Shown: one piece after another, positions 1 to 64,000 of the stretch
Position numbering within the stretch: the stretch's first letter is position 1
Layout: every line of letters starts with the position of its first letter
NCBI GenBank assembly: GCA_963762115.1
Contig: CAVXJH010000006.1
Location: 288,001 to 352,000, forward strand
Reading direction: 5' to 3'
Length of the DNA: 64,000 nt
DNA from: Candidatus Babeliales bacterium
GTDB taxonomy: Bacteria; Babelota; Babeliae; Babelales; JANWKD01
Notes under the pieces: generated by a model
Told to the model about the DNA's origin: nothing
Databases searched by the model: none
Seen by the model: only the letters and a program-made list of their open reading frames with translations
Position numbers and translations under genes: made by a program

Positions 1-1070
1 ATGGACAATCGCATATTACGCTTTTTGACGCACAAACGGGTGAAAAAATTAATACCGTCGCGTTACAAAAAATACAAAATGAAACGGTAAGAGGAATTTC
101 ATATCATCCTGGCGGTATTGTCATTCATAGAATAAATGACCTAAGTAATCAATATTATGCTTTCAATTTTTTAGAATCTATAAATGAAAATTATAGTAAT
201 TTTTTGCAAAAAGCTTCAGGTAAGGTTTGTTTTTTACATCATCTTCTTGAACAAAAGGCAAAACAAAAAAATAAAAATAAAGTATTGGATCAATATATTA
301 ATGAAATATTTCAAAAGTGTAATAGTGATGAAATAGGGTTAATTCATTCTTTATGGGCGCCAGTATGGCTATGTCAACCTAATGAACTTTTAGACCGCAT
401 TGAATACGATATTCAAGAATTCAAAAATAATTCAGTAGCTAATTTAATGGAAGGTGCAGGTTCAGTGCTAAAAAAAACTTTCATGAAGGATTTGGGTGGA
501 GCTGTGATTACTCCTGTTATTGGGATAATGGCAGCAAAATTTACAATGAATTTTTTGAAATCGCAAGGGTATTCAGATAATGTAATAGATACAGTAGGTG
601 CATCAGGAGCGATTGGAAGTTCACTTCTCCACTTCTTGTGGCTAGATAAAAAAACAGCTTGGAAGGCAGGGGCCTATTTTTGGGTGTTTTTTGAATTGAC
701 AACTAAGCCTGATGTTGGTTTTAAAAGAGGAATGTATCCTTTGGCCGCTATTGATTTAGGGGCAACATTGTTAAAAAATAGTTGGATTGCTTATGATAAA
801 TATTCTTTCAAACGCGCACCAGGTTTATTAAAAACAGCTTTGAAATATGCAAAAATTTCTACTTTTTTTACGTATGCGGCCATTTCGCGTCCAGATTTGA
901 TTACCAATCATCCTTATATAAGTTCAGCATTAGGATTAGTTTTTATGCGAAAATGGATGAAACAACATTACCAAATTCCTTCAATAGGTTTTTATAAAAA
1001 AACAGATAAATTTGGGTTTATGTGGTCAGGAAAAAAATTAACATCTAACGGAAAAAAATCATCATGTTAA
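1..1070 (+). CDS. 5'-truncated WD40-like protein with hydrophobic C-terminal domain; paralog of 1064..3598
   Basis: Frame 3 is open from the window start (GQSHITLFDAQTGEKIN...), matching GQSHVTLFDMQTGEKIN in the next gene. Both share CFLHHLLEQ and AIDLGxTLxKNSWxAYDKYSFK. The listed 204 start is an artefact of the window edge. Confidence 0.8.
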   Translation, partial: GQSHITLFDAQTGEKINTVALQKIQNETVRGISYHPGGIVIHRINDLSNQYYAFNFLESINENYSNFLQKASGKVCFLHHLLEQKAKQKNKNKVLDQYINEIFQKCNSDEIGLIHSLWAPVWLCQPNELLDRIEYDIQEFKNNSVANLMEGAGSVLKKTFMKDLGGAVITPVIGIMAAKFTMNFLKSQGYSDNVIDTVGASGAIGSSLLHFLWLDKKTAWKAGAYFWVFFELTTKPDVGFKRGMYPLAAIDLGATLLKNSWIAYDKYSFKRAPGLLKTALKYAKISTFFTYAAISRPDLITNHPYISSALGLVFMRKWMKQHYQIPSIGFYKKTDKFGFMWSGKKLTSNGKKSSC

Positions 1071-3598
1071 TAAGTATACTAGTGCTTTTTCTATGGAGTT
1101 CTTTTGTTTGTGCAATGGAAGAACAAACTTTTTTATCCTCTCAAATAGATGAAATGGATGATTCTAATGGAGTATTATCTTTTGCTGTAGAAAAATTTAA
1201 ATCTTTTCAAGAGCTTGATGGTATAGTTGCAAATGCGGGACTAACTGATTTTTTTAGGCCGCATGACTCATTGAATGTTACTTGGAGTCTTGAAGGAAAT
1301 CGTTTAAGAAGAATATTTGATAGGATTACCTTTAACACCGTTGATAAAAAAAGTATTACTGTTCCCAAAAAAATTTGTTTGCGGTCGAAATTTTTGGAAG
1401 CACTTATTAATTTTCCTCGAGAGCAAGACGACATTCAATTAAAAAAATTAGATTATGCTACCCTGCATAACCTAATTTCCATTTGTTATATTACAAATCA
1501 AAAAAAGTGTGTTCAAAAAAGAATATTAGAGCGTTTATCGCTGGAAGAATCTGCTCAAATATGGGGTGATAGTGATTATTTTATCATTGAAAAAGCACCA
1601 TTTATTCCTCAATATACCCGTTATTTAATGAGTAAAGATGGTGAGAAAGATATAAAAAAGGGTGAATTGAAGTTATTAGGTGATAATTTGGAGAATTCGA
1701 TTGAATGCTGCCAAGAAGAATTAAGAAAGTATCCTCCTAGTTTTCCACAATTTATGGCCGGTATTTTAAAAAAATCTTCATTAACTAGTAAAGCACAATT
1801 TTCAAAAACTGTTCCTTGGACTGTTTTGCATCCAGCTGGTGAACTTTCATCAAGCATATTTACTGTTTTTGAGTATAATATTGGAATATATAATGAATTA
1901 AATAATCAATTGCAGCTTAAGCGACTCAGCCATAAAATAAAAAAAGTTATAACAGTGCTTGATGATAATCAAGTTGTTCTTCTTTTTGAAGATGGCATAG
2001 GAATTTATGATTTAAAAAATAATGTGCTTAAATCATTTATTTCTGATGGCAAAGAAATTTTTTTTAATTCTTCAAAAACAAAAGCAAAAATTATGTACGA
2101 TGAGCCACGGCTCAGATTACCACCCATTATTAATTTTTCCCCTGAGCAAGAAGAGAATTATAATTTTTTTAAGATTGAAATCGGCGGAAATTACATTAAT
2201 ATATATCGACATAGAAGAATTGAATATGAGACTTATGCATGTCATCGTGCTTCAAGTAAGGTAAAAAAAGCAATTTTAGTAGAAGAAAAATCAGGTAATA
2301 TTAAAAAGAATAAAATTGTTTATAGTCAGGAAGGTGCTGAAAGTAGTCAAAGCGCTGTTCTCAAGATTGTTGCCGTTCGTGGTGATGATACTATTAATTG
2401 TAATCATGCAAAACCTATTGATGATTTTTTAATTAATAAAGCAGAATCGATTGTTGTAACGTTCAATAAAGAACATTCACATATTAAAGTATGGGATTTA
2501 GAAACGGGAACATTACTTAACACCTTAAAACAAAGAAATCATACATTGCTTGATCTTTGTATAAGTCCTGATGACACAAAAATTGTTACGCTATCAAACA
2601 ATAACGGACAATCGCATGTTACCCTTTTTGATATGCAGACTGGTGAAAAAATTAACACATTTTCATTACCAAAAATGGAAAATGGAAAAGTAGGAATCTC
2701 ATATCTTTGCGATAAAATTACCATTACATCTAATGGATCATTGGCTATTTATACACTCTTTGATAGAGAAAATATCGATGAAAAGTATATTGAACTTTTG
2801 GAACAAGGCACGGGAAAAACGTGCTTTTTACATCATCTGCTCGAACAAAGAAAAAAACAAAATGTTCTAAATGTTCACTTAGATCAACAAATGTATGAAT
2901 TATATAAAACTTGTGATGAACATGAAAAAAAATTAACCAATTTTTTTTGGGATACGCAAGAATGGTCATATGATCATGATAGTTTTATGGCAAAGGTAAA
3001 ACATGGTCTCCAGATGGTCAAAAATAATCCTACTTTGGTAAGTTTTATGAACGACGCTACTGCAGTAACAAAAAAAACTTTTACTAATAATTTTACTTAT
3101 GTTTCGCTATTTCCCTTTATATCCACTGTTTTATTAGGCTTAGTAATGAAGTCAAATTATATAGAAAGGAGTGGTATTGCCGTGCATCTAGGTGCATTTG
3201 GCGGTGCCTCTTTACCAATTTTTGTTGGTATGCGCTTTAATGATAAAAAAAAAATTATAAATAATTTTTATTATTGGTATCCATTTTTAATTTTGTTAAC
3301 CGGTACTGATTGTAGCTTAAAGGAATTGAGCGGTTTTTTTGCCATTGATTTGGGAGTTACTTTGTTTAAAAATAGCTGGCTTGCTTATGATAAATATTCT
3401 TTTAAAAAAGCACCGTTATTGTTTAAAGTGATGATGAAAAATCCTAAAATTACGAGTTATTTTTCCTATGCAACTGATGTGCGTAGAGATTTACTTGTAG
3501 ATAATTCTGGGGTGAATTTAGTTTTAGGATTATCTTTTATGTATAAATTGATACAGCCTTGGTATTCATTACCTTTTGCCAAAGAAGTACGGTGGTAA
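1064..3598 (+). CDS. Signal-peptide protein with Skp1/BTB-like domain, WD40 repeats and hydrophobic C-terminus (candidate effector)
   Basis: Signal peptide ...VCA-MEE; Skp1/POZ-like ITFNTVDKKSITVPKKICLRSKFLEALI...IQLKKLDYATLHNLI...LSLEESAQIWGDSDYFII; WD40-like IKVWDLETGTLLNTL and ISPDDTKIVT. Confidence 0.65.
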   Translation: MLISILVLFLWSSFVCAMEEQTFLSSQIDEMDDSNGVLSFAVEKFKSFQELDGIVANAGLTDFFRPHDSLNVTWSLEGNRLRRIFDRITFNTVDKKSITVPKKICLRSKFLEALINFPREQDDIQLKKLDYATLHNLISICYITNQKKCVQKRILERLSLEESAQIWGDSDYFIIEKAPFIPQYTRYLMSKDGEKDIKKGELKLLGDNLENSIECCQEELRKYPPSFPQFMAGILKKSSLTSKAQFSKTVPWTVLHPAGELSSSIFTVFEYNIGIYNELNNQLQLKRLSHKIKKVITVLDDNQVVLLFEDGIGIYDLKNNVLKSFISDGKEIFFNSSKTKAKIMYDEPRLRLPPIINFSPEQEENYNFFKIEIGGNYINIYRHRRIEYETYACHRASSKVKKAILVEEKSGNIKKNKIVYSQEGAESSQSAVLKIVAVRGDDTINCNHAKPIDDFLINKAESIVVTFNKEHSHIKVWDLETGTLLNTLKQRNHTLLDLCISPDDTKIVTLSNNNGQSHVTLFDMQTGEKINTFSLPKMENGKVGISYLCDKITITSNGSLAIYTLFDRENIDEKYIELLEQGTGKTCFLHHLLEQRKKQNVLNVHLDQQMYELYKTCDEHEKKLTNFFWDTQEWSYDHDSFMAKVKHGLQMVKNNPTLVSFMNDATAVTKKTFTNNFTYVSLFPFISTVLLGLVMKSNYIERSGIAVHLGAFGGASLPIFVGMRFNDKKKIINNFYYWYPFLILLTGTDCSLKELSGFFAIDLGVTLFKNSWLAYDKYSFKKAPLLFKVMMKNPKITSYFSYATDVRRDLLVDNSGVNLVLGLSFMYKLIQPWYSLPFAKEVRW

Positions 3599-3700
3599 AG
3601 TTTATTGCTGGATCATTTGAAAAAATAAAGAGAAAAATAAAATGGATTTTTTGCAGAGAAGGTAACTAGGCAAAAAAAACATATTCATTACACTAAGAAT

Positions 3701-5680
3701 ATGTTTATACAAGTCAGACTTCTAAAGGGTTTTCAAGAGCCTTTATTATATTCAGTTCCCGAACAATGGCACGAACAAACAAAGCTTGGTGCCTTTGTGC
3801 AAGTGCCGTTGCGCAATCGTATGTGTTCAGCACTTATTGAACAAATTTTTGATCAGAAACCGATAACATCTTTTGCATTAAAACCATTACATGCCATAGA
3901 AACTATTCCTGATGATACTTCTTATTTTTCATTTATTGCGCATGTTGCCGCTTATTATCAAATTGATCAACTGCACTTGCTTAAACGCATTCGTCAATTT
4001 TTGCTTACAAAAGAATCAATTGAACCATTAGAATTATGTTTGCCATTTGAACAACAAGAGAAAAAAAATACGATATTAACAGAAGAACAAGCAGCCGTTT
4101 GTGATTTTTTGCTTCCGCATATTAAAAAACCAATATTCACGCCAATAGTGCTACACGGAGTAACAGGATCGGGAAAAACGGAAATTTATAAACGATTGAT
4201 TGAAATTGCTTTTAAAGAACAAAAAACTATTTTATTGCTGTTGCCTGAAGTGACTTTAGCGGTGCAATTTATGCTGTTGCTACAACAACAACTTGATCAT
4301 GAGATTCCTATCCTGACTTTTCATTCGGCAACAAGTCAGAAAGAAAAAAAACGTGTATGGCAATTACTGCTTGCGCAAAAGCCATGCTTGATCATCGGTG
4401 TGCATTTACCGATTTTATTACCCATTGCCAACCTTGGGTTAATTATCATTGATGAAGAGCATGATACAGGGTATCAAGAAAAAAAACATCCAAAAATAAA
4501 TAGTAAAGAAGTTGCTTTATTGCGAGCGCAGCAGATAGGCATTCCTATTGTACTTGGTTCTGCAACACCATCTTTGTCATCGCTTTATAATGTGAAAAAA
4601 AGAGGATGGCATTTTTTTCAATTAAAAAAACGTTTTAGTGGGGCATTTCCAACGGTTAATCTTGTATCCTTGATTGATAAAAAAAAGAGAAAGCGATCAT
4701 TTTGGATCAGTAAAGAATTAGAGGATGCGATTATTGATCGTATGCACAAAAAAGAACAAACGATTCTTTTTTTAAATCGTCGTGGTTTTAGTTTTTTTAT
4801 GCAATGTAAATCATGTAGTTTTATTTTTTCTTGTAAAAATTGTTCCGTGAGTTTGACCTTGCATGAGGATCATCGATTGACCTGCCACTATTGTGGTTTT
4901 TTTATGATGCAGCCAACATCATGTTCTGGTTGTAAAGCTGGTGAAAAAGAATTACTAAAAAAAGGGATTGGCACTCAACAATTGGTTTCTGTTTTACAAA
5001 CTATGTTTCCTCGTGCTCGTATTGCTCGTGCTGATATGGATGCAACGGTTAATAAAAAAGTTTGGCAACAAACAATGCTCGATTTTCAACAAGGCAACAT
5101 TGATATTTTAGTTGGCACGCAAACAATCACTAAAGGATATCACTTCCCTCGTGTTACGCTTGTTGGGGTAATTTGGGCAGATCTTGCTATTCATTTTCCC
5201 ATGTATAATGCGTCAGAAATGGCATTACAGCAACTTATTCAAGTTGCAGGTCGTGCAGGCAGGCAGAGTGAAAAAAGTCTTGTCATTGTGCAAACGATGG
5301 TTGAGCATTCGATTTTTGATTATATGCATGAGGTTGATTATCTTTCTTATTATACGCAAGAACTTGAATTGCGCACTGCATTGCACTATCCGCCTCTTGT
5401 TCGTTTGGTTGAAATTGAGCTTAAGCACAGTGATGAAGTTGTGCTTGAGCAGGAAGCAGCATTGTTTGTGCGTGTCATACGTAAGATGATTCAGGATAAT
5501 GAGCTTGAAGTTATTGTGTTGGGTCCTGCAAAACCACCTGTGCATAAAATTAAAAATTGGCATTCACGAAAATTGTATTTAAAAAGTGCGCAGATGCAGG
5601 AGCTACAACTTTTGTTTCAAGCCGTTGATAAAAGTAACTATCAAAGCAGTATTTTTTTTACGCCAAACCCATTGTGTTAA
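3701..5680 (+). CDS. priA: Primosomal protein N' (replication restart helicase)
   Basis: GVTGSGKTE, LLLPEV, IIDEEHD, LGSATPS, FLNRRG, four CxxC pairs, GTQTITKG, QVAGRAGR. Confidence 0.97.
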   Translation: MFIQVRLLKGFQEPLLYSVPEQWHEQTKLGAFVQVPLRNRMCSALIEQIFDQKPITSFALKPLHAIETIPDDTSYFSFIAHVAAYYQIDQLHLLKRIRQFLLTKESIEPLELCLPFEQQEKKNTILTEEQAAVCDFLLPHIKKPIFTPIVLHGVTGSGKTEIYKRLIEIAFKEQKTILLLLPEVTLAVQFMLLLQQQLDHEIPILTFHSATSQKEKKRVWQLLLAQKPCLIIGVHLPILLPIANLGLIIIDEEHDTGYQEKKHPKINSKEVALLRAQQIGIPIVLGSATPSLSSLYNVKKRGWHFFQLKKRFSGAFPTVNLVSLIDKKKRKRSFWISKELEDAIIDRMHKKEQTILFLNRRGFSFFMQCKSCSFIFSCKNCSVSLTLHEDHRLTCHYCGFFMMQPTSCSGCKAGEKELLKKGIGTQQLVSVLQTMFPRARIARADMDATVNKKVWQQTMLDFQQGNIDILVGTQTITKGYHFPRVTLVGVIWADLAIHFPMYNASEMALQQLIQVAGRAGRQSEKSLVIVQTMVEHSIFDYMHEVDYLSYYTQELELRTALHYPPLVRLVEIELKHSDEVVLEQEAALFVRVIRKMIQDNELEVIVLGPAKPPVHKIKNWHSRKLYLKSAQMQELQLLFQAVDKSNYQSSIFFTPNPLC

Positions 5681-5686
5681 TGGTCT

Positions 5687-6967
5687 TTATTCATGTACGG
5701 CATAATTACAAAGGGCGAAGGTCAATTTGGTGCCAAGAATTTTTTGTAGTATGCCATCAAGCATAAATTTTCGTTGTGGAGAAAAATAACTATCAAGATC
5801 GTGTCGGTTATCAATAATGCTTTCAGCTGCATAATTGCCAAGGGCTGAAGCCCACGGTAAGCCTGCTGCACCACTGATGAAATAGAGATTTGGATTGGTG
5901 ATATCATAACCGGCGATGGGCATAACATCCTTTGTTAAACCAATCAGTCCAGGCCAAAAATAATCGAGATGTATGTTTATTTGAGGGAACTTCTTTTTAA
6001 AATAAGTCGTTAATTTTTCTACAACCGCATAATTGTGATGATTTTCTTGTGTTGCATACGTGTAGAGAAGATTGGATCCACCCAGCAAAAGTCTATTATC
6101 ACCCGTAATACGATAATAAGAATAAATAAGATCAGTATCCCACACCATTAAATTACGTTGGGGAAATATTTGTTGAACTTCTTTATCGGTTAATGGTGCT
6201 GACATCATGAGAAATGTTTGTGCGTGATATATTTGATGAGTCAGTTTATTAAGTTCTGGTAAAAATCGATCGATGCATACAATGACTTTTTCTGCTTTTA
6301 CGGCGGAATATACCGTTTCAACACCATTTTTGAGAAGTTTAGTTACGGGAGTTTCTTCAAAAATTTTCACCCCTTGTTCTTGCAATACTTTTTTCATTTC
6401 TTGGCAATATAAAAAGGCATTAATGCCAAAAGTATCAGGGTAACAAACACCGCCATAATAGTCTGATGAGCCAAGAATTTTTGGTAATTGATCTTGGGCA
6501 AAAAGAGAACTTTTATAACCAATTTTCAGGCGACTTTCATGTTCTCGTTGAATGCGATAGGGAAAAGCTGATGAGTTATTTGCAATAACTAAGGTATCTT
6601 GCATCTGATAATCGCATTTGAGTGAATAATCTTCTATGTTTTTTTTAATATGATCAACACCAGAAACAACAAATTGCCACAATGTTGTTGCACTTTCAAG
6701 GCCATAAATATCGATTAAATTGCTGAGTGAAAGTTCTGAGTCTGGGGTGATAAAACCTGAGCTTTTTCCTGAGGCGCCGGCACCGCAATAATTTTTTTCT
6801 AGTAAGGCAACAGAATAACCTTTTGCGTGAAAACGTTGTGCGGTAGTTAATCCTGCCATGCCACCACCAACAACAAGAACATCAACCGATAAAGGTTCTC
6901 GCAATGGTTTTACCGTTGCAAGATTGAGATACCAAAAAACTTCATCTTGGGGATATTGTTTATACAT
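5687..6967 (-). CDS. FAD-dependent oxidoreductase (DAO/PuuB-like)
   Basis: VVGGGMAGL dinucleotide-binding motif, GAGASGKSSG, YSYYRITGDNRLLLGG, WPGLIGLTKDVMP. Confidence 0.9.
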   Translation of the reverse strand: MYKQYPQDEVFWYLNLATVKPLREPLSVDVLVVGGGMAGLTTAQRFHAKGYSVALLEKNYCGAGASGKSSGFITPDSELSLSNLIDIYGLESATTLWQFVVSGVDHIKKNIEDYSLKCDYQMQDTLVIANNSSAFPYRIQREHESRLKIGYKSSLFAQDQLPKILGSSDYYGGVCYPDTFGINAFLYCQEMKKVLQEQGVKIFEETPVTKLLKNGVETVYSAVKAEKVIVCIDRFLPELNKLTHQIYHAQTFLMMSAPLTDKEVQQIFPQRNLMVWDTDLIYSYYRITGDNRLLLGGSNLLYTYATQENHHNYAVVEKLTTYFKKKFPQINIHLDYFWPGLIGLTKDVMPIAGYDITNPNLYFISGAAGLPWASALGNYAAESIIDNRHDLDSYFSPQRKFMLDGILQKILGTKLTFALCNYAVHE

Positions 6968-6970
6968 ATA

Positions 6971-8440
6971 TCACGTATTATTTGGATTGTTTTTATAACC
7001 TTCAAGTAAGTTATACAGTTCAGGGTGAATTTCTTTATATGTTGTAACAAATTTAATGGGCGTCTGAGGTTTTTTTCTGCTAAAAAAATTATAGAAGGGC
7101 TTATTGATTTTTGCTCCCTTTTTGAGTAAAAAATCAATCGTTTCTAATTCACTTTCATTTTTTTGATAGAGACTTAATAGCATGCCGAATAATGAAGCTT
7201 TAACCGTTTCGCCTTTTATGATGGTAGAAATTTCTGTATTGGGATCAATTCCTCTTTCTATCATTTTTTTTATTATTTCAAAATAGAGAGGGTCCATTTT
7301 TGTTTTATATAATTTGATATTGTTTGTATCAAGAGTAAGTTCTGAACTTTCTAATAATTCTAGAGCAGATTGCGGTGAAAAACTCAATGCGTACATAAAA
7401 GGAGTTGCATCTTCATAATTGAGATATTGCGATTGGGAGGGTATTCTGCTTGGCAAATTAATATCAGCGCCATTAATTATTAAAGTATCTACTATATCGG
7501 GTAGGTTATAGTGAATAGCAAAAGCTAATAAATTCATATTTTTTATAAAAAAATTAGGATTAATACCAGCATTAAGTATGAAGTTCATTGCATTACGCAA
7601 TGACGCTTTTTGATGAAAGGGTTGATTTGCAATTTGGTTTAAGTAAAACAGTACATTATTGATAGTGCCAAGAACGGATTTGTCATCGGAGATTTCCAGA
7701 GGTGCCTCTTTATCATTAATTTGGTGATAATAGTGTATATTCTTAAATAGCTTTTGGATGATTTTTTGTTTTGTAGAATCCTGTTTAAGCGTTTCATAAA
7801 AATTAACCTTATTGCTTTTTGCAATACCTGTTAGATCTTTTATTGTTTGATAAAAAGTTTTTGAATCTTGAATTGAATCAGGAATTGTGTCTAAAATTAT
7901 AGCTTCAGTTAATTCCCAAGGGAGCCGAGGCTCAGCTTTGACCGTTTCTTTTTCTTTTTTTCTTTTCTCTTTTGCTTCACGTCTTTGTTGTTCTATTTTT
8001 TGTATAAATTCTAAGTTTTCTTTTTGCTTCTTTTGTTTTAAGTCTGCCTCTGCTTTTTCTTTTTCTAGTTTTTCTTTATTTTGTCGCTGTATTTTTTGTG
8101 TTTTTTCTTGATAAGCTTGCAATGCTTTTTTCTTTTCTTGTTTTCTTTTTATTGTTGCTTCTTGGAGTAACTTTTCTCGTGCTGCTAATTTTGTTTCAAG
8201 TTCACCTAATCCTTTTATTGGTTCTTGAAGTTTCTCTTTTTCTTTTAAGGCACATGCTTTTTCTGCTTTTTTTATGCTTAGTTCTTCGAGTTTATCATGT
8301 AATTGATCAAGAGCATTGGTGAGTTCTGCTAAGGTTTTTTGTAATAGAGGAGCAGATTGCATGGCGAATGTTGTATGGCTAACAAAAATAATTAAAAGAA
8401 AAAAAATAGTTGGTATCGTGAGTAGTTTTTTAATATTCAT
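6971..8440 (-). CDS. Signal-peptide protein with coiled coil, F-box-like motif and ankyrin repeats
   Basis: MNIKK start, signal ...TFA-MQ; LPWELTEAII F-box-like motif; ankyrin LLAFAIHYNLPDIVDTLIINGADIN; paralog of 8672..10207. Confidence 0.75.
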   Translation of the reverse strand: MNIKKLLTIPTIFFLLIIFVSHTTFAMQSAPLLQKTLAELTNALDQLHDKLEELSIKKAEKACALKEKEKLQEPIKGLGELETKLAAREKLLQEATIKRKQEKKKALQAYQEKTQKIQRQNKEKLEKEKAEADLKQKKQKENLEFIQKIEQQRREAKEKRKKEKETVKAEPRLPWELTEAIILDTIPDSIQDSKTFYQTIKDLTGIAKSNKVNFYETLKQDSTKQKIIQKLFKNIHYYHQINDKEAPLEISDDKSVLGTINNVLFYLNQIANQPFHQKASLRNAMNFILNAGINPNFFIKNMNLLAFAIHYNLPDIVDTLIINGADINLPSRIPSQSQYLNYEDATPFMYALSFSPQSALELLESSELTLDTNNIKLYKTKMDPLYFEIIKKMIERGIDPNTEISTIIKGETVKASLFGMLLSLYQKNESELETIDFLLKKGAKINKPFYNFFSRKKPQTPIKFVTTYKEIHPELYNLLEGYKNNPNNT

Positions 8441-8520
8441 TAGGCATCCCACATAATGATTAAGGCGATATGCCATAATCATAAGAAAGATGATTGTTTT
8501 CTTGCAATAGTTTTATTTCT

Positions 8521-8670
8521 TCATTTTTGGTAAAAACTTTGTGCTGTACTTAATCCTGCCATGCCGCCACCGGCAACAAGAACATCAATTGATAAAGATT
8601 TGCGCAATGGTTTTACCGTTTCAAGGTTGAGATACCAAAAAACTTTGTCTCGAGCGAAAATTTTATTCAT
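8521..8670 (-). pseudogene. Duplicated 5' fragment (49 aa) of the FAD oxidoreductase gene
   Basis: VFWYLNLETVKPLRKSLSIDVLVAGGGMAGLSTAQ is nearly identical to the N-terminus of 5687..6967 and is followed by a stop. Confidence 0.85.
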
Positions 8671-8671
8671 A

Positions 8672-10207
8672 TTATATGTTCTTTGGATTATTTTTATAGC
8701 TTTCAATTAGGTCATAAAGTTCAGGAAATTCTTCTCTTTGTTTTTTAGCAAATTCAAGTGGAGTGTAAGTTTTATTAAAATTAACATCATGATATTCTTG
8801 ATTAATTTTTGCCCCCTGATCAAGTAAAAATTTAATAATTTCAAGATCATAAGTTCCGTTATTGAATAATAAAATACCAAATAAAGAGGTTTTACACGCA
8901 ATCATATATTTTCTTACATATGTTGTAATTTGTGCATTTGGATTAATTCCTTTTTCTACTAATGTTTTAATTATATCCTTAATGGCGGGACAAAATATTA
9001 TTTCGAAGGTTGGAAAGGCATGTATAATATTTTCACTGATAAGATCAATATTGAGATTTGGATTTTGTAATAATATACGTGCAGATTCAGGTGAGTTACT
9101 CAATGCCAGTATAAAAGGTAATTGATTATAATTTTTATTTAAGTGAGATTCATGGAGTTTTTCATGTCCTCTATAATTACCATTTTTTAAATTTACATCA
9201 GCGCCATTGTTAGTTAAATATTTAACGATATCACATTGATTGTTTTTAATTGCTATGTGTAATAAGTTATTTTCGTTTATAAAAAAGTTAGGGTTAACGC
9301 CTGCATCAATTAATGTTATTATTCCTTTATTAGTTATATAGGATTTTAATTTGTATATAACATTATTAATGACTTCCAATACGGTTGGATATTTTTTTGA
9401 ACGAGTTACACAATGACTTGCACGAGGAAATACTTTAAGAATTTCTGATAAAGGTATGGTGTTGAATAATCTTTTTATTATTTCTTTTTTTACATATTCA
9501 CTTTGAAGAATTTCATAATATTTTTTTTGTGATCTTGCAATATTTCGTAATGTTTTGATTGAATTGACGAAGGTTGTTTGATCGGTAATTGTTTCAGGAA
9601 TAGCAGCTAAAATAATTTTTTCCATAATTTCATTGGGTAATTCGGGTATCTCAAAGGTTTCATTTTCATTTGACTTCTTAATCATTTTTGATAGCAAACG
9701 ATTCACTTTTAATAAATCATTTTCTGATAGTGAAGGTAGTGACAATTTATTGTCGAGAAGAGCTTCTAAAGAAATTTTGAAATCTTTTTCTGTCGGTGCT
9801 GGTGGCATAGAAGGTCGATACAATGCATTTTTTGGTTTTTTAAATATTGAAGGGCATATCGGCAATTCATGATATGTTATTTCACAGTGTAATAATAAGG
9901 CATCTTTATCTGACATTTTTGGCAATGTTGGAGTAGGTTTTGGGGTAGAAGGTTGATAGACGCTTTTAAATACTGCAGGACATGAAGGCAGTTTATTATT
10001 GGGTTCGAATAGTTCTGGCAAAGATTCTTGTTGTAATTTTTTAATAAAAGAATGATCTGTATCAGTATAAAAAGTTAACGGATTAGATTTAGTAAGCTTG
10101 TTTTGCCAAGATATATCGGGATGATCATTCATACAAAACAAAGAAAAGTTCAAAAGCAAAAACGCACTAATGATAATTTTTTTTGGCAATGATTCGTTAT
10201 TATTCAT
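8672..10207 (-). CDS. Signal-peptide protein with Pro-rich region, F-box-like motif and ankyrin repeats
   Basis: Signal ...LFC-MND; IPELPNEIMEKII...LRNIARSQKKYYEIL; ankyrin LLHIAIKNNQCDIVKYLTNNGADVN. Confidence 0.78.
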   Translation of the reverse strand: MNNNESLPKKIIISAFLLLNFSLFCMNDHPDISWQNKLTKSNPLTFYTDTDHSFIKKLQQESLPELFEPNNKLPSCPAVFKSVYQPSTPKPTPTLPKMSDKDALLLHCEITYHELPICPSIFKKPKNALYRPSMPPAPTEKDFKISLEALLDNKLSLPSLSENDLLKVNRLLSKMIKKSNENETFEIPELPNEIMEKIILAAIPETITDQTTFVNSIKTLRNIARSQKKYYEILQSEYVKKEIIKRLFNTIPLSEILKVFPRASHCVTRSKKYPTVLEVINNVIYKLKSYITNKGIITLIDAGVNPNFFINENNLLHIAIKNNQCDIVKYLTNNGADVNLKNGNYRGHEKLHESHLNKNYNQLPFILALSNSPESARILLQNPNLNIDLISENIIHAFPTFEIIFCPAIKDIIKTLVEKGINPNAQITTYVRKYMIACKTSLFGILLFNNGTYDLEIIKFLLDQGAKINQEYHDVNFNKTYTPLEFAKKQREEFPELYDLIESYKNNPKNI

Positions 10208-10255
10208 ATATTTTTCCCTAATATTTTCCCTAATGTATTTTTTTGAAAATGTATG

Positions 10256-11830
10256 TTATGCAGTATAAAATTGTGAGATTAATCCAAGAGGAATATGATG
10301 TGGTAAAACAAATCGCGCTTGTTCAGAAAGTTTTTGTGCATCAAGAACAACTAAAAAGGAGTTGTTTGCATTGCTATCAAAAATGACTGAAAGAATTACC
10401 CCATCATCTTCTTGTGTGCCTTGTGGGCGCGCTACAAAGACAGGAGCGCTTGCATAACATCCTTGCTCGGTCCAAATGCAATGTTCACCAGTTTTTGTGT
10501 TGATTTTAATAAGATGGTACGGGAATGCATCTTTTAGATGAGCTCCTAATCCATAAACAAAGGTATAGTCTTTCATGGCATAGGTCGTATTAATAGTAGG
10601 AAATTCTATGCTGTGTTCGGTTACTTGTTTTTGAGTGACGATTTTTTTGTTGAGATCAATTTCAAGTCGATGCACATACGATGAAGAAAACTCTTTTTGT
10701 TTATTGAAATTTCGTAATGCTTCTAGGGTTGTGCAAGCAATAATCGATGCATCTTCATGAACAATAAGATCAAGTTTGATAGTGTTAGTATCTTCAAAAG
10801 CATTTATGGTATTAAACATGAAGAGTGAATCAGTGTTGAATGTATCAACAAGTTCACCAGAATGTTTGTTGATTACGATGAGCTTTGTGCCTAATTTTGG
10901 TTTCCAAGTGACGCTTTCAACAAAAGCACCAGCTGCTAATACTAAATCAAATGGATTAACGACAAAAGGAATTTCAACTAATATGATATAGTTTTGAGTC
11001 ATGCCAAAACTGCGCATATAAGAAGGATTTTTTACCGGAATTGAGCTAATAAGCGTTCTTTTCTTTTCGCCATTTTTAATTTTATAAATATGATAGTTAC
11101 TGTTGCTAGCAAATTCAATCATATAATTGAACCATTCATGTGTTATGGGATCATATTGAAATTGTGCAGTAGTAAGGTGACCTTCTAGATTGTCATCAAA
11201 TTGTAGTAATTGAGTTGTTGCAAGAGTCTTAGGATCAAAGGCAACGTGCAAAGGTGTTTCAGTAAGCGCTATAAAAGTGTCATGTAATTTTGTTAATGAA
11301 ATAGTTCCGTTATCATAAGGATCATTATTGCTATTCATAGCACCGGCCAAACGGGAAAAAAAGCTCTTTGGTTTTTCTGTGCTCATATTACTATCGAATT
11401 TACCATTTTTTATGCTTCGTTTATAATAATCACTTTCTAAAAATTTATTATGATATTCAAGAGCTCCATTTTGAATATGAAATGCGTGAAGCATGGCAAA
11501 GCCATTGAACCAATACTTAACATTACTGGTACCAAGTTCAAATTGAGCAGGTCCAGTGCCAAGAAGATCGCCTTGTAGCCATGAAGGCAGTTTTCCTTTG
11601 CATGCTAAAGCAATTTTTGGACATTCTTGTGTTAAAGAAGTGAAACCAGCTCTTTTATTCCCAATAAATGATGTTGGCAACTCTTGTTTTTGAGTAGAAT
11701 GATTTTCAGTTTCTTGTAGTGCTGAAAGAGAATCAGAAGGATTTTGTACGAATGAGAAATAGCAACTCACGCATGATAAAAGAACAAAGAATATGAATAT
11801 GATTGTTGTGCGTTGTTGTGATGAAACCAT
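10256..11830 (-). CDS. Carotenoid oxygenase/RPE65-family homologue with N-terminal membrane anchor; iron-binding His ligands absent
   Basis: GKLPSWLQG, WFNGFAMLHAF, IALTET, IEFPTIN, PVFVARPQGTQEDDGVILS, FLVVLDA, HIPLGL. Confidence 0.88.
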   Translation of the reverse strand: MVSSQQRTTIIFIFFVLLSCVSCYFSFVQNPSDSLSALQETENHSTQKQELPTSFIGNKRAGFTSLTQECPKIALACKGKLPSWLQGDLLGTGPAQFELGTSNVKYWFNGFAMLHAFHIQNGALEYHNKFLESDYYKRSIKNGKFDSNMSTEKPKSFFSRLAGAMNSNNDPYDNGTISLTKLHDTFIALTETPLHVAFDPKTLATTQLLQFDDNLEGHLTTAQFQYDPITHEWFNYMIEFASNSNYHIYKIKNGEKKRTLISSIPVKNPSYMRSFGMTQNYIILVEIPFVVNPFDLVLAAGAFVESVTWKPKLGTKLIVINKHSGELVDTFNTDSLFMFNTINAFEDTNTIKLDLIVHEDASIIACTTLEALRNFNKQKEFSSSYVHRLEIDLNKKIVTQKQVTEHSIEFPTINTTYAMKDYTFVYGLGAHLKDAFPYHLIKINTKTGEHCIWTEQGCYASAPVFVARPQGTQEDDGVILSVIFDSNANNSFLVVLDAQKLSEQARFVLPHHIPLGLISQFYTA

Positions 11831-11918
11831 TATAACCCCTAAAATACCTAAATTACATTTTGCATAGTTTATAAAAAATTATTTTTCATTATACTCTTTT
11901 TTCGTGAGAAATCGACTC

Positions 11919-13049
11919 TTATTTTCTGATGTATATATTGCCTGAACTTGTTTTAAAAGTTTTTAAAGGGCCATCTTTACCGATTGTACCTTTAATATTT
12001 TTCTTTTCTTCTTTTCCTGTAACAGGAACATCTGATTTACATTGACCAAAAGTTGTTGAAGCTTCTATCGTTGCATCGGGATAATCACCTAAAGTATAAA
12101 TATTATTACCAAAGCTTGTTTCTGCTGTAACTTCTTCTTTTATTGACGCTAGTTTATTATTGCCAGAGGAATTTTCTACTGTTGCACTACCTTGGATATG
12201 AGATATATCGTTTTCGCCAAATGAGGTTTTTGATGAAACATCACCGTCAACATTGATAATTCTGTTATCACCTGAAGAAGTTTCTACAGTTGCATTGCCT
12301 TCGATATTTTCAATATGATTTTTTCCAAATGATGTTTTGGCATTAACATTGCCTTTAATATGTGAAATACTATTTTTACCAGAAGAATTAGTTGCTGATA
12401 CATTACCTTTTATTCTTTCTAAGGTGTTTGTTCCAAAAGAATTATTTATAGTCGTATCACCGTTTATACCTTTTAAGGTAATGTTTCCTGAGCTTGTTTT
12501 TGTTTTTTCAATAGTATCATCAATATTTTCTGCAGTGATTGAGCCATGTTGCGCAAGAAGTAATTTAATGAATGTTTTTTTAGGAACTTTAAGAGTATAA
12601 CTTCTACTTGCTTTGCAGTCTTTCGTTTTATAGACAGTTTTTATAAAAGCATTTTTTTCATCTATATTTAATTCTGAAGAAACACATTCAAGGTTGCCAT
12701 CATTACTTTCAGTTTCAATTAAAAGTTCTAATAATTCTTTGTCATGACCTTCAATAGTAATGTTATTAGGTTTGGCAGAACAATCATCCTGCTCTACATC
12801 ATTAATAATAACACGACCATTAATAATGTCGCCAAAAAAACTACCAGAACTATTGTTGTTGTTATTATTTTCATTTTCAACATGTAACGTGCCACCTGAT
12901 GCAAAAACGAATTCTCTTATTTCTTCTTTATGAACATGTTTTTTTTCTGTTTTTTGAGCGCTGTCAAAAGGCCATATGCACATTGAATTTTGTGTGCATA
13001 AAATAATAAGAACAAGTGAAATAAGTATTGTAGGTGATTTTTTAATCAT
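11919..13049 (-). CDS. Secreted DUF4097/adhesin-like beta-strand repeat protein
   Basis: Signal peptide; about 9 imperfect 18-aa repeats of type IxGxVxAxTSFG/NSSG. Confidence 0.8.
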   Translation of the reverse strand: MIKKSPTILISLVLIILCTQNSMCIWPFDSAQKTEKKHVHKEEIREFVFASGGTLHVENENNNNNNSSGSFFGDIINGRVIINDVEQDDCSAKPNNITIEGHDKELLELLIETESNDGNLECVSSELNIDEKNAFIKTVYKTKDCKASRSYTLKVPKKTFIKLLLAQHGSITAENIDDTIEKTKTSSGNITLKGINGDTTINNSFGTNTLERIKGNVSATNSSGKNSISHIKGNVNAKTSFGKNHIENIEGNATVETSSGDNRIINVDGDVSSKTSFGENDISHIQGSATVENSSGNNKLASIKEEVTAETSFGNNIYTLGDYPDATIEASTTFGQCKSDVPVTGKEEKKNIKGTIGKDGPLKTFKTSSGNIYIRK

Positions 13050-13280
13050 GATTTACACTTTCAGCGTTTTAAATAACAATCCATTAATCTAATCTAATCA
13101 TATAGCCGCTTCCTTGTCAATCGCTTGATCAAATCATCGAATCAAAGAAATTAAAATTAGCGCTTTCTGGAAATATTTTCAAATATGCAATGTTGTTAAA
13201 ATATACTATTATCTTTAAATTTTTGCTTGTGCTACTCTATAAAAACTATGGTTTTTGCAAAATAATAAGGTCAAATTATC

Positions 13281-13793
13281 ATGAAAAATAATCTCTATTG
13301 GAAATTGGTGCCAACCGAGCTTGGCGACTGTATTGTGGTTGCCACAGAAAAAGATGTTTGCTTTGTTGGAACGCCGGGAAGAACCTTGCAAGAAGCAGTT
13401 TGTTGGGCAAAGAAACATGTTGCAATAGATGCTTTAGTTAATGAAGAAAATGAGGTTTTGCGTGCCGTTGCGCAGCAATTGCAAGAATATGTACAAGGTG
13501 CAAGAAAAGAGTTTGATTATCATTTTGAGTTGCATGGCACGAATTTTCAGAAATCTGTTTGGCAGGCATTGCAAGATATTCCTCATGGCACAACAACAAC
13601 GTATGGAGTTATCGCAAAAAAAATTGGCAATCCAAAAGCTTCACGTGCTGTTGGCATGGCAATAGGTGCGAATCCACTTTCAATATTGATTCCTTGTCAC
13701 CGAGTAATTGGAGCGAATAATAGTTTGACTGGTTATCGCGGTGGACTTGAGATGAAGAAGAAATTGCTTGTTTTAGAAAATAATTTTTTATAA
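13281..13793 (+). CDS. ogt: Methylated-DNA-protein-cysteine methyltransferase
   Basis: GTNFQKSVW, IPHGTTTTYG, ASRAVG, active-site IPCHRVIG, LTGYRGGLEMK. Confidence 0.95.
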   Translation: MKNNLYWKLVPTELGDCIVVATEKDVCFVGTPGRTLQEAVCWAKKHVAIDALVNEENEVLRAVAQQLQEYVQGARKEFDYHFELHGTNFQKSVWQALQDIPHGTTTTYGVIAKKIGNPKASRAVGMAIGANPLSILIPCHRVIGANNSLTGYRGGLEMKKKLLVLENNFL

Positions 13794-13840
13794 ATTCTAA
13801 TTTTGTTTCTAATTTTTAGTTTATGAATTATTAATTATAA

Positions 13841-13915
13841 TTCGACCCTATGCGGGCAGCACCAATGTATTGCGTGCTCAATACATTGGATACAAGAGCA
13901 CCAACATTCTGTTGG
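13841..13915 (+). repeat. Structured repeat, copy A (inverted relative to copy B near 17.0-17.08 kb)
   Basis: About 60 nt similar to the reverse complement of 17024-17084; internal stem CCAATGTATTG/CAATACATTGG. Confidence 0.75.
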
Positions 13916-13939
13916 ATTGTAATCTTCCGTGCGTATATG

Positions 13940-15328
13940 CTACTCTTTACCCACATTTAGTTCTTTAAATAAAAGATAAGCTTGTGTAATGGCTTCTAGC
14001 CGAAATAATCCCTGCCACAAAACTTTTGCACCAGGATCTTTATCGTTTTTCCTGCCAAGAAAACCTCCTAATTTTGCTATCATTTGAGTTGCTTCTTTAA
14101 CAGAAAAAGATTTGGGGGGCAATGTAAGAGTTTTATGATGCGTGCAATATAACGCATCAGCTTCATCGGTTGTAAGAATTAAATTACATGGGGCATCAGG
14201 TTTAATTCTTGCAAGATAAGTGATATAAATTAAACGCCAGGCAGCAATTGAGTAAACAGCCAAGGTTCTTTTTAGGTTATCAACCGATTCCATTTGAAAT
14301 TTTTCTATGCGACAACCTTCTTTTAAAATATAATGATAGCGTTCAATGAGCCAACGTTTTGAGTAAAGGGCAATAAGCTTTTCAGCTTCTTCCAATGATT
14401 GAACTTTAATCGTAGTAATAAGTCGCCATACTATTGGATCATTTACTGAGTTGTCATATTCTATTTCTTGCACATAAATCGCTGTTAAATGTATGGTTGG
14501 TAATTTTTCATTTTTTCGATTTAAAGGAGAACAAATTTCGACTTCTTTGACTCTAATCGCTAACTTTGCAGTTCTCTTAGAATGAGTTTTTGTACGTTCT
14601 AATTCTTTCGTTATAACGCCTAATACTGATTGTTTTTCCAGCAATTCAAAGAGACGCTCTTCTTCGTTCTGTATATTTCTATTTTGTACAAGATGAATGA
14701 GCAAATCACTGTTTAACCGTCTTTTTGCGATCAATAAATCATAAATATCGGCACCACCATCACCTATAAATAAATAGCTTTTATTAATAGGAAGCTTTTT
14801 TTCTATTTGATAAATTGATTCAATCCAATTATAAGATTCTTTTTCCTTTGTGGGCAACCTTAGCTTATGTTTTTTTTTGCCAAAATCTTCTTTATTACGT
14901 ATCCAATACTTTTGATTTATTAGCCCTAATGGAATAAAATTTTCACTAAATACATACGTATTTTGAACTTTTATTCCAAGTGAATTTTTTGTATTAGAAA
15001 GAGTTCCTAACCCTGAAGTTTTTTTAAGATTTTTAAAAGATGCATCCATGCCATCGCTAACAATAATGACTTTGCCTTCAACACTTTCAGCTCTTTCTGC
15101 GGTCGCTTGATAATGTCCTGCGAGAATATCCTGTTCATCAATTTCTGTTGTGGCAAGAAAACGATAAGCACCTTTTGCTTGTGCATTTTCTCCGTTGCAA
15201 GCTTGTAAAATGCTTGCTGATGGGCTATCGGCAACGGCCTCTAGAAGTATTCTAACTCTTTCATTTCTGCGTTTATCTTTTAATGACATACGATTAGTCT
15301 CATTTGCTGCCCACAATTCTTTAATCAT
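13940..15328 (-). CDS. IS4-family transposase (Tn5/IS50-like)
   Basis: DKRRNER, KGAYRFL, KESYNW, IGDGGADIY, YSKRWLIERYHYILKEGC (YREK motif), IAKLGGFLGRKNDKDPG; the stop codon lies in the terminal IR. Confidence 0.95.
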   Translation of the reverse strand: MIKELWAANETNRMSLKDKRRNERVRILLEAVADSPSASILQACNGENAQAKGAYRFLATTEIDEQDILAGHYQATAERAESVEGKVIIVSDGMDASFKNLKKTSGLGTLSNTKNSLGIKVQNTYVFSENFIPLGLINQKYWIRNKEDFGKKKHKLRLPTKEKESYNWIESIYQIEKKLPINKSYLFIGDGGADIYDLLIAKRRLNSDLLIHLVQNRNIQNEEERLFELLEKQSVLGVITKELERTKTHSKRTAKLAIRVKEVEICSPLNRKNEKLPTIHLTAIYVQEIEYDNSVNDPIVWRLITTIKVQSLEEAEKLIALYSKRWLIERYHYILKEGCRIEKFQMESVDNLKRTLAVYSIAAWRLIYITYLARIKPDAPCNLILTTDEADALYCTHHKTLTLPPKSFSVKEATQMIAKLGGFLGRKNDKDPGAKVLWQGLFRLEAITQAYLLFKELNVGKE

Positions 15329-15401
15329 TTTTTACTTTTCTTTTTTTGATATATTAACTCTGTATCTCGTTAATTATAGTAAAAATGTGGGTAAAGAGTA
15401 G
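13940..15401 (-). mobile_element. Complete IS4-family (IS50/Tn5-like) insertion sequence
   Basis: Perfect 19-bp terminal inverted repeats CTACTCTTTACCCACATTT (13940-13958 and 15383-15401); direct repeat CGTATATG at 13932-13939 and 15402-15409 (10 bp GCGTATATGC if the ends are drawn 1 nt inward). Confidence 0.93.
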
Positions 15402-15569
15402 CGTATATGCACCACACATCATGATGCTCCGCATCATTCTTTCGGGTGCACGACGCACTACCGGACTAACATATATTTATAAATTGTCATTCTGAGCCCT
15501 GCATAGCTGTTTACTCCGCCATAGTGATTGTGTTAAAAGTCAAATATTTTTTAATAAAGCTAAACAATA

Positions 15570-16511
15570 TTAAGCTTTACATAATTCACCTTTTTTTAGT
15601 AAAGAATTAGCAATCACAATAAGTTTATGCATAATAGCTACGATAGCTATTTTAAAAGGTTTTTTAGAAGTTATTAAACGATCGTAAAGTTCCTTTAATG
15701 GGAGATGATATTTAATAGTTGTTAATGCATACATATAAAGCATATTTCTTGGAATAGTTCTTCCACCTCTGATGAATTTTTTACCCTTATAACTTCCACT
15801 TTCATTCTCATAAGGACAAACACCAATGAGTGCTGATACTTTTTTATTACTTATTTGACCAAGTTCAGGAACGAATGATAATAATGTTGCAGCTGAAGTT
15901 TTGCCTATTCCTGGAATTGACTCCAAAATTTTTGATTTTGTATTTAATTTTTCATCTTGCTGAATTAAATCTTGTATCTTTAAATCAATTGATTTGATTT
16001 CGCACTCTAAGATTTTGATAAATTTCTTTATACTTGATGCATATAATGCATGAGATGGATGTTTAGATCTTGTTTTTTCGGCAACTAAAAATTTTACCAA
16101 GTCATTTTTACGATTGACCAAAGCTTGTAATTTTTCTTGATTTTCGCTTTTGTTCATTATCTCATAATCAGGAGAATTTTTAGAAGCAAATTCAGCAATT
16201 TTTCGAGCATCAATTTTATCCGTTTTGCTTTTGCAGCCACTAGCAACAATATAGCCTTTTATTCTTCTTGGATCGATGATCCAAAGATAATAACAATTTT
16301 TTTTTAATATTCGAGCAAGTAATTTTTCATACCCACCAGTTGCTTCGCATGCAATTTGTTCGATATCATATTTAACTAATTCTTTAATGATCTCCGTTAT
16401 TCCAACTTCTGAGTTTGATACTTTTAAAGATTTTCCTATTGGATGGATATAAACATCTAAAGTGTTTTTTGAAATATCGACACCTATAAATACTTTTGAT
16501 ATATTTTTCAT
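15570..16511 (-). CDS. IS110-family DEDD transposase/recombinase
   Basis: FIGVDISK, CEATGGYE, KTDKIDA (DEDD); SIPGIG; catalytic Ser loop ESGSYKG; IRGGR; AIMHKL. Confidence 0.96.
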   Translation of the reverse strand: MKNISKVFIGVDISKNTLDVYIHPIGKSLKVSNSEVGITEIIKELVKYDIEQIACEATGGYEKLLARILKKNCYYLWIIDPRRIKGYIVASGCKSKTDKIDARKIAEFASKNSPDYEIMNKSENQEKLQALVNRKNDLVKFLVAEKTRSKHPSHALYASSIKKFIKILECEIKSIDLKIQDLIQQDEKLNTKSKILESIPGIGKTSAATLLSFVPELGQISNKKVSALIGVCPYENESGSYKGKKFIRGGRTIPRNMLYMYALTTIKYHLPLKELYDRLITSKKPFKIAIVAIMHKLIVIANSLLKKGELCKA

Positions 16512-16515
16512 AAAT

Positions 16516-16660
16516 ACCTCTGGCTTGTAGACATGCGAGATCGTATGTACTTGATACGTCTCTAGTGATTGTTCGAGGTCATTTTTGTATAAGCTGATAG
16601 TCTCAAACTATGACACGGTCCTTTGAGACCAAGCTTGACACGAGATCTATCAGCTTCTCA
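16516..16660 (-). ncRNA. Putative bridge RNA core (target-binding and donor-binding loops); the true 5' end probably lies further upstream, toward about 16715
   Basis: Two stem/internal-loop/stem units (AAGCTGATAG...CTATCAGCTT and ACCTC...GAGGT). Their loops match the flanking target and the end-end junction. Confidence 0.82.
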
Positions 16661-17001
16661 AACAATTAATTTCAAAACAACTGATCATAAATTAACAAAA
16701 TTTAGCTTTAAAATCATTTTGATTTAACATACAAGCTTGCCAAGCCGGTAGGCATGGATAAGCGAAGGCTGGATTAGCGAAGCATGGGCGTAGGAATCCA
16801 GTTTATTTATAATTTTATCGAAATTATTTTATAGACTGGATCCTTACGCCATCGGCTCAGGATGACAGTTGTGATACTACGAAGTAGATTATATTAATCG
16901 CAAGTCATCGGATAAAATCAAAAATTTCCCCATTAGCAAAACTGGTGGAGGACTTTGAGCATGTAATGATCAAGTCCGACTTTTTTGCGTTAAGAGAGAT
17001 T

Positions 17002-17084
17002 ACTAAGAGATTCCTCTCTTAGTTGCCCTTGTATTGAATATATTGGGCACGCAATATATTCATGCTTGCCCGCATAGGGCCGAA
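17002..17084 (-). repeat. Structured repeat, copy B
   Basis: Reverse complement TTCGGCCCTATGCGGGCAAGCATGAATATATTGCGTGCCCAATATATTCAATACAAGGGCA aligns with 13841-13900. Confidence 0.75.
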
Positions 17085-17156
17085 GAATATTAAAAAATAA
17101 AAAGACTGAAACAAGGCAAAATAACTTAGCAACAAAAATTTAATTAAAAATGAAGA

Positions 17157-17516
17157 CTATAACTCAGTATATTTTGTTGATTTTCCCTTTGATTTTTCAA
17201 CAGAATATTTTTCAGCATTTAATGCCATTTTCTGTTCAATTGCTGTTGAGAGATCAATATTGTTTTCTGCGCAAAACATCAACACAAACACGGCGATATC
17301 CGCTACTTCATGTTCAATTTCTTGACGCTTTTTTTCTAGAACTTCAAATGATTGTGCTGCATCGGACCATAAAAAATGTTCCATAAGTTCTGCTGCTTCA
17401 ATAGCGATACCCATACTCATATTTTTGGGTGAATGGAATTGATTCCAATCTCGTTCATCTACAAATTTTTTAAGCTGTATTTTTAATGTTTCGAGAGTTG
17501 TTGTGTTATCTTGCAT
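17157..17516 (-). CDS. MazG-like nucleotide pyrophosphohydrolase (DCTPP1/dCTPase-like)
   Basis: FVDERDWNQFHSPKN, EAAELMEHFLW, HEVADI, KMALNAEKYSVEKSKG. Confidence 0.92.
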   Translation of the reverse strand: MQDNTTTLETLKIQLKKFVDERDWNQFHSPKNMSMGIAIEAAELMEHFLWSDAAQSFEVLEKKRQEIEHEVADIAVFVLMFCAENNIDLSTAIEQKMALNAEKYSVEKSKGKSTKYTEL

Positions 17517-17653
17517 GGCAAAGTCCAATTGTTATAATAGTTTTTTATTGTTAGTATAACACTTTTTTTTGAATATTTTACTTGTTTTTCTATTTTTGCA
17601 TTTGTTATTTTTTTAAAAATTATTGAAGGTAAGTAAAGGTAAGGGATTAAAAT

Positions 17654-18946
17654 ATGCAAACAAAAGTAAGTATTTATTATTTTTTTATTACGTTGTTTTT
17701 ATTTCCATCATTGGATGCCTATAACGCTGGAGCATTTCCCTATGCAGTGCATAAGGGTGAGATTTGGTTTTTATTAGGTGAAGATCCTCATCGGAAAAAT
17801 AATTGGACAGATTTTGGTGGTAAATCTGATCGTGCTGATAAGGATGATACGCGCTTTACAGCGGCACGTGAATTTGCAGAAGAGACTAATAATGTTTTTG
17901 GTCATACTCAAACAATGTATAAAAAATTGAGAGAAGAAGCTGGCTTTGGGTATAGAAATAAATATCGTATGTATTTAGTGCCAGTCGATTATAAGGATAT
18001 ACCAACTATTAAACGAGCGCAAAAGAATGATTTTGAAAAATCAGATTTTATATGGGTGCCTGCAGAAATTTTATTGGATACTGTGCAAAGGTCTCAAAAT
18101 GATCAAAATGTGTTTGTGAATTATGGTGGTAAAAATATACAAATTTTTCACCGGTTTGCTTGGATTTTAAGAGAATTTGATGAGGAAATTAGAAAGCAGA
18201 TTGGTTTGAGAGTTCATACGCCAGCAAAGAAACATCAAGTTATATCTTCTCAGGGTAAAAAAGCAACCGCAACATCTAGGGGGCAAAGCTATGAAGTTGA
18301 TTCTGTTTCCGTATTACCATTTGCATTTCATCAAGAGAAAATTTTTCTTTTATTGGGAAGTGAAGTTAGGGGTGCAAATTATAATCTTATGTATTCTGGT
18401 TTTGGTACGTTAGTTGATGATAATGCCTTTATTGAAGGAGTTTTTGATCCATTGATAACAGCAGGTTATGGCTTTCAGCGAACAGTGAGGGATGCTTTTG
18501 GGTCCGATAGCGCAGGGTATATTAGAATGGCTATTAAAAAAACAGGTAAAATTTCATATTATGATGGACTATTAAAGCATCTTATGTGTCTTGCAGAAAT
18601 TGAATATACCTTTATAGACTCAGCTAATAATCCTTGTCGATGGTTTGGCGCAGAAGATTTTTTAAGATGGATTAGACGCACTTCGTTTGATATTAATAAT
18701 TTTGATGATCCTGTCATGTATAATACCTTTGAAATATATCAACCTTTTGCAGCTGTTCTTAAAGAAGCTGCTGATGATGTGGAAAGAAGAATAAATGAGA
18801 CAAAAAATAAGCATTTAGCTGAGCAACAGCCAGCGCGAGCAAGAACAACGATACAGCCAAAACCTTTACAAGATGCATCATTGCAAAAAAGTTTGATGGA
18901 ATTGAATATGAAGCTAAATCAGTTGCAAAATGCTTTAAGATCGTGA
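17654..18946 (+). CDS. Secreted Nudix-fold protein with one intact and one degenerate Nudix domain
   Basis: Signal peptide; AGAFPY...FLLG...WTDFGG...TAAREFAEET; second repeat VSVLPF...FLLLG...YSGFG lacks the Glu residues; C-terminal leucine motif. Confidence 0.75.
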   Translation: MQTKVSIYYFFITLFLFPSLDAYNAGAFPYAVHKGEIWFLLGEDPHRKNNWTDFGGKSDRADKDDTRFTAAREFAEETNNVFGHTQTMYKKLREEAGFGYRNKYRMYLVPVDYKDIPTIKRAQKNDFEKSDFIWVPAEILLDTVQRSQNDQNVFVNYGGKNIQIFHRFAWILREFDEEIRKQIGLRVHTPAKKHQVISSQGKKATATSRGQSYEVDSVSVLPFAFHQEKIFLLLGSEVRGANYNLMYSGFGTLVDDNAFIEGVFDPLITAGYGFQRTVRDAFGSDSAGYIRMAIKKTGKISYYDGLLKHLMCLAEIEYTFIDSANNPCRWFGAEDFLRWIRRTSFDINNFDDPVMYNTFEIYQPFAAVLKEAADDVERRINETKNKHLAEQQPARARTTIQPKPLQDASLQKSLMELNMKLNQLQNALRS

Positions 18947-19154
18947 GTATAAAATTATTTTTGGATAATTTCAGTCATTTAAAAAAAACTGGCTTCTACT
19001 TCGCTCTTTGAGCTACGAAGAACAGGCTGCCATGCGCCCTACTACGCCAAGGCTTCGAAGGGCATACTTCGCATTCTTTCTAATACTATCAATTATTATA
19101 TTAAATCAAATCCTTAAAAAGGCTGGCTTGCCATACGAAGCTTTATGCGAAGTA

Positions 19155-19246
19155 TGGAGGAGAGAGTGAGATTCGAACTCACGATCCCGATTTCTCGGGA
19201 TAACGGTTTTCAAGACCGTCGCAATCGACCACTCTGCCATCTCTCC
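19155..19246 (-). tRNA. tRNA-Ser(TGA)
   Basis: GGAGAGA/TCTCTCC acceptor stem, anticodon loop CTTGAAA, long variable arm, GTTCGAAT, encoded CCA. Confidence 0.95.
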
Positions 19247-19299
19247 AATACGAATGCTATTTTATTCTAAAGAAAAAAAACCAAAAAATCAAAAAATTG

Positions 19300-28292: not shown

Positions 28293-30071
28293 ATGAAGCG
28301 GTATGGTACATTAGTTTTTATGGTAATCGCGATTTTTATTACCCAAAGATTTAATGCAGGTGCATTAGGTTTTGAAGGTGTTGAGACATCAACCACGGGA
28401 ACCACGAGCGTGGCAAAACCTTCTGTTGGCGGATGGTTTATGAATCGTCTAAAAGCATATGTCAAAGAAACTGAATTAAAAATCAATGAAACATTGCTTG
28501 ATAATAAAGAAAAAGCTTTTACGGTGCGCAAAGAATTAGATTATTTATATGATCAGTTAGGCGATCCGGCAAAGCGCGCTGAAAATGTCAGAGTTTTAAG
28601 CAGTAGTTTTGTGGATATAAAACAACAATTAGAAAAAGATCTTTTAGCCTTACAGCTTGATAATCAAAAATTGCAACTTTTACAAGAAGAGATGAATGCG
28701 GCAACAACTGAATTGAGAAAATCTCAGGTGCAGCAACAGGTTGAATTATTAAAAAATCAGATCCTGACAATAACTATACCAACCTTAGCAACGAAATTTA
28801 GTGATTATTATGTTGATCTTGATGATAGTGTTAGAAAAAATCCTGTAATTCAACAATTTTCCAAATCAATCATTGATACGATAAATGACATTGGTGTTCA
28901 GTTGCAGGGTAAATATTGGCAGCCCTATGCATTACTTAATGATCAAGAAGTTGCCCGTGCGCAACAAATTGCTTTATTAGATCGCTTATTTAATAAAAAT
29001 TTTGATGCATTCTTAAAGGCATTAAAAGATTTTTCTGGTGATGATCTTAGCGAAGGGCTTATTACCAAGAATTTTATACAAGCTTTGAAAAGTTCAAGTC
29101 ATAAAACTATTGAAAATAATCTGATGCTGTTAAAAAAAGTAAACCTATCTGAATTGTCACATGACGCCTTACTCAACGTGCTTACTTTGCAAGCAATTGC
29201 TTATACTCTTCTTGCGCAAGGATTTAACACAGTTCTTTATGATCCACAAAATATTAAAAAAACGTTACAAAACCTTTCGGAATATGGGCAAGGGGATGCA
29301 TTGCGTGATTTTAAGATTATTCTGAGAAAAACAATAAAAAATGCCGTAATTAATGCAGATACTTTGGAAGGAATTTTACAGCAAGATCTCAAAGAATGGG
29401 TAGAAAAAGCACGATCTGATTCAAAAAAAATGATTATATCGCCCTATTTAGACATGCTTAATGCAAATGAAGGTGCTAATACTAATGAACAAAAATTGCT
29501 TCAATTGGTGCGAGAATTTGATACTGAGCAGAATGAACTAGTGCGTTCAATAGATAACAGAGATAGATTTAAAAAATCCCAAGAAAAGTTGGATGAACTT
29601 GCCAGAAGATTTATTGAAGAAATTAATGCGTCAGATCCTTCTCAGTTAGCATTGATTTTGATGAGTAAAATGCAGCATGCTTATAATCAGCTTATTACGA
29701 CTATTTCCCGACGTGGCAAAGAAACAAAATATGGGGCAAAAATAACTCCTGAGCAAGGCAAAGAATTGGTGCAAGCATTATTGAATGCATTGCAACGATC
29801 AACGCAATTAGGGGTGCTGCGATCAATAATACGCGATTATTTAACCGTGGTTGTTGATGGGCAGGTGATAGTATTGCCTCAGATTAAAAAAGAATATGCC
29901 AATGGGTTAATTGAAAATGAAAAAGTGCCTTCTGATGCGGTGCAAGCAAAACGACTTGCGCTTATTCGTCGTAATAGTGTTCAACTTATGAAAAAAACGA
30001 AAAAAGCTTACGGCGTAGATGATCAATCGTATCCCTATTTTGTGTGGCTTATTAAAGGGTTGGAAAATTAA
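28293..30071 (+). CDS. Secreted coiled-coil protein, tandem family member 1
   Basis: Signal peptide; family motifs DPSQ and LTVVVDGQVIVLPQIK. Confidence 0.8.
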   Translation: MKRYGTLVFMVIAIFITQRFNAGALGFEGVETSTTGTTSVAKPSVGGWFMNRLKAYVKETELKINETLLDNKEKAFTVRKELDYLYDQLGDPAKRAENVRVLSSSFVDIKQQLEKDLLALQLDNQKLQLLQEEMNAATTELRKSQVQQQVELLKNQILTITIPTLATKFSDYYVDLDDSVRKNPVIQQFSKSIIDTINDIGVQLQGKYWQPYALLNDQEVARAQQIALLDRLFNKNFDAFLKALKDFSGDDLSEGLITKNFIQALKSSSHKTIENNLMLLKKVNLSELSHDALLNVLTLQAIAYTLLAQGFNTVLYDPQNIKKTLQNLSEYGQGDALRDFKIILRKTIKNAVINADTLEGILQQDLKEWVEKARSDSKKMIISPYLDMLNANEGANTNEQKLLQLVREFDTEQNELVRSIDNRDRFKKSQEKLDELARRFIEEINASDPSQLALILMSKMQHAYNQLITTISRRGKETKYGAKITPEQGKELVQALLNALQRSTQLGVLRSIIRDYLTVVVDGQVIVLPQIKKEYANGLIENEKVPSDAVQAKRLALIRRNSVQLMKKTKKAYGVDDQSYPYFVWLIKGLEN

Positions 30072-30092
30072 AAAATAGTAGGAGTTGTGGTA

Positions 30093-32243
30093 ATGAAACT
30101 TTTTAAAATGGTATTTGTGCTTTCTCTTTTTTGTTTTTCTTTGAATTCTTTATTTGGTATGCATGAACCAGTAAGAACAGAAGGTCCGACAGAAAGAGAA
30201 ATAGAAAAAGCAAAAATTGATTCTAAAGAAACTGAAATTAAAAATAAAAAAGCAGAAATTGAAGCATTAGAAGCAAAAAAAGAAAAAACAACTGAAGATA
30301 TTCAAAAAGAATATGAAAAAAATATTGAATTAAATCAACTTTTGCGTGAACAAATTAAGGCAGAGATAGATTTTGGCAACCAATTTATTGATGAAAAAAT
30401 TAATGCAGAAAAAAAACAAAAAGAACTGGAAGTAGAAAAAAATAATATTGTCGAAAAAATTAAAGCTTTGAATAGTGAGCTTGCAAAACAAGGAACGAGT
30501 ACTATTCCCGAACCAATTGTCCTTAATATTAGCGATAATCTTACATCTGCAATAGAAAATAGTAAAACAACATCTCCTCGCTGGAAAAAACAATTGGAAG
30601 CAGTATTTAATGAATTTAAGGCAAAGGTGAATGAGCTTCCTGTTATTGGTGATCCAAAAAAAGCATTAGCCGCTCGTGATAAATTGGCTACTATTTATAG
30701 TGAATTAGGTGATGTTGTTAATGAAGCTAAGAATTTAATTGAAGCTGGCAAGCTTGATCGTACTATTAACGAATTAGTAGGTTCGAAAGCTGAGTTAAGA
30801 AGGGCATTTAAAGCTTTTGATATTTATGCCGTTGTTTTGGAACGCATCAATGGAGAAATTATTGCAGCGGGTAATGATCCTGCAGCAAAGAAAATTGCTG
30901 TTGATAAAAAATTACGCGCACAACAACAAGCTTTACAAGAGATTGTTTTGAATAGTGCATTGAGATTTAATAGCACAGTTGAATTTTTGAGATATCCTGA
31001 TTTTGTTGATGCATTAAAAAGTGAAAATTTAAAAAAACAAATTGAAAAAATGGAAGGTGATATTGGAACGTTAATTTATAATGTAACTGAGCAACCAAAT
31101 CCTGAACGTTTTTTAAGAACTAAAGCAGAAAAAGACCTTATAGAACAACAACAAAAATTGAATGTTGATGCATTTTTTACTAATGAGGTAAGACCATTTG
31201 ATCAAATGGTTGAAAGCCTCAAAAATAAAATTATAAAACAAAATTTTCGTGGTATTCCTTTGGATAAAGAATATTCTGCGATAAAAAAATATCTTGATTC
31301 TTTTGAGGGTCTCGATATACAAATGCTTTCAAATAAAGAGTTATTAAATGTTTCTGATTTAATGATTAAAACGTATAGAAAATTAATTGATAGTATTGAT
31401 CAACGTGTTGCGCAAATTAATAAAAGTAAGAGTGATCCTTCTGAGCTTATTGTTATTGATGAACAGTTAAGAGTGTTAAGAGAGAATTTAGAAAGATGGG
31501 AAAATCGTGGTGCGCAAGCAAGAGGTGAACTATTTACACCAAAGCAACGCGATCTTATAAGAAACACTATTGAAAAAATTCAGGGAAATAATAGAGATGC
31601 AAAAACTAATGCACAAGATAAGAATGCTCTATTACCAAAACAGGTTGATAATGCTTATAGTTTAGTGAAAGAAGTTGTTGATAGGATCGATCAAGATGAA
31701 AAATTTGCACAATCAAGTGATAAACTTAATAAACAAACAAAAGAAATACTTGAAACTCTTGATACGTCTGACCCATCACAAGATGCTCTTTTGCTCATTG
31801 ATGGCCTTTTGGATTCGTATAATGAGCTTTTAAAAAATTTAAATGAACTAGCCAAAACTCAAGGACCAACCTTATCAGCAAAAAAAAGAGATTTTTTAGC
31901 GGATGCAATGATAAAAGCACAGAATAAACGTCAAGAGTTGACATGGTTTAAAAATACGTATCAAGATCTTTTGACGGTAATTATTAATGATACATTAGTT
32001 TCTTTAGGTCAAGTAAAGAAAGAGAATGTGAGAGCTTTACGTGAAAATGAAAAAATTCCAACAGATGCAATTCAAGCAGAACAATATATAAATCTACGTA
32101 ACAGTAATAAGAAAAAGCCAGCACCTTTACTCTATGATCAAAACACAAGAACACGTTGGCAGGATATATTATTGGGTAAAGTTGAATCAACATCTGGTGG
32201 TTCTCAAGCATCCGATGATGGCACTGGTGGTTATGATGGTTAA
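30093..32243 (+). CDS. Secreted coiled-coil protein, tandem family member 2
   Basis: Signal ...LFG-MHE; DPSQ, LTVIINDTLVSLGQVK, ENEKIPTDAIQA; acidic tail. Confidence 0.8.
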   Translation: MKLFKMVFVLSLFCFSLNSLFGMHEPVRTEGPTEREIEKAKIDSKETEIKNKKAEIEALEAKKEKTTEDIQKEYEKNIELNQLLREQIKAEIDFGNQFIDEKINAEKKQKELEVEKNNIVEKIKALNSELAKQGTSTIPEPIVLNISDNLTSAIENSKTTSPRWKKQLEAVFNEFKAKVNELPVIGDPKKALAARDKLATIYSELGDVVNEAKNLIEAGKLDRTINELVGSKAELRRAFKAFDIYAVVLERINGEIIAAGNDPAAKKIAVDKKLRAQQQALQEIVLNSALRFNSTVEFLRYPDFVDALKSENLKKQIEKMEGDIGTLIYNVTEQPNPERFLRTKAEKDLIEQQQKLNVDAFFTNEVRPFDQMVESLKNKIIKQNFRGIPLDKEYSAIKKYLDSFEGLDIQMLSNKELLNVSDLMIKTYRKLIDSIDQRVAQINKSKSDPSELIVIDEQLRVLRENLERWENRGAQARGELFTPKQRDLIRNTIEKIQGNNRDAKTNAQDKNALLPKQVDNAYSLVKEVVDRIDQDEKFAQSSDKLNKQTKEILETLDTSDPSQDALLLIDGLLDSYNELLKNLNELAKTQGPTLSAKKRDFLADAMIKAQNKRQELTWFKNTYQDLLTVIINDTLVSLGQVKKENVRALRENEKIPTDAIQAEQYINLRNSNKKKPAPLLYDQNTRTRWQDILLGKVESTSGGSQASDDGTGGYDG

Positions 32244-32266
32244 GGGTTAGTGATAAGGGAAATAGT

Positions 32267-34507
32267 ATGAAAGCCATAAAATATTTTTTTTTCTTATTGG
32301 TAAGTTGCTTCATTATCTTGCCATCATTTGCTGGCGTTCGTGAATTGCCAAAAACTGAAGAAATAGCTCGTGAAGAATTAAAAAAAACCGTGAAAGAAAC
32401 TTTAGCTAAGCAACAAGAAATTATAAAAAAAGAACAAGAAATTGAAGAAAAGAAGAAAAATCGTGATGAAGTAGGGCAAAAAAAGGCTGAAGAGCAATTG
32501 ATTGTACTTGATAGAGAAATGCAAAATGCGCTTGATGCAAAAATTAAGGCCGCAAATGATGTGTTACATTTTAAGCCTGAAGATGGAACGGCAATTGGAG
32601 TAAAAGAAACAGCCGCAGAAACAAAAAAAATAATAGAAACTCAAATAAAAAAACTTGCGCAACAATTAAAATCAGAAGGTACATCAACGGTTACGCCAAC
32701 TCAAGATAAGAATGCATCTTTGGGTGAACGAGTGAGTAAAAATTTGCAAATATGGCGTGATACGATATTGGCAAAAGTGTATGAATCATTGGGTAATTAT
32801 GAAAAAGCGAGTAAATTGCGAAGTGATTTATCGAAATTATATGAAGAATTAACCCAACCTTTGAAACAACAAGAACAACAAGAAAATTTGTTAGCATTGG
32901 ATTATCGCATTTCGAAAATAGGAAAACAACTTCCTCAAAGAATTCAAAATAGTATTGTTGGGTTGCAACGTTATCTGAAAACATTAGAAGAAATTAATAA
33001 TACAGAAAAAGAGACTTTAAATGACCTTAAAAGGCCTGATGATCGCGAAAGGGCAAAAAAACTGTCGCAACAATTACGTGATACCGCATTAAAGATGGTA
33101 GATATTGAGAGCATAGCGGTAATAACATTAGAATTGAATGAGCAACTTAATAATTTAAATTTGGAAAAAGTGGCAAAAAAAGCTGGTGTAAAAAAAGAAG
33201 ATATTTCTAAATATTTAATTGATATAAGAACAGAGCTTGAAAATATTTCTAAGAAAATTGAGCTTAATAAAGAAGGTTTTAAGCCGCGGAGTGAGCAAGA
33301 AAGAAATCTAGATGCGATGGCAGAACAAAAAATAATTGATGCATTTTTATCACCGGTAAAACGCAAAATATTTGATGAGCTTTTTAATAAGCTTTTAGGT
33401 GTTGATGGAGCATTGAATAAGAATTTACCGAAAGCTGAAAATAGTGCTGAATTTAAAGAATTGATTACTTCTTTGGAGGCATTGGAAAAGCTTGATTATA
33501 CCCTTTTATCTGATGTTAGCGCGCAAGAAGTAACTTCTTTACTATTTTCTACCTATAGTTCTTTGCAAAAAGCCTATTCTAATTTTATTGCAAGTTCTGC
33601 CTATGCGCAACTTCAGGATTCGGCTAAAACGAAATTAAGGGGTAAGCGAATAACATTGAACAAAAAAGTTGAAAAAGCTTTGCGACAACAAGCAGAATTG
33701 CAAGAAACGAGAAGTATCAGATCATTTAATGCAGAAGGACAAAAAAAATATCAAGAAATCTTTGAAAAAAATCAGAATGCAAGGATTATAGATTCAGCAA
33801 AATTAGAAGCGATAGAAACTTCAATTGGCTATGATAAGGTACGTCTTGAAAAAATGTTTGAAGATTTAACCTCAGTCGGCATTGCAAAAAATATCGATGA
33901 TTTGGTAAAAATATTGGATGAAAAACTTGAAAATGTACTTATCGATATTTCAAGTGCAGATCCATCAACTCGTTCATTAGAATCATTAAGTAGAATTTTT
34001 ACCGCTTTAAACGATTTGAGTAATCAAGTTGTTTTTGCATATCGAACAATAAATAATCTTTCTCCTGAAGCAAAAATGGCCGTATTAAAATTGTATTTAA
34101 TAGTAGATAATCGCTCAGAACAATTTTCAATGCAGATTGCTCGAGATCTTAGTGCATTAACAACGATAATTCCTGCCATTGAAGGTGGGGCTGTTCAAGT
34201 TCAGGTGCCTCAAGTTAAAAGAGCGCAGATAAAAACGCTACGTGAAATACCAAGTGATGCTCCTGATACTCTTATACAAGAAGTGGGAAAACTGTGGATC
34301 GCTGGACAAAATATTGATGCTATAACAAGAAATAATGAACAAAATAAATATATAGCCAAGATTAAAGCAGTTGATGTACAGCCTTCAGAAGAAAATAAAT
34401 GGTTAGTATTTCTTGGTGAAGCAGTTATTGGGCCAAAAGTACAATCTAGGGGAATTGATCAAGCTGCTGGGGGAGAAATTGGTGGTGATGAAAATTATGA
34501 TTATTAA
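32267..34507 (+). CDS. Secreted coiled-coil protein, tandem family member 3
   Basis: Signal peptide; ADPS, VPQVK; 5' region nearly identical to 34533; acidic tail GGDENYDY. Confidence 0.8.
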   Translation: MKAIKYFFFLLVSCFIILPSFAGVRELPKTEEIAREELKKTVKETLAKQQEIIKKEQEIEEKKKNRDEVGQKKAEEQLIVLDREMQNALDAKIKAANDVLHFKPEDGTAIGVKETAAETKKIIETQIKKLAQQLKSEGTSTVTPTQDKNASLGERVSKNLQIWRDTILAKVYESLGNYEKASKLRSDLSKLYEELTQPLKQQEQQENLLALDYRISKIGKQLPQRIQNSIVGLQRYLKTLEEINNTEKETLNDLKRPDDRERAKKLSQQLRDTALKMVDIESIAVITLELNEQLNNLNLEKVAKKAGVKKEDISKYLIDIRTELENISKKIELNKEGFKPRSEQERNLDAMAEQKIIDAFLSPVKRKIFDELFNKLLGVDGALNKNLPKAENSAEFKELITSLEALEKLDYTLLSDVSAQEVTSLLFSTYSSLQKAYSNFIASSAYAQLQDSAKTKLRGKRITLNKKVEKALRQQAELQETRSIRSFNAEGQKKYQEIFEKNQNARIIDSAKLEAIETSIGYDKVRLEKMFEDLTSVGIAKNIDDLVKILDEKLENVLIDISSADPSTRSLESLSRIFTALNDLSNQVVFAYRTINNLSPEAKMAVLKLYLIVDNRSEQFSMQIARDLSALTTIIPAIEGGAVQVQVPQVKRAQIKTLREIPSDAPDTLIQEVGKLWIAGQNIDAITRNNEQNKYIAKIKAVDVQPSEENKWLVFLGEAVIGPKVQSRGIDQAAGGEIGGDENYDY

Positions 34508-34532
34508 AGTTTGGTAATAAAAAGGAAATAGT

Positions 34533-36764
34533 ATGAAAGCCATAAAATATTTTTTTTTCTTATTGTTAGGTTGTGTCATTATCTTGCCATCATTTGCTGG
34601 CGTTCGTGAATTGCAAAAAACTGAAGAAGTAGCTCGTGAAGAATTAAAAAAAACAATGAAAGAAACTTCAGCTAAGCAAGAAGAAATTAGAAAAAAAGAA
34701 CAAGAAATTGAAAAAAATAAAGAAATGGGCAAAGAAGAAGAACAAAAAATAGCTGAAAAAGAACTTATTTCGCTTGATAAGGAAATGAGAGATTTGCTTG
34801 ATGCAAAAATCAAAGCTGCTGATAGGGTGCTTGATTTTGATTATAAAGATGAAACCGCAAAAAAAAGTAAAAAAGATGCTGAAATTACTAAAAAATATCT
34901 TGAATCACAAATAAAAGAGCTTTCAGCAGCGTTAGTTTCAGAAGGAACAACAATTACTCCTGCAAAAGAAGAGATAATTAATTTGTCTTTAGGTGAACGG
35001 TTGAGTAAAAATTTGCAAGTATGGCGCGATACAACGCTTGCTAAAGTTCATGAGTCATTGGGTAACTATGAGAAGGCAAAACAATTGCGTGATAACTTAG
35101 TGACTTTATATGCAGAACTTAATAAACCTTTGAAAGCTGAACAAAATCTGTTGGCAGTAGATCGACTTACTCTTAAATTGGGCGAAATTCCAAAAAGACT
35201 TTCGGAGAATGCTGAGACTCTTATGCATTATCTTGAACGGTTAAATCAAATTGAGATATCAAAAAATAAGAGAATTAAGCTTAAACCAGAAAATAGAAAA
35301 GCAATTGAGGCGGAAGCCCAACGTGCTCGTGATCGATTGTTGAAGCCAGAAGAAATAAGTCAAATTTTTGAAACGACATTGGCGTTACATGATGCTTTAG
35401 CCAATGATGTATTGATGAGAGATGTTGAAAAAGCAAAATTAGAACCTATAGAAAAAGTTCTTGCAACTATTTTAATGATGTTAGATGCATCTAATGCGAA
35501 ATTTAACCCAAGAACAAATGCTGAACGAGTTGCTGATGCAAAAAAACAGGATGTAGTCGTAAAAGAAGTAATGGCCCCAGCACAAATTAAGCAAAGTCTT
35601 GGTGAACCGCTTTCAAGACTAGCGGGTGACAATAAAGCAACAACGATTAAAACGGATCCATTTAAAGCACAAGCAAGCAAAGAATATAAAGATCTTATGA
35701 AGTATGTAGGCAAGTTGGAAGGCATTGATAGAACGTTGTTAAAACCAGAACAACAGCTTGAACTTGCGGCTGTTGTAAAAAATGTGTATGAAAAATTATC
35801 GGAGCAGTATGGGGCATTTTTGGGTGATATCGCTGATTTTAACAAAAGATTTACGCCAGAACAACGAGATGCATTAATCAACACACTCGTTGCTGTTAAT
35901 GGAAAAAAAGAATTATGGAACAATGTTTTGGAAGAAGCCATTCAGGGAGAAAAACTATTTGCAAATGAGAAGAATTTTTTAGAATATCAAAAAAAATATA
36001 ATGCTCTTGGCACAAAAAACAGCAAGGCAAGAGTGGTTAGTGTAGCACGATTAAATGCCGCTGAAATTGCACTAGGCGGCTATAAAAAAAATATTGAAAA
36101 TTTATTAGAAGTGATTACAACACAACAAGATGCACCAGCAAAAATTGATAGTGAATCAAATAAACTAGATCAAAAAATAGAGGAAACGTTATCTGAGGTC
36201 GCAAAAGCTGATCCTTCAGCGCAATCTGTTGAAACATTAAGAAGAATAGTAACTGCTTCAAGTGATCTAATTGGTGAAGTTACCACTGTTTTGAATACAG
36301 CTAATCTTTCACCCGAAGCAGAAACTGCTTTAGTAAAAATAGAGTTAAAAGCAATTATCAGAAATGATCAGGCTTCGTCTGAATTAGCGCGAGACCAAGG
36401 TTCATTAACAACAGTAATTGAAAATAGATTGATTGAATTACCGCAAGTTGAGAGAGCAAATGTTGCTGAATTGCATAGCATGCCAACACCACCGCCACCA
36501 CCATCCGTTGTTCAAATACTTAATGATGCAAACGTTGCCAGTAAAAAACCAGCAAATTTTGGAAAAGGTAACTCTTTGGCAACTGATATAGGTAATGTCA
36601 CTTTGAAAAAAGTAGAAACGCAACCGGGGAAGCAACCGCCTGTCGAAGATTTTGTGAGTTCTTTGCAACAAGCCATAAAAAAAAGAAGAGAAGCGATTGT
36701 TCTTGAAGGAGAGACTCCTGAAGGCACGAGTAGTGAAGATGATGAGAATGGAACATGGGATTAA
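34533..36764 (+). CDS. Secreted coiled-coil protein, member 4, with C-terminal polyPro-WH2-central-acidic (VCA-like) module
   Basis: PTPPPPPS; SLATDIGNVTLKKV; FVSSLQQAIKKRREAI; SSEDDENGTWD-stop. Confidence 0.8.
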   Translation: MKAIKYFFFLLLGCVIILPSFAGVRELQKTEEVAREELKKTMKETSAKQEEIRKKEQEIEKNKEMGKEEEQKIAEKELISLDKEMRDLLDAKIKAADRVLDFDYKDETAKKSKKDAEITKKYLESQIKELSAALVSEGTTITPAKEEIINLSLGERLSKNLQVWRDTTLAKVHESLGNYEKAKQLRDNLVTLYAELNKPLKAEQNLLAVDRLTLKLGEIPKRLSENAETLMHYLERLNQIEISKNKRIKLKPENRKAIEAEAQRARDRLLKPEEISQIFETTLALHDALANDVLMRDVEKAKLEPIEKVLATILMMLDASNAKFNPRTNAERVADAKKQDVVVKEVMAPAQIKQSLGEPLSRLAGDNKATTIKTDPFKAQASKEYKDLMKYVGKLEGIDRTLLKPEQQLELAAVVKNVYEKLSEQYGAFLGDIADFNKRFTPEQRDALINTLVAVNGKKELWNNVLEEAIQGEKLFANEKNFLEYQKKYNALGTKNSKARVVSVARLNAAEIALGGYKKNIENLLEVITTQQDAPAKIDSESNKLDQKIEETLSEVAKADPSAQSVETLRRIVTASSDLIGEVTTVLNTANLSPEAETALVKIELKAIIRNDQASSELARDQGSLTTVIENRLIELPQVERANVAELHSMPTPPPPPSVVQILNDANVASKKPANFGKGNSLATDIGNVTLKKVETQPGKQPPVEDFVSSLQQAIKKRREAIVLEGETPEGTSSEDDENGTWD

Positions 36765-37675
36765 GCCTTAATCGTAGTTTTTTTAACTGATGCATTTTGG
36801 CTAATTTCATCATGATAAAATAACGAGAGTCCTATAAAAACGGTGATTGTGGCCATTAAAAAATCAAAGGTAAGTTGTTCGGCCATAAAAAGCCACCCAT
36901 AGAGTGCAGCAAATAAGGGCGACATAAAGCTGGCAAATGACATCATAGTGGGGGTGAATTTCTTTAAAAGAGTGCCATATAAGTTGTGGCAAATAAGGTT
37001 GCTGACAATAACAATAATGATTAATAAGGTTAAGAATGGTAAAAGATCAGTGATCAACAGTGTGGGATTCTCGGTGAAGTATGAGGTGCCAAGAGCAAAT
37101 AATCCACCAAAAAACATGCTAACACCATTAACAAAGCTTGGTTCATACTGATGATTATTAATTAAACGATGAATAACTAGCCAACCATAACTCATTGAAC
37201 TTACTGAAATTAAAAGGGCAAGCTCTGGCATAAAAAATGCGGTATTTAACCCTGTATATGTTGTTGATGATTTGCCAATAATGGGTAATAAGCCACAAAA
37301 ACCTATTAAAAGTCCAATGCATTTTTTGGGAGTGATTTTTTCATTACAAAATATATAGGAAAGTGTATAGGAAATAAAAGGGCCAAAATTATAGAGAAGA
37401 CAAGCTTTACTTGACGATAAATAGAGCAAGCCCCAATAGCGTAAAATGTAGGGAATATAAATGGTAAAAAGCATAGCTTGCACAAAAAGCCAAAAATCAT
37501 CTCTTTTCACTTTAAAATTGGTACGATTTGTATAGGCATGATAAAGCAGTAAAATACTACCGGCAATTGACATGCGCATACCGACTAAAAAAATGGGCTG
37601 TGTATAAGAAAGTAAGACCTTTCCTAAAGAAAAGGTTGCAGCAAGAAGTGCATATAAAATAACCAATAAATACAT
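36761..37675 (-). CDS. DMT/EamA-family transporter
   Basis: About 10 hydrophobic segments; PIFLVGMRMSIAG, EKIT..K.IG, SPLFAALYGWLFMAE. Confidence 0.9.
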   Translation of the reverse strand: MYLLVILYALLAATFSLGKVLLSYTQPIFLVGMRMSIAGSILLLYHAYTNRTNFKVKRDDFWLFVQAMLFTIYIPYILRYWGLLYLSSSKACLLYNFGPFISYTLSYIFCNEKITPKKCIGLLIGFCGLLPIIGKSSTTYTGLNTAFFMPELALLISVSSMSYGWLVIHRLINNHQYEPSFVNGVSMFFGGLFALGTSYFTENPTLLITDLLPFLTLLIIIVIVSNLICHNLYGTLLKKFTPTMMSFASFMSPLFAALYGWLFMAEQLTFDFLMATITVFIGLSLFYHDEISQNASVKKTTIKA

Positions 37676-37747
37676 AATCTCTTCTTTTTCTGATGGAATT
37701 AATACTTATTTATGGAGTTAAGTTTATACATTTATTGAATATTTGTC

Positions 37748-37784
37748 AAAAAATCCGAGGATTATTGGTCCTCGGATTTTTTTT
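37748..37784. terminator. Intrinsic terminator (bidirectional appearance)
   Basis: AAAAATCCGAGGA-ttattgg-TCCTCGGATTTTTTT just downstream of the minus-strand gene ending at 37790. Confidence 0.8.
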
Positions 37785-37789
37785 ATATG

Positions 37790-38365
37790 CTAGAAAACAG
37801 GTGATGAATATTTGAGAGATAAGTGTACTGCGTAGTTAACATCAGCAGATATGTTTTTAAGTCTACTGCTTAAAGTGCTGTTTTTAGTGGTGCTCATTTC
37901 TTGACATGCTTTACCATAAAGATATCGTATGCAATTTTTACGCAAGGTATTCAAATTCATGTATTCTGGGTTGCAAGGTGGGTTGTTTTGAAAACTGTGT
38001 GCACAATATTGATCAACCTGTTCACCATAAAAATCCAGGCATGCTGCGCGCACAAAATCAAAAGCATAGTTCAAGAGTTCGGCATTGTTGCGAAATGGTT
38101 TTTCTGCGTGGCGATATTCAATATCCTGAAGAATTGCTGGAATACGGCTATGCTTTAATGTTGTTATTGCATGAGCAAGTGGCTGGGTTTGCAAATCAGG
38201 GCCGCACAAGCGATCGAATTCATTAAGCAGTGCTGTTGAAATATCGGGTAATGCTTCTTGTGATTGTTTAGGTGTTGAGAGCCACCACCAAACTGCCGAT
38301 GATTCATATACTGAAAAAAGAGTTAAGCATGATAAAAATAATGCTATTTTACATTTATGTAACAT
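37790..38365 (-). CDS. Secreted hypothetical protein (family with 39731 and the N-terminal part of 40336)
   Basis: Signal peptide; HAEKPFRNNAELLNYA resembles HKNAPFKNQVEAKQYA; NPEYMNLNTLRK resembles NPYFNIEQLKR. Confidence 0.7.
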   Translation of the reverse strand: MLHKCKIALFLSCLTLFSVYESSAVWWWLSTPKQSQEALPDISTALLNEFDRLCGPDLQTQPLAHAITTLKHSRIPAILQDIEYRHAEKPFRNNAELLNYAFDFVRAACLDFYGEQVDQYCAHSFQNNPPCNPEYMNLNTLRKNCIRYLYGKACQEMSTTKNSTLSSRLKNISADVNYAVHLSLKYSSPVF

Positions 38366-38446
38366 TGTGTAACCTCCGACTTTAAAATTATTTATTTCAA
38401 TGTAACACTATGAGCATAGCATATCGATTATATCCTGTCGAAAGCC

Positions 38447-39064
38447 TTATTTTTTTCTCAGCCTTCTTTGTTTTGTCGGAGTATGTCTTCCTGGTATTTT
38501 CATATGTTCTACATAATCTTCTTCTGTTAATAGTTTTTGGCAACATATTTTAAATGCCTGATGACGATCTTTTAAATGATGCATAACGCGACTAGGTCTT
38601 GAAAAACTTTTTCTGCAGTTAGGCTTGGGACAATAAAATTTGTTAGGGGCTACATTATGGTATTTCTTAATATGGGTGAATAGTGTTGGATAAGAAGAAA
38701 AATCTTCGCATAAACAGCTACAGCGAGTTTCTTGTGTTATGGCATTAGAACTTAAATCGCGAGATTGATTATCTAAAATTATAAGATTTTGTGGCGGTGT
38801 TTCTTTCAAATATGATTCAATAAGTGGTCTCTGGGAAAGAATTTGTATGGTGAATAATATTCTTTCATAGAACAAGAATTGTTCATTTGTTATCGGTGTT
38901 GCGAGTCTGGACAAGATTTGTTCATTGGTGATCGGTATCACGAGCTTGAAAGGTTTGGGCTTGATTATTTGTGGATGATTGTTTTCTTCCATGCCAAAAA
39001 TATAAGTATTCAATGTTAGTAGCATTACCCATAATGGCAGGTAAATAAGTTTTTGATTATTCAT
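38447..39064 (-). CDS. Secreted C2H2 zinc-finger protein with basic C-terminal tail
   Basis: Signal ...IFG-MEE; CSCLC...HIKKYH; CPKPNCRKSFSRPSRVMHHLKDRH; KQRRLRKK. Confidence 0.8.
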   Translation of the reverse strand: MNNQKLIYLPLWVMLLTLNTYIFGMEENNHPQIIKPKPFKLVIPITNEQILSRLATPITNEQFLFYERILFTIQILSQRPLIESYLKETPPQNLIILDNQSRDLSSNAITQETRCSCLCEDFSSYPTLFTHIKKYHNVAPNKFYCPKPNCRKSFSRPSRVMHHLKDRHQAFKICCQKLLTEEDYVEHMKIPGRHTPTKQRRLRKK

Positions 39065-39659
39065 AAACGATACTATTGTCTTTTTGTCCAAGATTTCTTG
39101 GTTTAGGTTCTCTTTTTTTGCAATTTTTTTTATGGTCTTTAAATTTCTCTTGATTGAGAAATAATTTTTGGCAACATATTTTAAATGCATTATGATGGTC
39201 TCTTAGATGATATATAATTCGAGCAGGCAATTTAGCTGTTGCCGTACATTGTTCCATGGGACATTGATATTTCGTTTCTATGTCTGATTTTATATGCATA
39301 TTTTTTATATGTCCGTATAAGGTAATAAATGACCATGTATTTATTTCTTCGCAAGGACATCGCCATCTTTCGTCAACTGTTACCATTGGTTGGAGATTGG
39401 TTATAAAAGGACTATTATTTTGTGGTGATTCGTCAACGAGGGTAAAATCTCTTTGTTGGTCCTGTGTCTCAAGTGATTCTAGAAATTCATTGAATGTTGC
39501 ATCTAATTCTAACGGTGAGCCTTCAAGTGTTTCATTACATAGAAGTTCTGTGAATAGTGAGGTTACAGGAGTTTCCATGCAAGAACTGAAATGGCTGTTG
39601 ACCATAAGCGCAATTAAGAATAGTGAATAAAAAATTGTTTTATGTTTGAAGATGTTCAT
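39057..39659 (-). CDS. Secreted C2H2 zinc-finger protein (paralog of 38447) with acidic N-terminal region
   Basis: Signal ...SSC-MET; CPMEQC...HLRDHH; AFKICCQKL shared with the neighbouring gene. Confidence 0.8.
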   Translation of the reverse strand: MNIFKHKTIFYSLFLIALMVNSHFSSCMETPVTSLFTELLCNETLEGSPLELDATFNEFLESLETQDQQRDFTLVDESPQNNSPFITNLQPMVTVDERWRCPCEEINTWSFITLYGHIKNMHIKSDIETKYQCPMEQCTATAKLPARIIYHLRDHHNAFKICCQKLFLNQEKFKDHKKNCKKREPKPRNLGQKDNSIVYE

Positions 39660-39730
39660 GATTGTGTGTGTATTCTTTGTGTTGATGTTATTTTAGAGCC
39701 TGTTAAAACAACAGGCCCATTTTTTTTATA

Positions 39731-40306
39731 TTATTTATAATGCTGTTGACGATATTTATCACAAGTGTAACAAGCAAAACTAAATAATTTCGTAGCGAGT
39801 TCGCTTTCTAGATTTTTATCTAAATTTTGTAAAAATGTTGCTAAATTACCTTTTGTTTTAAGGTGTTGTAGGGCTTGATTGGCATATTTTTCGCGTATAT
39901 CTCGTTTTAATTGTTCAATATTGAAATAAGGGTTAACGGGAACCGTATAATTAATGTGTTCATTAAGGAAATTTTCAACATAACGATCTTGAAGACTTAA
40001 TGCTACACTTCCTTTTACATTTGCAGCATATTGTTTTGCTTCAACTTGGTTTTTGAACGGTGCATTTTTGTGCTCGGTAAAAACTTCTTGTGCTAATGCT
40101 TGTTTACCTTCATTATGAATTAATGTTTTAATTTTTGCAGCAACAGTAGGATTTGCTTGTTCAGCTGGTTTGAAAACATTAAAAAGTAATTGTTCTGCTT
40201 CACCTGTAATACTTTTTTCGTCGAAAACATACCATGTTGAGCTGAATATTGATGTAGTTGTTAGACTGCAAAGTAAGAATGCAGATAAAAATTTTTGTGT
40301 GTTCAT
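39731..40306 (-). CDS. Secreted hypothetical protein
   Basis: Signal peptide, GGAG RBS; paralogous to 37790. Confidence 0.72.
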   Translation of the reverse strand: MNTQKFLSAFLLCSLTTTSIFSSTWYVFDEKSITGEAEQLLFNVFKPAEQANPTVAAKIKTLIHNEGKQALAQEVFTEHKNAPFKNQVEAKQYAANVKGSVALSLQDRYVENFLNEHINYTVPVNPYFNIEQLKRDIREKYANQALQHLKTKGNLATFLQNLDKNLESELATKLFSFACYTCDKYRQQHYK

Positions 40307-40335
40307 AAAAGATCTCCTAAAAAGTGTGTGTTGAA

Positions 40336-41391
40336 TTATAATTTTGAACGTAGGTAAGCTATGCTAAAATCTTTACTATCAATTGGATGTCTGCATATAG
40401 GACATGTTGGTTGTATGTTTTGTTTTATTTGTGCTTCCATGCAACCAATTTGACAACCTGTGCAAATTTGATGACCGCAACGCAAAGTTGATCGTTTTTT
40501 TAGTTCTGTAAAGAATGGTTCAAGACATACACCGCAATCTGTTGCAGAATATATCTTTTTTTCTATTGTTTTACTTTTAAACACTTCTATATCAGTTTCA
40601 CCTTGTGGTAAAATTTCTTCAACGAATTCAACTTGAATATCATCAATATTTGGATAAAGCGATGATGGTTCTGGCCTATTAAATTCTTCGATTCGAGGTG
40701 CAGTTGGGGTATAATCATGAATAACAGCAGGTCTTTGCGGTGTTGTAGTATTTCTTTGATTATTAATATAATTTTTGATGTATGAATCAACATCAGTATT
40801 AAGATTTTTGAACAATTCTTTAACTGATCTTTTGTTTGAAAGTTTTTGATCTATTTGATGACCAAAATGTTCTGCGACTTTTTTTAAATCGTTTTCTTTT
40901 TGTGATGTGGTAATTTTGCTTTGAGCATTTTCAACTACTTTTGTAACAAAAAATTCTCGAATGCCACCGGGTAAATGCTCAAAGGCATATTTCTCTGCTT
41001 GTGCGTGTGTAGCAAAATTTTGTTTAAATGTGTCTGCTACCACTTCTTGTTTTTTCTTCCATAAGCCTTCTTGTATTATAGCTGGTTGATTGTCAATATC
41101 AGCAAGTTCTCTTAATTTTTTTTCTAGACTATCAAAAAGTTGTTGTTTGTCAGGTTTTTGAGCATAAGTGCTTTGTCGTTGAGTTGAATGGTGTGTTTGT
41201 CGTGGTGGCGTAGTTTTTGCAGTATCATGTTGTATTCGTTCTATCTTTTTTGTTTCTTTTTCAACTTCTAATGAAGCTTCAACAAAAAAAATTAAAAGAT
41301 CGTGTAGAAAATGGCCGGCTTTTATAGAATGCGTAATTGCGCAGCAAAATAAAAGTAGAAAAGCACATTTTTTTGTATACTGTTTAATCAT
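40336..41391 (-). CDS. Secreted protein with C-terminal RING-HC finger (candidate E3 ubiquitin ligase)
   Basis: CGVC-x12-CGH-x2-CTGC-x14-CPICR; signal peptide. Confidence 0.85.
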   Translation of the reverse strand: MIKQYTKKCAFLLLFCCAITHSIKAGHFLHDLLIFFVEASLEVEKETKKIERIQHDTAKTTPPRQTHHSTQRQSTYAQKPDKQQLFDSLEKKLRELADIDNQPAIIQEGLWKKKQEVVADTFKQNFATHAQAEKYAFEHLPGGIREFFVTKVVENAQSKITTSQKENDLKKVAEHFGHQIDQKLSNKRSVKELFKNLNTDVDSYIKNYINNQRNTTTPQRPAVIHDYTPTAPRIEEFNRPEPSSLYPNIDDIQVEFVEEILPQGETDIEVFKSKTIEKKIYSATDCGVCLEPFFTELKKRSTLRCGHQICTGCQIGCMEAQIKQNIQPTCPICRHPIDSKDFSIAYLRSKL

Positions 41392-41461
41392 AAAAACTCC
41401 TTACATAAAAAAAACTATTTTCTTAAGAGTAGCGTTTTTTATGGTATTCTCCAGTTTTATT

Positions 41462-44029
41462 TTATGAACTAATTACAATCGAGCCATTTTTCAGACTAAC
41501 TGATAGAGTCTTGCTTTCAGGATGTTTTAATAAATATTGTGAGATTGGCACGATAATGCGTTGCTGAATAGTACGCTTTAATGGTCGTGCACCGTATTCT
41601 TTGATGTATCCTTGCTGTGCAATTTCTTTAATCACTTCGTTTGCAATAGTCACGGTGATATTTTTTTCAGTAAGTCTTTTTTCCAGCTCATGCAATTGAA
41701 GTTGTGTAATTTTTTCAACATCGCTTTCAGAAAGTCTTTTAAAGAAAACAATTGCATCAATGCGATTTAAAAATTCTGGTTTAAACTTTTGTTGCAATAT
41801 TTGTTCAACGGATTGTTTTACTTTTTCAGTGATTTCATCAGCTTGCAAAATAATTTCCGATCCAATGTTGGATGTCATGATAATGACGCAATTTTTGAAT
41901 GAAACCGTACGCCCTTGGCTATCAGTTAAATGACCTTCATCAAGAATTTGCAGAAAAATATTAAAAACATCAGGATGTGCTTTTTCGATTTCATCAAATA
42001 AAATGACACTATAAGGATGTCGTCGCACTTGTTCAGTAAGTTGTCCACCTTCTTCATAACCAACATAGCCTGGTGGCGCACCGATTAATCGAGCGACTGC
42101 ATGTTTTTCCATGTATTCTGACATATCAATGCGAATGAGTTTTTTAGGATCATTAAATAAAAATTCTGCTAATGTTTTTGCAACTTCAGTTTTACCGACC
42201 CCCGTTGGCCCTAAGAATAAAAATGAACCGATTGGCCTATTTGGATCAGTAAGCCCAGTTCTATGCATTTGAATGGCATTCGTGATTGCCTCTAATGCTT
42301 CATCTTGGCCGATAACTTGTTTTTGCAAGATTGTTTGCATTGAAAGGAGTTTTTCTGATTCTTGTGCTTCCAGTTTTTCTGCAGGAATGCCAGTCCAACG
42401 TGATAACACTTTTGCAATGTCATGTTCATCAACATATTGTTTAATCATGTTGGTGGAAAGATTTTTGAGCGTTTCTTGTTCTTTGGTTAATTCTTGTTCC
42501 AATTTAACAAGTTTGCCATATTTTATTTCTGAAGCTTTTGCAAAATTGCCTTCACGTTCAGCTTGTGTGTATGCATGTTGTGCGGCTTCTATTTTTTCTT
42601 TTATGGCATTAATTTTTTCAAGGGGTGCTTTTTCCGCTTTCCATTGATTTAATAATGTTACATGTCGTTCTTTGAATTCTGCAAGTTCTTTATCAAGATG
42701 TTCAAGACGTGCTTTTGAAGGGCCATCACCTTTTTCTTTTTGTAAAGCAACTTTTTCGATTTCTAATTGTCTGATTTTTCGCTCAAGTTGATCAAGCTCA
42801 GCGGGCTGTGAATCGATTGACATTTTGACCATTGCAGCAGCTTCATCAACGAGATCAATTGCTTTATCAGGCAAAAAACGATCGGGAATATATTTAGCCG
42901 ATAAGAGCACTGCATCGACTAACGCTTGATCTTTGATGTGAATGCCGTGATGAAGTTCATAGCGTTCTTTCAGGCCGCGCAAAATTGAGATTGCATCTTC
43001 AATAGAAGGCTCTTCGACAAGAACTTTTTGGAATCTGCGTTCAAGTGCAGCATCTTTTTCGATATATTTTTTATATTCTTGAAGGGTTGTTGCGCCGATA
43101 CAATGTAATTGACCACGCGCTAATGCTGGTTTAAGTAAATTTGATGCATCAAGACTGCCACCGCCAGCTGCACCAGCACCAATTAAGGTATGTAATTCGT
43201 CAATAAATAAAATAATATCATCAGGATGTTGTTCAATTTCTTTTAAAATACCTTTTAAGCGTTCTTCAAATTCACCTTGATATTTGGTACCGGCAACGAG
43301 TAATCCTAGATCGAGTGCATAGATTTGTTTATTGCGTAAACTTTCTGGTACATCATTATTGATGATGCGCTGCGCAATGCCTTCAACAATTGCTGTTTTA
43401 CCAACACCAGGTTCACCAACAAGCACAGGATTATTTTTTGTGCGTCGTGAAAGAATTTGGATCACGCGTCTTATTTCCTCATGACGACCAATAACGGGAT
43501 CAAGTTTTCCTGCTTTTGCTTGCTGGGTGATATTTTGGCAATATTTTTCCAAAATTTGGTACTGTGATTCTGCGTTTTTTTCTTTCACGGTTTGCCCTTT
43601 TCTTAACTGTTGCATATAAGCAAGGATAGCTGTTTTGGTGAATGTATGTTGTTTAAAAAATTCTTGCACGGTTGTTGGAAGATAGCGTGTTGTTGCCCAG
43701 ACAAGCATGAAATGCTCAAGACTTATAAAGCTATCACCTAATGCTTTCATTTCTTGTTCTAAATCGGCAAAAAAGGATTGCATGGTTTGATCAAGGGCAA
43801 GTTGTGCCCCATGTGCTTTGGGTAATTTTTGTAATTCAGTTTCAATAAGTTTTTGTAAGGGTGAAAGTGGTATTTTTAAGCTATCAAATAATGAGCGACA
43901 AAATTCATTATTGATGCCAGCTGCTAAGGTGTGCAATGGTGTCAAAGCAGGATTTTCTAATGCTTGTGCGATTTTTGCTGCATTGCTTAACAGTTCAGTG
44001 CTTGCATTGGTGAAAATATCAGTATTCAT
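41462..44029 (-). CDS. clpB: ATP-dependent chaperone ClpB
   Basis: [16 protein letters not shown], long coiled-coil M domain, [26 protein letters not shown]. Confidence 0.97.
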
Positions 44030-44036
44030 ATTTTTT

Positions 44037-45212
44037 CTATTTTGGTTTTTGAAGTTCTTTTTCTAGTAAGTCTAATCTGTTGCTTAAATTTGTTAACTCT
44101 TGTTTTAATTTTTCTTCAGATTTTGACGGTTGTAATAGTTTTAAAGATGAAGATTCAGATAGCTCGTTTTTTTGATAAAAAAATACATAACCATTTTTAT
44201 TAATTTCATTTTGTACGTTAGTAGGTGATTGTTCAGTAATCCTCGAGTCATCGCATAAATACCATTTATTAGCATCCTTGATATAGGCAACATAATGGCC
44301 CCCACCGGTTCCACCTCGATGGACAATAACACTGATCAATGAATAGATATAATCATTTTTTTCTTCAGGAATTTTCATAAATGGTCGAATGTTAATAAAG
44401 GATGGGATAGTCACAGCGTGAGTTAATTTTGAACGCGTTGCACCAAAATTGGTATACTCATAGCGATTGAGTGATATAACTAACAATTCAGGTGTGGTTA
44501 CTAATTGTATTTGTCGTTCGCAATTAGGAATTTCTGCGCCTCGATATGCATTATATGCAGGATTTGTACCTTGATATTTATAATAATTTTTTGGATCATC
44601 TTGAATTTCTTTTTTAAAGTATTCATTTAACGAATCTTCTAAGGTTGTTAAGGACTTTGCGCTAATTTTTTTTCTAGGGTTTGGTGGAGTTTTTATTGGT
44701 ACGGATAAATAAAATATCGGATCTTCATCGTAGAAGGCGATCAATTCGTCGCCCTCAGGAAGTGGGCACCGGGTCTTTGTTGTTTGAAAAATGCCAAGCA
44801 AATTACTAATATATATGTCAAAAGATCTGCTCACCCGTTTTAAACTGTTGAATGCTCCAGTTAGAAATTCTTGAGCATCTTCTTGGGCATATGGGTTTGT
44901 ATCAGCTAATTCGGCAATGATTGCCATACTTGCTTCAGTATAACCTTGCAATGTTGGGTCTTCTTCTTCAATTTTTGTTTTTATCGGCAGCTCCCTTATT
45001 AATTGCTGATAGGCCCCAGGAAAAGTATGTATTTCTTCTATATTATTTGCATCTTTAGAAAGGAACCCTGTAAGAGGTTTAATATTATATAATGATTGTG
45101 TAACTGCATTGAGATAACAGGTATTGCCACAATTAGCTAATCCTGTAGGTCTTGCATAGAGAGCAACTGTTATCTGTGTAGAAATTGCTAAAAAAAATAA
45201 TTTTTTGATCAT
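44037..45212 (-). CDS. Secreted USP (peptidase C19) deubiquitinase-like protein
   Basis: Cys box [26 protein letters not shown], His box [18 protein letters not shown]...WYLCDDSRI...YVFFY; signal peptide. Confidence 0.92.
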
Positions 45213-45229
45213 AACTTTCCCTTTATACT

Positions 45230-46489
45230 TTAACTTCGCATATTTTTTGATCGCAATAACTTGTGATAACTAATAGCAAAATGATGCGCATAATCACGTA
45301 AAGCGATTATTAATCTTCCCACATCAGAGTGTAAGCTTAACGGAACTGGTTCAGTCAATGATTTGCTAAAAATAAGCTCTTCACGTTTTGCCAAACTAAT
45401 AATTTCAGCATGAGGCAAAATTTTTTCAACGGCATGAAGTTGTCCAAGGCCGCCATCAATGACAATGAGATCAGGAATATCTTCAGGGTTTCTATAGCGA
45501 CGCAAGACAATTTCTTGCAATGCAGCATAATCATTTTGTTCTTTGAGTGATTTTATTTTGAAGCGGCGAAAATTATCTTTATCAGGAATGCCATTCTTAA
45601 AACGAATGCATGAGCCGACAATATAACTACTTTGAAAATGTGAGATATCAAAACAATCAATAGTTGAAGGAGCTTTTTTGAGTGCAAAAAGTTCCTGTAT
45701 TTTTTTGCCGATTTCAAAATTTTCTTCTTTTTGCCTTCGCGTTGGCGCGGTAACTAATAAAATATCTTTTTCATATTTGGTCAGAGAAAATTTTGTTTTC
45801 AGGGTCGTAAAAATAACTTCTAAGTTTTGTAAGTAGCGATGCATATTGTGCGCTTTTTCAAATTCAAAATTTTTTATATGTTCAGTAACTTTTTCTTTTA
45901 CTGCTTTGAGTGATGCGTTAAAGTTTCCTTCCAAAAGTGTTTGTACTAATTGTAAGCGGAATATATATGCTTCACGATCGAATGTTGCCAAGCAATTGCC
46001 GGCACAATTGCCAACATGATAATTGAGGCAGCCATTTTCTATTTTGGTGTTGCACAAACTTAATTGAAAGGTGTGCACAAGATAAGCATGGGCACTGCGG
46101 ACTTTGCTTTTATGCAAAAAAGGACCAAAATAGGTTCCTTTTTTTATTTTGTTGCGCGCTAACTCAAAGAGAGGAAGTTGATCTTGCGTGAAAAGAAGGT
46201 AGACAAAAGGTTGTCCACTTTTCAGGAGCACATTAAATTTTGGTTTATGTTCACGAATGAGTTGTGCTTCAAGAAGCAAAGCATCAGTTTCACTATGGGT
46301 GACAATATGCTCAATATGGGTATGTTCTTCTACTAATGCCTGGATTTTCCAGTCAGTTTTTTGTTTTTGAAAGTAGGAACTAACTCTTTTTTTGAGGTTT
46401 TTTGCTTTGCCAACATATAAAATGATATCTTTCTGTTTGAACAGATACACACCTGGCAATGAAGGTAATTGTTCTATTATTTGTTTCAT
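45230..46489 (-). CDS. uvrC: Excinuclease ABC subunit C, short form without C-terminal HhH
   Basis: GIY-YIG PGVYLF...LYVGKAKNLKKRVSSYF; DCFDISH; DLIVIDGGLGQL; LRDYAHHFAI. Confidence 0.9.
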   Translation of the reverse strand: MKQIIEQLPSLPGVYLFKQKDIILYVGKAKNLKKRVSSYFQKQKTDWKIQALVEEHTHIEHIVTHSETDALLLEAQLIREHKPKFNVLLKSGQPFVYLLFTQDQLPLFELARNKIKKGTYFGPFLHKSKVRSAHAYLVHTFQLSLCNTKIENGCLNYHVGNCAGNCLATFDREAYIFRLQLVQTLLEGNFNASLKAVKEKVTEHIKNFEFEKAHNMHRYLQNLEVIFTTLKTKFSLTKYEKDILLVTAPTRRQKEENFEIGKKIQELFALKKAPSTIDCFDISHFQSSYIVGSCIRFKNGIPDKDNFRRFKIKSLKEQNDYAALQEIVLRRYRNPEDIPDLIVIDGGLGQLHAVEKILPHAEIISLAKREELIFSKSLTEPVPLSLHSDVGRLIIALRDYAHHFAISYHKLLRSKNMRS

Positions 46490-46669
46490 ATCCGTACTCC
46501 ATTAAGATAAGTATAAAATAGTATAGCAGATTTTTTGGATATGCGCAAAACTAAAATTTTCAAATAGAAACTTGTTTAAAGATGAGCTTTTTGTCTTTTT
46601 ATATCGGATAAATATTGAAAGCAGGAAGATTTATACTACTTCCTGCTCTTAAAAAAAAGTTTGATGATG

Positions 46670-47743
46670 TCAGGCTCTTTGTCTTTGCAGTGCATATTGT
46701 AATTGATTTAATTTGTCATGCAATGATTTTAGAGTTTCCTGAAGCATAGGTTGTTTTTCTAATTCGCGTTGTTGTTTTTCCAATTGTTCTTTTGCATTTT
46801 GTCCAATTATTTGCAACTGCTGTTTTTCGTATGCTCTTTGTTCTCTTTCCTGTTCTTGTCGTTGTCTTTCACGAAGATCTCGCGCAAATAATTCTTCTTC
46901 TTCGCGTTCCTTCTCTTCTTGTTGGCGGAGATACTCTCGTTGTTGTTGAGCAGATTGTTTTCTTTCCTGTTGTTCTTGTGCAAGTTGCTTAATTTTTTCT
47001 TGTTGTTGTCGTTCTCTTGCTTTTTGTTCTAATTCTTGTTCAAATTTGTGAGCCTTTTTAATTTCTTCCTGTTTAGCTTGCTCTTGTTCAATTTTTTTAG
47101 GAGCATTCTTTTTAGATTGTAGTAACTTTAGCATTTCATCATTGCTTTGAGCAAGGGAAAAAGCATTGTATTGATTGTTAGGCAATGCGGGATCCGCACC
47201 TGCATTCAATAATGCTTTTACAATTTCTTTATAATCTTTATTAATGGCAAGGGTTAAAGCTGTGGCACCATTTTTAAATACAGTAATCCCATGTGGATTG
47301 ACAATTAGATTAACATCTGCATTTTTATCAATAAGCATAGTAACTATTTTTAGTATCTTGTTTTCATCTTCGTTCTGATCTTTAGGCAATCCAATTGCGG
47401 CAATAAGAGCTGATATCCCATATTGACCTAATCTATTAACGTTTGCCCCATTTTCTAATAAGTATTTAACAATCCGTTCACTAGTGCTTGCAGCCGCAGC
47501 AGTTAATGCGGGTTGCATGCCAAGCGAATGTGCACGTAGTTGGGCTAGTCCATTTATATTGATATTGTCTTTCTCTTCTTCGTAAAGCTTTTTAAGACTT
47601 TCAAAAGAGGGTGTATATGCTTTCACTACAAAATCTTTCTGTGCCTCACTTGGTAGTTCTTCTTCCATAGATTGAGCATTGTTGATTAAAATTAAAAGTA
47701 TAAAAAAAATAAAGTTCTTAATTTTTATAGGATGTGCCATCAT
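46670..47743 (-). CDS. Secreted ankyrin-repeat protein with Q/E-rich coiled coil
   Basis: Signal ...AQS-MEE; IVKYLLENGANVN, TALTLAINKDYKEIVKALLNAGAD; C-terminal leucine motif. Confidence 0.85.
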   Translation of the reverse strand: MMAHPIKIKNFIFFILLILINNAQSMEEELPSEAQKDFVVKAYTPSFESLKKLYEEEKDNININGLAQLRAHSLGMQPALTAAAASTSERIVKYLLENGANVNRLGQYGISALIAAIGLPKDQNEDENKILKIVTMLIDKNADVNLIVNPHGITVFKNGATALTLAINKDYKEIVKALLNAGADPALPNNQYNAFSLAQSNDEMLKLLQSKKNAPKKIEQEQAKQEEIKKAHKFEQELEQKARERQQQEKIKQLAQEQQERKQSAQQQREYLRQQEEKEREEEELFARDLRERQRQEQEREQRAYEKQQLQIIGQNAKEQLEKQQRELEKQPMLQETLKSLHDKLNQLQYALQRQRA

Positions 47744-47825
47744 TATTTTTCCTTTATTTTGCAAAATAGTGAAACTGTTTTACATTGCATTTAACAAATA
47801 TTTGATATTAATGAATCTAATAATG

Positions 47826-49040
47826 TCATATTATTTGTCTTCGTAATGCGAATTGTAATTGATTAAGCTTTTGGTGCAATTCTTTTAGAGCTTCTTTTAA
47901 GTTATTATTTTGTTGTGGTTTGAGTTTGCATATTCTTTCTTTTTCTTGCTGCTCTTTTGCGGCTTCTTGTTGCGCTCGTTCTCTTGCAATGCGCTCTCGA
48001 TTGCCCTTTTCCCGTAGCTTTCTAGTTTCTTGTATTTGTTGTTCTTGTCGTGCACGTTCTATTTCTTGTTGAGCTTGTTTTATTTCTTGTCGTGCTAATT
48101 CAAGTTGCTCTTGTATTCGTTGTTGACTTTCCAAGCGTTCTTCTTGTTCTTTTATTTGTTCTTCACGCTCTTTTTGTCTTTGCTGTTCTTCAGCTAATCG
48201 TTGTTGTTTCTTGGTTTCTTCCTGTATCAATAATTGCCATTGTTGTTCTGGTGTTAGTTTTTGCTCTGCTTTTAATGCTTCTTCAAATTCTTTTTCTTCT
48301 CGTAACTTTTTTTCTTCACGTTCTTTTCGTTCCTGTTCAATTCTTTTGAGCAGTTCAGCTAGTTCAGCAGATCTTTCTTTCTCTTTAGCTTCGCGTTCTT
48401 CTTGTTGCTGTTGTGCAAGTTGCTTAATTTTTTCTTGTTGTTGTCGTTCTCTTGCTTTTTGTTCTAATTCTTGTTCAAATTTGTGAGCCTTTTTAATTTC
48501 TTCCTGTTTAGCTTGCTCTTGTTCAATGCGTTCTCTTTCTTGCTGTTCTTGTTGCTTTTGTTCTTCAGCTAATTGTTTTTGTTTTAGGATTTCTTGCTCC
48601 AGTTGTTCTTGAAGGGCTTGTAATAAGCCACTTGGTTTTTTGCGGGCATTTTGTTCTTTTTCTAATAATATTTTTTTTACGCGATCATTCTCCTCTTCTT
48701 TTCCTCTGAAAAAACGTCCTTGTATTGCATTGAGTCCATTTTCAATTTGTTCAGGAGTCCAGTCTTGAATGTCTGATAAAAACCGTGCATTTGGTTGTTC
48801 TACTCGTTTCATACGTAAAGAAAACTGTTTATTTTTATCCATTTCCGATGGATTACTAAGCGCCATTAATTTATCATACTCATCATAAATCTTTTCTTCG
48901 GGCCACGTGTTAATCTCTTTTGTAAAATCAAGCATTATTTTTTTTTCTTCAGGCGTTAGCTGTTGCATTGCCCATAATGGCGCATTGATTAGAGAAAATA
49001 CTACTCCCAAAAAGAGTAATTTTTTTAAGATCATTTTCAT
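47826..49040 (-). CDS. Secreted Q/E/K/R-rich coiled-coil protein
   Basis: Signal ...LWA-MQQ; 117 bp identical to the neighbouring gene; C-terminal leucine motif. Confidence 0.8.
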   Translation of the reverse strand: MKMILKKLLFLGVVFSLINAPLWAMQQLTPEEKKIMLDFTKEINTWPEEKIYDEYDKLMALSNPSEMDKNKQFSLRMKRVEQPNARFLSDIQDWTPEQIENGLNAIQGRFFRGKEEENDRVKKILLEKEQNARKKPSGLLQALQEQLEQEILKQKQLAEEQKQQEQQERERIEQEQAKQEEIKKAHKFEQELEQKARERQQQEKIKQLAQQQQEEREAKEKERSAELAELLKRIEQERKEREEKKLREEKEFEEALKAEQKLTPEQQWQLLIQEETKKQQRLAEEQQRQKEREEQIKEQEERLESQQRIQEQLELARQEIKQAQQEIERARQEQQIQETRKLREKGNRERIARERAQQEAAKEQQEKERICKLKPQQNNNLKEALKELHQKLNQLQFALRRQII

Positions 49041-49093
49041 TTCCTTCCATACTTTATTTTTTCAATAATCACTGCAAAAAATGGTAGCATCTC

Positions 49094-52000
49094 TTAACTT
49101 CCAAAATCAATATTAGAAGGATCACCAGCAGCCGATGCTGTGCGATCACCAGTACTTTCAGAAGGTGGTGTGATTGTTTTATCATTGATTCCTTTACCTG
49201 TGTCAGGCCCTTTATTGCCTCCTGTAGGCGTGCTCGTGCCTCCTGATTTTGTGCCGCCGCCGGGTTTAATGAGGGGAATTGAAGGGGTCACCGTACCTTT
49301 TTGTTGGTAGATGCCACGAGCAGTGGTGATTGCTGACAATAATTCTGTTTCTAATGGCGGGTTGGTGTAGTTGCTTTGTAAAAGATTGAACATATCAATT
49401 CCTTGATTGATGGCAGCTTTATTGCCTTGTTTATAAAGATTCAAAGTTACTAAACTGAGCAAGCCATATTTTTTGTCTGGATGAGCTTGTATATCAGTAT
49501 AACTAATGCCCGGTTGATAATTTGGGTTATAGCTCGTGCCGCTGTCATCTAAAACAATAAAGACGAGGTAATCGAGAAGAATATTTTGTTTTGTGTCTTT
49601 GAGTGGTTGGCCCATGGTATCGGTTAATGGCATAGTGTAAATATATTGATAGTTTTCGATTGCTTTTTGGCTTGCAGGTTTTAGGGTGAATGGTGCAAAA
49701 GATACTTTCATATTTTGAGCGGAGTATGCTTTTTGTAGATTCTGAATGGTGGTTACCAATGAATCAGGAAGAGGGAATGTTTTTGTGTAGTTGGCAAACG
49801 CATCAGAAATTCTGAGTCCAGAATCGGTGCCATTATTGTTGAATGCTTTTTGTGTAACAAGACTTATAACATCATCACTTTCAAGTGGATATTTGCCAAG
49901 ATCGTTTACTCCATTTAAATCGGCATTGATGGTGCACATAACGATATAATCATCGATAGTATTTTCTGCATTATTTTTCAAATTTGTTGCTTGTGTGTTG
50001 TAGATGAAATGACCTTTGAGTATTTGATCTTTGGTGACAGCTTTTGGATTAAATGAGCCAACAGATGGATTAAGTTGGTAGGAAAGCAATTTGCGTGCAG
50101 CTGCTTCGCGTTGTATTGTAGGGGTGATTGTTATTATATTGGCATCATCAGGACTTGTTGAGCATGCTGTGGGTAAACTTTTGCAATAACCGTGTGCAGG
50201 GCGTAATGCTGGTATTGGTTTAACGGGAATTGTTGGTTTATTAATTTGATATTCAATTGCTGCGCCGGAAGAAATTACCCCAATTGTTTTTTGTGATGGC
50301 AATGCAGTTACGGCATACGATTGTGTTGTAACTTGTGTTGGCGCATCTTCTGACCAGAACTTGACTTGGAGTGTTGTGCCATTGAGCCGTGCATTGAGAT
50401 AATACCAAGTATTAACCGCAAAATTATTCGCTGGCATTGATTCTTTGAACCAACCTTTGCCTTCATGTTCATAGGCATTTACGCTAATAGGTTCGTTTAT
50501 CATTTCACGTTTGAATACTGCCATTTTTGCTAGATGATCCAGATCAAGATCGAGATCAGGACTTTTATTTTTATCAGTGAGTGCTGCAATATTGAGTTCT
50601 TTACCACCAATATAAATACCAATATAAAAACTATTTAATAAGTAAATTGCTTTAAATCTAATTTCAATTTCATTGACTGACTGTGCCATAGGAATTGTTT
50701 CTTTTTGATTAAACCAATTTTTACTCATTGTTTTTTTGCTCAAAAGTGAATCATTATTGCTTTGAGAAACCGCTTCAGGCATGACGGCAATTTCTTGACT
50801 AAAGCTAGTGCGGCCTGCGTTATATAATGAGAATCCTTGTGATGGATTAAGTTCATAGACTCCCGTTTGAATACCATACACAGAACCAACATCAGCATAC
50901 GCAAGCCCATAAGAATCGGGCGTTAAGAGTTGTGACCACCAATTTTCAAGCAAGAATGACATTTGTTCTTTTAATGCTTCAAAATTTTTGTTCATAAAGT
51001 TTTCATAAAAACCAACACTGCGTTCTTCGTTGCTTAATTCCGCTTGATATTTGAGTTGAAGTTCATTGGTGATTTCTGTTTGTTGTTGTTGGAAAATGAG
51101 TTCACTATTACCAATAAACGTACTAAATGTTTCAACAAAGGCATGTTGTTCATCTTTTTCATATTGTTTTAATTCATCTTCTTGGACTGAAGTAACAATT
51201 TGAATAATTTGTGGGCCAACCGTCATGGCAATCATAGGCAGAATAACCCATGCACTTGAGCCGCCAGTAAGCGGTATGGTTGCTAATAATAAGGCAGTGG
51301 TGATTACCGCATTAATGGTGCGCTCATTGGCGCTGAGTGTTTCGCGTGCATCTTGTGCAGCTTGGAAGGGATTAACATCATGATCGAATATCCAGCCAAT
51401 GCCTGCTCCAACAAATGCCGCTGCCGTTGATGCATCAATGAAAATTCGCGTGAGAATTGAAATGAAATATTGTGCATATTTGAGCGCATTCATGAGGTCA
51501 TCATAAAAGAATTTGAAGGTATAGGTGAGTTGATTAAGAATGGAAACGGCGGCATCGATGCCCATTTGTTTTAATCCATCGACAATTGCATTGCCCATGG
51601 ATTTATAATCACCGGCAACCAAATCGGTTGCTGTTTGCGCAATAAGCATAACAGCATCGGCACTTAATTTCATTACGCCGCCTACATCATATACGGCAAC
51701 ATTGGCTAAATCTGCCAAGCCATCAATAAGCATTTCATAGTCGGCGATAAAGGCTCCTGAAACATCGGTGCAAAGTTCTGAATCTTGACCAGCTAAAACA
51801 GTGTTGCAGACATCATTTATGCCGGCGCCGATATTTTCAACAAGTTCTGTAGCGACACCTTTAACGCCATGTATGGCAGTTGTTGCTGTTTCGATGACAT
51901 CATTCACCACTTTATTTAGATCCACGCCTGCTTTTTTCATATCATCAACAGCGTGTTTGCGTAATGTTTCTGCACTTTTTAATAATCTATCAGCATCTTG

Positions 52001-53725
52001 TGGCGAAAGTCCTGTCAAGGCTTCACCCAGACCAGGAATTTTTGCAATGCCTCCTTCTATTTCATAAACGCCTGATAAAAATGATTCTGCCAATGATTCG
52101 CCAGCATCCTCCAATGCACTAAAGGCATCACTTCCTGTTTTTTCTATATCATCCCAGACATCGCTGACGGCGCTGCCAATATCCTCAAAAAAATCGCTCC
52201 AACCTTGTACTTTGACGGTGCCTTTTTGTGGCTTGATGAGTTTGTTAAATGATTTGGCAACAGGATCAGTTGTTTGGTTGTGTAAAGCTTGTTCAGCAAC
52301 CTCCTGTTCCATCGAATCATTAAGATGATTAAGATCATCCAAATATACATAATCTTCAGCGCTATATAATAAAATTGATGGTTGTGGACCGGATTGATTT
52401 TTTTTTGTGCGATTCATAAAGGTCATGGTGCTATCCAAATGATCTTTGTTGTAGAGATAATGGGTGAGTGCATGTAAAATTTTTACCATACTAAATAGGT
52501 TAATTTGATCATGGAGTGTTGGTTGGCCTTGTAAGAGTTTTAAATCATCGGGTACTTTTTTTTGAGCGATTGCATTGAAGGCATTTATCGCATCAGTTTC
52601 ACCTAGTACGGCTACTTTATAAAATGGTGTTGTTTGAAAATCTTTTATTGCAGCATATATTTTGAGTTGATCATAGGTGCCTGTTTTTGCATCTTTGAAA
52701 ATTTTCCAGTCATTACAGTTCTCTAATAATCTGAGCCGGAAAGCATCGGTTAAAAGAAGACTGAGATGATACATTTCCGATCCATTGCGCAGCGCTACAA
52801 AATCTGGATGATAATAGGCAACTTCAATGTTGGGTATATATAAGAAAATACTTTGTTCTAGTTGCTTTATTGAATTTAAAATGACCGCATCTTGTATGAA
52901 TGTTCTTGCAATCGTATATTTCAGATAATTTTGCCAGAACGTTGCGTTGATAAGACTTTTTGTCGTGATGGTATTGAGACTATTCCAGAAAGAACTTTGC
53001 GGTACTTCTTGCCATGTTTTTGCATCAATAGTGCCATTCACGGCTTGCCACTGAGGTGTCAGAGCAGGATCAAATAATTTTTTTTCTAAAGCATCCCAGC
53101 TGCCTGCTTTTGCAATCATTGTTTTGACTAATCCTTGCCAAGAAGATTGTTGAATGATGGTTACAAAATCAACGGCCAATTGCGGAGCGAGTGCTGCTAA
53201 GCGAGCTGCATATTCAACTTTTACGACATATTCAAAATAAAAATAAAATTTTTTGAAATAATCCAATAAAATAGGGCTCATGTTAAGACCATTTGAGCCG
53301 TAGTCTGCATCAAGTGCAGCTGCATTTAATGAAACAAGAGGGAATGGATTTTTTGTTGCAGGTTTTGTTGAAGGGTCAAGGGGATTAAAAAGTTGTAAGG
53401 CAATTTTTTCGGCAATAGCAACAACGCTGCGATTTTGTTCTGCTGCTTGTTGTGGTGTTATTGCATAGAGATTGCATGTTTTTTTATCAACAACAATTGA
53501 GCCTATCAATTGATCTTTTGAAGATGCTGCACCGCATGCTTTGGTGACTTTTTGAAAAGTACCCGTTTTTGTGCAATGAACAATATCAGTTTCTTCGTCA
53601 TATTCGCAAACATCATCTTTTAGGGAGTTGAATGCAGAGCTTTGTGTGTTTACGCGATATGAATCTGCATATGATGCGGCAAAAAAGGCTATGCTTATCA
53701 GAAAAATAGTATTTCTTTTTTTCAT
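49094..53725 (-). CDS. Very large secreted protein with amphipathic helices, hydrophobic hairpin and beta-rich C-terminal region
   Basis: MKKRN signal after GGAG; TALLLATIPLTGGSSAWVILPMIAMTVG; similarity to the C-terminal domain of 53752. Confidence 0.8.
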   Translation of the reverse strand: MKKRNTIFLISIAFFAASYADSYRVNTQSSAFNSLKDDVCEYDEETDIVHCTKTGTFQKVTKACGAASSKDQLIGSIVVDKKTCNLYAITPQQAAEQNRSVVAIAEKIALQLFNPLDPSTKPATKNPFPLVSLNAAALDADYGSNGLNMSPILLDYFKKFYFYFEYVVKVEYAARLAALAPQLAVDFVTIIQQSSWQGLVKTMIAKAGSWDALEKKLFDPALTPQWQAVNGTIDAKTWQEVPQSSFWNSLNTITTKSLINATFWQNYLKYTIARTFIQDAVILNSIKQLEQSIFLYIPNIEVAYYHPDFVALRNGSEMYHLSLLLTDAFRLRLLENCNDWKIFKDAKTGTYDQLKIYAAIKDFQTTPFYKVAVLGETDAINAFNAIAQKKVPDDLKLLQGQPTLHDQINLFSMVKILHALTHYLYNKDHLDSTMTFMNRTKKNQSGPQPSILLYSAEDYVYLDDLNHLNDSMEQEVAEQALHNQTTDPVAKSFNKLIKPQKGTVKVQGWSDFFEDIGSAVSDVWDDIEKTGSDAFSALEDAGESLAESFLSGVYEIEGGIAKIPGLGEALTGLSPQDADRLLKSAETLRKHAVDDMKKAGVDLNKVVNDVIETATTAIHGVKGVATELVENIGAGINDVCNTVLAGQDSELCTDVSGAFIADYEMLIDGLADLANVAVYDVGGVMKLSADAVMLIAQTATDLVAGDYKSMGNAIVDGLKQMGIDAAVSILNQLTYTFKFFYDDLMNALKYAQYFISILTRIFIDASTAAAFVGAGIGWIFDHDVNPFQAAQDARETLSANERTINAVITTALLLATIPLTGGSSAWVILPMIAMTVGPQIIQIVTSVQEDELKQYEKDEQHAFVETFSTFIGNSELIFQQQQTEITNELQLKYQAELSNEERSVGFYENFMNKNFEALKEQMSFLLENWWSQLLTPDSYGLAYADVGSVYGIQTGVYELNPSQGFSLYNAGRTSFSQEIAVMPEAVSQSNNDSLLSKKTMSKNWFNQKETIPMAQSVNEIEIRFKAIYLLNSFYIGIYIGGKELNIAALTDKNKSPDLDLDLDHLAKMAVFKREMINEPISVNAYEHEGKGWFKESMPANNFAVNTWYYLNARLNGTTLQVKFWSEDAPTQVTTQSYAVTALPSQKTIGVISSGAAIEYQINKPTIPVKPIPALRPAHGYCKSLPTACSTSPDDANIITITPTIQREAAARKLLSYQLNPSVGSFNPKAVTKDQILKGHFIYNTQATNLKNNAENTIDDYIVMCTINADLNGVNDLGKYPLESDDVISLVTQKAFNNNGTDSGLRISDAFANYTKTFPLPDSLVTTIQNLQKAYSAQNMKVSFAPFTLKPASQKAIENYQYIYTMPLTDTMGQPLKDTKQNILLDYLVFIVLDDSGTSYNPNYQPGISYTDIQAHPDKKYGLLSLVTLNLYKQGNKAAINQGIDMFNLLQSNYTNPPLETELLSAITTARGIYQQKGTVTPSIPLIKPGGGTKSGGTSTPTGGNKGPDTGKGINDKTITPPSESTGDRTASAAGDPSNIDFGS

Positions 53726-53751
53726 GATTACTCCGTCAATTCTTATTCTTG

Positions 53752-55557
53752 TCATTTGCTAGCGGCCTTAAAATTTTTAATGTTTTCTGATGTATATACC
53801 AATGATTCGGGTTTTATGAGCGTGAATTCTGCTTGACAACCAGCGGCCATAAAACCAATACCGCCAAAAATTGCTAAATAGGGATCGTTAAGTCCATCAA
53901 TTGTTTTTTGCATGATAATCTCATTGGTTTTTCCTTTTTTTGTCACCGTAAGAGCAACTTGATTTGGTTGTGTGGTGATGTTGAACAAAAAGGTTATTGG
54001 CTCTTTTATCAGCAGTGCACGATCTTTATCGTTTAGTTTGAAAAGATTTGTTTTTGCATCAGTGGTGATTTGTTCTAAGGGAGTTACGAATTCTGAGATT
54101 TCTTTACCATCTTTTTCTTTTTTGGTGGTGTATTGTTGTGCAAAACATACTGAAATAGTTGAGGTGGTGTTTGTTGTGTCGGTTGTTCCATAAAGACCGA
54201 GCAGGCGACATTGAAAAAAACGTTCGGGAACGCCGGAGATCCAACGAGCTTTATTAAACATCACGCCAACAAAAAATGGGTATTGGCAATTGATAAGACG
54301 ACATTCAACTTCAATCTCATACTGTGCTTTTTTGCTGCTATATTCGGTGAAAATATGATCTCTTTGCGCAGATTTTGCATCAGTTTTATCAAAAGTTGAT
54401 AAGCCATTTTGCCAAAAACTATTATGATCGGGGTCATATTCCCAATCGCTCCCTGAGACGGGAAAGACGCTGTGCCAATGAATGTTTTTGGGGGTATTCA
54501 TATGAGATACTTCAAAAAATTGATCGCTCCAAATAGGAGGATATTCTAAATCATGCGAGATGGGTTGATTTAAGTTAATTGCCTGAAAAAGATACTGCGT
54601 TTCATCGCTCAATTGTTGATTTTGTGCTTGGTATTGTGCTGCGGCCGTTGTTGCAGAAGCAATAAAGGCGGTGCTTATTGTTTTTCTGAGTGCGTTTTGA
54701 TCAGTTTTTGTTTGTTTTATAAATTCTGAGAAACCATCTTGAATTTTTTGTTGTTGATCTGAATATTCTTTAAATTTTTTTGCATCGAGTTCGCTAATAA
54801 AACCATTATACATGCTGCTGCCACCCATTAAAATTGATTGTAATGCAATCATGCCAATTTCTGCCCAAAATTGTGTTTGCACTTCTGGCAGCAAGAGTTG
54901 TGAGCGCAAGCGCAAACTATTTCTCGTTTCATTGTTTTGCCAAAAAGACATAATTGGTGGGAGTAATGCATGCGTTGCATTGTGCAAGAATCGTGAAACT
55001 TTTTGATAATCAGTCAGTAGGTTAGTACGCTCAAAATCACTATATTCGACTAATTTTTGTGCTGTCTTTTTGACAAAATCATCTGAAGTTTTTTTGGTAA
55101 ATTGTTTTTTGATCCATGTTTTTGTGTGGTTGTACGTTGTGTGAACAATGCCTTGTATTTTTTCGGTGATGCTCAATTGTTTGTTAATGAGTTGTTCATA
55201 CTTGCGAAGATGCTCAAGATACGTTTCCAAAACAAAGCGATCAAAAAAAATTTTTGGGGGAATTGGTTTTTCTGCTTGCTCTAAACTGTGTATAGTTGCT
55301 TCAATCAGTTGTTTTCGTTCGGTTAGTTTTTGTACTGCTTGAGCAGCAATGAGTGAAAGTTCATAGGGAGAAGCGGAAAGAAGATTTTTTAGTAATGATT
55401 CTGTTGCATGAAAACGAGCCGATGAAATTTGCATTCCTGTTGGGCCATAGAGTTGTTGCATAAGCCAATTTGTTTTATGTTCTCGTGTTGTTATTGGTTC
55501 TTGCGCAAGAAGATACCATGGTAAAAACAGAAAAACCAAAACACTATATTTTTTCAT
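53752..55557 (-). CDS. Secreted protein with hydrophobic segment, coiled coil and beta-sandwich-like domain
   Basis: AAGGAG RBS, signal peptide; FWAEIGMIALQSILMGG followed by a Q/K-rich helix; GIGFMAAGCQAEF. Confidence 0.8.
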   Translation of the reverse strand: MKKYSVLVFLFLPWYLLAQEPITTREHKTNWLMQQLYGPTGMQISSARFHATESLLKNLLSASPYELSLIAAQAVQKLTERKQLIEATIHSLEQAEKPIPPKIFFDRFVLETYLEHLRKYEQLINKQLSITEKIQGIVHTTYNHTKTWIKKQFTKKTSDDFVKKTAQKLVEYSDFERTNLLTDYQKVSRFLHNATHALLPPIMSFWQNNETRNSLRLRSQLLLPEVQTQFWAEIGMIALQSILMGGSSMYNGFISELDAKKFKEYSDQQQKIQDGFSEFIKQTKTDQNALRKTISTAFIASATTAAAQYQAQNQQLSDETQYLFQAINLNQPISHDLEYPPIWSDQFFEVSHMNTPKNIHWHSVFPVSGSDWEYDPDHNSFWQNGLSTFDKTDAKSAQRDHIFTEYSSKKAQYEIEVECRLINCQYPFFVGVMFNKARWISGVPERFFQCRLLGLYGTTDTTNTTSTISVCFAQQYTTKKEKDGKEISEFVTPLEQITTDAKTNLFKLNDKDRALLIKEPITFLFNITTQPNQVALTVTKKGKTNEIIMQKTIDGLNDPYLAIFGGIGFMAAGCQAEFTLIKPESLVYTSENIKNFKAASK

Positions 55558-55582
55558 AAACAACTCCTTAAACCCTTTTTAC

Positions 55583-57133
55583 TTATTCAATTGATCCTGT
55601 ATCGTCGGTAATTCCCGATTGAGAGGAAACTTGTACTGCATTAAGAGCATTTTTAATGCCTTCTAAATAAGCGCTGCATGCTTTACAACTTCTATCATTT
55701 GGTTGTGCCATGCCAGCTTGTTGGGCAGCATTTTGAATAATGCAGCCAAGACAAGGATCAAGAATCGCTTCATGTTTGAAAACGGGATCAAAAAGAATTG
55801 AAAAATCACCTACACAGGCACGAAGCATTTTGATAATACCATCGTATGAGTTCATCCAAGCAGGCTGCTGTAACACTTCTTGCACATAAATATATTGCAT
55901 GGTCGGAATGTTAACATAGAGATGTTTTGCTTGGCCTATGTCTTTGGTTTTTTTTCCTTTTTTAGTGGTGAAATAAGCAAGTTGGATGGTAGATTCATAG
56001 CCAAATTTATCCTTGAGCGTTGATCCCGTTGTTGCAGATTTCACCAAAGCATCTGGCCAGGGAATGTTTGCAACATTTTTTGGTAAACTTTGTGCAATTT
56101 GAGGTATTAGTTTTAAAGCGCGTAGACTTGGTGTGTCGTAAAAAAAGAGTGGCGGATTAATTTGTTGAACGTTTTGCAAAGCTTTTAACGTATTAGTAAT
56201 ATTTTGTTTCTCGACTGATTTATCACTATTAAAGTTTGTATTAACTTGTGGTGTCGCGGTATCAATAATTTTTTTTATGCGTTGTGCATGGGCAACAAAG
56301 GTGTTAAAGCCGGTGCTTGAATCTTGTTTTGATAACGATGCGGCATACGCATTAAAAAATTTTAAATAGTTGCCAAGGAAGGTGAGGTATTGTGTTCGTT
56401 TTGTGTCATATGTTGGTTTTAACAAAACTTGCACTGAAGGGTCAGTAAGCAGTGTCTTTTCTGAATCTTTGAGCATCATATCGAGATTTGCACCATAATC
56501 ATTTTTCATGAGCATGGTACCTGTGTAGGTTGCAAGATGTTTAGGCAATCCTGCAGGAAATCGCGCTAATATTGCTTGATTTGATTGTGCTTCAATAATG
56601 CTAATAAGATGATTGATAATCAATTTCTTTTTTATTATGCAATTTTTGGTTTCTTCATCGAGGTATTGCTCAAGCGAATTGAGTGGCGTGAGATTAAAAA
56701 CGGTATAAATTTTGGTAAGATAGGTATACAATTCATGTAAATAGAGTACATGGATTTTGCTAAAATAAACGGTGAAATAGGTGTCTTCTTCAATACTTTT
56801 CAAAAAAGTATCGAGTGATTGACTTAAGTTTCCATCATCAGGAAATAACGTTCCTGCAGCAGGATGAACAACAATGGGCGTTGCTGTTTTGGTAAAACTA
56901 CAAAAACTTGTTTGAAATCCGTTGCCAACGGCAATGGGTACGTTTGATTTGCTTTTTGCATTCACGGTTCGGATGTTTGTTTTTGGATCAGGTGGGTGAG
57001 CAACCACCAGTTGTGAAAGAGTATATTTTCTACCCTGTTTGTCGCCAGGAAGGTTGCCAATGCCATGTAAAACATTGAAGTGAATTGCTAAAAAAATGAA
57101 GGCAATAAAGAGGGCATAGTTTTTAATATTCAT
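55583..57133 (-). CDS. Secreted hypothetical protein, first gene of a 3-gene operon
   Basis: GAGG RBS, signal peptide; C-terminal CxxC...CxxC. Confidence 0.8.
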   Translation of the reverse strand: MNIKNYALFIAFIFLAIHFNVLHGIGNLPGDKQGRKYTLSQLVVAHPPDPKTNIRTVNAKSKSNVPIAVGNGFQTSFCSFTKTATPIVVHPAAGTLFPDDGNLSQSLDTFLKSIEEDTYFTVYFSKIHVLYLHELYTYLTKIYTVFNLTPLNSLEQYLDEETKNCIIKKKLIINHLISIIEAQSNQAILARFPAGLPKHLATYTGTMLMKNDYGANLDMMLKDSEKTLLTDPSVQVLLKPTYDTKRTQYLTFLGNYLKFFNAYAASLSKQDSSTGFNTFVAHAQRIKKIIDTATPQVNTNFNSDKSVEKQNITNTLKALQNVQQINPPLFFYDTPSLRALKLIPQIAQSLPKNVANIPWPDALVKSATTGSTLKDKFGYESTIQLAYFTTKKGKKTKDIGQAKHLYVNIPTMQYIYVQEVLQQPAWMNSYDGIIKMLRACVGDFSILFDPVFKHEAILDPCLGCIIQNAAQQAGMAQPNDRSCKACSAYLEGIKNALNAVQVSSQSGITDDTGSIE

Positions 57134-57290
57134 TATTATTCCTCATGTGTTTGATGATTGAAGAGATTCTAGTGTTTCAATAAGAAAGAAAGCAATACTT
57201 TTTTATTTTTTAAAAATTTACGTATTAGCTAAAAAGATTTATAGTAAGTTGCTGTAACATCATTGAATTTTTGAATGCAGAGGAACAGCA

Positions 57291-58496
57291 ATGTCTTTTA
57301 AACTTAGTTCATTTTTTATTCTTGTCAGTTGTGCTTTATTAGGTTTTTTTGGGTGGCGAAGTTATCATTATTTTTTTGATAAACATGCACCAGTTCTTCA
57401 TATTCGGGGAGTTAATCCTGATGAATATTATGCAGATGAGGTTCATTGTCGTCTTGAAGGTACTGATGCTTATAAAGTTGCTGATATTTCGGTGTGGCTT
57501 GATGGCAAGTTGTTAGTTCATAAATTTAAAATTAATGCAGCGAATTTTGAATATCCTTTTACGGTCGCCACAAAAAAATTATTGAATGGGTTACATGTTA
57601 TTAAAGCTGAAGCAGTAAGTGGTACCTATAATGCTGCAAAATCATCAATTGAGCGAAGTTTTTTTGTTGATAATAGTTCTTTACAAGCAGCTTTTTTGCG
57701 TTCTGATGCCGATCATAAGGTATTGCAGGGGCGTACGCTTCATATACAATTTCAAGTAAATAAAGATATTAAATCGGCAACAGCACGCGCATTATCACAT
57801 AGTTATTCATGTTTTCAAGAGGCTAAAAATTCACCCATTTATGAGTGTTTTATTCCTATAGCTTGCGAAGAGGTTCCTAATGAATATCCCGTGAGTATTG
57901 AAATTATAGATAATGTTGGCAACATTGTGGTCTTGGAAAATAAATTTCAAATTTTACCTTTTCAATTTAAAAAACAGGTACTGCGTGTTGATCCTGCAAA
58001 AGTTAAAGAAGAAAAAGAAGCGGGCATTGCTGCGCAAGAATTGGAAATTGAATTAGAAAAATTAGCACAACAATCACCTCAAAAAAAATTATGGCAAGGT
58101 GTTTTTTATCCGCCGATTGATATTACAGCAGTTTCAACTGAATATGGTACGGTTCGCACAACGCAAGAGCGTGGTCGTTATGCACATAAAGCTGTCGATG
58201 TGTTGAATATGCCAAAATCAGTGGTATGGGCAACGCAAGATGGCATTGTTGTGTTAAAAAATCGTTATGCGTATAGTGGAAACACTGTTGTAATCGATCA
58301 TGGTTATGGAATTTTATCACTTTTCTTCCATTTAGATTCATTTGCTGATATTACTGTTGGAGACCTCATAAAGCGAGGTAATCCGCTTGGTACTTTGGGA
58401 AAAACTGGGTATGCCAGTGGGTACCATTTGCACTGGGAAATGCGCATTAATAATATTCCTGTTGATCCTATGCAATGGATTAAACCAACTTTTTAA
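57291..58496 (+). CDS. M23-family metallopeptidase with N-terminal Ig-like region
   Basis: HKAVD, GNTVVIDHGYG, GKTGYASGYHLHWE, PVDP. Confidence 0.92.
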   Translation: MSFKLSSFFILVSCALLGFFGWRSYHYFFDKHAPVLHIRGVNPDEYYADEVHCRLEGTDAYKVADISVWLDGKLLVHKFKINAANFEYPFTVATKKLLNGLHVIKAEAVSGTYNAAKSSIERSFFVDNSSLQAAFLRSDADHKVLQGRTLHIQFQVNKDIKSATARALSHSYSCFQEAKNSPIYECFIPIACEEVPNEYPVSIEIIDNVGNIVVLENKFQILPFQFKKQVLRVDPAKVKEEKEAGIAAQELEIELEKLAQQSPQKKLWQGVFYPPIDITAVSTEYGTVRTTQERGRYAHKAVDVLNMPKSVVWATQDGIVVLKNRYAYSGNTVVIDHGYGILSLFFHLDSFADITVGDLIKRGNPLGTLGKTGYASGYHLHWEMRINNIPVDPMQWIKPTF

Positions 58497-58519
58497 TGAT
58501 ACTTGTTGGAGGGGATTGC

Positions 58520-59107
58520 ATGCATGATTTTTTTTATCGTATGAATTCGCGTATGGTATATTTGCTTTCAGTTCCCTCTCGTTACCGATATTTCATAACC
58601 ATTCTTATTGCTTTTTTTCTTGGTGCGTTATGGTTTTTTTGTTTATACAGGCCCCTTTGTGCATCGTTGAAAAAATATCGGCATCTTCATAGTGTGCCTA
58701 TGAATCGTGATGCTCTTACTCATGAAAAAAATGTTGAATATGTTGCCTTAAAAAAAATAGTTGATGCGGCAGAATCTGCTTATGCAAAAGAAATCAACAC
58801 CGTTCAATCACCGCGTATACTTGATGTGGTGAATGAAATATTTAATGCTCTTGCACGATATAATCTTACCTTTTGCTCGTATGCGCCAGAGGGTGTTTTT
58901 GATGAAGGATTGTTTATAAAACATGTTCTTCTTTTTGAAATAAAAGGATCATTCACTGCTTTGCAGCAATTTTTTATGGCCATTGAAAAAAGTGCCTATC
59001 TTTTAATTAACGATATGATTCGCTTACATAAGAATATGAGTGATGAACTTTCATGTACGTGTAAGCTTACTTTTTTGCAGCTTAAAAAGGAGTGCGATGA
59101 GAAATGA
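58520..59107 (+). CDS. PilO/GspM-like bitopic membrane protein
   Basis: GGAGG RBS; single TM, coiled region, then FEIKGSFTALQQFF resembling PilO G-x-Y/F-xx-L-xx-F. Confidence 0.6.
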   Translation: MHDFFYRMNSRMVYLLSVPSRYRYFITILIAFFLGALWFFCLYRPLCASLKKYRHLHSVPMNRDALTHEKNVEYVALKKIVDAAESAYAKEINTVQSPRILDVVNEIFNALARYNLTFCSYAPEGVFDEGLFIKHVLLFEIKGSFTALQQFFMAIEKSAYLLINDMIRLHKNMSDELSCTCKLTFLQLKKECDEK

Positions 59108-59399
59108 TCATAGAGTGTTTTTGCTGCTTATTATGTATAGCACGAGTAATTTTACTCAAGAACAAGAAGAGGTGCATCATGATAGAAACCCATTTTGCTT
59201 TGCTCGTGATGCGCACATTGTTGAAATCAAAAAAATAGAAAATATTGAGGCAGTAAAAGAAGAAAAACATGTCCAACTCATTAATACAGAAACAAAATGG
59301 CAAGTCAAAACGATCTTGCCAAGTTCAGTCATTGTACAACATAAAGAAGATGGACAAATTAGAGAGCTTGCTCTTACGGCCACACACATTTCGTCTTAG
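59097..59399 (+). CDS. Small PilP-like protein
   Basis: DRNPF motif and VKTILPSSVIV; directly follows the PilO-like gene. Confidence 0.45.
   Translation: MRNDHRVFLLLIMYSTSNFTQEQEEVHHDRNPFCFARDAHIVEIKKIENIEAVKEEKHVQLINTETKWQVKTILPSSVIVQHKEDGQIRELALTATHISS

Positions 59400-64000: not shown

Follow-up and report, generated by a model that had tools for sequence, protein, structure and literature searches.

The 64,000-nucleotide stretch of DNA analysed here (hereafter the window) carries on its minus strand, at 15523..16735, what is very probably a recently active mobile element of the IS110 group, a relative of IS621 that combines a gene for a serine/DEDD bridge recombinase with a bridge RNA, about 200 nt long, encoded in the left end. 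A first-pass annotation, made from the sequence alone, had proposed for this span an IS621-type bridge-recombinase architecture with a CT core; all the motifs it listed were recovered, as was every defining feature of that architecture that can be tested on sequence. The evidence consists of the boundaries, copy number and target of the element, the family and catalytic residues of its protein, the structure of the RNA with its compensatory changes, and the covariation of guides with flanks.

Junction transcription, circle formation, binding of RNA to protein and the chemistry of strand exchange are inferred from IS621 by analogy, and on that model the element would be excised as a circle, whose junction of right and left ends (RE-LE), ACAATCA-CT-TGTATG, would assemble the promoter TTGACT-N17-TATGTT. 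This promoter would drive the RNA and then the recombinase downstream. The donor loop would grip the junction, pairing ACAAUCACU with the bottom strand and UACAAG with the top strand, and the target loop would grip a REP-like chromosomal repeat via UGUCAAGCU and GUCAUAG, whereupon recombinase tetramers would swap strands at the CT core, aided by one handshake pair per loop.

Element boundaries and recombinase

A search of the genome, which is AT-rich (34% GC) and belongs to an uncultured organism, returned five copies of the same 1213-bp stretch that are 99.8-100% identical, with no more than 2 differences in 1213 bases; their first 224 nt, the RNA region, are identical in 5/5. CT stands at both ends of every copy and the similarity ends at the CTs, which in the window form the left core (16734..16735, minus strand) and the right core (15523..15524, minus strand), both placed by copy comparison and empty sites. 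Because the five copies are of identical length, their similarity stops at the CTs and the empty paralogues hold a single CT, the boundaries are independently fixed: the whole element including both cores measures 1213 bp, and the mobile unit, counting one CT, 1211 bp. The non-coding left end spans 222 nt against 45 nt for the right (15525..15569, minus strand), which, from the alignment of relatives and reading of the sequence, holds the left donor and a putative -35 box. There are no long terminal inverted repeats, and the 2-nt core found on both sides is single in the empty site, as is characteristic of the IS110 group.

The recombinase gene (15570..16511, minus strand) encodes 313 aa, in which Pfam and alignments place a DEDD RuvC-like domain (PF01548, E 5.2e-18, 65.7 bits against a cut-off of 29, residues 9-149), a coiled coil and a Tnp domain (PF02371, E 1.8e-14, residues 194-276). 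Over residues 8-308 it aligns in the PDB with the recombinases of IS621 (8wt6, E 1.3e-32) and ISCro4 (9t56, E 1.9e-32). All five catalytic residues are present, D12/E56/D98/D101/S238 aligning with D11/E60/D102/D105/S241 of IS621 in the numbering given in the available text of PMC11208158, and S238-G239 align with S241-G242; the five residues and G239 are invariant among 46 aligned relatives. The reading frame is open in 5/5 copies, and the window copy is intact, with one qualification. The window copy alone carries C261Y, at a near-invariant position that is C in the four other copies and in 44/46 aligned relatives, and its enzyme may be impaired by this change.

Predicted bridge RNA, guides and putative junction promoter

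In folding predictions the left end (222 nt) forms two stem-loops, each with an internal loop, and the loop sequences match target and donor as the first-pass annotation had stated; the fold z-scores are -3.3 and -3.1. The 33 base pairs are formed in 96.4% of cases, as compared with 30-41% in slid controls, and in seven of them both sides have changed. Upstream, the MFE fold and variable alignment columns indicate a predicted 5' stem-loop of poorly conserved sequence (16668..16716; this and all following features of the RNA and promoter are on the minus strand).

The target-binding stem-loop (16591..16656), defined by folds and alignment, consists of an outer stem of 14 bp, interrupted by one bulge, then an internal loop and an inner hairpin of 5 bp; in the relatives' alignment its helices 1 and 2 are paired at 97.9% and 94.0%, with 3 compensatory pairs. 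It contains the left target guide (LTG), TGTCAAG plus the core CT, that is TGTCAAGCT (16632..16640), which matches TGGCAAG-CT of the four main sites at 8/9, the one mismatch being a U-C at LTG position 3 in all four, and the right target guide (RTG), GTCATAG (16608..16614), which forms 7/7 pairs with CT-ATGGC, one of them G:U. Beside the latter lies the target-loop handshake guide UU (16606..16607), whose position was defined from the available text of PMC11208158; the first of the two nucleotides is able to pair with the A at donor position 7 and is invariant in relatives.

In the donor-binding stem-loop (16516..16579), defined by alignment, an outer stem ACCUC/GAGGU and an internal loop enclose an inner bulged stem of 9 bp, and helices 3 and 4 are paired at 98.0% and 94.4%, helix 4 with 4 compensatory pairs. 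The outer stem is not formed in the MFE fold of 9/10 elements. The left donor guide (LDG), ACAATCACT (16564..16572), equals ACAATCA plus CT and is identical at 9/9 to the right end at 15531-15523, while the right donor guide (RDG), TACAAG (16524..16529), complements CT-TGTA of the left end at 6/6; both guides, like those of the target loop, were thus found with the sequences and pairing proposed for them in the first-pass annotation. The donor-loop handshake guide CC (16522..16523) pairs through its first C with target position 7 (G). Sequence and alignment further reveal a Shine-Dalgarno-like GAGGU (16516..16520) that also provides the 3' side of the outer stem in the donor loop. With E values up to 1 allowed, a search of Rfam 15, which may lack a bridge-RNA model, gave no match within 15523-16735, and at a permissive E-value over 14000-18500 it gave two weak matches outside the element (ilvH, 25 bits; WsnRNA46, 24.1 bits), both far below their gathering scores.

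The two halves of the putative junction promoter lie at opposite ends of the element, with the -35 hexamer TTGACT in the right end (15538..15543) and the -10 hexamer TATGTT in the left (16726..16731), so that it would be assembled only where the right end meets the left in the circle, with a spacer of 13 + 2 (one CT) + 2 = 17. It is present in the form that had been proposed, and TTGACT-N17-TATGTT is kept in 10/10 relatives, whose right ends are variable up to TTGACT and invariant from the hexamer on. The match itself, however, is no better than chance, 9/12 being common by chance, and the case for the promoter therefore consists of this conservation and of published precedent, its function being modelled on IS621. 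Promoter-like sites number 9 against 7.5 +/- 2.4 in shuffles and include a hybrid of flank and element in the integrated copy, TTGGCA-N16-CAAAAT; no terminator-like site was found in the integrated copy.

Guide covariation, target sites and competing readings

The guides were compared across ten related elements whose donor ends are identical; nine of these have both flanks and enter the permutation test. Their proteins are 57-79% identical and the stems of the RNA stay fixed, whereas the target-loop sequences vary with the flanks. Cognate guides and flanks pair at 49/63 positions for the LTG and 43/45 for the RTG, as compared with non-cognate means of 3.5/7 and 2.3/5, and among the 362,880 exact permutations the cognate pairing is equalled by 30 for the LTG and 12 for the RTG. 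When one of each pair of elements sharing a guide was removed (7 elements), 10 (LTG) and 2 (RTG) of 5,040 permutations were as good. There is no freedom of register in the RTG; in the LTG of two elements, G001a and G001b, the register was chosen by the analyst on the core-binding CT, which leaves some slight freedom. In 9/9 elements for which the left flank is known, the donor-loop handshake nucleotide forms a pair with target position 7, and in G001a it does so through a compensatory G:C swap. The covariation of target loops with flanks across the ten elements strongly backs the reading as a bridge RNA, as far as sequence can.

The ends read from the window recur in 5/5 copies and the reconstructed target, the REP-like TGGCAAG-CT-ATGGC, in 4/5, the fifth copy lying in a different site. 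The four share one 17-nt site, TTGGCAAG-CT-ATGGCGGA. In the window the left half of the target repeat (...CTTCGCTTATCCAYGCCT.C.GGCTTGGCAAG; 16736..16768, minus strand) is common to 4/5 copies and to 9/10 near-match sites free of the element, and its right half (ATGGCGGA...; 15511..15522, minus strand) is recognised from copy flanks and near-match sites. The genome holds 10 empty sites with 1-3 mismatches to the target and 0 with 0 mismatches.

Copy 5 disrupts an IS3-type transposase gene, three uninterrupted paralogues of which read GCCTTTG-CT-ATGATGG with a single CT and thus represent the exact empty site. This copy is a natural half-match insertion, matching in the right arm only, and the three sister sites are still empty.

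A contig that links 15502 and 16859 by 13 other letters was considered as an empty site and rejected, since its flank is itself repetitive and the REP halves are absent as well; the joint is seen in one contig, with a depth of 2.6 and 90-95% likeness. The sequencing runs found to contain this sequence comprise four of DNA and none of RNA, and no circle junction was seen in the DNA contigs (contigs only) from three runs.

The occupation of every perfect target, the lack of any sign of polymorphism, circle or RNA, and the C261Y change in the window copy would all suit a real element that is no longer mobile, its copies being a frozen burst and its left-end structure a relic. We regard this as improbable, given that the five copies lie within 2/1213 bases of each other with all frames open and the RNA region identical throughout, and that ten diverged relatives keep both the structure and the match of guide to flank, which implies continued selection.

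The pairing score alone does not single out the target. Over 148,942 CT sites none reaches 12/12, and 26 reach 11/12, level with the real target; 5 of these lie inside copies of the element and 21 are unoccupied, which means that other determinants must contribute. These 21 sites could be cited for the view that the left-end structure is a translational regulator only, as in the 5'-UTR of ISPpu9, and that the protein itself reads the REP-like repeat, a view that also has in its favour the Shine-Dalgarno GAGG inside the donor-loop outer stem and the limitation of translation by the ISPpu9 5'-UTR structure reported in the available text of PMC8450116. It is nevertheless very improbable, as the loops follow the flanks in relatives with fixed stems and proteins 57-79% identical, and the roles of regulator and guide are in any case mutually compatible. 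That the guide-flank matches arose by chance or choice of register, the guides being short and the LTG register chosen for two elements, can practically be dismissed in view of the register-free RTG, for which only 12/362,880 permutations do as well, and of the single 17-nt site common to 4/5 copies.

Within the reading as a bridge RNA, one further feature concerns translation. A conserved segment, AUUGUUUGAG (16657..16666, minus strand), identified in folds and alignment just 5' of the target stem-loop, is complementary to CUCGAACAAU on the 5' side of the donor loop, and 16666-16657 pairs with the donor-loop outer-stem strand and the first half of the LDG. This upstream helix and the donor-loop outer stem exclude each other except as a pseudoknot, and in this element the two folds are near-isoenergetic. 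The left-end transcript might therefore be a two-state RNA in which the upstream segment competes for the donor loop, an idea from folding models that we consider rather doubtful. If it were true, fold 1 would be the working bridge RNA with translation blocked and fold 2 would have an open ribosome site and a masked donor guide, so that one transcript would serve the element to keep guide and enzyme in balance. As a family-wide feature the upstream helix was rejected: it is absent in 6/9 subfamily representatives and thus confined to some IS110 lineages. Among the paper titles listed in a literature search, none was on such a switch.

Relation to known systems

Bridge RNAs with their loop code, CT core, handshake guides and junction promoter have been published, both as a mechanism (described in 2024) and with regard to their wide spread, and bridge RNAs are predicted in 85.7% of IS110-group elements according to the available text of PMC11208160 (Durrant et al.). 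The element is an ordinary, clean further example of this known mechanism and mechanistically nothing new. What it offers is a natural set of ten elements with one donor code and differing target codes, including a compensatory handshake change and a right-arm-only half-match insertion, and an orthologue family from AT-rich, uncultured bacteria with small genomes that could serve as an additional orthogonal pair of recombinase and RNA. The family may already be listed in the supplementary tables of Durrant et al.; no paper joining 'Dependentiae' and 'IS110' was found in the literature searched. A plasmid collection held 1457 matching records, all below 60% identity and the best at 39.9%, and thus no close relative on sequenced plasmids, and a scan of genome contigs for relatives found one. 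A protein atlas gave nothing beyond the name of the family.

The IS1111 group shares the recombinase family and the RNA-guided logic, with its RNA (seekRNA / bridge RNA) in the long right end according to the available text of PMC11208160, and has long subterminal inverted repeats (7-17 bp). An assignment to that group was rejected, as the guide loops lie here in the left end and the right end has only 45 nt, the long-left/short-right layout of the IS110 group. Among IS110-family elements of Pseudomonas putida, the available reports describe multiple copies of ISPpu10 and ISPpu9 in one conserved intergenic repeat, as here. The long structured 5'-UTR of ISPpu9, which includes the ribosome-binding site, is a precedent for occlusion (available text of PMC8450116). 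For ISPpu10 a target stem-loop is reported, in the available text, as a second layer of specificity; a structured target was considered here too and is unsupported, the DNA fold of the empty variant site (z -1.5) being no better than shuffles, 17/200 of which equal it. ISCro4 (PDB 9t56) provides a full-length protein homologue (E 1.9e-32), the likeness being one of protein alignment only.

The closest comparison is with IS621 of Escherichia coli, an IS110-group element with a 177-nt bridge RNA. The recombinase has 313 aa against 326 aa in IS621 (available text of PMC11208158), which makes 'compact', as it had been called, an overstatement, and the left end is longer, at 222 nt compared with 191 bp. 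Pairing of the RTG extends 5-6 nt past the core, compared with 4 in wild-type IS621 as far as the available text of PMC11208160 goes; the donor here is ACAATCA-CT, the host is AT-rich and uncultured, and the protein likeness is a local alignment (E 1.3e-32). The upstream segment that is complementary to the donor loop may be a further difference. In the available text of Durrant et al. (PMC11208160), the 5' sides of the loops copy the left target or donor plus core and the 3' sides complement the core plus the right target or donor; the loops of the element follow this layout, and the rules published there and in PMC11208158 (available text) agree with its loop code. Like IS621, the element has the same two protein domains, the five catalytic residues and a CT core, and its predicted RNA, placed in a long left end, has the order 5' stem-loop, target stem-loop, donor stem-loop. 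It likewise shares with IS621 left guides of 9 nt with the core included, a putative promoter divided between the two ends of the element, a left end that starts with TGTAT, and insertion into a repeated extragenic element.

Recombinase, ends and genomic copies

The IS110-group element in the window (15523-16735, minus strand) is bounded by CT dinucleotides and reads, on the minus strand, as a 222-nt left non-coding end, a recombinase open frame of 942 nt (15570-16511, minus, 313 aa) and a 45-nt right end. The protein carries the Pfam domains DEDD_Tnp_IS110 and Transposase_20. Two transposases were its sole matches among PDB sequences, that of IS621 (8wt6 plus another five entries, E 1.3e-32) and that of ISCro4 (9t56, E 1.9e-32), each aligning over residues 8-308. 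Residues D11, E60, D102, D105, S241 and G242 of IS621 (numbered as in the available text of Hiraizumi et al., PMC11208158, with a two-residue PDB chain offset) align with D12, E56, D98, D101, S238 and G239, six residues that do not vary among 46 aligned relatives. Residue 261 is tyrosine in the window copy only (TAT, window 15730), being cysteine (TGT) in the other four copies and in 44 of the 46 aligned relatives; judged from sequence, Y261 may weaken the enzyme of the window copy. Related proteins are numerous: of 2892 candidates, 1141 reach E <= 1e-20. The closest is 79% identical, and most come from contigs of 1.1-2.5 kb; one 70%-identity relative is labelled Candidatus Dependentiae bacterium by its source, and 4 of 60 related genomes hold a match at E <= 1e-30.

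BLAST of the exact 1213-bp stretch against the whole genome (G000; 1.53 Mb, 7 contigs, 31-37% GC) returned five full and no partial copies, which differ at positions 297 and 1006 only and share their first 224 nt. Comparison of a filled with an empty site, possible at the fifth copy, gives an inserted unit of 1211 bp and a CT core, in agreement with the ends and core placed by the first-pass annotation. Its expectation of common ends and a common target held for the ends in all copies and for the target in four of the five, the fifth lying elsewhere.

A Tn5/IS4-type transposase gene (13940-15328, minus, 462 aa; Tnp_DNA_bind, DDE_Tnp_1 and Dimer_Tnp_Tn5) adjoins the element, and a ~90-bp stretch between the two (15401-15492) occurs, 76-97% identical, in at least 10 places of the genome. 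Window 16787-16850 (minus) and about 16841-16873 contain an inverted-repeat element, GGATCCAG...CTGGATTCC, with a weak Rfam match to Wolbachia sRNA 46 (24.1 bits, gathering 65.3, E 0.16); the sequence beside it resembles the repeat CTGGATCC.TACG...CT-CAGGATGAC, the target of a related element in G001, a genome of the same genus.

Predicted bridge RNA, putative junction promoter and guides

A promoter formed across the circle junction had been proposed, and its hexamers TTGACT (15543-15538, minus) and TATGTT (16731-16726, minus) are indeed present, separated by a 17-nt spacer across a single CT. A 9/12 promoter match is expected by chance at about the observed density; the right end of relatives is variable from the stop codon to TTGACT and invariant from TTGACT onward. 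The same junction arrangement, and a 177-nt RNA arising from it, are reported in the available part of Durrant et al. (PMC11208160). From a start 6-8 nt after TATGTT to the start codon, the predicted bridge RNA would measure about 205-210 nt.

RNAfold of the left end gave z scores of -3.3 (224 nt) and -3.1 (159 nt) and recovered the first stem-loop, internal loop included, as well as the inner hairpin of the second. We then compared ten distinct related elements, namely the window element, two types in G001 (G001a and G001b), one in genome G058 and six from metagenome contigs. They share a right end (...TTGACTTT[T/C]AACACAATCA-CT), a left end (CT-TGTATGTTRAA) and a single donor loop, in which the left guide reads ACAATCACT and the right one TACAAG. 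In their alignment, a four-helix structure of 33 pairs is 96.4% paired, versus 30-41% with the 3' partners slid, and seven pairs show changes on both sides. None of 500 shuffles attained the percentage paired or the covariation score observed; with so few sequences aligned, all related to one another, these figures are supportive and do not constitute a probability.

The four loop guides read as the first-pass annotation had decoded them. The left target guide (LTG) TGTCAAG-CT matches TGGCAAG-CT at 8/9 positions, position 3 being a U-C mismatch; the right target guide (RTG) GTCAT-AG matches CT-ATGGC at 7/7 with one G:U, and is extendable by one further nucleotide via G:U; the left donor guide (LDG) ACAATCA-CT matches the right end at 9/9; and the right donor guide TACAAG matches CT-TGTA at 6/6. 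In the nine elements for which both flanks are known, cognate pairing covers 49/63 non-core positions for the LTG and 43/45 for the RTG, values reached in 30 and 12, respectively, of the 362,880 exact permutations of element-flank assignment. When one member of each guide-sharing pair was dropped (n=7), they were reached in 10/5,040 and 2/5,040 permutations. For G001a and G001b, the core-binding CT was used to fix the LTG register, a freedom that the RTG does not have, and in the tenth element (L044), with a right flank only, the RTG pairs 5/5. Handshake guides, described in the available part of PMC11208158 as the dinucleotide 3' of each right guide's core-binding AG, are also discernible: the first donor-loop nucleotide pairs with target position 7 in all nine elements (eight C:G, plus G:C in the sole element with a target C), the second pairs in 3/9, and the target-loop U, able to pair with donor A7, is invariant.

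Target sites and the fifth copy

Four of the five copies have common flanks (...CTTCGCTTATCCAYGCCT.C.GGCTTGGCAAG-CT-[IS]-CT-ATGGCGGA...), identical over ~30 nt leftward and ~10 nt rightward, which are a member of a REP-like repeat family. The genome holds no perfect empty copy of the reconstructed 17-nt site and ten sites with 1-3 mismatches, nine of them repeat members, mostly with CT-ACGG or CT-TCGG in place of CT-ATGG. Perfect-match repeat members are all occupied and variant members empty. A near-palindrome, GCTTG-G-CAAGC, lies just left of the core, inside the repeat that serves as target (window 15511-15522 and 16736-16768).

When all 148,942 CT sites of the genome were scored on the 12 non-core guide positions, wobble allowed, none scored 12/12, 26 scored 11/12 and 181 scored 10/12. 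The occupied main target scores 11 (6 + 5); since 26 sites share this top score, the target ranks in the top 0.02%, yet is not singled out by pairing. Five of the 26 lie antisense to the target loop of the element itself and the other 21 are empty. Extra specificity may come from extended RTG pairing or from repeat context; a structured target as an added determinant is unsupported. A variant ~95% alike from a soil metagenome (run X3) carries changes in both target guides (window 16611 and 16639) and is a lead only, resting on a single contig of depth about 4; on the RNA strand, its RTG change is A to G and would suit the CT-ACGGC repeat variant, which is empty in this genome.

The fifth copy lies outside the window (contig C6, 253967-255179; locus L005/L039) between GTTGCCTTTG-CT and CT-ATGATGGA, inside an IS3-type transposase gene. 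With the flanks joined in silico, an open frame of 336 codons runs through the junction and has an rve_3 integrase core in its C-terminal part (6.4e-16). Three uninterrupted copies of the gene, with their empty sites at C5:85590-85593, C3:348403-348406 and C3:198358-198361, read GCCTTTG-CT-ATGATGG, with one CT each. The site scores 2 + 5, its core and right arm being fully paired and its left arm 2/7. Such insertions are termed 'half-match' in a 2026 preprint (10.64898/2026.08.31.748434), in the available part of which RT-only events are not scorable for IS621 because its RTG is short. Here, one of four identical half-match sites is filled, versus four of four full-match sites.

A possible alternative helix and relation to known systems

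In minimum free energy (MFE) folds, 16666-16657 (AUUGUUUGAG), a conserved upstream segment, pairs with CUCGAACAAU (16568-16577, minus), which comprises the 5' strand of the donor-loop outer stem and the first half of the LDG. The outer stem thereby displaced is ACCUC/GAGGU, with the Shine-Dalgarno sequence as its 3' strand. Nine of the ten elements could form a 7-bp core of this helix, and columns one to eight of its ten are 86% paired; changes are one-sided only, as the LDG is invariant. Constrained folds place the alternatives within about 0.3-5 kcal/mol in 9/10 elements, and the MFE holds the alternative helix in six of the ten and the outer stem in one. Nine IS110-group subfamilies were represented by one member each, drawn from the window, metagenome loci and six plasmid records. 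Shuffles did as well in 2/500 for the window element (10 bp), 1/500 for a Sphingobium element (11 bp) and 38/500 for a GC-rich metagenome subfamily (9 bp), in which the helix segment is the 3' arm of a 5' stem-loop; in the other six the helix is not above chance. As it occurs in three of nine subfamilies only, the feature is unproven and specific to certain lineages. That 5'-UTR structure can occlude the ribosome-binding site is already known from ISPpu9, according to the available part of PMC8450116.

The GC-rich subfamily (L052, L086, L088, L100 and about 35 other metagenome loci) has proteins 31-38% identical to the window recombinase, a left donor guide ACCGTTGC[CT] about 60-75 nt ahead of the start codon and a right end only about 10 nt past the stop codon.

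The IS621-type bridge-recombinase architecture with a CT core that had been assigned to this element is supported by the protein alignment, ends, RNA folds and guide covariation, while expression, circle formation and activity are predicted. In the literature searched, no paper pairing 'Dependentiae' with 'IS110' was found. The sequence analysis supports the element as a well-behaved and apparently new member of a class already published, for which the available part of PMC11208160 reports bridge RNAs predicted in 85.7% of IS110-group elements and covariation over thousands of pairs.

Follow-up and report, generated by a model that had tools for sequence, protein, structure and literature searches.

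Within the window, the whole 64,000-nucleotide stretch of Babeliales DNA that was analysed, ORF 34533..36764 encodes what is, on balance, probably a Sec-exported, all-helical protein restricted to Babeliales, in which the last ~65 residues constitute a V-C-A module (WH2-like motif, central helix and acidic tail) of the WASP/WAVE type and act by the mechanism proposed below. Judging from its sequence, this protein probably hijacks the host cytoskeleton, and by analogy with the VCA modules of known nucleation-promoting factors we infer that its tail acts on actin and Arp2/3. The preliminary description had placed four motifs, in the order proline run, V, C and A, at 36483..36764, and the ORF list and translation locate all of them as claimed. 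The gene and the elements of its tail are as follows:

34533..36764, forward strand: whole gene, the 743-aa product of which is helical, probably exported, and ends in a polyPro-V-C-A module (open reading frame; an identical protein, P0002, is on record).
36483..36503, forward strand: short proline run PTPPPPP, residues 651-657 (translation).
36570..36614, forward strand: V, the WH2-like motif NSLATDIGNVTLKKV, residues 680-694 (translation and family profile alignment).
36651..36698, forward strand: C, the amphipathic central helix FVSSLQQAIKKRREAI (...KKRREAI), residues 707-722 (helix predicted by AF2; tail alignment).
36699..36761, forward strand: A, the acidic tail VLEGETPEGTSSEDDENGTWD with a penultimate Trp, residues 723-743 (translation).

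The PPPP of the proline run is invariant in the three closest tails and is found also in P0019 and P0022. The V element, in which a WH2-like helix is followed by LKKV (SLATDIGNVTLKKV, placed by translation at 36573-36614, with the helix predicted by AF2 at residues 677-687), is atypical in that its helix reads LATDIG and is separated from LKKV by one residue fewer than in N-WASP. Along the C helix, RR and the next A never vary among the three closest tails, RR recurs in seven of seven tails, and a hydrophobic residue occupies each of positions F707, L711 and I715 in at least 91% of 22 family rows. The last 20 residues include eight D/E and no K/R, closing with SSEDDENGTWD and the stop codon, and this acidic tail is disordered in the models, where its last 16-18 residues have pLDDT <50 and make no confident contact with the body. 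The sequence features by which class I nucleation-promoting factors are recognized, namely WH2/V (here by family profile), C, A, and this order after a proline stretch at the extreme C-terminus, are thus all found.

This V-C-A motif pattern exceeds chance. A loose V<C<acidic-W regular expression, calling within the final 100 aa for L[KRTL][KRPEST][VTAI] and then a C-like ...R[RK]..[LIVM], together with a W among the final eight residues and five or more D/E among the final 20, is matched by one of 2013 own-genome ORFs of at least 80 aa, namely ORF 34533..36764, whereas the single criteria are matched by 447, 31 and 15 of the 2013. An HMM of seven family tails likewise has this ORF as its sole match in its own genome (E 4e-28; next 0.047), and no second VCA protein was found there by the same search.

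The reading of the tail as a WASP-type polyPro-V-C-A is borne out by profile searches, which retrieve N-WASP and WAVE1 first in the PDB and WASP-family proteins among 5.8e9 sequences. Against 177,635 PDB sequences, a profile of three tails, unselected and giving E values of only 0.03-0.09, places N-WASP chimeras or WAVE1 at all of ranks 1-5 (E 0.033-0.088), in register. A profile of seven tails, picked by eye for their V/C/A look from ~30 family tails, places N-WASP, WASL, WAVE1 or WASP-like sequences at all of ranks 1-9 of 13 in the same database, with best E values of 5.5e-6 (3m3n_W), 2.9e-5 (2vcp_D) and then 1.6e-3 and with the WH2 motifs of N-WASP and WAVE1 aligned; its match to 6uhc_H is a single alignment over N-WASP residues 431-492, running from V through A. 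The C helix is aligned in register with ...VMQKRSKAI or ...MQKRSKAI of N-WASP and with ...LSRRIAV of WAVE1. Among the 5.8e9 proteins the tail profile found 11 matches at E<=10, eight of them from the family itself, followed by P0029 (9.5e-5) and P0030 (0.034). PDB search identified P0029 as an I-BAR plus N-WASP-like protein and P0030 as a WAVE homologue, and the latter also passes Pfam WH2. Both are eukaryotic WASP-family proteins, to which hhalign assigned the tail profile with probabilities of 96.3% and 94.8%, respectively, V and C being in register. RickA was absent from the matches of this search and from those of the family homologue search.

Searches that started from the single tail returned little: phmmer of the 93-aa tail against the PDB gave one unrelated weak match only, YqeY (E 1.3), and a word-indexed search for the tail region by itself gave nothing beyond the source protein. 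The Pfam WH2 HMM (PF02205), which the preliminary description had put forward as a check, did not recover the motif, reporting no row at E<=10 for the ORF 34533..36764 protein or its tail. At the homologous place, two of the 18 homologues scanned have rows below the gathering cut-off of 23.1 bits, P0018 with 14.8 bits (E 0.023, its top match) and P0020 with 12.4 bits (E 0.13, its only match), and the other 16 have no WH2 row.

The protein belongs to a family of 25 clusters as delimited by homologue search, found in five of 261 genomes of the phylum, all within a Babeliales subclade. The assignment to Babelota/Babeliales agrees with the only named relative. Conservation of LKKV and of the terminal Trp had been named as one point on which the VCA reading would stand or fall, and the reading came through: the L of LKKV, RR and the Trp are kept in homologues. 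P0003 (60% identity) and P0004 (36%) retain PPPP, the L of LKKV, RR-x-A and acidic-W, and the terminal Trp is retained in P0003, P0004, P0018, P0019 and copy A of genome G097. The most canonical WH2 motifs are carried by the most distant homologues, P0018/P0028, P0020 and P0010 having near-textbook versions (ALLKSIQEGIKLK[T/K]T, ALLDSIRAGRTLKEV and GLLTQLKAGKKGLKSV, respectively) that are followed by ...RR..[IML] helices. A metagenome scan with a five-row family alignment found nothing, and one with P0003 recovered that protein's own contig. In G110, a genome of the same genus, family members are present, none of them with a full V-C-A, and the module is therefore dispensable.

The family also bears on a first alternative, to which we assign a small probability, that the tail binds actin and/or Arp2/3 without activating branching, either as a WH2-only monomer binder or nucleator or as a C-A competitor or inhibitor of Arp2/3. 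Isolated CA fragments and the acidic-Trp tail of Arpin are models for non-activating Arp2/3 binding of this kind, which would account equally well for the VCA likeness. Some family members do have partial modules, copy B of G097 carrying a WH2 without C-A, copy A of G097 carrying C-A, and P0020 carrying V-C without the acidic tail, and the terminal aromatic is kept far beyond the full module: in the aligned column all 18 non-gap rows have an aromatic residue, W in eight, Y in seven and F in three, and an aromatic lies within the last eight residues of 26 of 32 family tails. However, all three elements occur in canonical order and spacing, which is the defining mark of activating class I factors, in the ORF 34533..36764 copy as well as in P0003, P0004, P0010 and P0018, and the N-WASP alignment in 6uhc_H does not stop short of A. 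For the degenerate paralogues described below, which keep only G-G-[W/Y]-[D/E], non-activating binding is the more likely reading.

Upstream of the tail, AF2 predicts two further helical regions:

34614..34943, forward strand: residues 28-137, long charged helices near the N-terminus that resemble a coiled coil or single helices (AF2).
35514..36482, forward strand: residues 328-650, the body domain, compact and entirely helical, with a fold that was not recognised (AF2).

The protein had been described as a coiled coil, a label that may suit its N-terminal third of long charged helices (residues 28-65, 68-100 and 107-137; pLDDT ~60-82) and does not suit residues 328-727, which form a compact helical bundle (pTM 0.86 and mean pLDDT 88.0 for the model of residues 328-743, with the tail helices at pLDDT 83-93). 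Foldseek matched neither the full-length model nor that of residues 328-743 to any PDB entry at E<=0.001. In a wide VIA-align search the highest Z was 12.2, for a designed repeat protein, followed by values of ~9 for the helical bundles of syntaxin, MukF and STAT; since these scores lie within helical-bundle noise, no fold is assigned to the body.

When the body (residues 328-650) and the tail (residues 651-743), which are parts of one polypeptide, were modelled as two chains, the predicted complex scored 0.83 vs 0.00 for the best control. The corresponding docking mark, which includes run agreement of at least 75% of contacts and a partner pLDDT of at least 65, is attained by 116 out of 157 complexes of solved structure and by 2 out of 215 mismatched pairs, a calibration that is only rough here because a custom alignment was used. 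The tightest predicted contacts join L682, A683, I686, G687 and V689 to body residues 539-550 and 598-610, and the body residues of the predicted interface are no more conserved than the remainder (mean entropy per alignment column 2.62 vs 2.50; p 0.85 in a one-sided Mann-Whitney test). That the models dock V and C onto the body suggests autoinhibition, and it can equally be reconciled with both helices being structural parts of the fold.

The latter possibility is central to a second alternative, improbable in our estimation, by which the two tail helices that resemble V and C do no more than complete the bundle of an envelope or periplasmic protein with no role on host actin, and their VCA likeness is convergent or fortuitous. 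Consistent with it, both structure tools pack the helices on the body with high confidence, the hydrophobic helix positions are kept in all paralogues, even those that lack LKKV, RR and the acidic features, the protein bears a Sec signal in a genome where no dedicated host-injection system was found, and Pfam WH2 has no match for the ORF 34533..36764 copy. Yet resting WASP and WAVE likewise keep their V and C helices docked or sequestered, so that docking is no argument against a VCA. Moreover, calibrated E values of 5.5e-6 (PDB, with the seven tails picked by eye) and 9.5e-5 (5.8e9 sequences) single out only WASP-family VCAs; LKK, RR and the acidic run with its Trp have no obvious structural reason and nevertheless recur across the tree; the acidic-Trp end is predicted to be free and disordered; and the gene has eukaryote-like neighbours. 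Very improbable is a third alternative, that the acidic-Trp end is a linear motif for some other host machine (kinesin light chain 'W-acidic', adaptor or coat appendage sites) while the upstream helices serve otherwise: W-acidic motifs do bind other host proteins such as kinesin light chain, and no other feature of the tail is conserved as widely as the terminal aromatic-acidic motif, but the in-register WH2 and C-helix matches would be left unexplained, and no search pointed to such partners.

Two features of the window relate to export:

34533..34598, forward strand: Sec-type signal peptide, residues 1-22 (MKAIK, a hydrophobic core, and SFA|G), read from the sequence by eye.
21321..22592, forward strand: gene for a T2SS/T4P platform protein F, ~3 kb upstream of the array of family genes (Pfam T2SSF, E 6.6e-46).

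Full-length family members start with a similar short hydrophobic N-terminal stretch, and the family is probably Sec-exported. Two other signals were considered and set aside. The LLGC at residues 11-14 resembles a lipobox, which is unlikely because Cys 14 is not conserved, being absent in P0005, P0008 and others; a C-terminal signal of the T1SS/RTX type is incompatible with the N-terminal Sec signal, and the repeats are absent. The genome (95% completeness) has two secretins and a T2SS-F gene, and neither VirB4 nor FHIPEP, markers of T4SS and T3SS, was found in it at that completeness. A T2SSF gene lies upstream in L017 too (E 6.5e-46), and a look-alike, by resemblance, in G097. A Sec signal is by itself insufficient to bring a protein into host cytoplasm. 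For the cultured relative Chromulinavorax, the pertinent sections of PMC6561590 give 44% of CDS with signal peptides, describe effectors as thought to be Sec-dependent, and report that the cells get into the host cytoplasm.

The gene is the last of a tandem array, the other members and borders of which are:

25562..26485, forward strand: gene for an alpha/beta hydrolase, which forms the conserved border on the upstream side (Pfam Hydrolase_4, E 1.2e-13).
28242..30071, forward strand: paralogue 1, 592-609 aa, likely start ATG at 28293, without an acidic-aromatic end (open reading frame; P0007).
30087..32243, forward strand: paralogue 2, 716-718 aa, with the tail ...RWQDILLGKVESTSGG...GGYDG (open reading frame; P0006).
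32267..34507, forward strand: paralogue 3, 746 aa, the closest paralogue (38-42% identical to the VCA copy), with the degenerate tail ...GGDENYDY.
36761..37675, reverse strand: convergent gene for an EamA-family transporter, a conserved neighbour (Pfam EamA, E 5.4e-31; likewise in L017, G108, G110 and G097).

The existence of three upstream tandem paralogues without the full module agrees with the preliminary description, whereas its suggestion that the module was grafted onto one family member finds no support. In a family tree built from the bodies only, with the last 100 aa removed, V/C/A-bearing rows fall on both sides; the paralogues have degenerate remnants of the module, consisting of two tail helices with their hydrophobic positions kept and a G-G-[W/Y/F]-[D/E] end; and the EamA-adjacent locus is conserved. 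Homologues of the hydrolase occupy the same place in L017, G110, G108 and G097, the order hydrolase, family genes, EamA being conserved in five genomes or contigs, and the EamA neighbour marks the ancestral position of the VCA copy. Paralogue 1 has orthologues in L017 and G110, as has paralogue 2, the orthologues of which have GGYDY and GGGWDG ends. Paralogue 3 belongs to the same clade as the VCA copies in the body-only tree and is missing from the syntenic arrays of L017 and G110. The V-C-A would then be ancestral to the family and the upstream tandem paralogues duplicates, which may have lost LKKV, RR and the acidic features while keeping the two helices and the terminal G-G-aromatic-acidic end.

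The neighbourhood also contains eukaryote-like genes, encoding a USP deubiquitinase and RING-like and C2H2-like proteins. A scan of positions 27800-37900 for promoters and terminators showed no excess, with 29 promoter-like sites vs a shuffle mean of 40.0 and six terminator-like sites vs 5.4. A search of sequencing runs listed no RNA run, and two DNA runs contain 0.26 and 0.06 of the words.

With the VCA of N-WASP/WASL, WASP and WAVE1/SCAR the Babeliales tail shares a proline run, a WH2 (helix plus LKKV-type), a basic C helix and an acidic Trp tail, and its V and C helices are predicted by the model to be sequestered like those of WASP and WAVE. Unlike these eukaryotic factors, the protein is bacterial, has a Sec signal peptide, lacks WH1, GBD and SCAR-homology domains, and has as its body a helical bundle of no recognised fold, while its proline run comprises only five residues and its WH2 is too divergent for Pfam's model. 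Other pathogen surface proteins engage Arp2/3 via CA-like or WCA-like segments, as do Listeria ActA and baculovirus p78/83. BimA, a surface protein of Burkholderia thailandensis, does likewise in the account of it given in PMC9569871. By their descriptions, these three differ from the Babeliales protein in body, BimA being a trimeric autotransporter and ActA a Gram-positive membrane-anchored protein. WH2-type actin-monomer binding motifs are ascribed to Vibrio VopL/VopF, Chlamydia Tarp and Legionella RavH/MavH in PMC9569871 and in the titles and abstracts of further papers. Those proteins nucleate actin free of Arp2/3 and are injected by T3SS or T4SS, whereas the Babeliales protein adds C, A and a Sec signal.

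The nearest bacterial counterpart is Rickettsia RickA, which directly activates Arp2/3 according to the relevant parts of PMC11077975 and PMC9569871, and which the former describes there as having no Sec signal peptide and as reaching the bacterial surface by an unknown route. By description, both proteins come from obligate intracellular bacterial lineages and carry a WASP-like C-terminal module behind a helical N-terminal part. In contrast to RickA, and to the lack of a Sec signal that characterizes its family, the Babeliales proteins have a signal-peptide-like N-terminus; they also belong to a different phylum (Babeliales vs Alphaproteobacteria) and occur in tandem arrays with degenerate copies. 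By analogy we infer that the Babeliales protein stands alongside RickA as a VCA-type mimic. The preliminary description knew of no such mimic for this lineage, and a literature search combining WH2 with the taxon names found no paper linking them among those it listed.

In the proposed mechanism, the signal peptide read from the sequence would take the protein to the periplasm, from where it might be released towards the host by type II secretion/secretin machinery or by outer-membrane vesicles. Once in the protist cytoplasm, the WH2-like helix and LKKV would bind an actin monomer, and the C helix and acidic-Trp tail would bind and activate host Arp2/3, leading to branched actin being nucleated at the protein, as the likeness to N-WASP, WAVE and RickA suggests for both steps. 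For the free protein, prediction has both helices, V and C, docked on the body and only the acidic tail free, and the protein may therefore be autoinhibited until its tail is released. A more far-reaching version, which we put forward tentatively and regard as rather unlikely in its entirety, is that the Babeliales subclade possesses an ancient set of Sec/T2SS-exported, autoinhibited Arp2/3 activators, with the V-C-A derived from a protist WASP-family gene. The body would then clamp V and C until a host cue arrives, a re-invention of WASP/WAVE autoinhibition, and the G-G-[W/Y]-[D/E] paralogues would be Arp2/3-binding modulators or decoys.

To our knowledge, very few pathogens have direct mimics of the WASP V-C-A, RickA being the clearest case, and all of these mimics have been studied in animal cells. 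Babeliales/Dependentiae are obligate protist parasites, and we are aware of almost nothing on their effectors. If the assignment of a WASP-type V-C-A to this family is true, hijacking of Arp2/3 through VCA mimicry would extend to bacterium–protist interactions, and the protein would be the first effector of its phylum with a testable biochemical activity. Both the signal peptide and a body predicted to clamp V and C would, if confirmed, be new for a bacterial nucleation-promoting factor. The tandem arrays set natural variation side by side (the full V-C-A, V alone, C-A alone and A-like alone), through which the roles of the individual elements may be dissected, and, should the ancient-family reading be true, the whole array would adjust how the host assembles branched actin while the bacterium is being taken up or lives inside the cell.

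Four family genes lie in tandem in the window, and the last of them, the VCA copy, carries the complete tail.

28242..30071 (+), paralogue 1, without the full motif set
30087..32243 (+), paralogue 2, likewise
32267..34507 (+), paralogue 3, likewise
34533..36764 (+), VCA-copy gene, an ORF of 743 aa

Translation of ORF 34533..36764 bears out the tail motifs and positions of the preliminary description; its statement that the three paralogues directly upstream lack the full module also holds. The last 93 residues read PTPPPPPS-VVQILNDANVASKKPANFGKG-NSLATDIGNVTLKKV-ETQPGKQPPVED-FVSSLQQAIKKRREAI-VLEGETPEGTSSEDDENGTWD-stop, a polyproline stretch, a WH2-like motif (V), a central helix (C) and an acidic end (A), with SLATDIGNVTLKKV at 36573-36614. 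Such a combination is not expected by chance, since it is found in 1 of 2013 own-genome ORFs (at least 80 aa), the VCA copy, under a loose pattern requiring an LKKV-type tetrapeptide before an ...R[RK]..[LIVM] helix, both in the last 100 residues, a W in the last 8 and at least five D/E in the last 20 (single criteria admit 447, 31 and 15 ORFs), and since an HMM of the family tail finds only the VCA copy in its own genome (E 4e-28; next best 0.047).

Motif content and order are conserved at the sequence level. The closest homologues end in ...APPPPPT...INSLAKEISKVALTKT...ELVADLANSLTARRAAM...DDSDDTDWND (P0003, 60% identical) and ...APPPPPY...WNDIINAGNRILLKPV...IAFSIEEAMKSRRIAI-EDSSSDEDEPWTEGY (P0004, 36% identical), and a check across these two tails and that of the VCA copy found the prolines, the L of LKKV, RR-x-A and acidic residues invariant. 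In distant members the module is more canonical than in close ones: ALLKSIQEGIKLK[T/K]T ... FAKIIADALATRREVI ... GDEGSGWEDF in P0018/P0028, GLLTQLKAGKKGLKSV ... LSAILQKAIVARRPSL ... EEEEPSSDTEFED in P0010, a proline run ... LVDVLSSALIARRNAI ... EEEPWDPENL in P0019, and ALLDSIRAGRTLKEV ... LFNAIKNRRNAM, with the acidic end absent, in P0020.

The Pfam WH2 HMM proposed earlier as a check gave no match to the VCA copy; among 18 homologues it matched two, both sub-threshold, yet at the expected place, and a search of the PDB with the single VCA-copy tail found nothing. Statistical support for a likeness to N-WASP/WAVE V-C-A comes from profiles searched against all 177,635 distinct PDB sequences. 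With the three closest tails, ranks 1-5 were N-WASP chimeras and WAVE1 (E 0.033-0.088), LKKV aligning on GIQLKSV/GIQLRKVEE, the C helix on ...VMQKRSKAI/...SRRIAV and acidic on acidic residues. With seven tails, hand-picked by eye for visible V/C/A features, ranks 1-9 of 13 were all N-WASP, WASL, WAVE1 or WASP-like chains, with E-values of 5.5e-6 (3m3n_W), 2.9e-5 (2vcp_D), 1.6e-3 (6uhc_H, in a single alignment across V, C and A) and 3e-3, then 0.02-1. Run in longer-protein mode over 5.8 billion proteins, of which 8000 candidates were scored, the seven-tail profile retrieved eight family members, followed by P0029 (9.5e-5), P0030 (0.034) and P0031 (6). P0029, the nearest non-family match, is a eukaryote-like metagenome protein of 458 aa that joins a full VCA to a stretch like the N-WASP GBD and an I-BAR-like N-terminus (4nqi_A, E 4.7e-16); P0030, whose N-terminus matches WAVE1 at E 9e-21 and which passes Pfam WH2, is by sequence a SCAR/WAVE homologue. 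Aligned with the tail profile by hhalign, they score 96.3% and 94.8% probability, respectively, from WH2 through the C helix. By these searches, the tail's closest sequence relatives are eukaryotic N-WASP/WAVE VCAs. P0031, a metagenome protein of 325 aa with a signal peptide and a body differing from that of the family, contains TPPP..., ...LYETIQKRRKSIQ and EAEEEQEEESTDWND and ends ...LYETIQKRRKSIQEAEEEQEEESTDWND; hhalign gives it 84.7% over the C-A part, and it may represent a second bacterial-looking family with the same C-A tail.

The proposal that the module was grafted onto one family member is not supported by the spread of V/C/A-bearing members across a body-only tree or by conserved gene order. 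In the tree (23 rows, last 100 residues cut, quick IQ-TREE, SH-aLRT support) the window copy, P0003, P0004 and paralogue 3 share one starred 8-row clade, and the other half holds P0010, P0018+P0020 and both copies of G097, a genome from another family of the order; V/C/A-bearing members occur in both halves, and thus throughout the family. Five places share the order hydrolase, family gene(s), convergent EamA transporter:

window: 4 copies; the hydrolase is followed by an inserted AAA-ATPase/PD-(D/E)XK gene
L017, the contig of P0003: 3 copies, the VCA copy last and adjoining EamA
G110, same genus: 2 copies, the last ending GGGWDG
G108, same family: 1 copy (P0020, V-C), adjoining EamA
G097, other family of the order: 2 copies, one C-A ending ...EESSDWD, one with canonical WH2 LLAKVKSGPQLRPV

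In both the window and L017 the array is preceded, at a distance of a few kb, by a T2SS-F gene. The tandem G097 copies (L020 4461..6551 (-) and 6564..8612 (-)) split the module between them, one having the WH2 without C-A and the other a C-like helix and the acidic end. The two tail helices persist even in degenerate paralogues: across 22 rows, F707, L711 and I715 stay hydrophobic in at least 91%. At the aligned terminal aromatic column all 18 non-gap rows have W (8), Y (7) or F (3), and 26 of 32 family tails have an aromatic within their last 8 residues. G110, of the same genus, has no full V-C-A copy, so the module can be lost. These comparisons place V-C-A in an ancestral position, the simplest reading being that it decayed repeatedly in duplicates.

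The family is narrowly distributed. Exhaustive HMMER of 1.84 billion representatives yielded 25 proteins at E<=1e-3, 15 of them at E<=1e-30, and at E<=1e-5 matches occur in 5 of 261 phylum genomes, namely the source genome (1.53 Mb, ~33% GC, 95% complete), three of the four others of its taxonomic family and one of ten from one other family of the order; the rest gave none at that threshold. A relative was found in a 'Candidatus Babeliales bacterium' MAG, where the 731-aa ORF L004 5977..8172 is the same gene as P0005 (703 aa) with a different C-terminus (...ESAGWDI and ...KYLLQKLVHLSLKVQN, respectively), so that one record, through a frameshift or assembly difference, does not show the Trp end. 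The body matches no family in a Pfam scan of the VCA copy and homologues. Full-length members examined open with a few basic residues followed by a hydrophobic core, and the signal-peptide-like N-terminus of the VCA copy, MKAIK-YFFFLLLGCVIILPSFA|G, reads as a Sec signal peptide; a lipoprotein is unlikely because the Cys of this region is not conserved in the family.

AlphaFold2 models the full-length VCA copy (22-row alignment) as all-helical with mean pLDDT 73.5, and residues 328-743 alone at pLDDT 88.0 and pTM 0.86, with helices at 657-671, 677-687 (WH2) and 703-725 (C) at pLDDT 83-93 and the last 16 residues disordered; no fold stands out in a PDB fold search with these models. When the body (328-650) and the tail (651-743) of this single polypeptide are predicted as a complex, they score 0.83 against 0.00 for the best control. 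Among solved complexes 116 of 157 attain that mark, and among mismatched pairs 2 of 215, counts that are rough because a custom alignment was used. Runs share at least 75% of contacts, with partner pLDDT of at least 65. The tightest contacts join the WH2 helix, through its hydrophobic face (L682, A683, I686, G687 and V689), and the C helix (706-722) to body helices 535-558 and 595-628; none of the confident contacts involves the acidic tail. V and C helices are sequestered in resting WASP and WAVE, a state that the predicted docking resembles. The same docking can equally mean that the helices are structural, and the interface shows no extra conservation over other body residues (entropy 2.62 vs 2.50, p 0.85).

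The source genome has two secretin genes and one T2SS-F gene, and searches for VirB4 and FHIPEP in this 95% complete assembly gave no match. TM6/Dependentiae genomes are reported to have T2SS components in common, gspD being present in two copies (PMC4776705). PMC6561590 describes Chromulinavorax destructans as ending up in the host cytoplasm, with signal peptides on 44% of CDS, putative effectors thought to be Sec-exported, and outer-membrane vesicles. Together, the secretins, T2SS-F and these traits of relatives make export by Sec-plus-T2SS or vesicles plausible. Near the array lie eukaryote-like genes too, for C2H2-like proteins, a RING-like protein and a deubiquitinase of USP type; they are among the following neighbours:

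13940..15328 and 15570..16511 (-), Tn5-type and IS110-type transposase genes side by side, ~10 kb upstream of the array
26501..28063 (-), AAA-ATPase_like + PD-(D/E)XK (PDDEXK_9) gene between hydrolase and array
37790..38365 and 39731..40306 (-), paralogous 191-aa signal-peptide proteins, no Pfam match
38447..39190 and 39057..39659 (-), adjacent, partly overlapping ORFs of paralogous small proteins with C2H2-like Cys/His motifs
40336..41391 (-), 351-aa RING-finger-like protein, C-terminal PF24921 at 24.7 bits, under the 50-bit cut-off
44037..45212 (-), eukaryote-type ubiquitin-specific protease (Pfam UCH PF00443, E 2.7e-45)

The last is likely a host-directed deubiquitinase, and G110 has a USP look-alike in the syntenic position (L018 721..1929). 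The RING-like protein may be a secreted E3-ligase mimic; its G110 homologue (L018 4581..5627) has a signal-peptide-like N-terminus. Both small C2H2-like proteins have hydrophobic N-termini and sub-threshold matches (zf-C2H2 E 0.0056, Sina_ZnF E 0.0057), with a counterpart at the same place in G110. Homologues of the 191-aa proteins adjoin EamA in L017 (13484..14113) and G110 (L018 6332..6943), so the 191-aa proteins belong to the conserved neighbourhood. The AAA/PDDEXK_9 gene, absent between hydrolase and array in both, looks like an insertion.

In function, RickA is the nearest analogue; this bacterial nucleation-promoting factor mimic lacks a Sec signal (PMC11077975; PMC9569871), whereas the VCA copy has a Sec-signal-like N-terminus. 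Among 40 of 49 openly accessible papers (main texts) that mention Dependentiae, Babela, Babeliales or Chromulinavorax, none also mentions WH2, in keeping with the earlier remark that no such mimic is known to be described for this probable lineage, and no openly accessible paper searched brings Dependentiae, effector and cytoskeleton together. Pathogen-encoded V-C-A mimics are already known; what is new here is the phylum and the body, and possibly also Sec-dependent export and a predicted intramolecular clamp. In the mechanism proposed, the VCA copy would be exported to the host, where, with autoinhibition released, V would bind G-actin and C-A would bind and activate Arp2/3, the paralogues perhaps acting as modulators.
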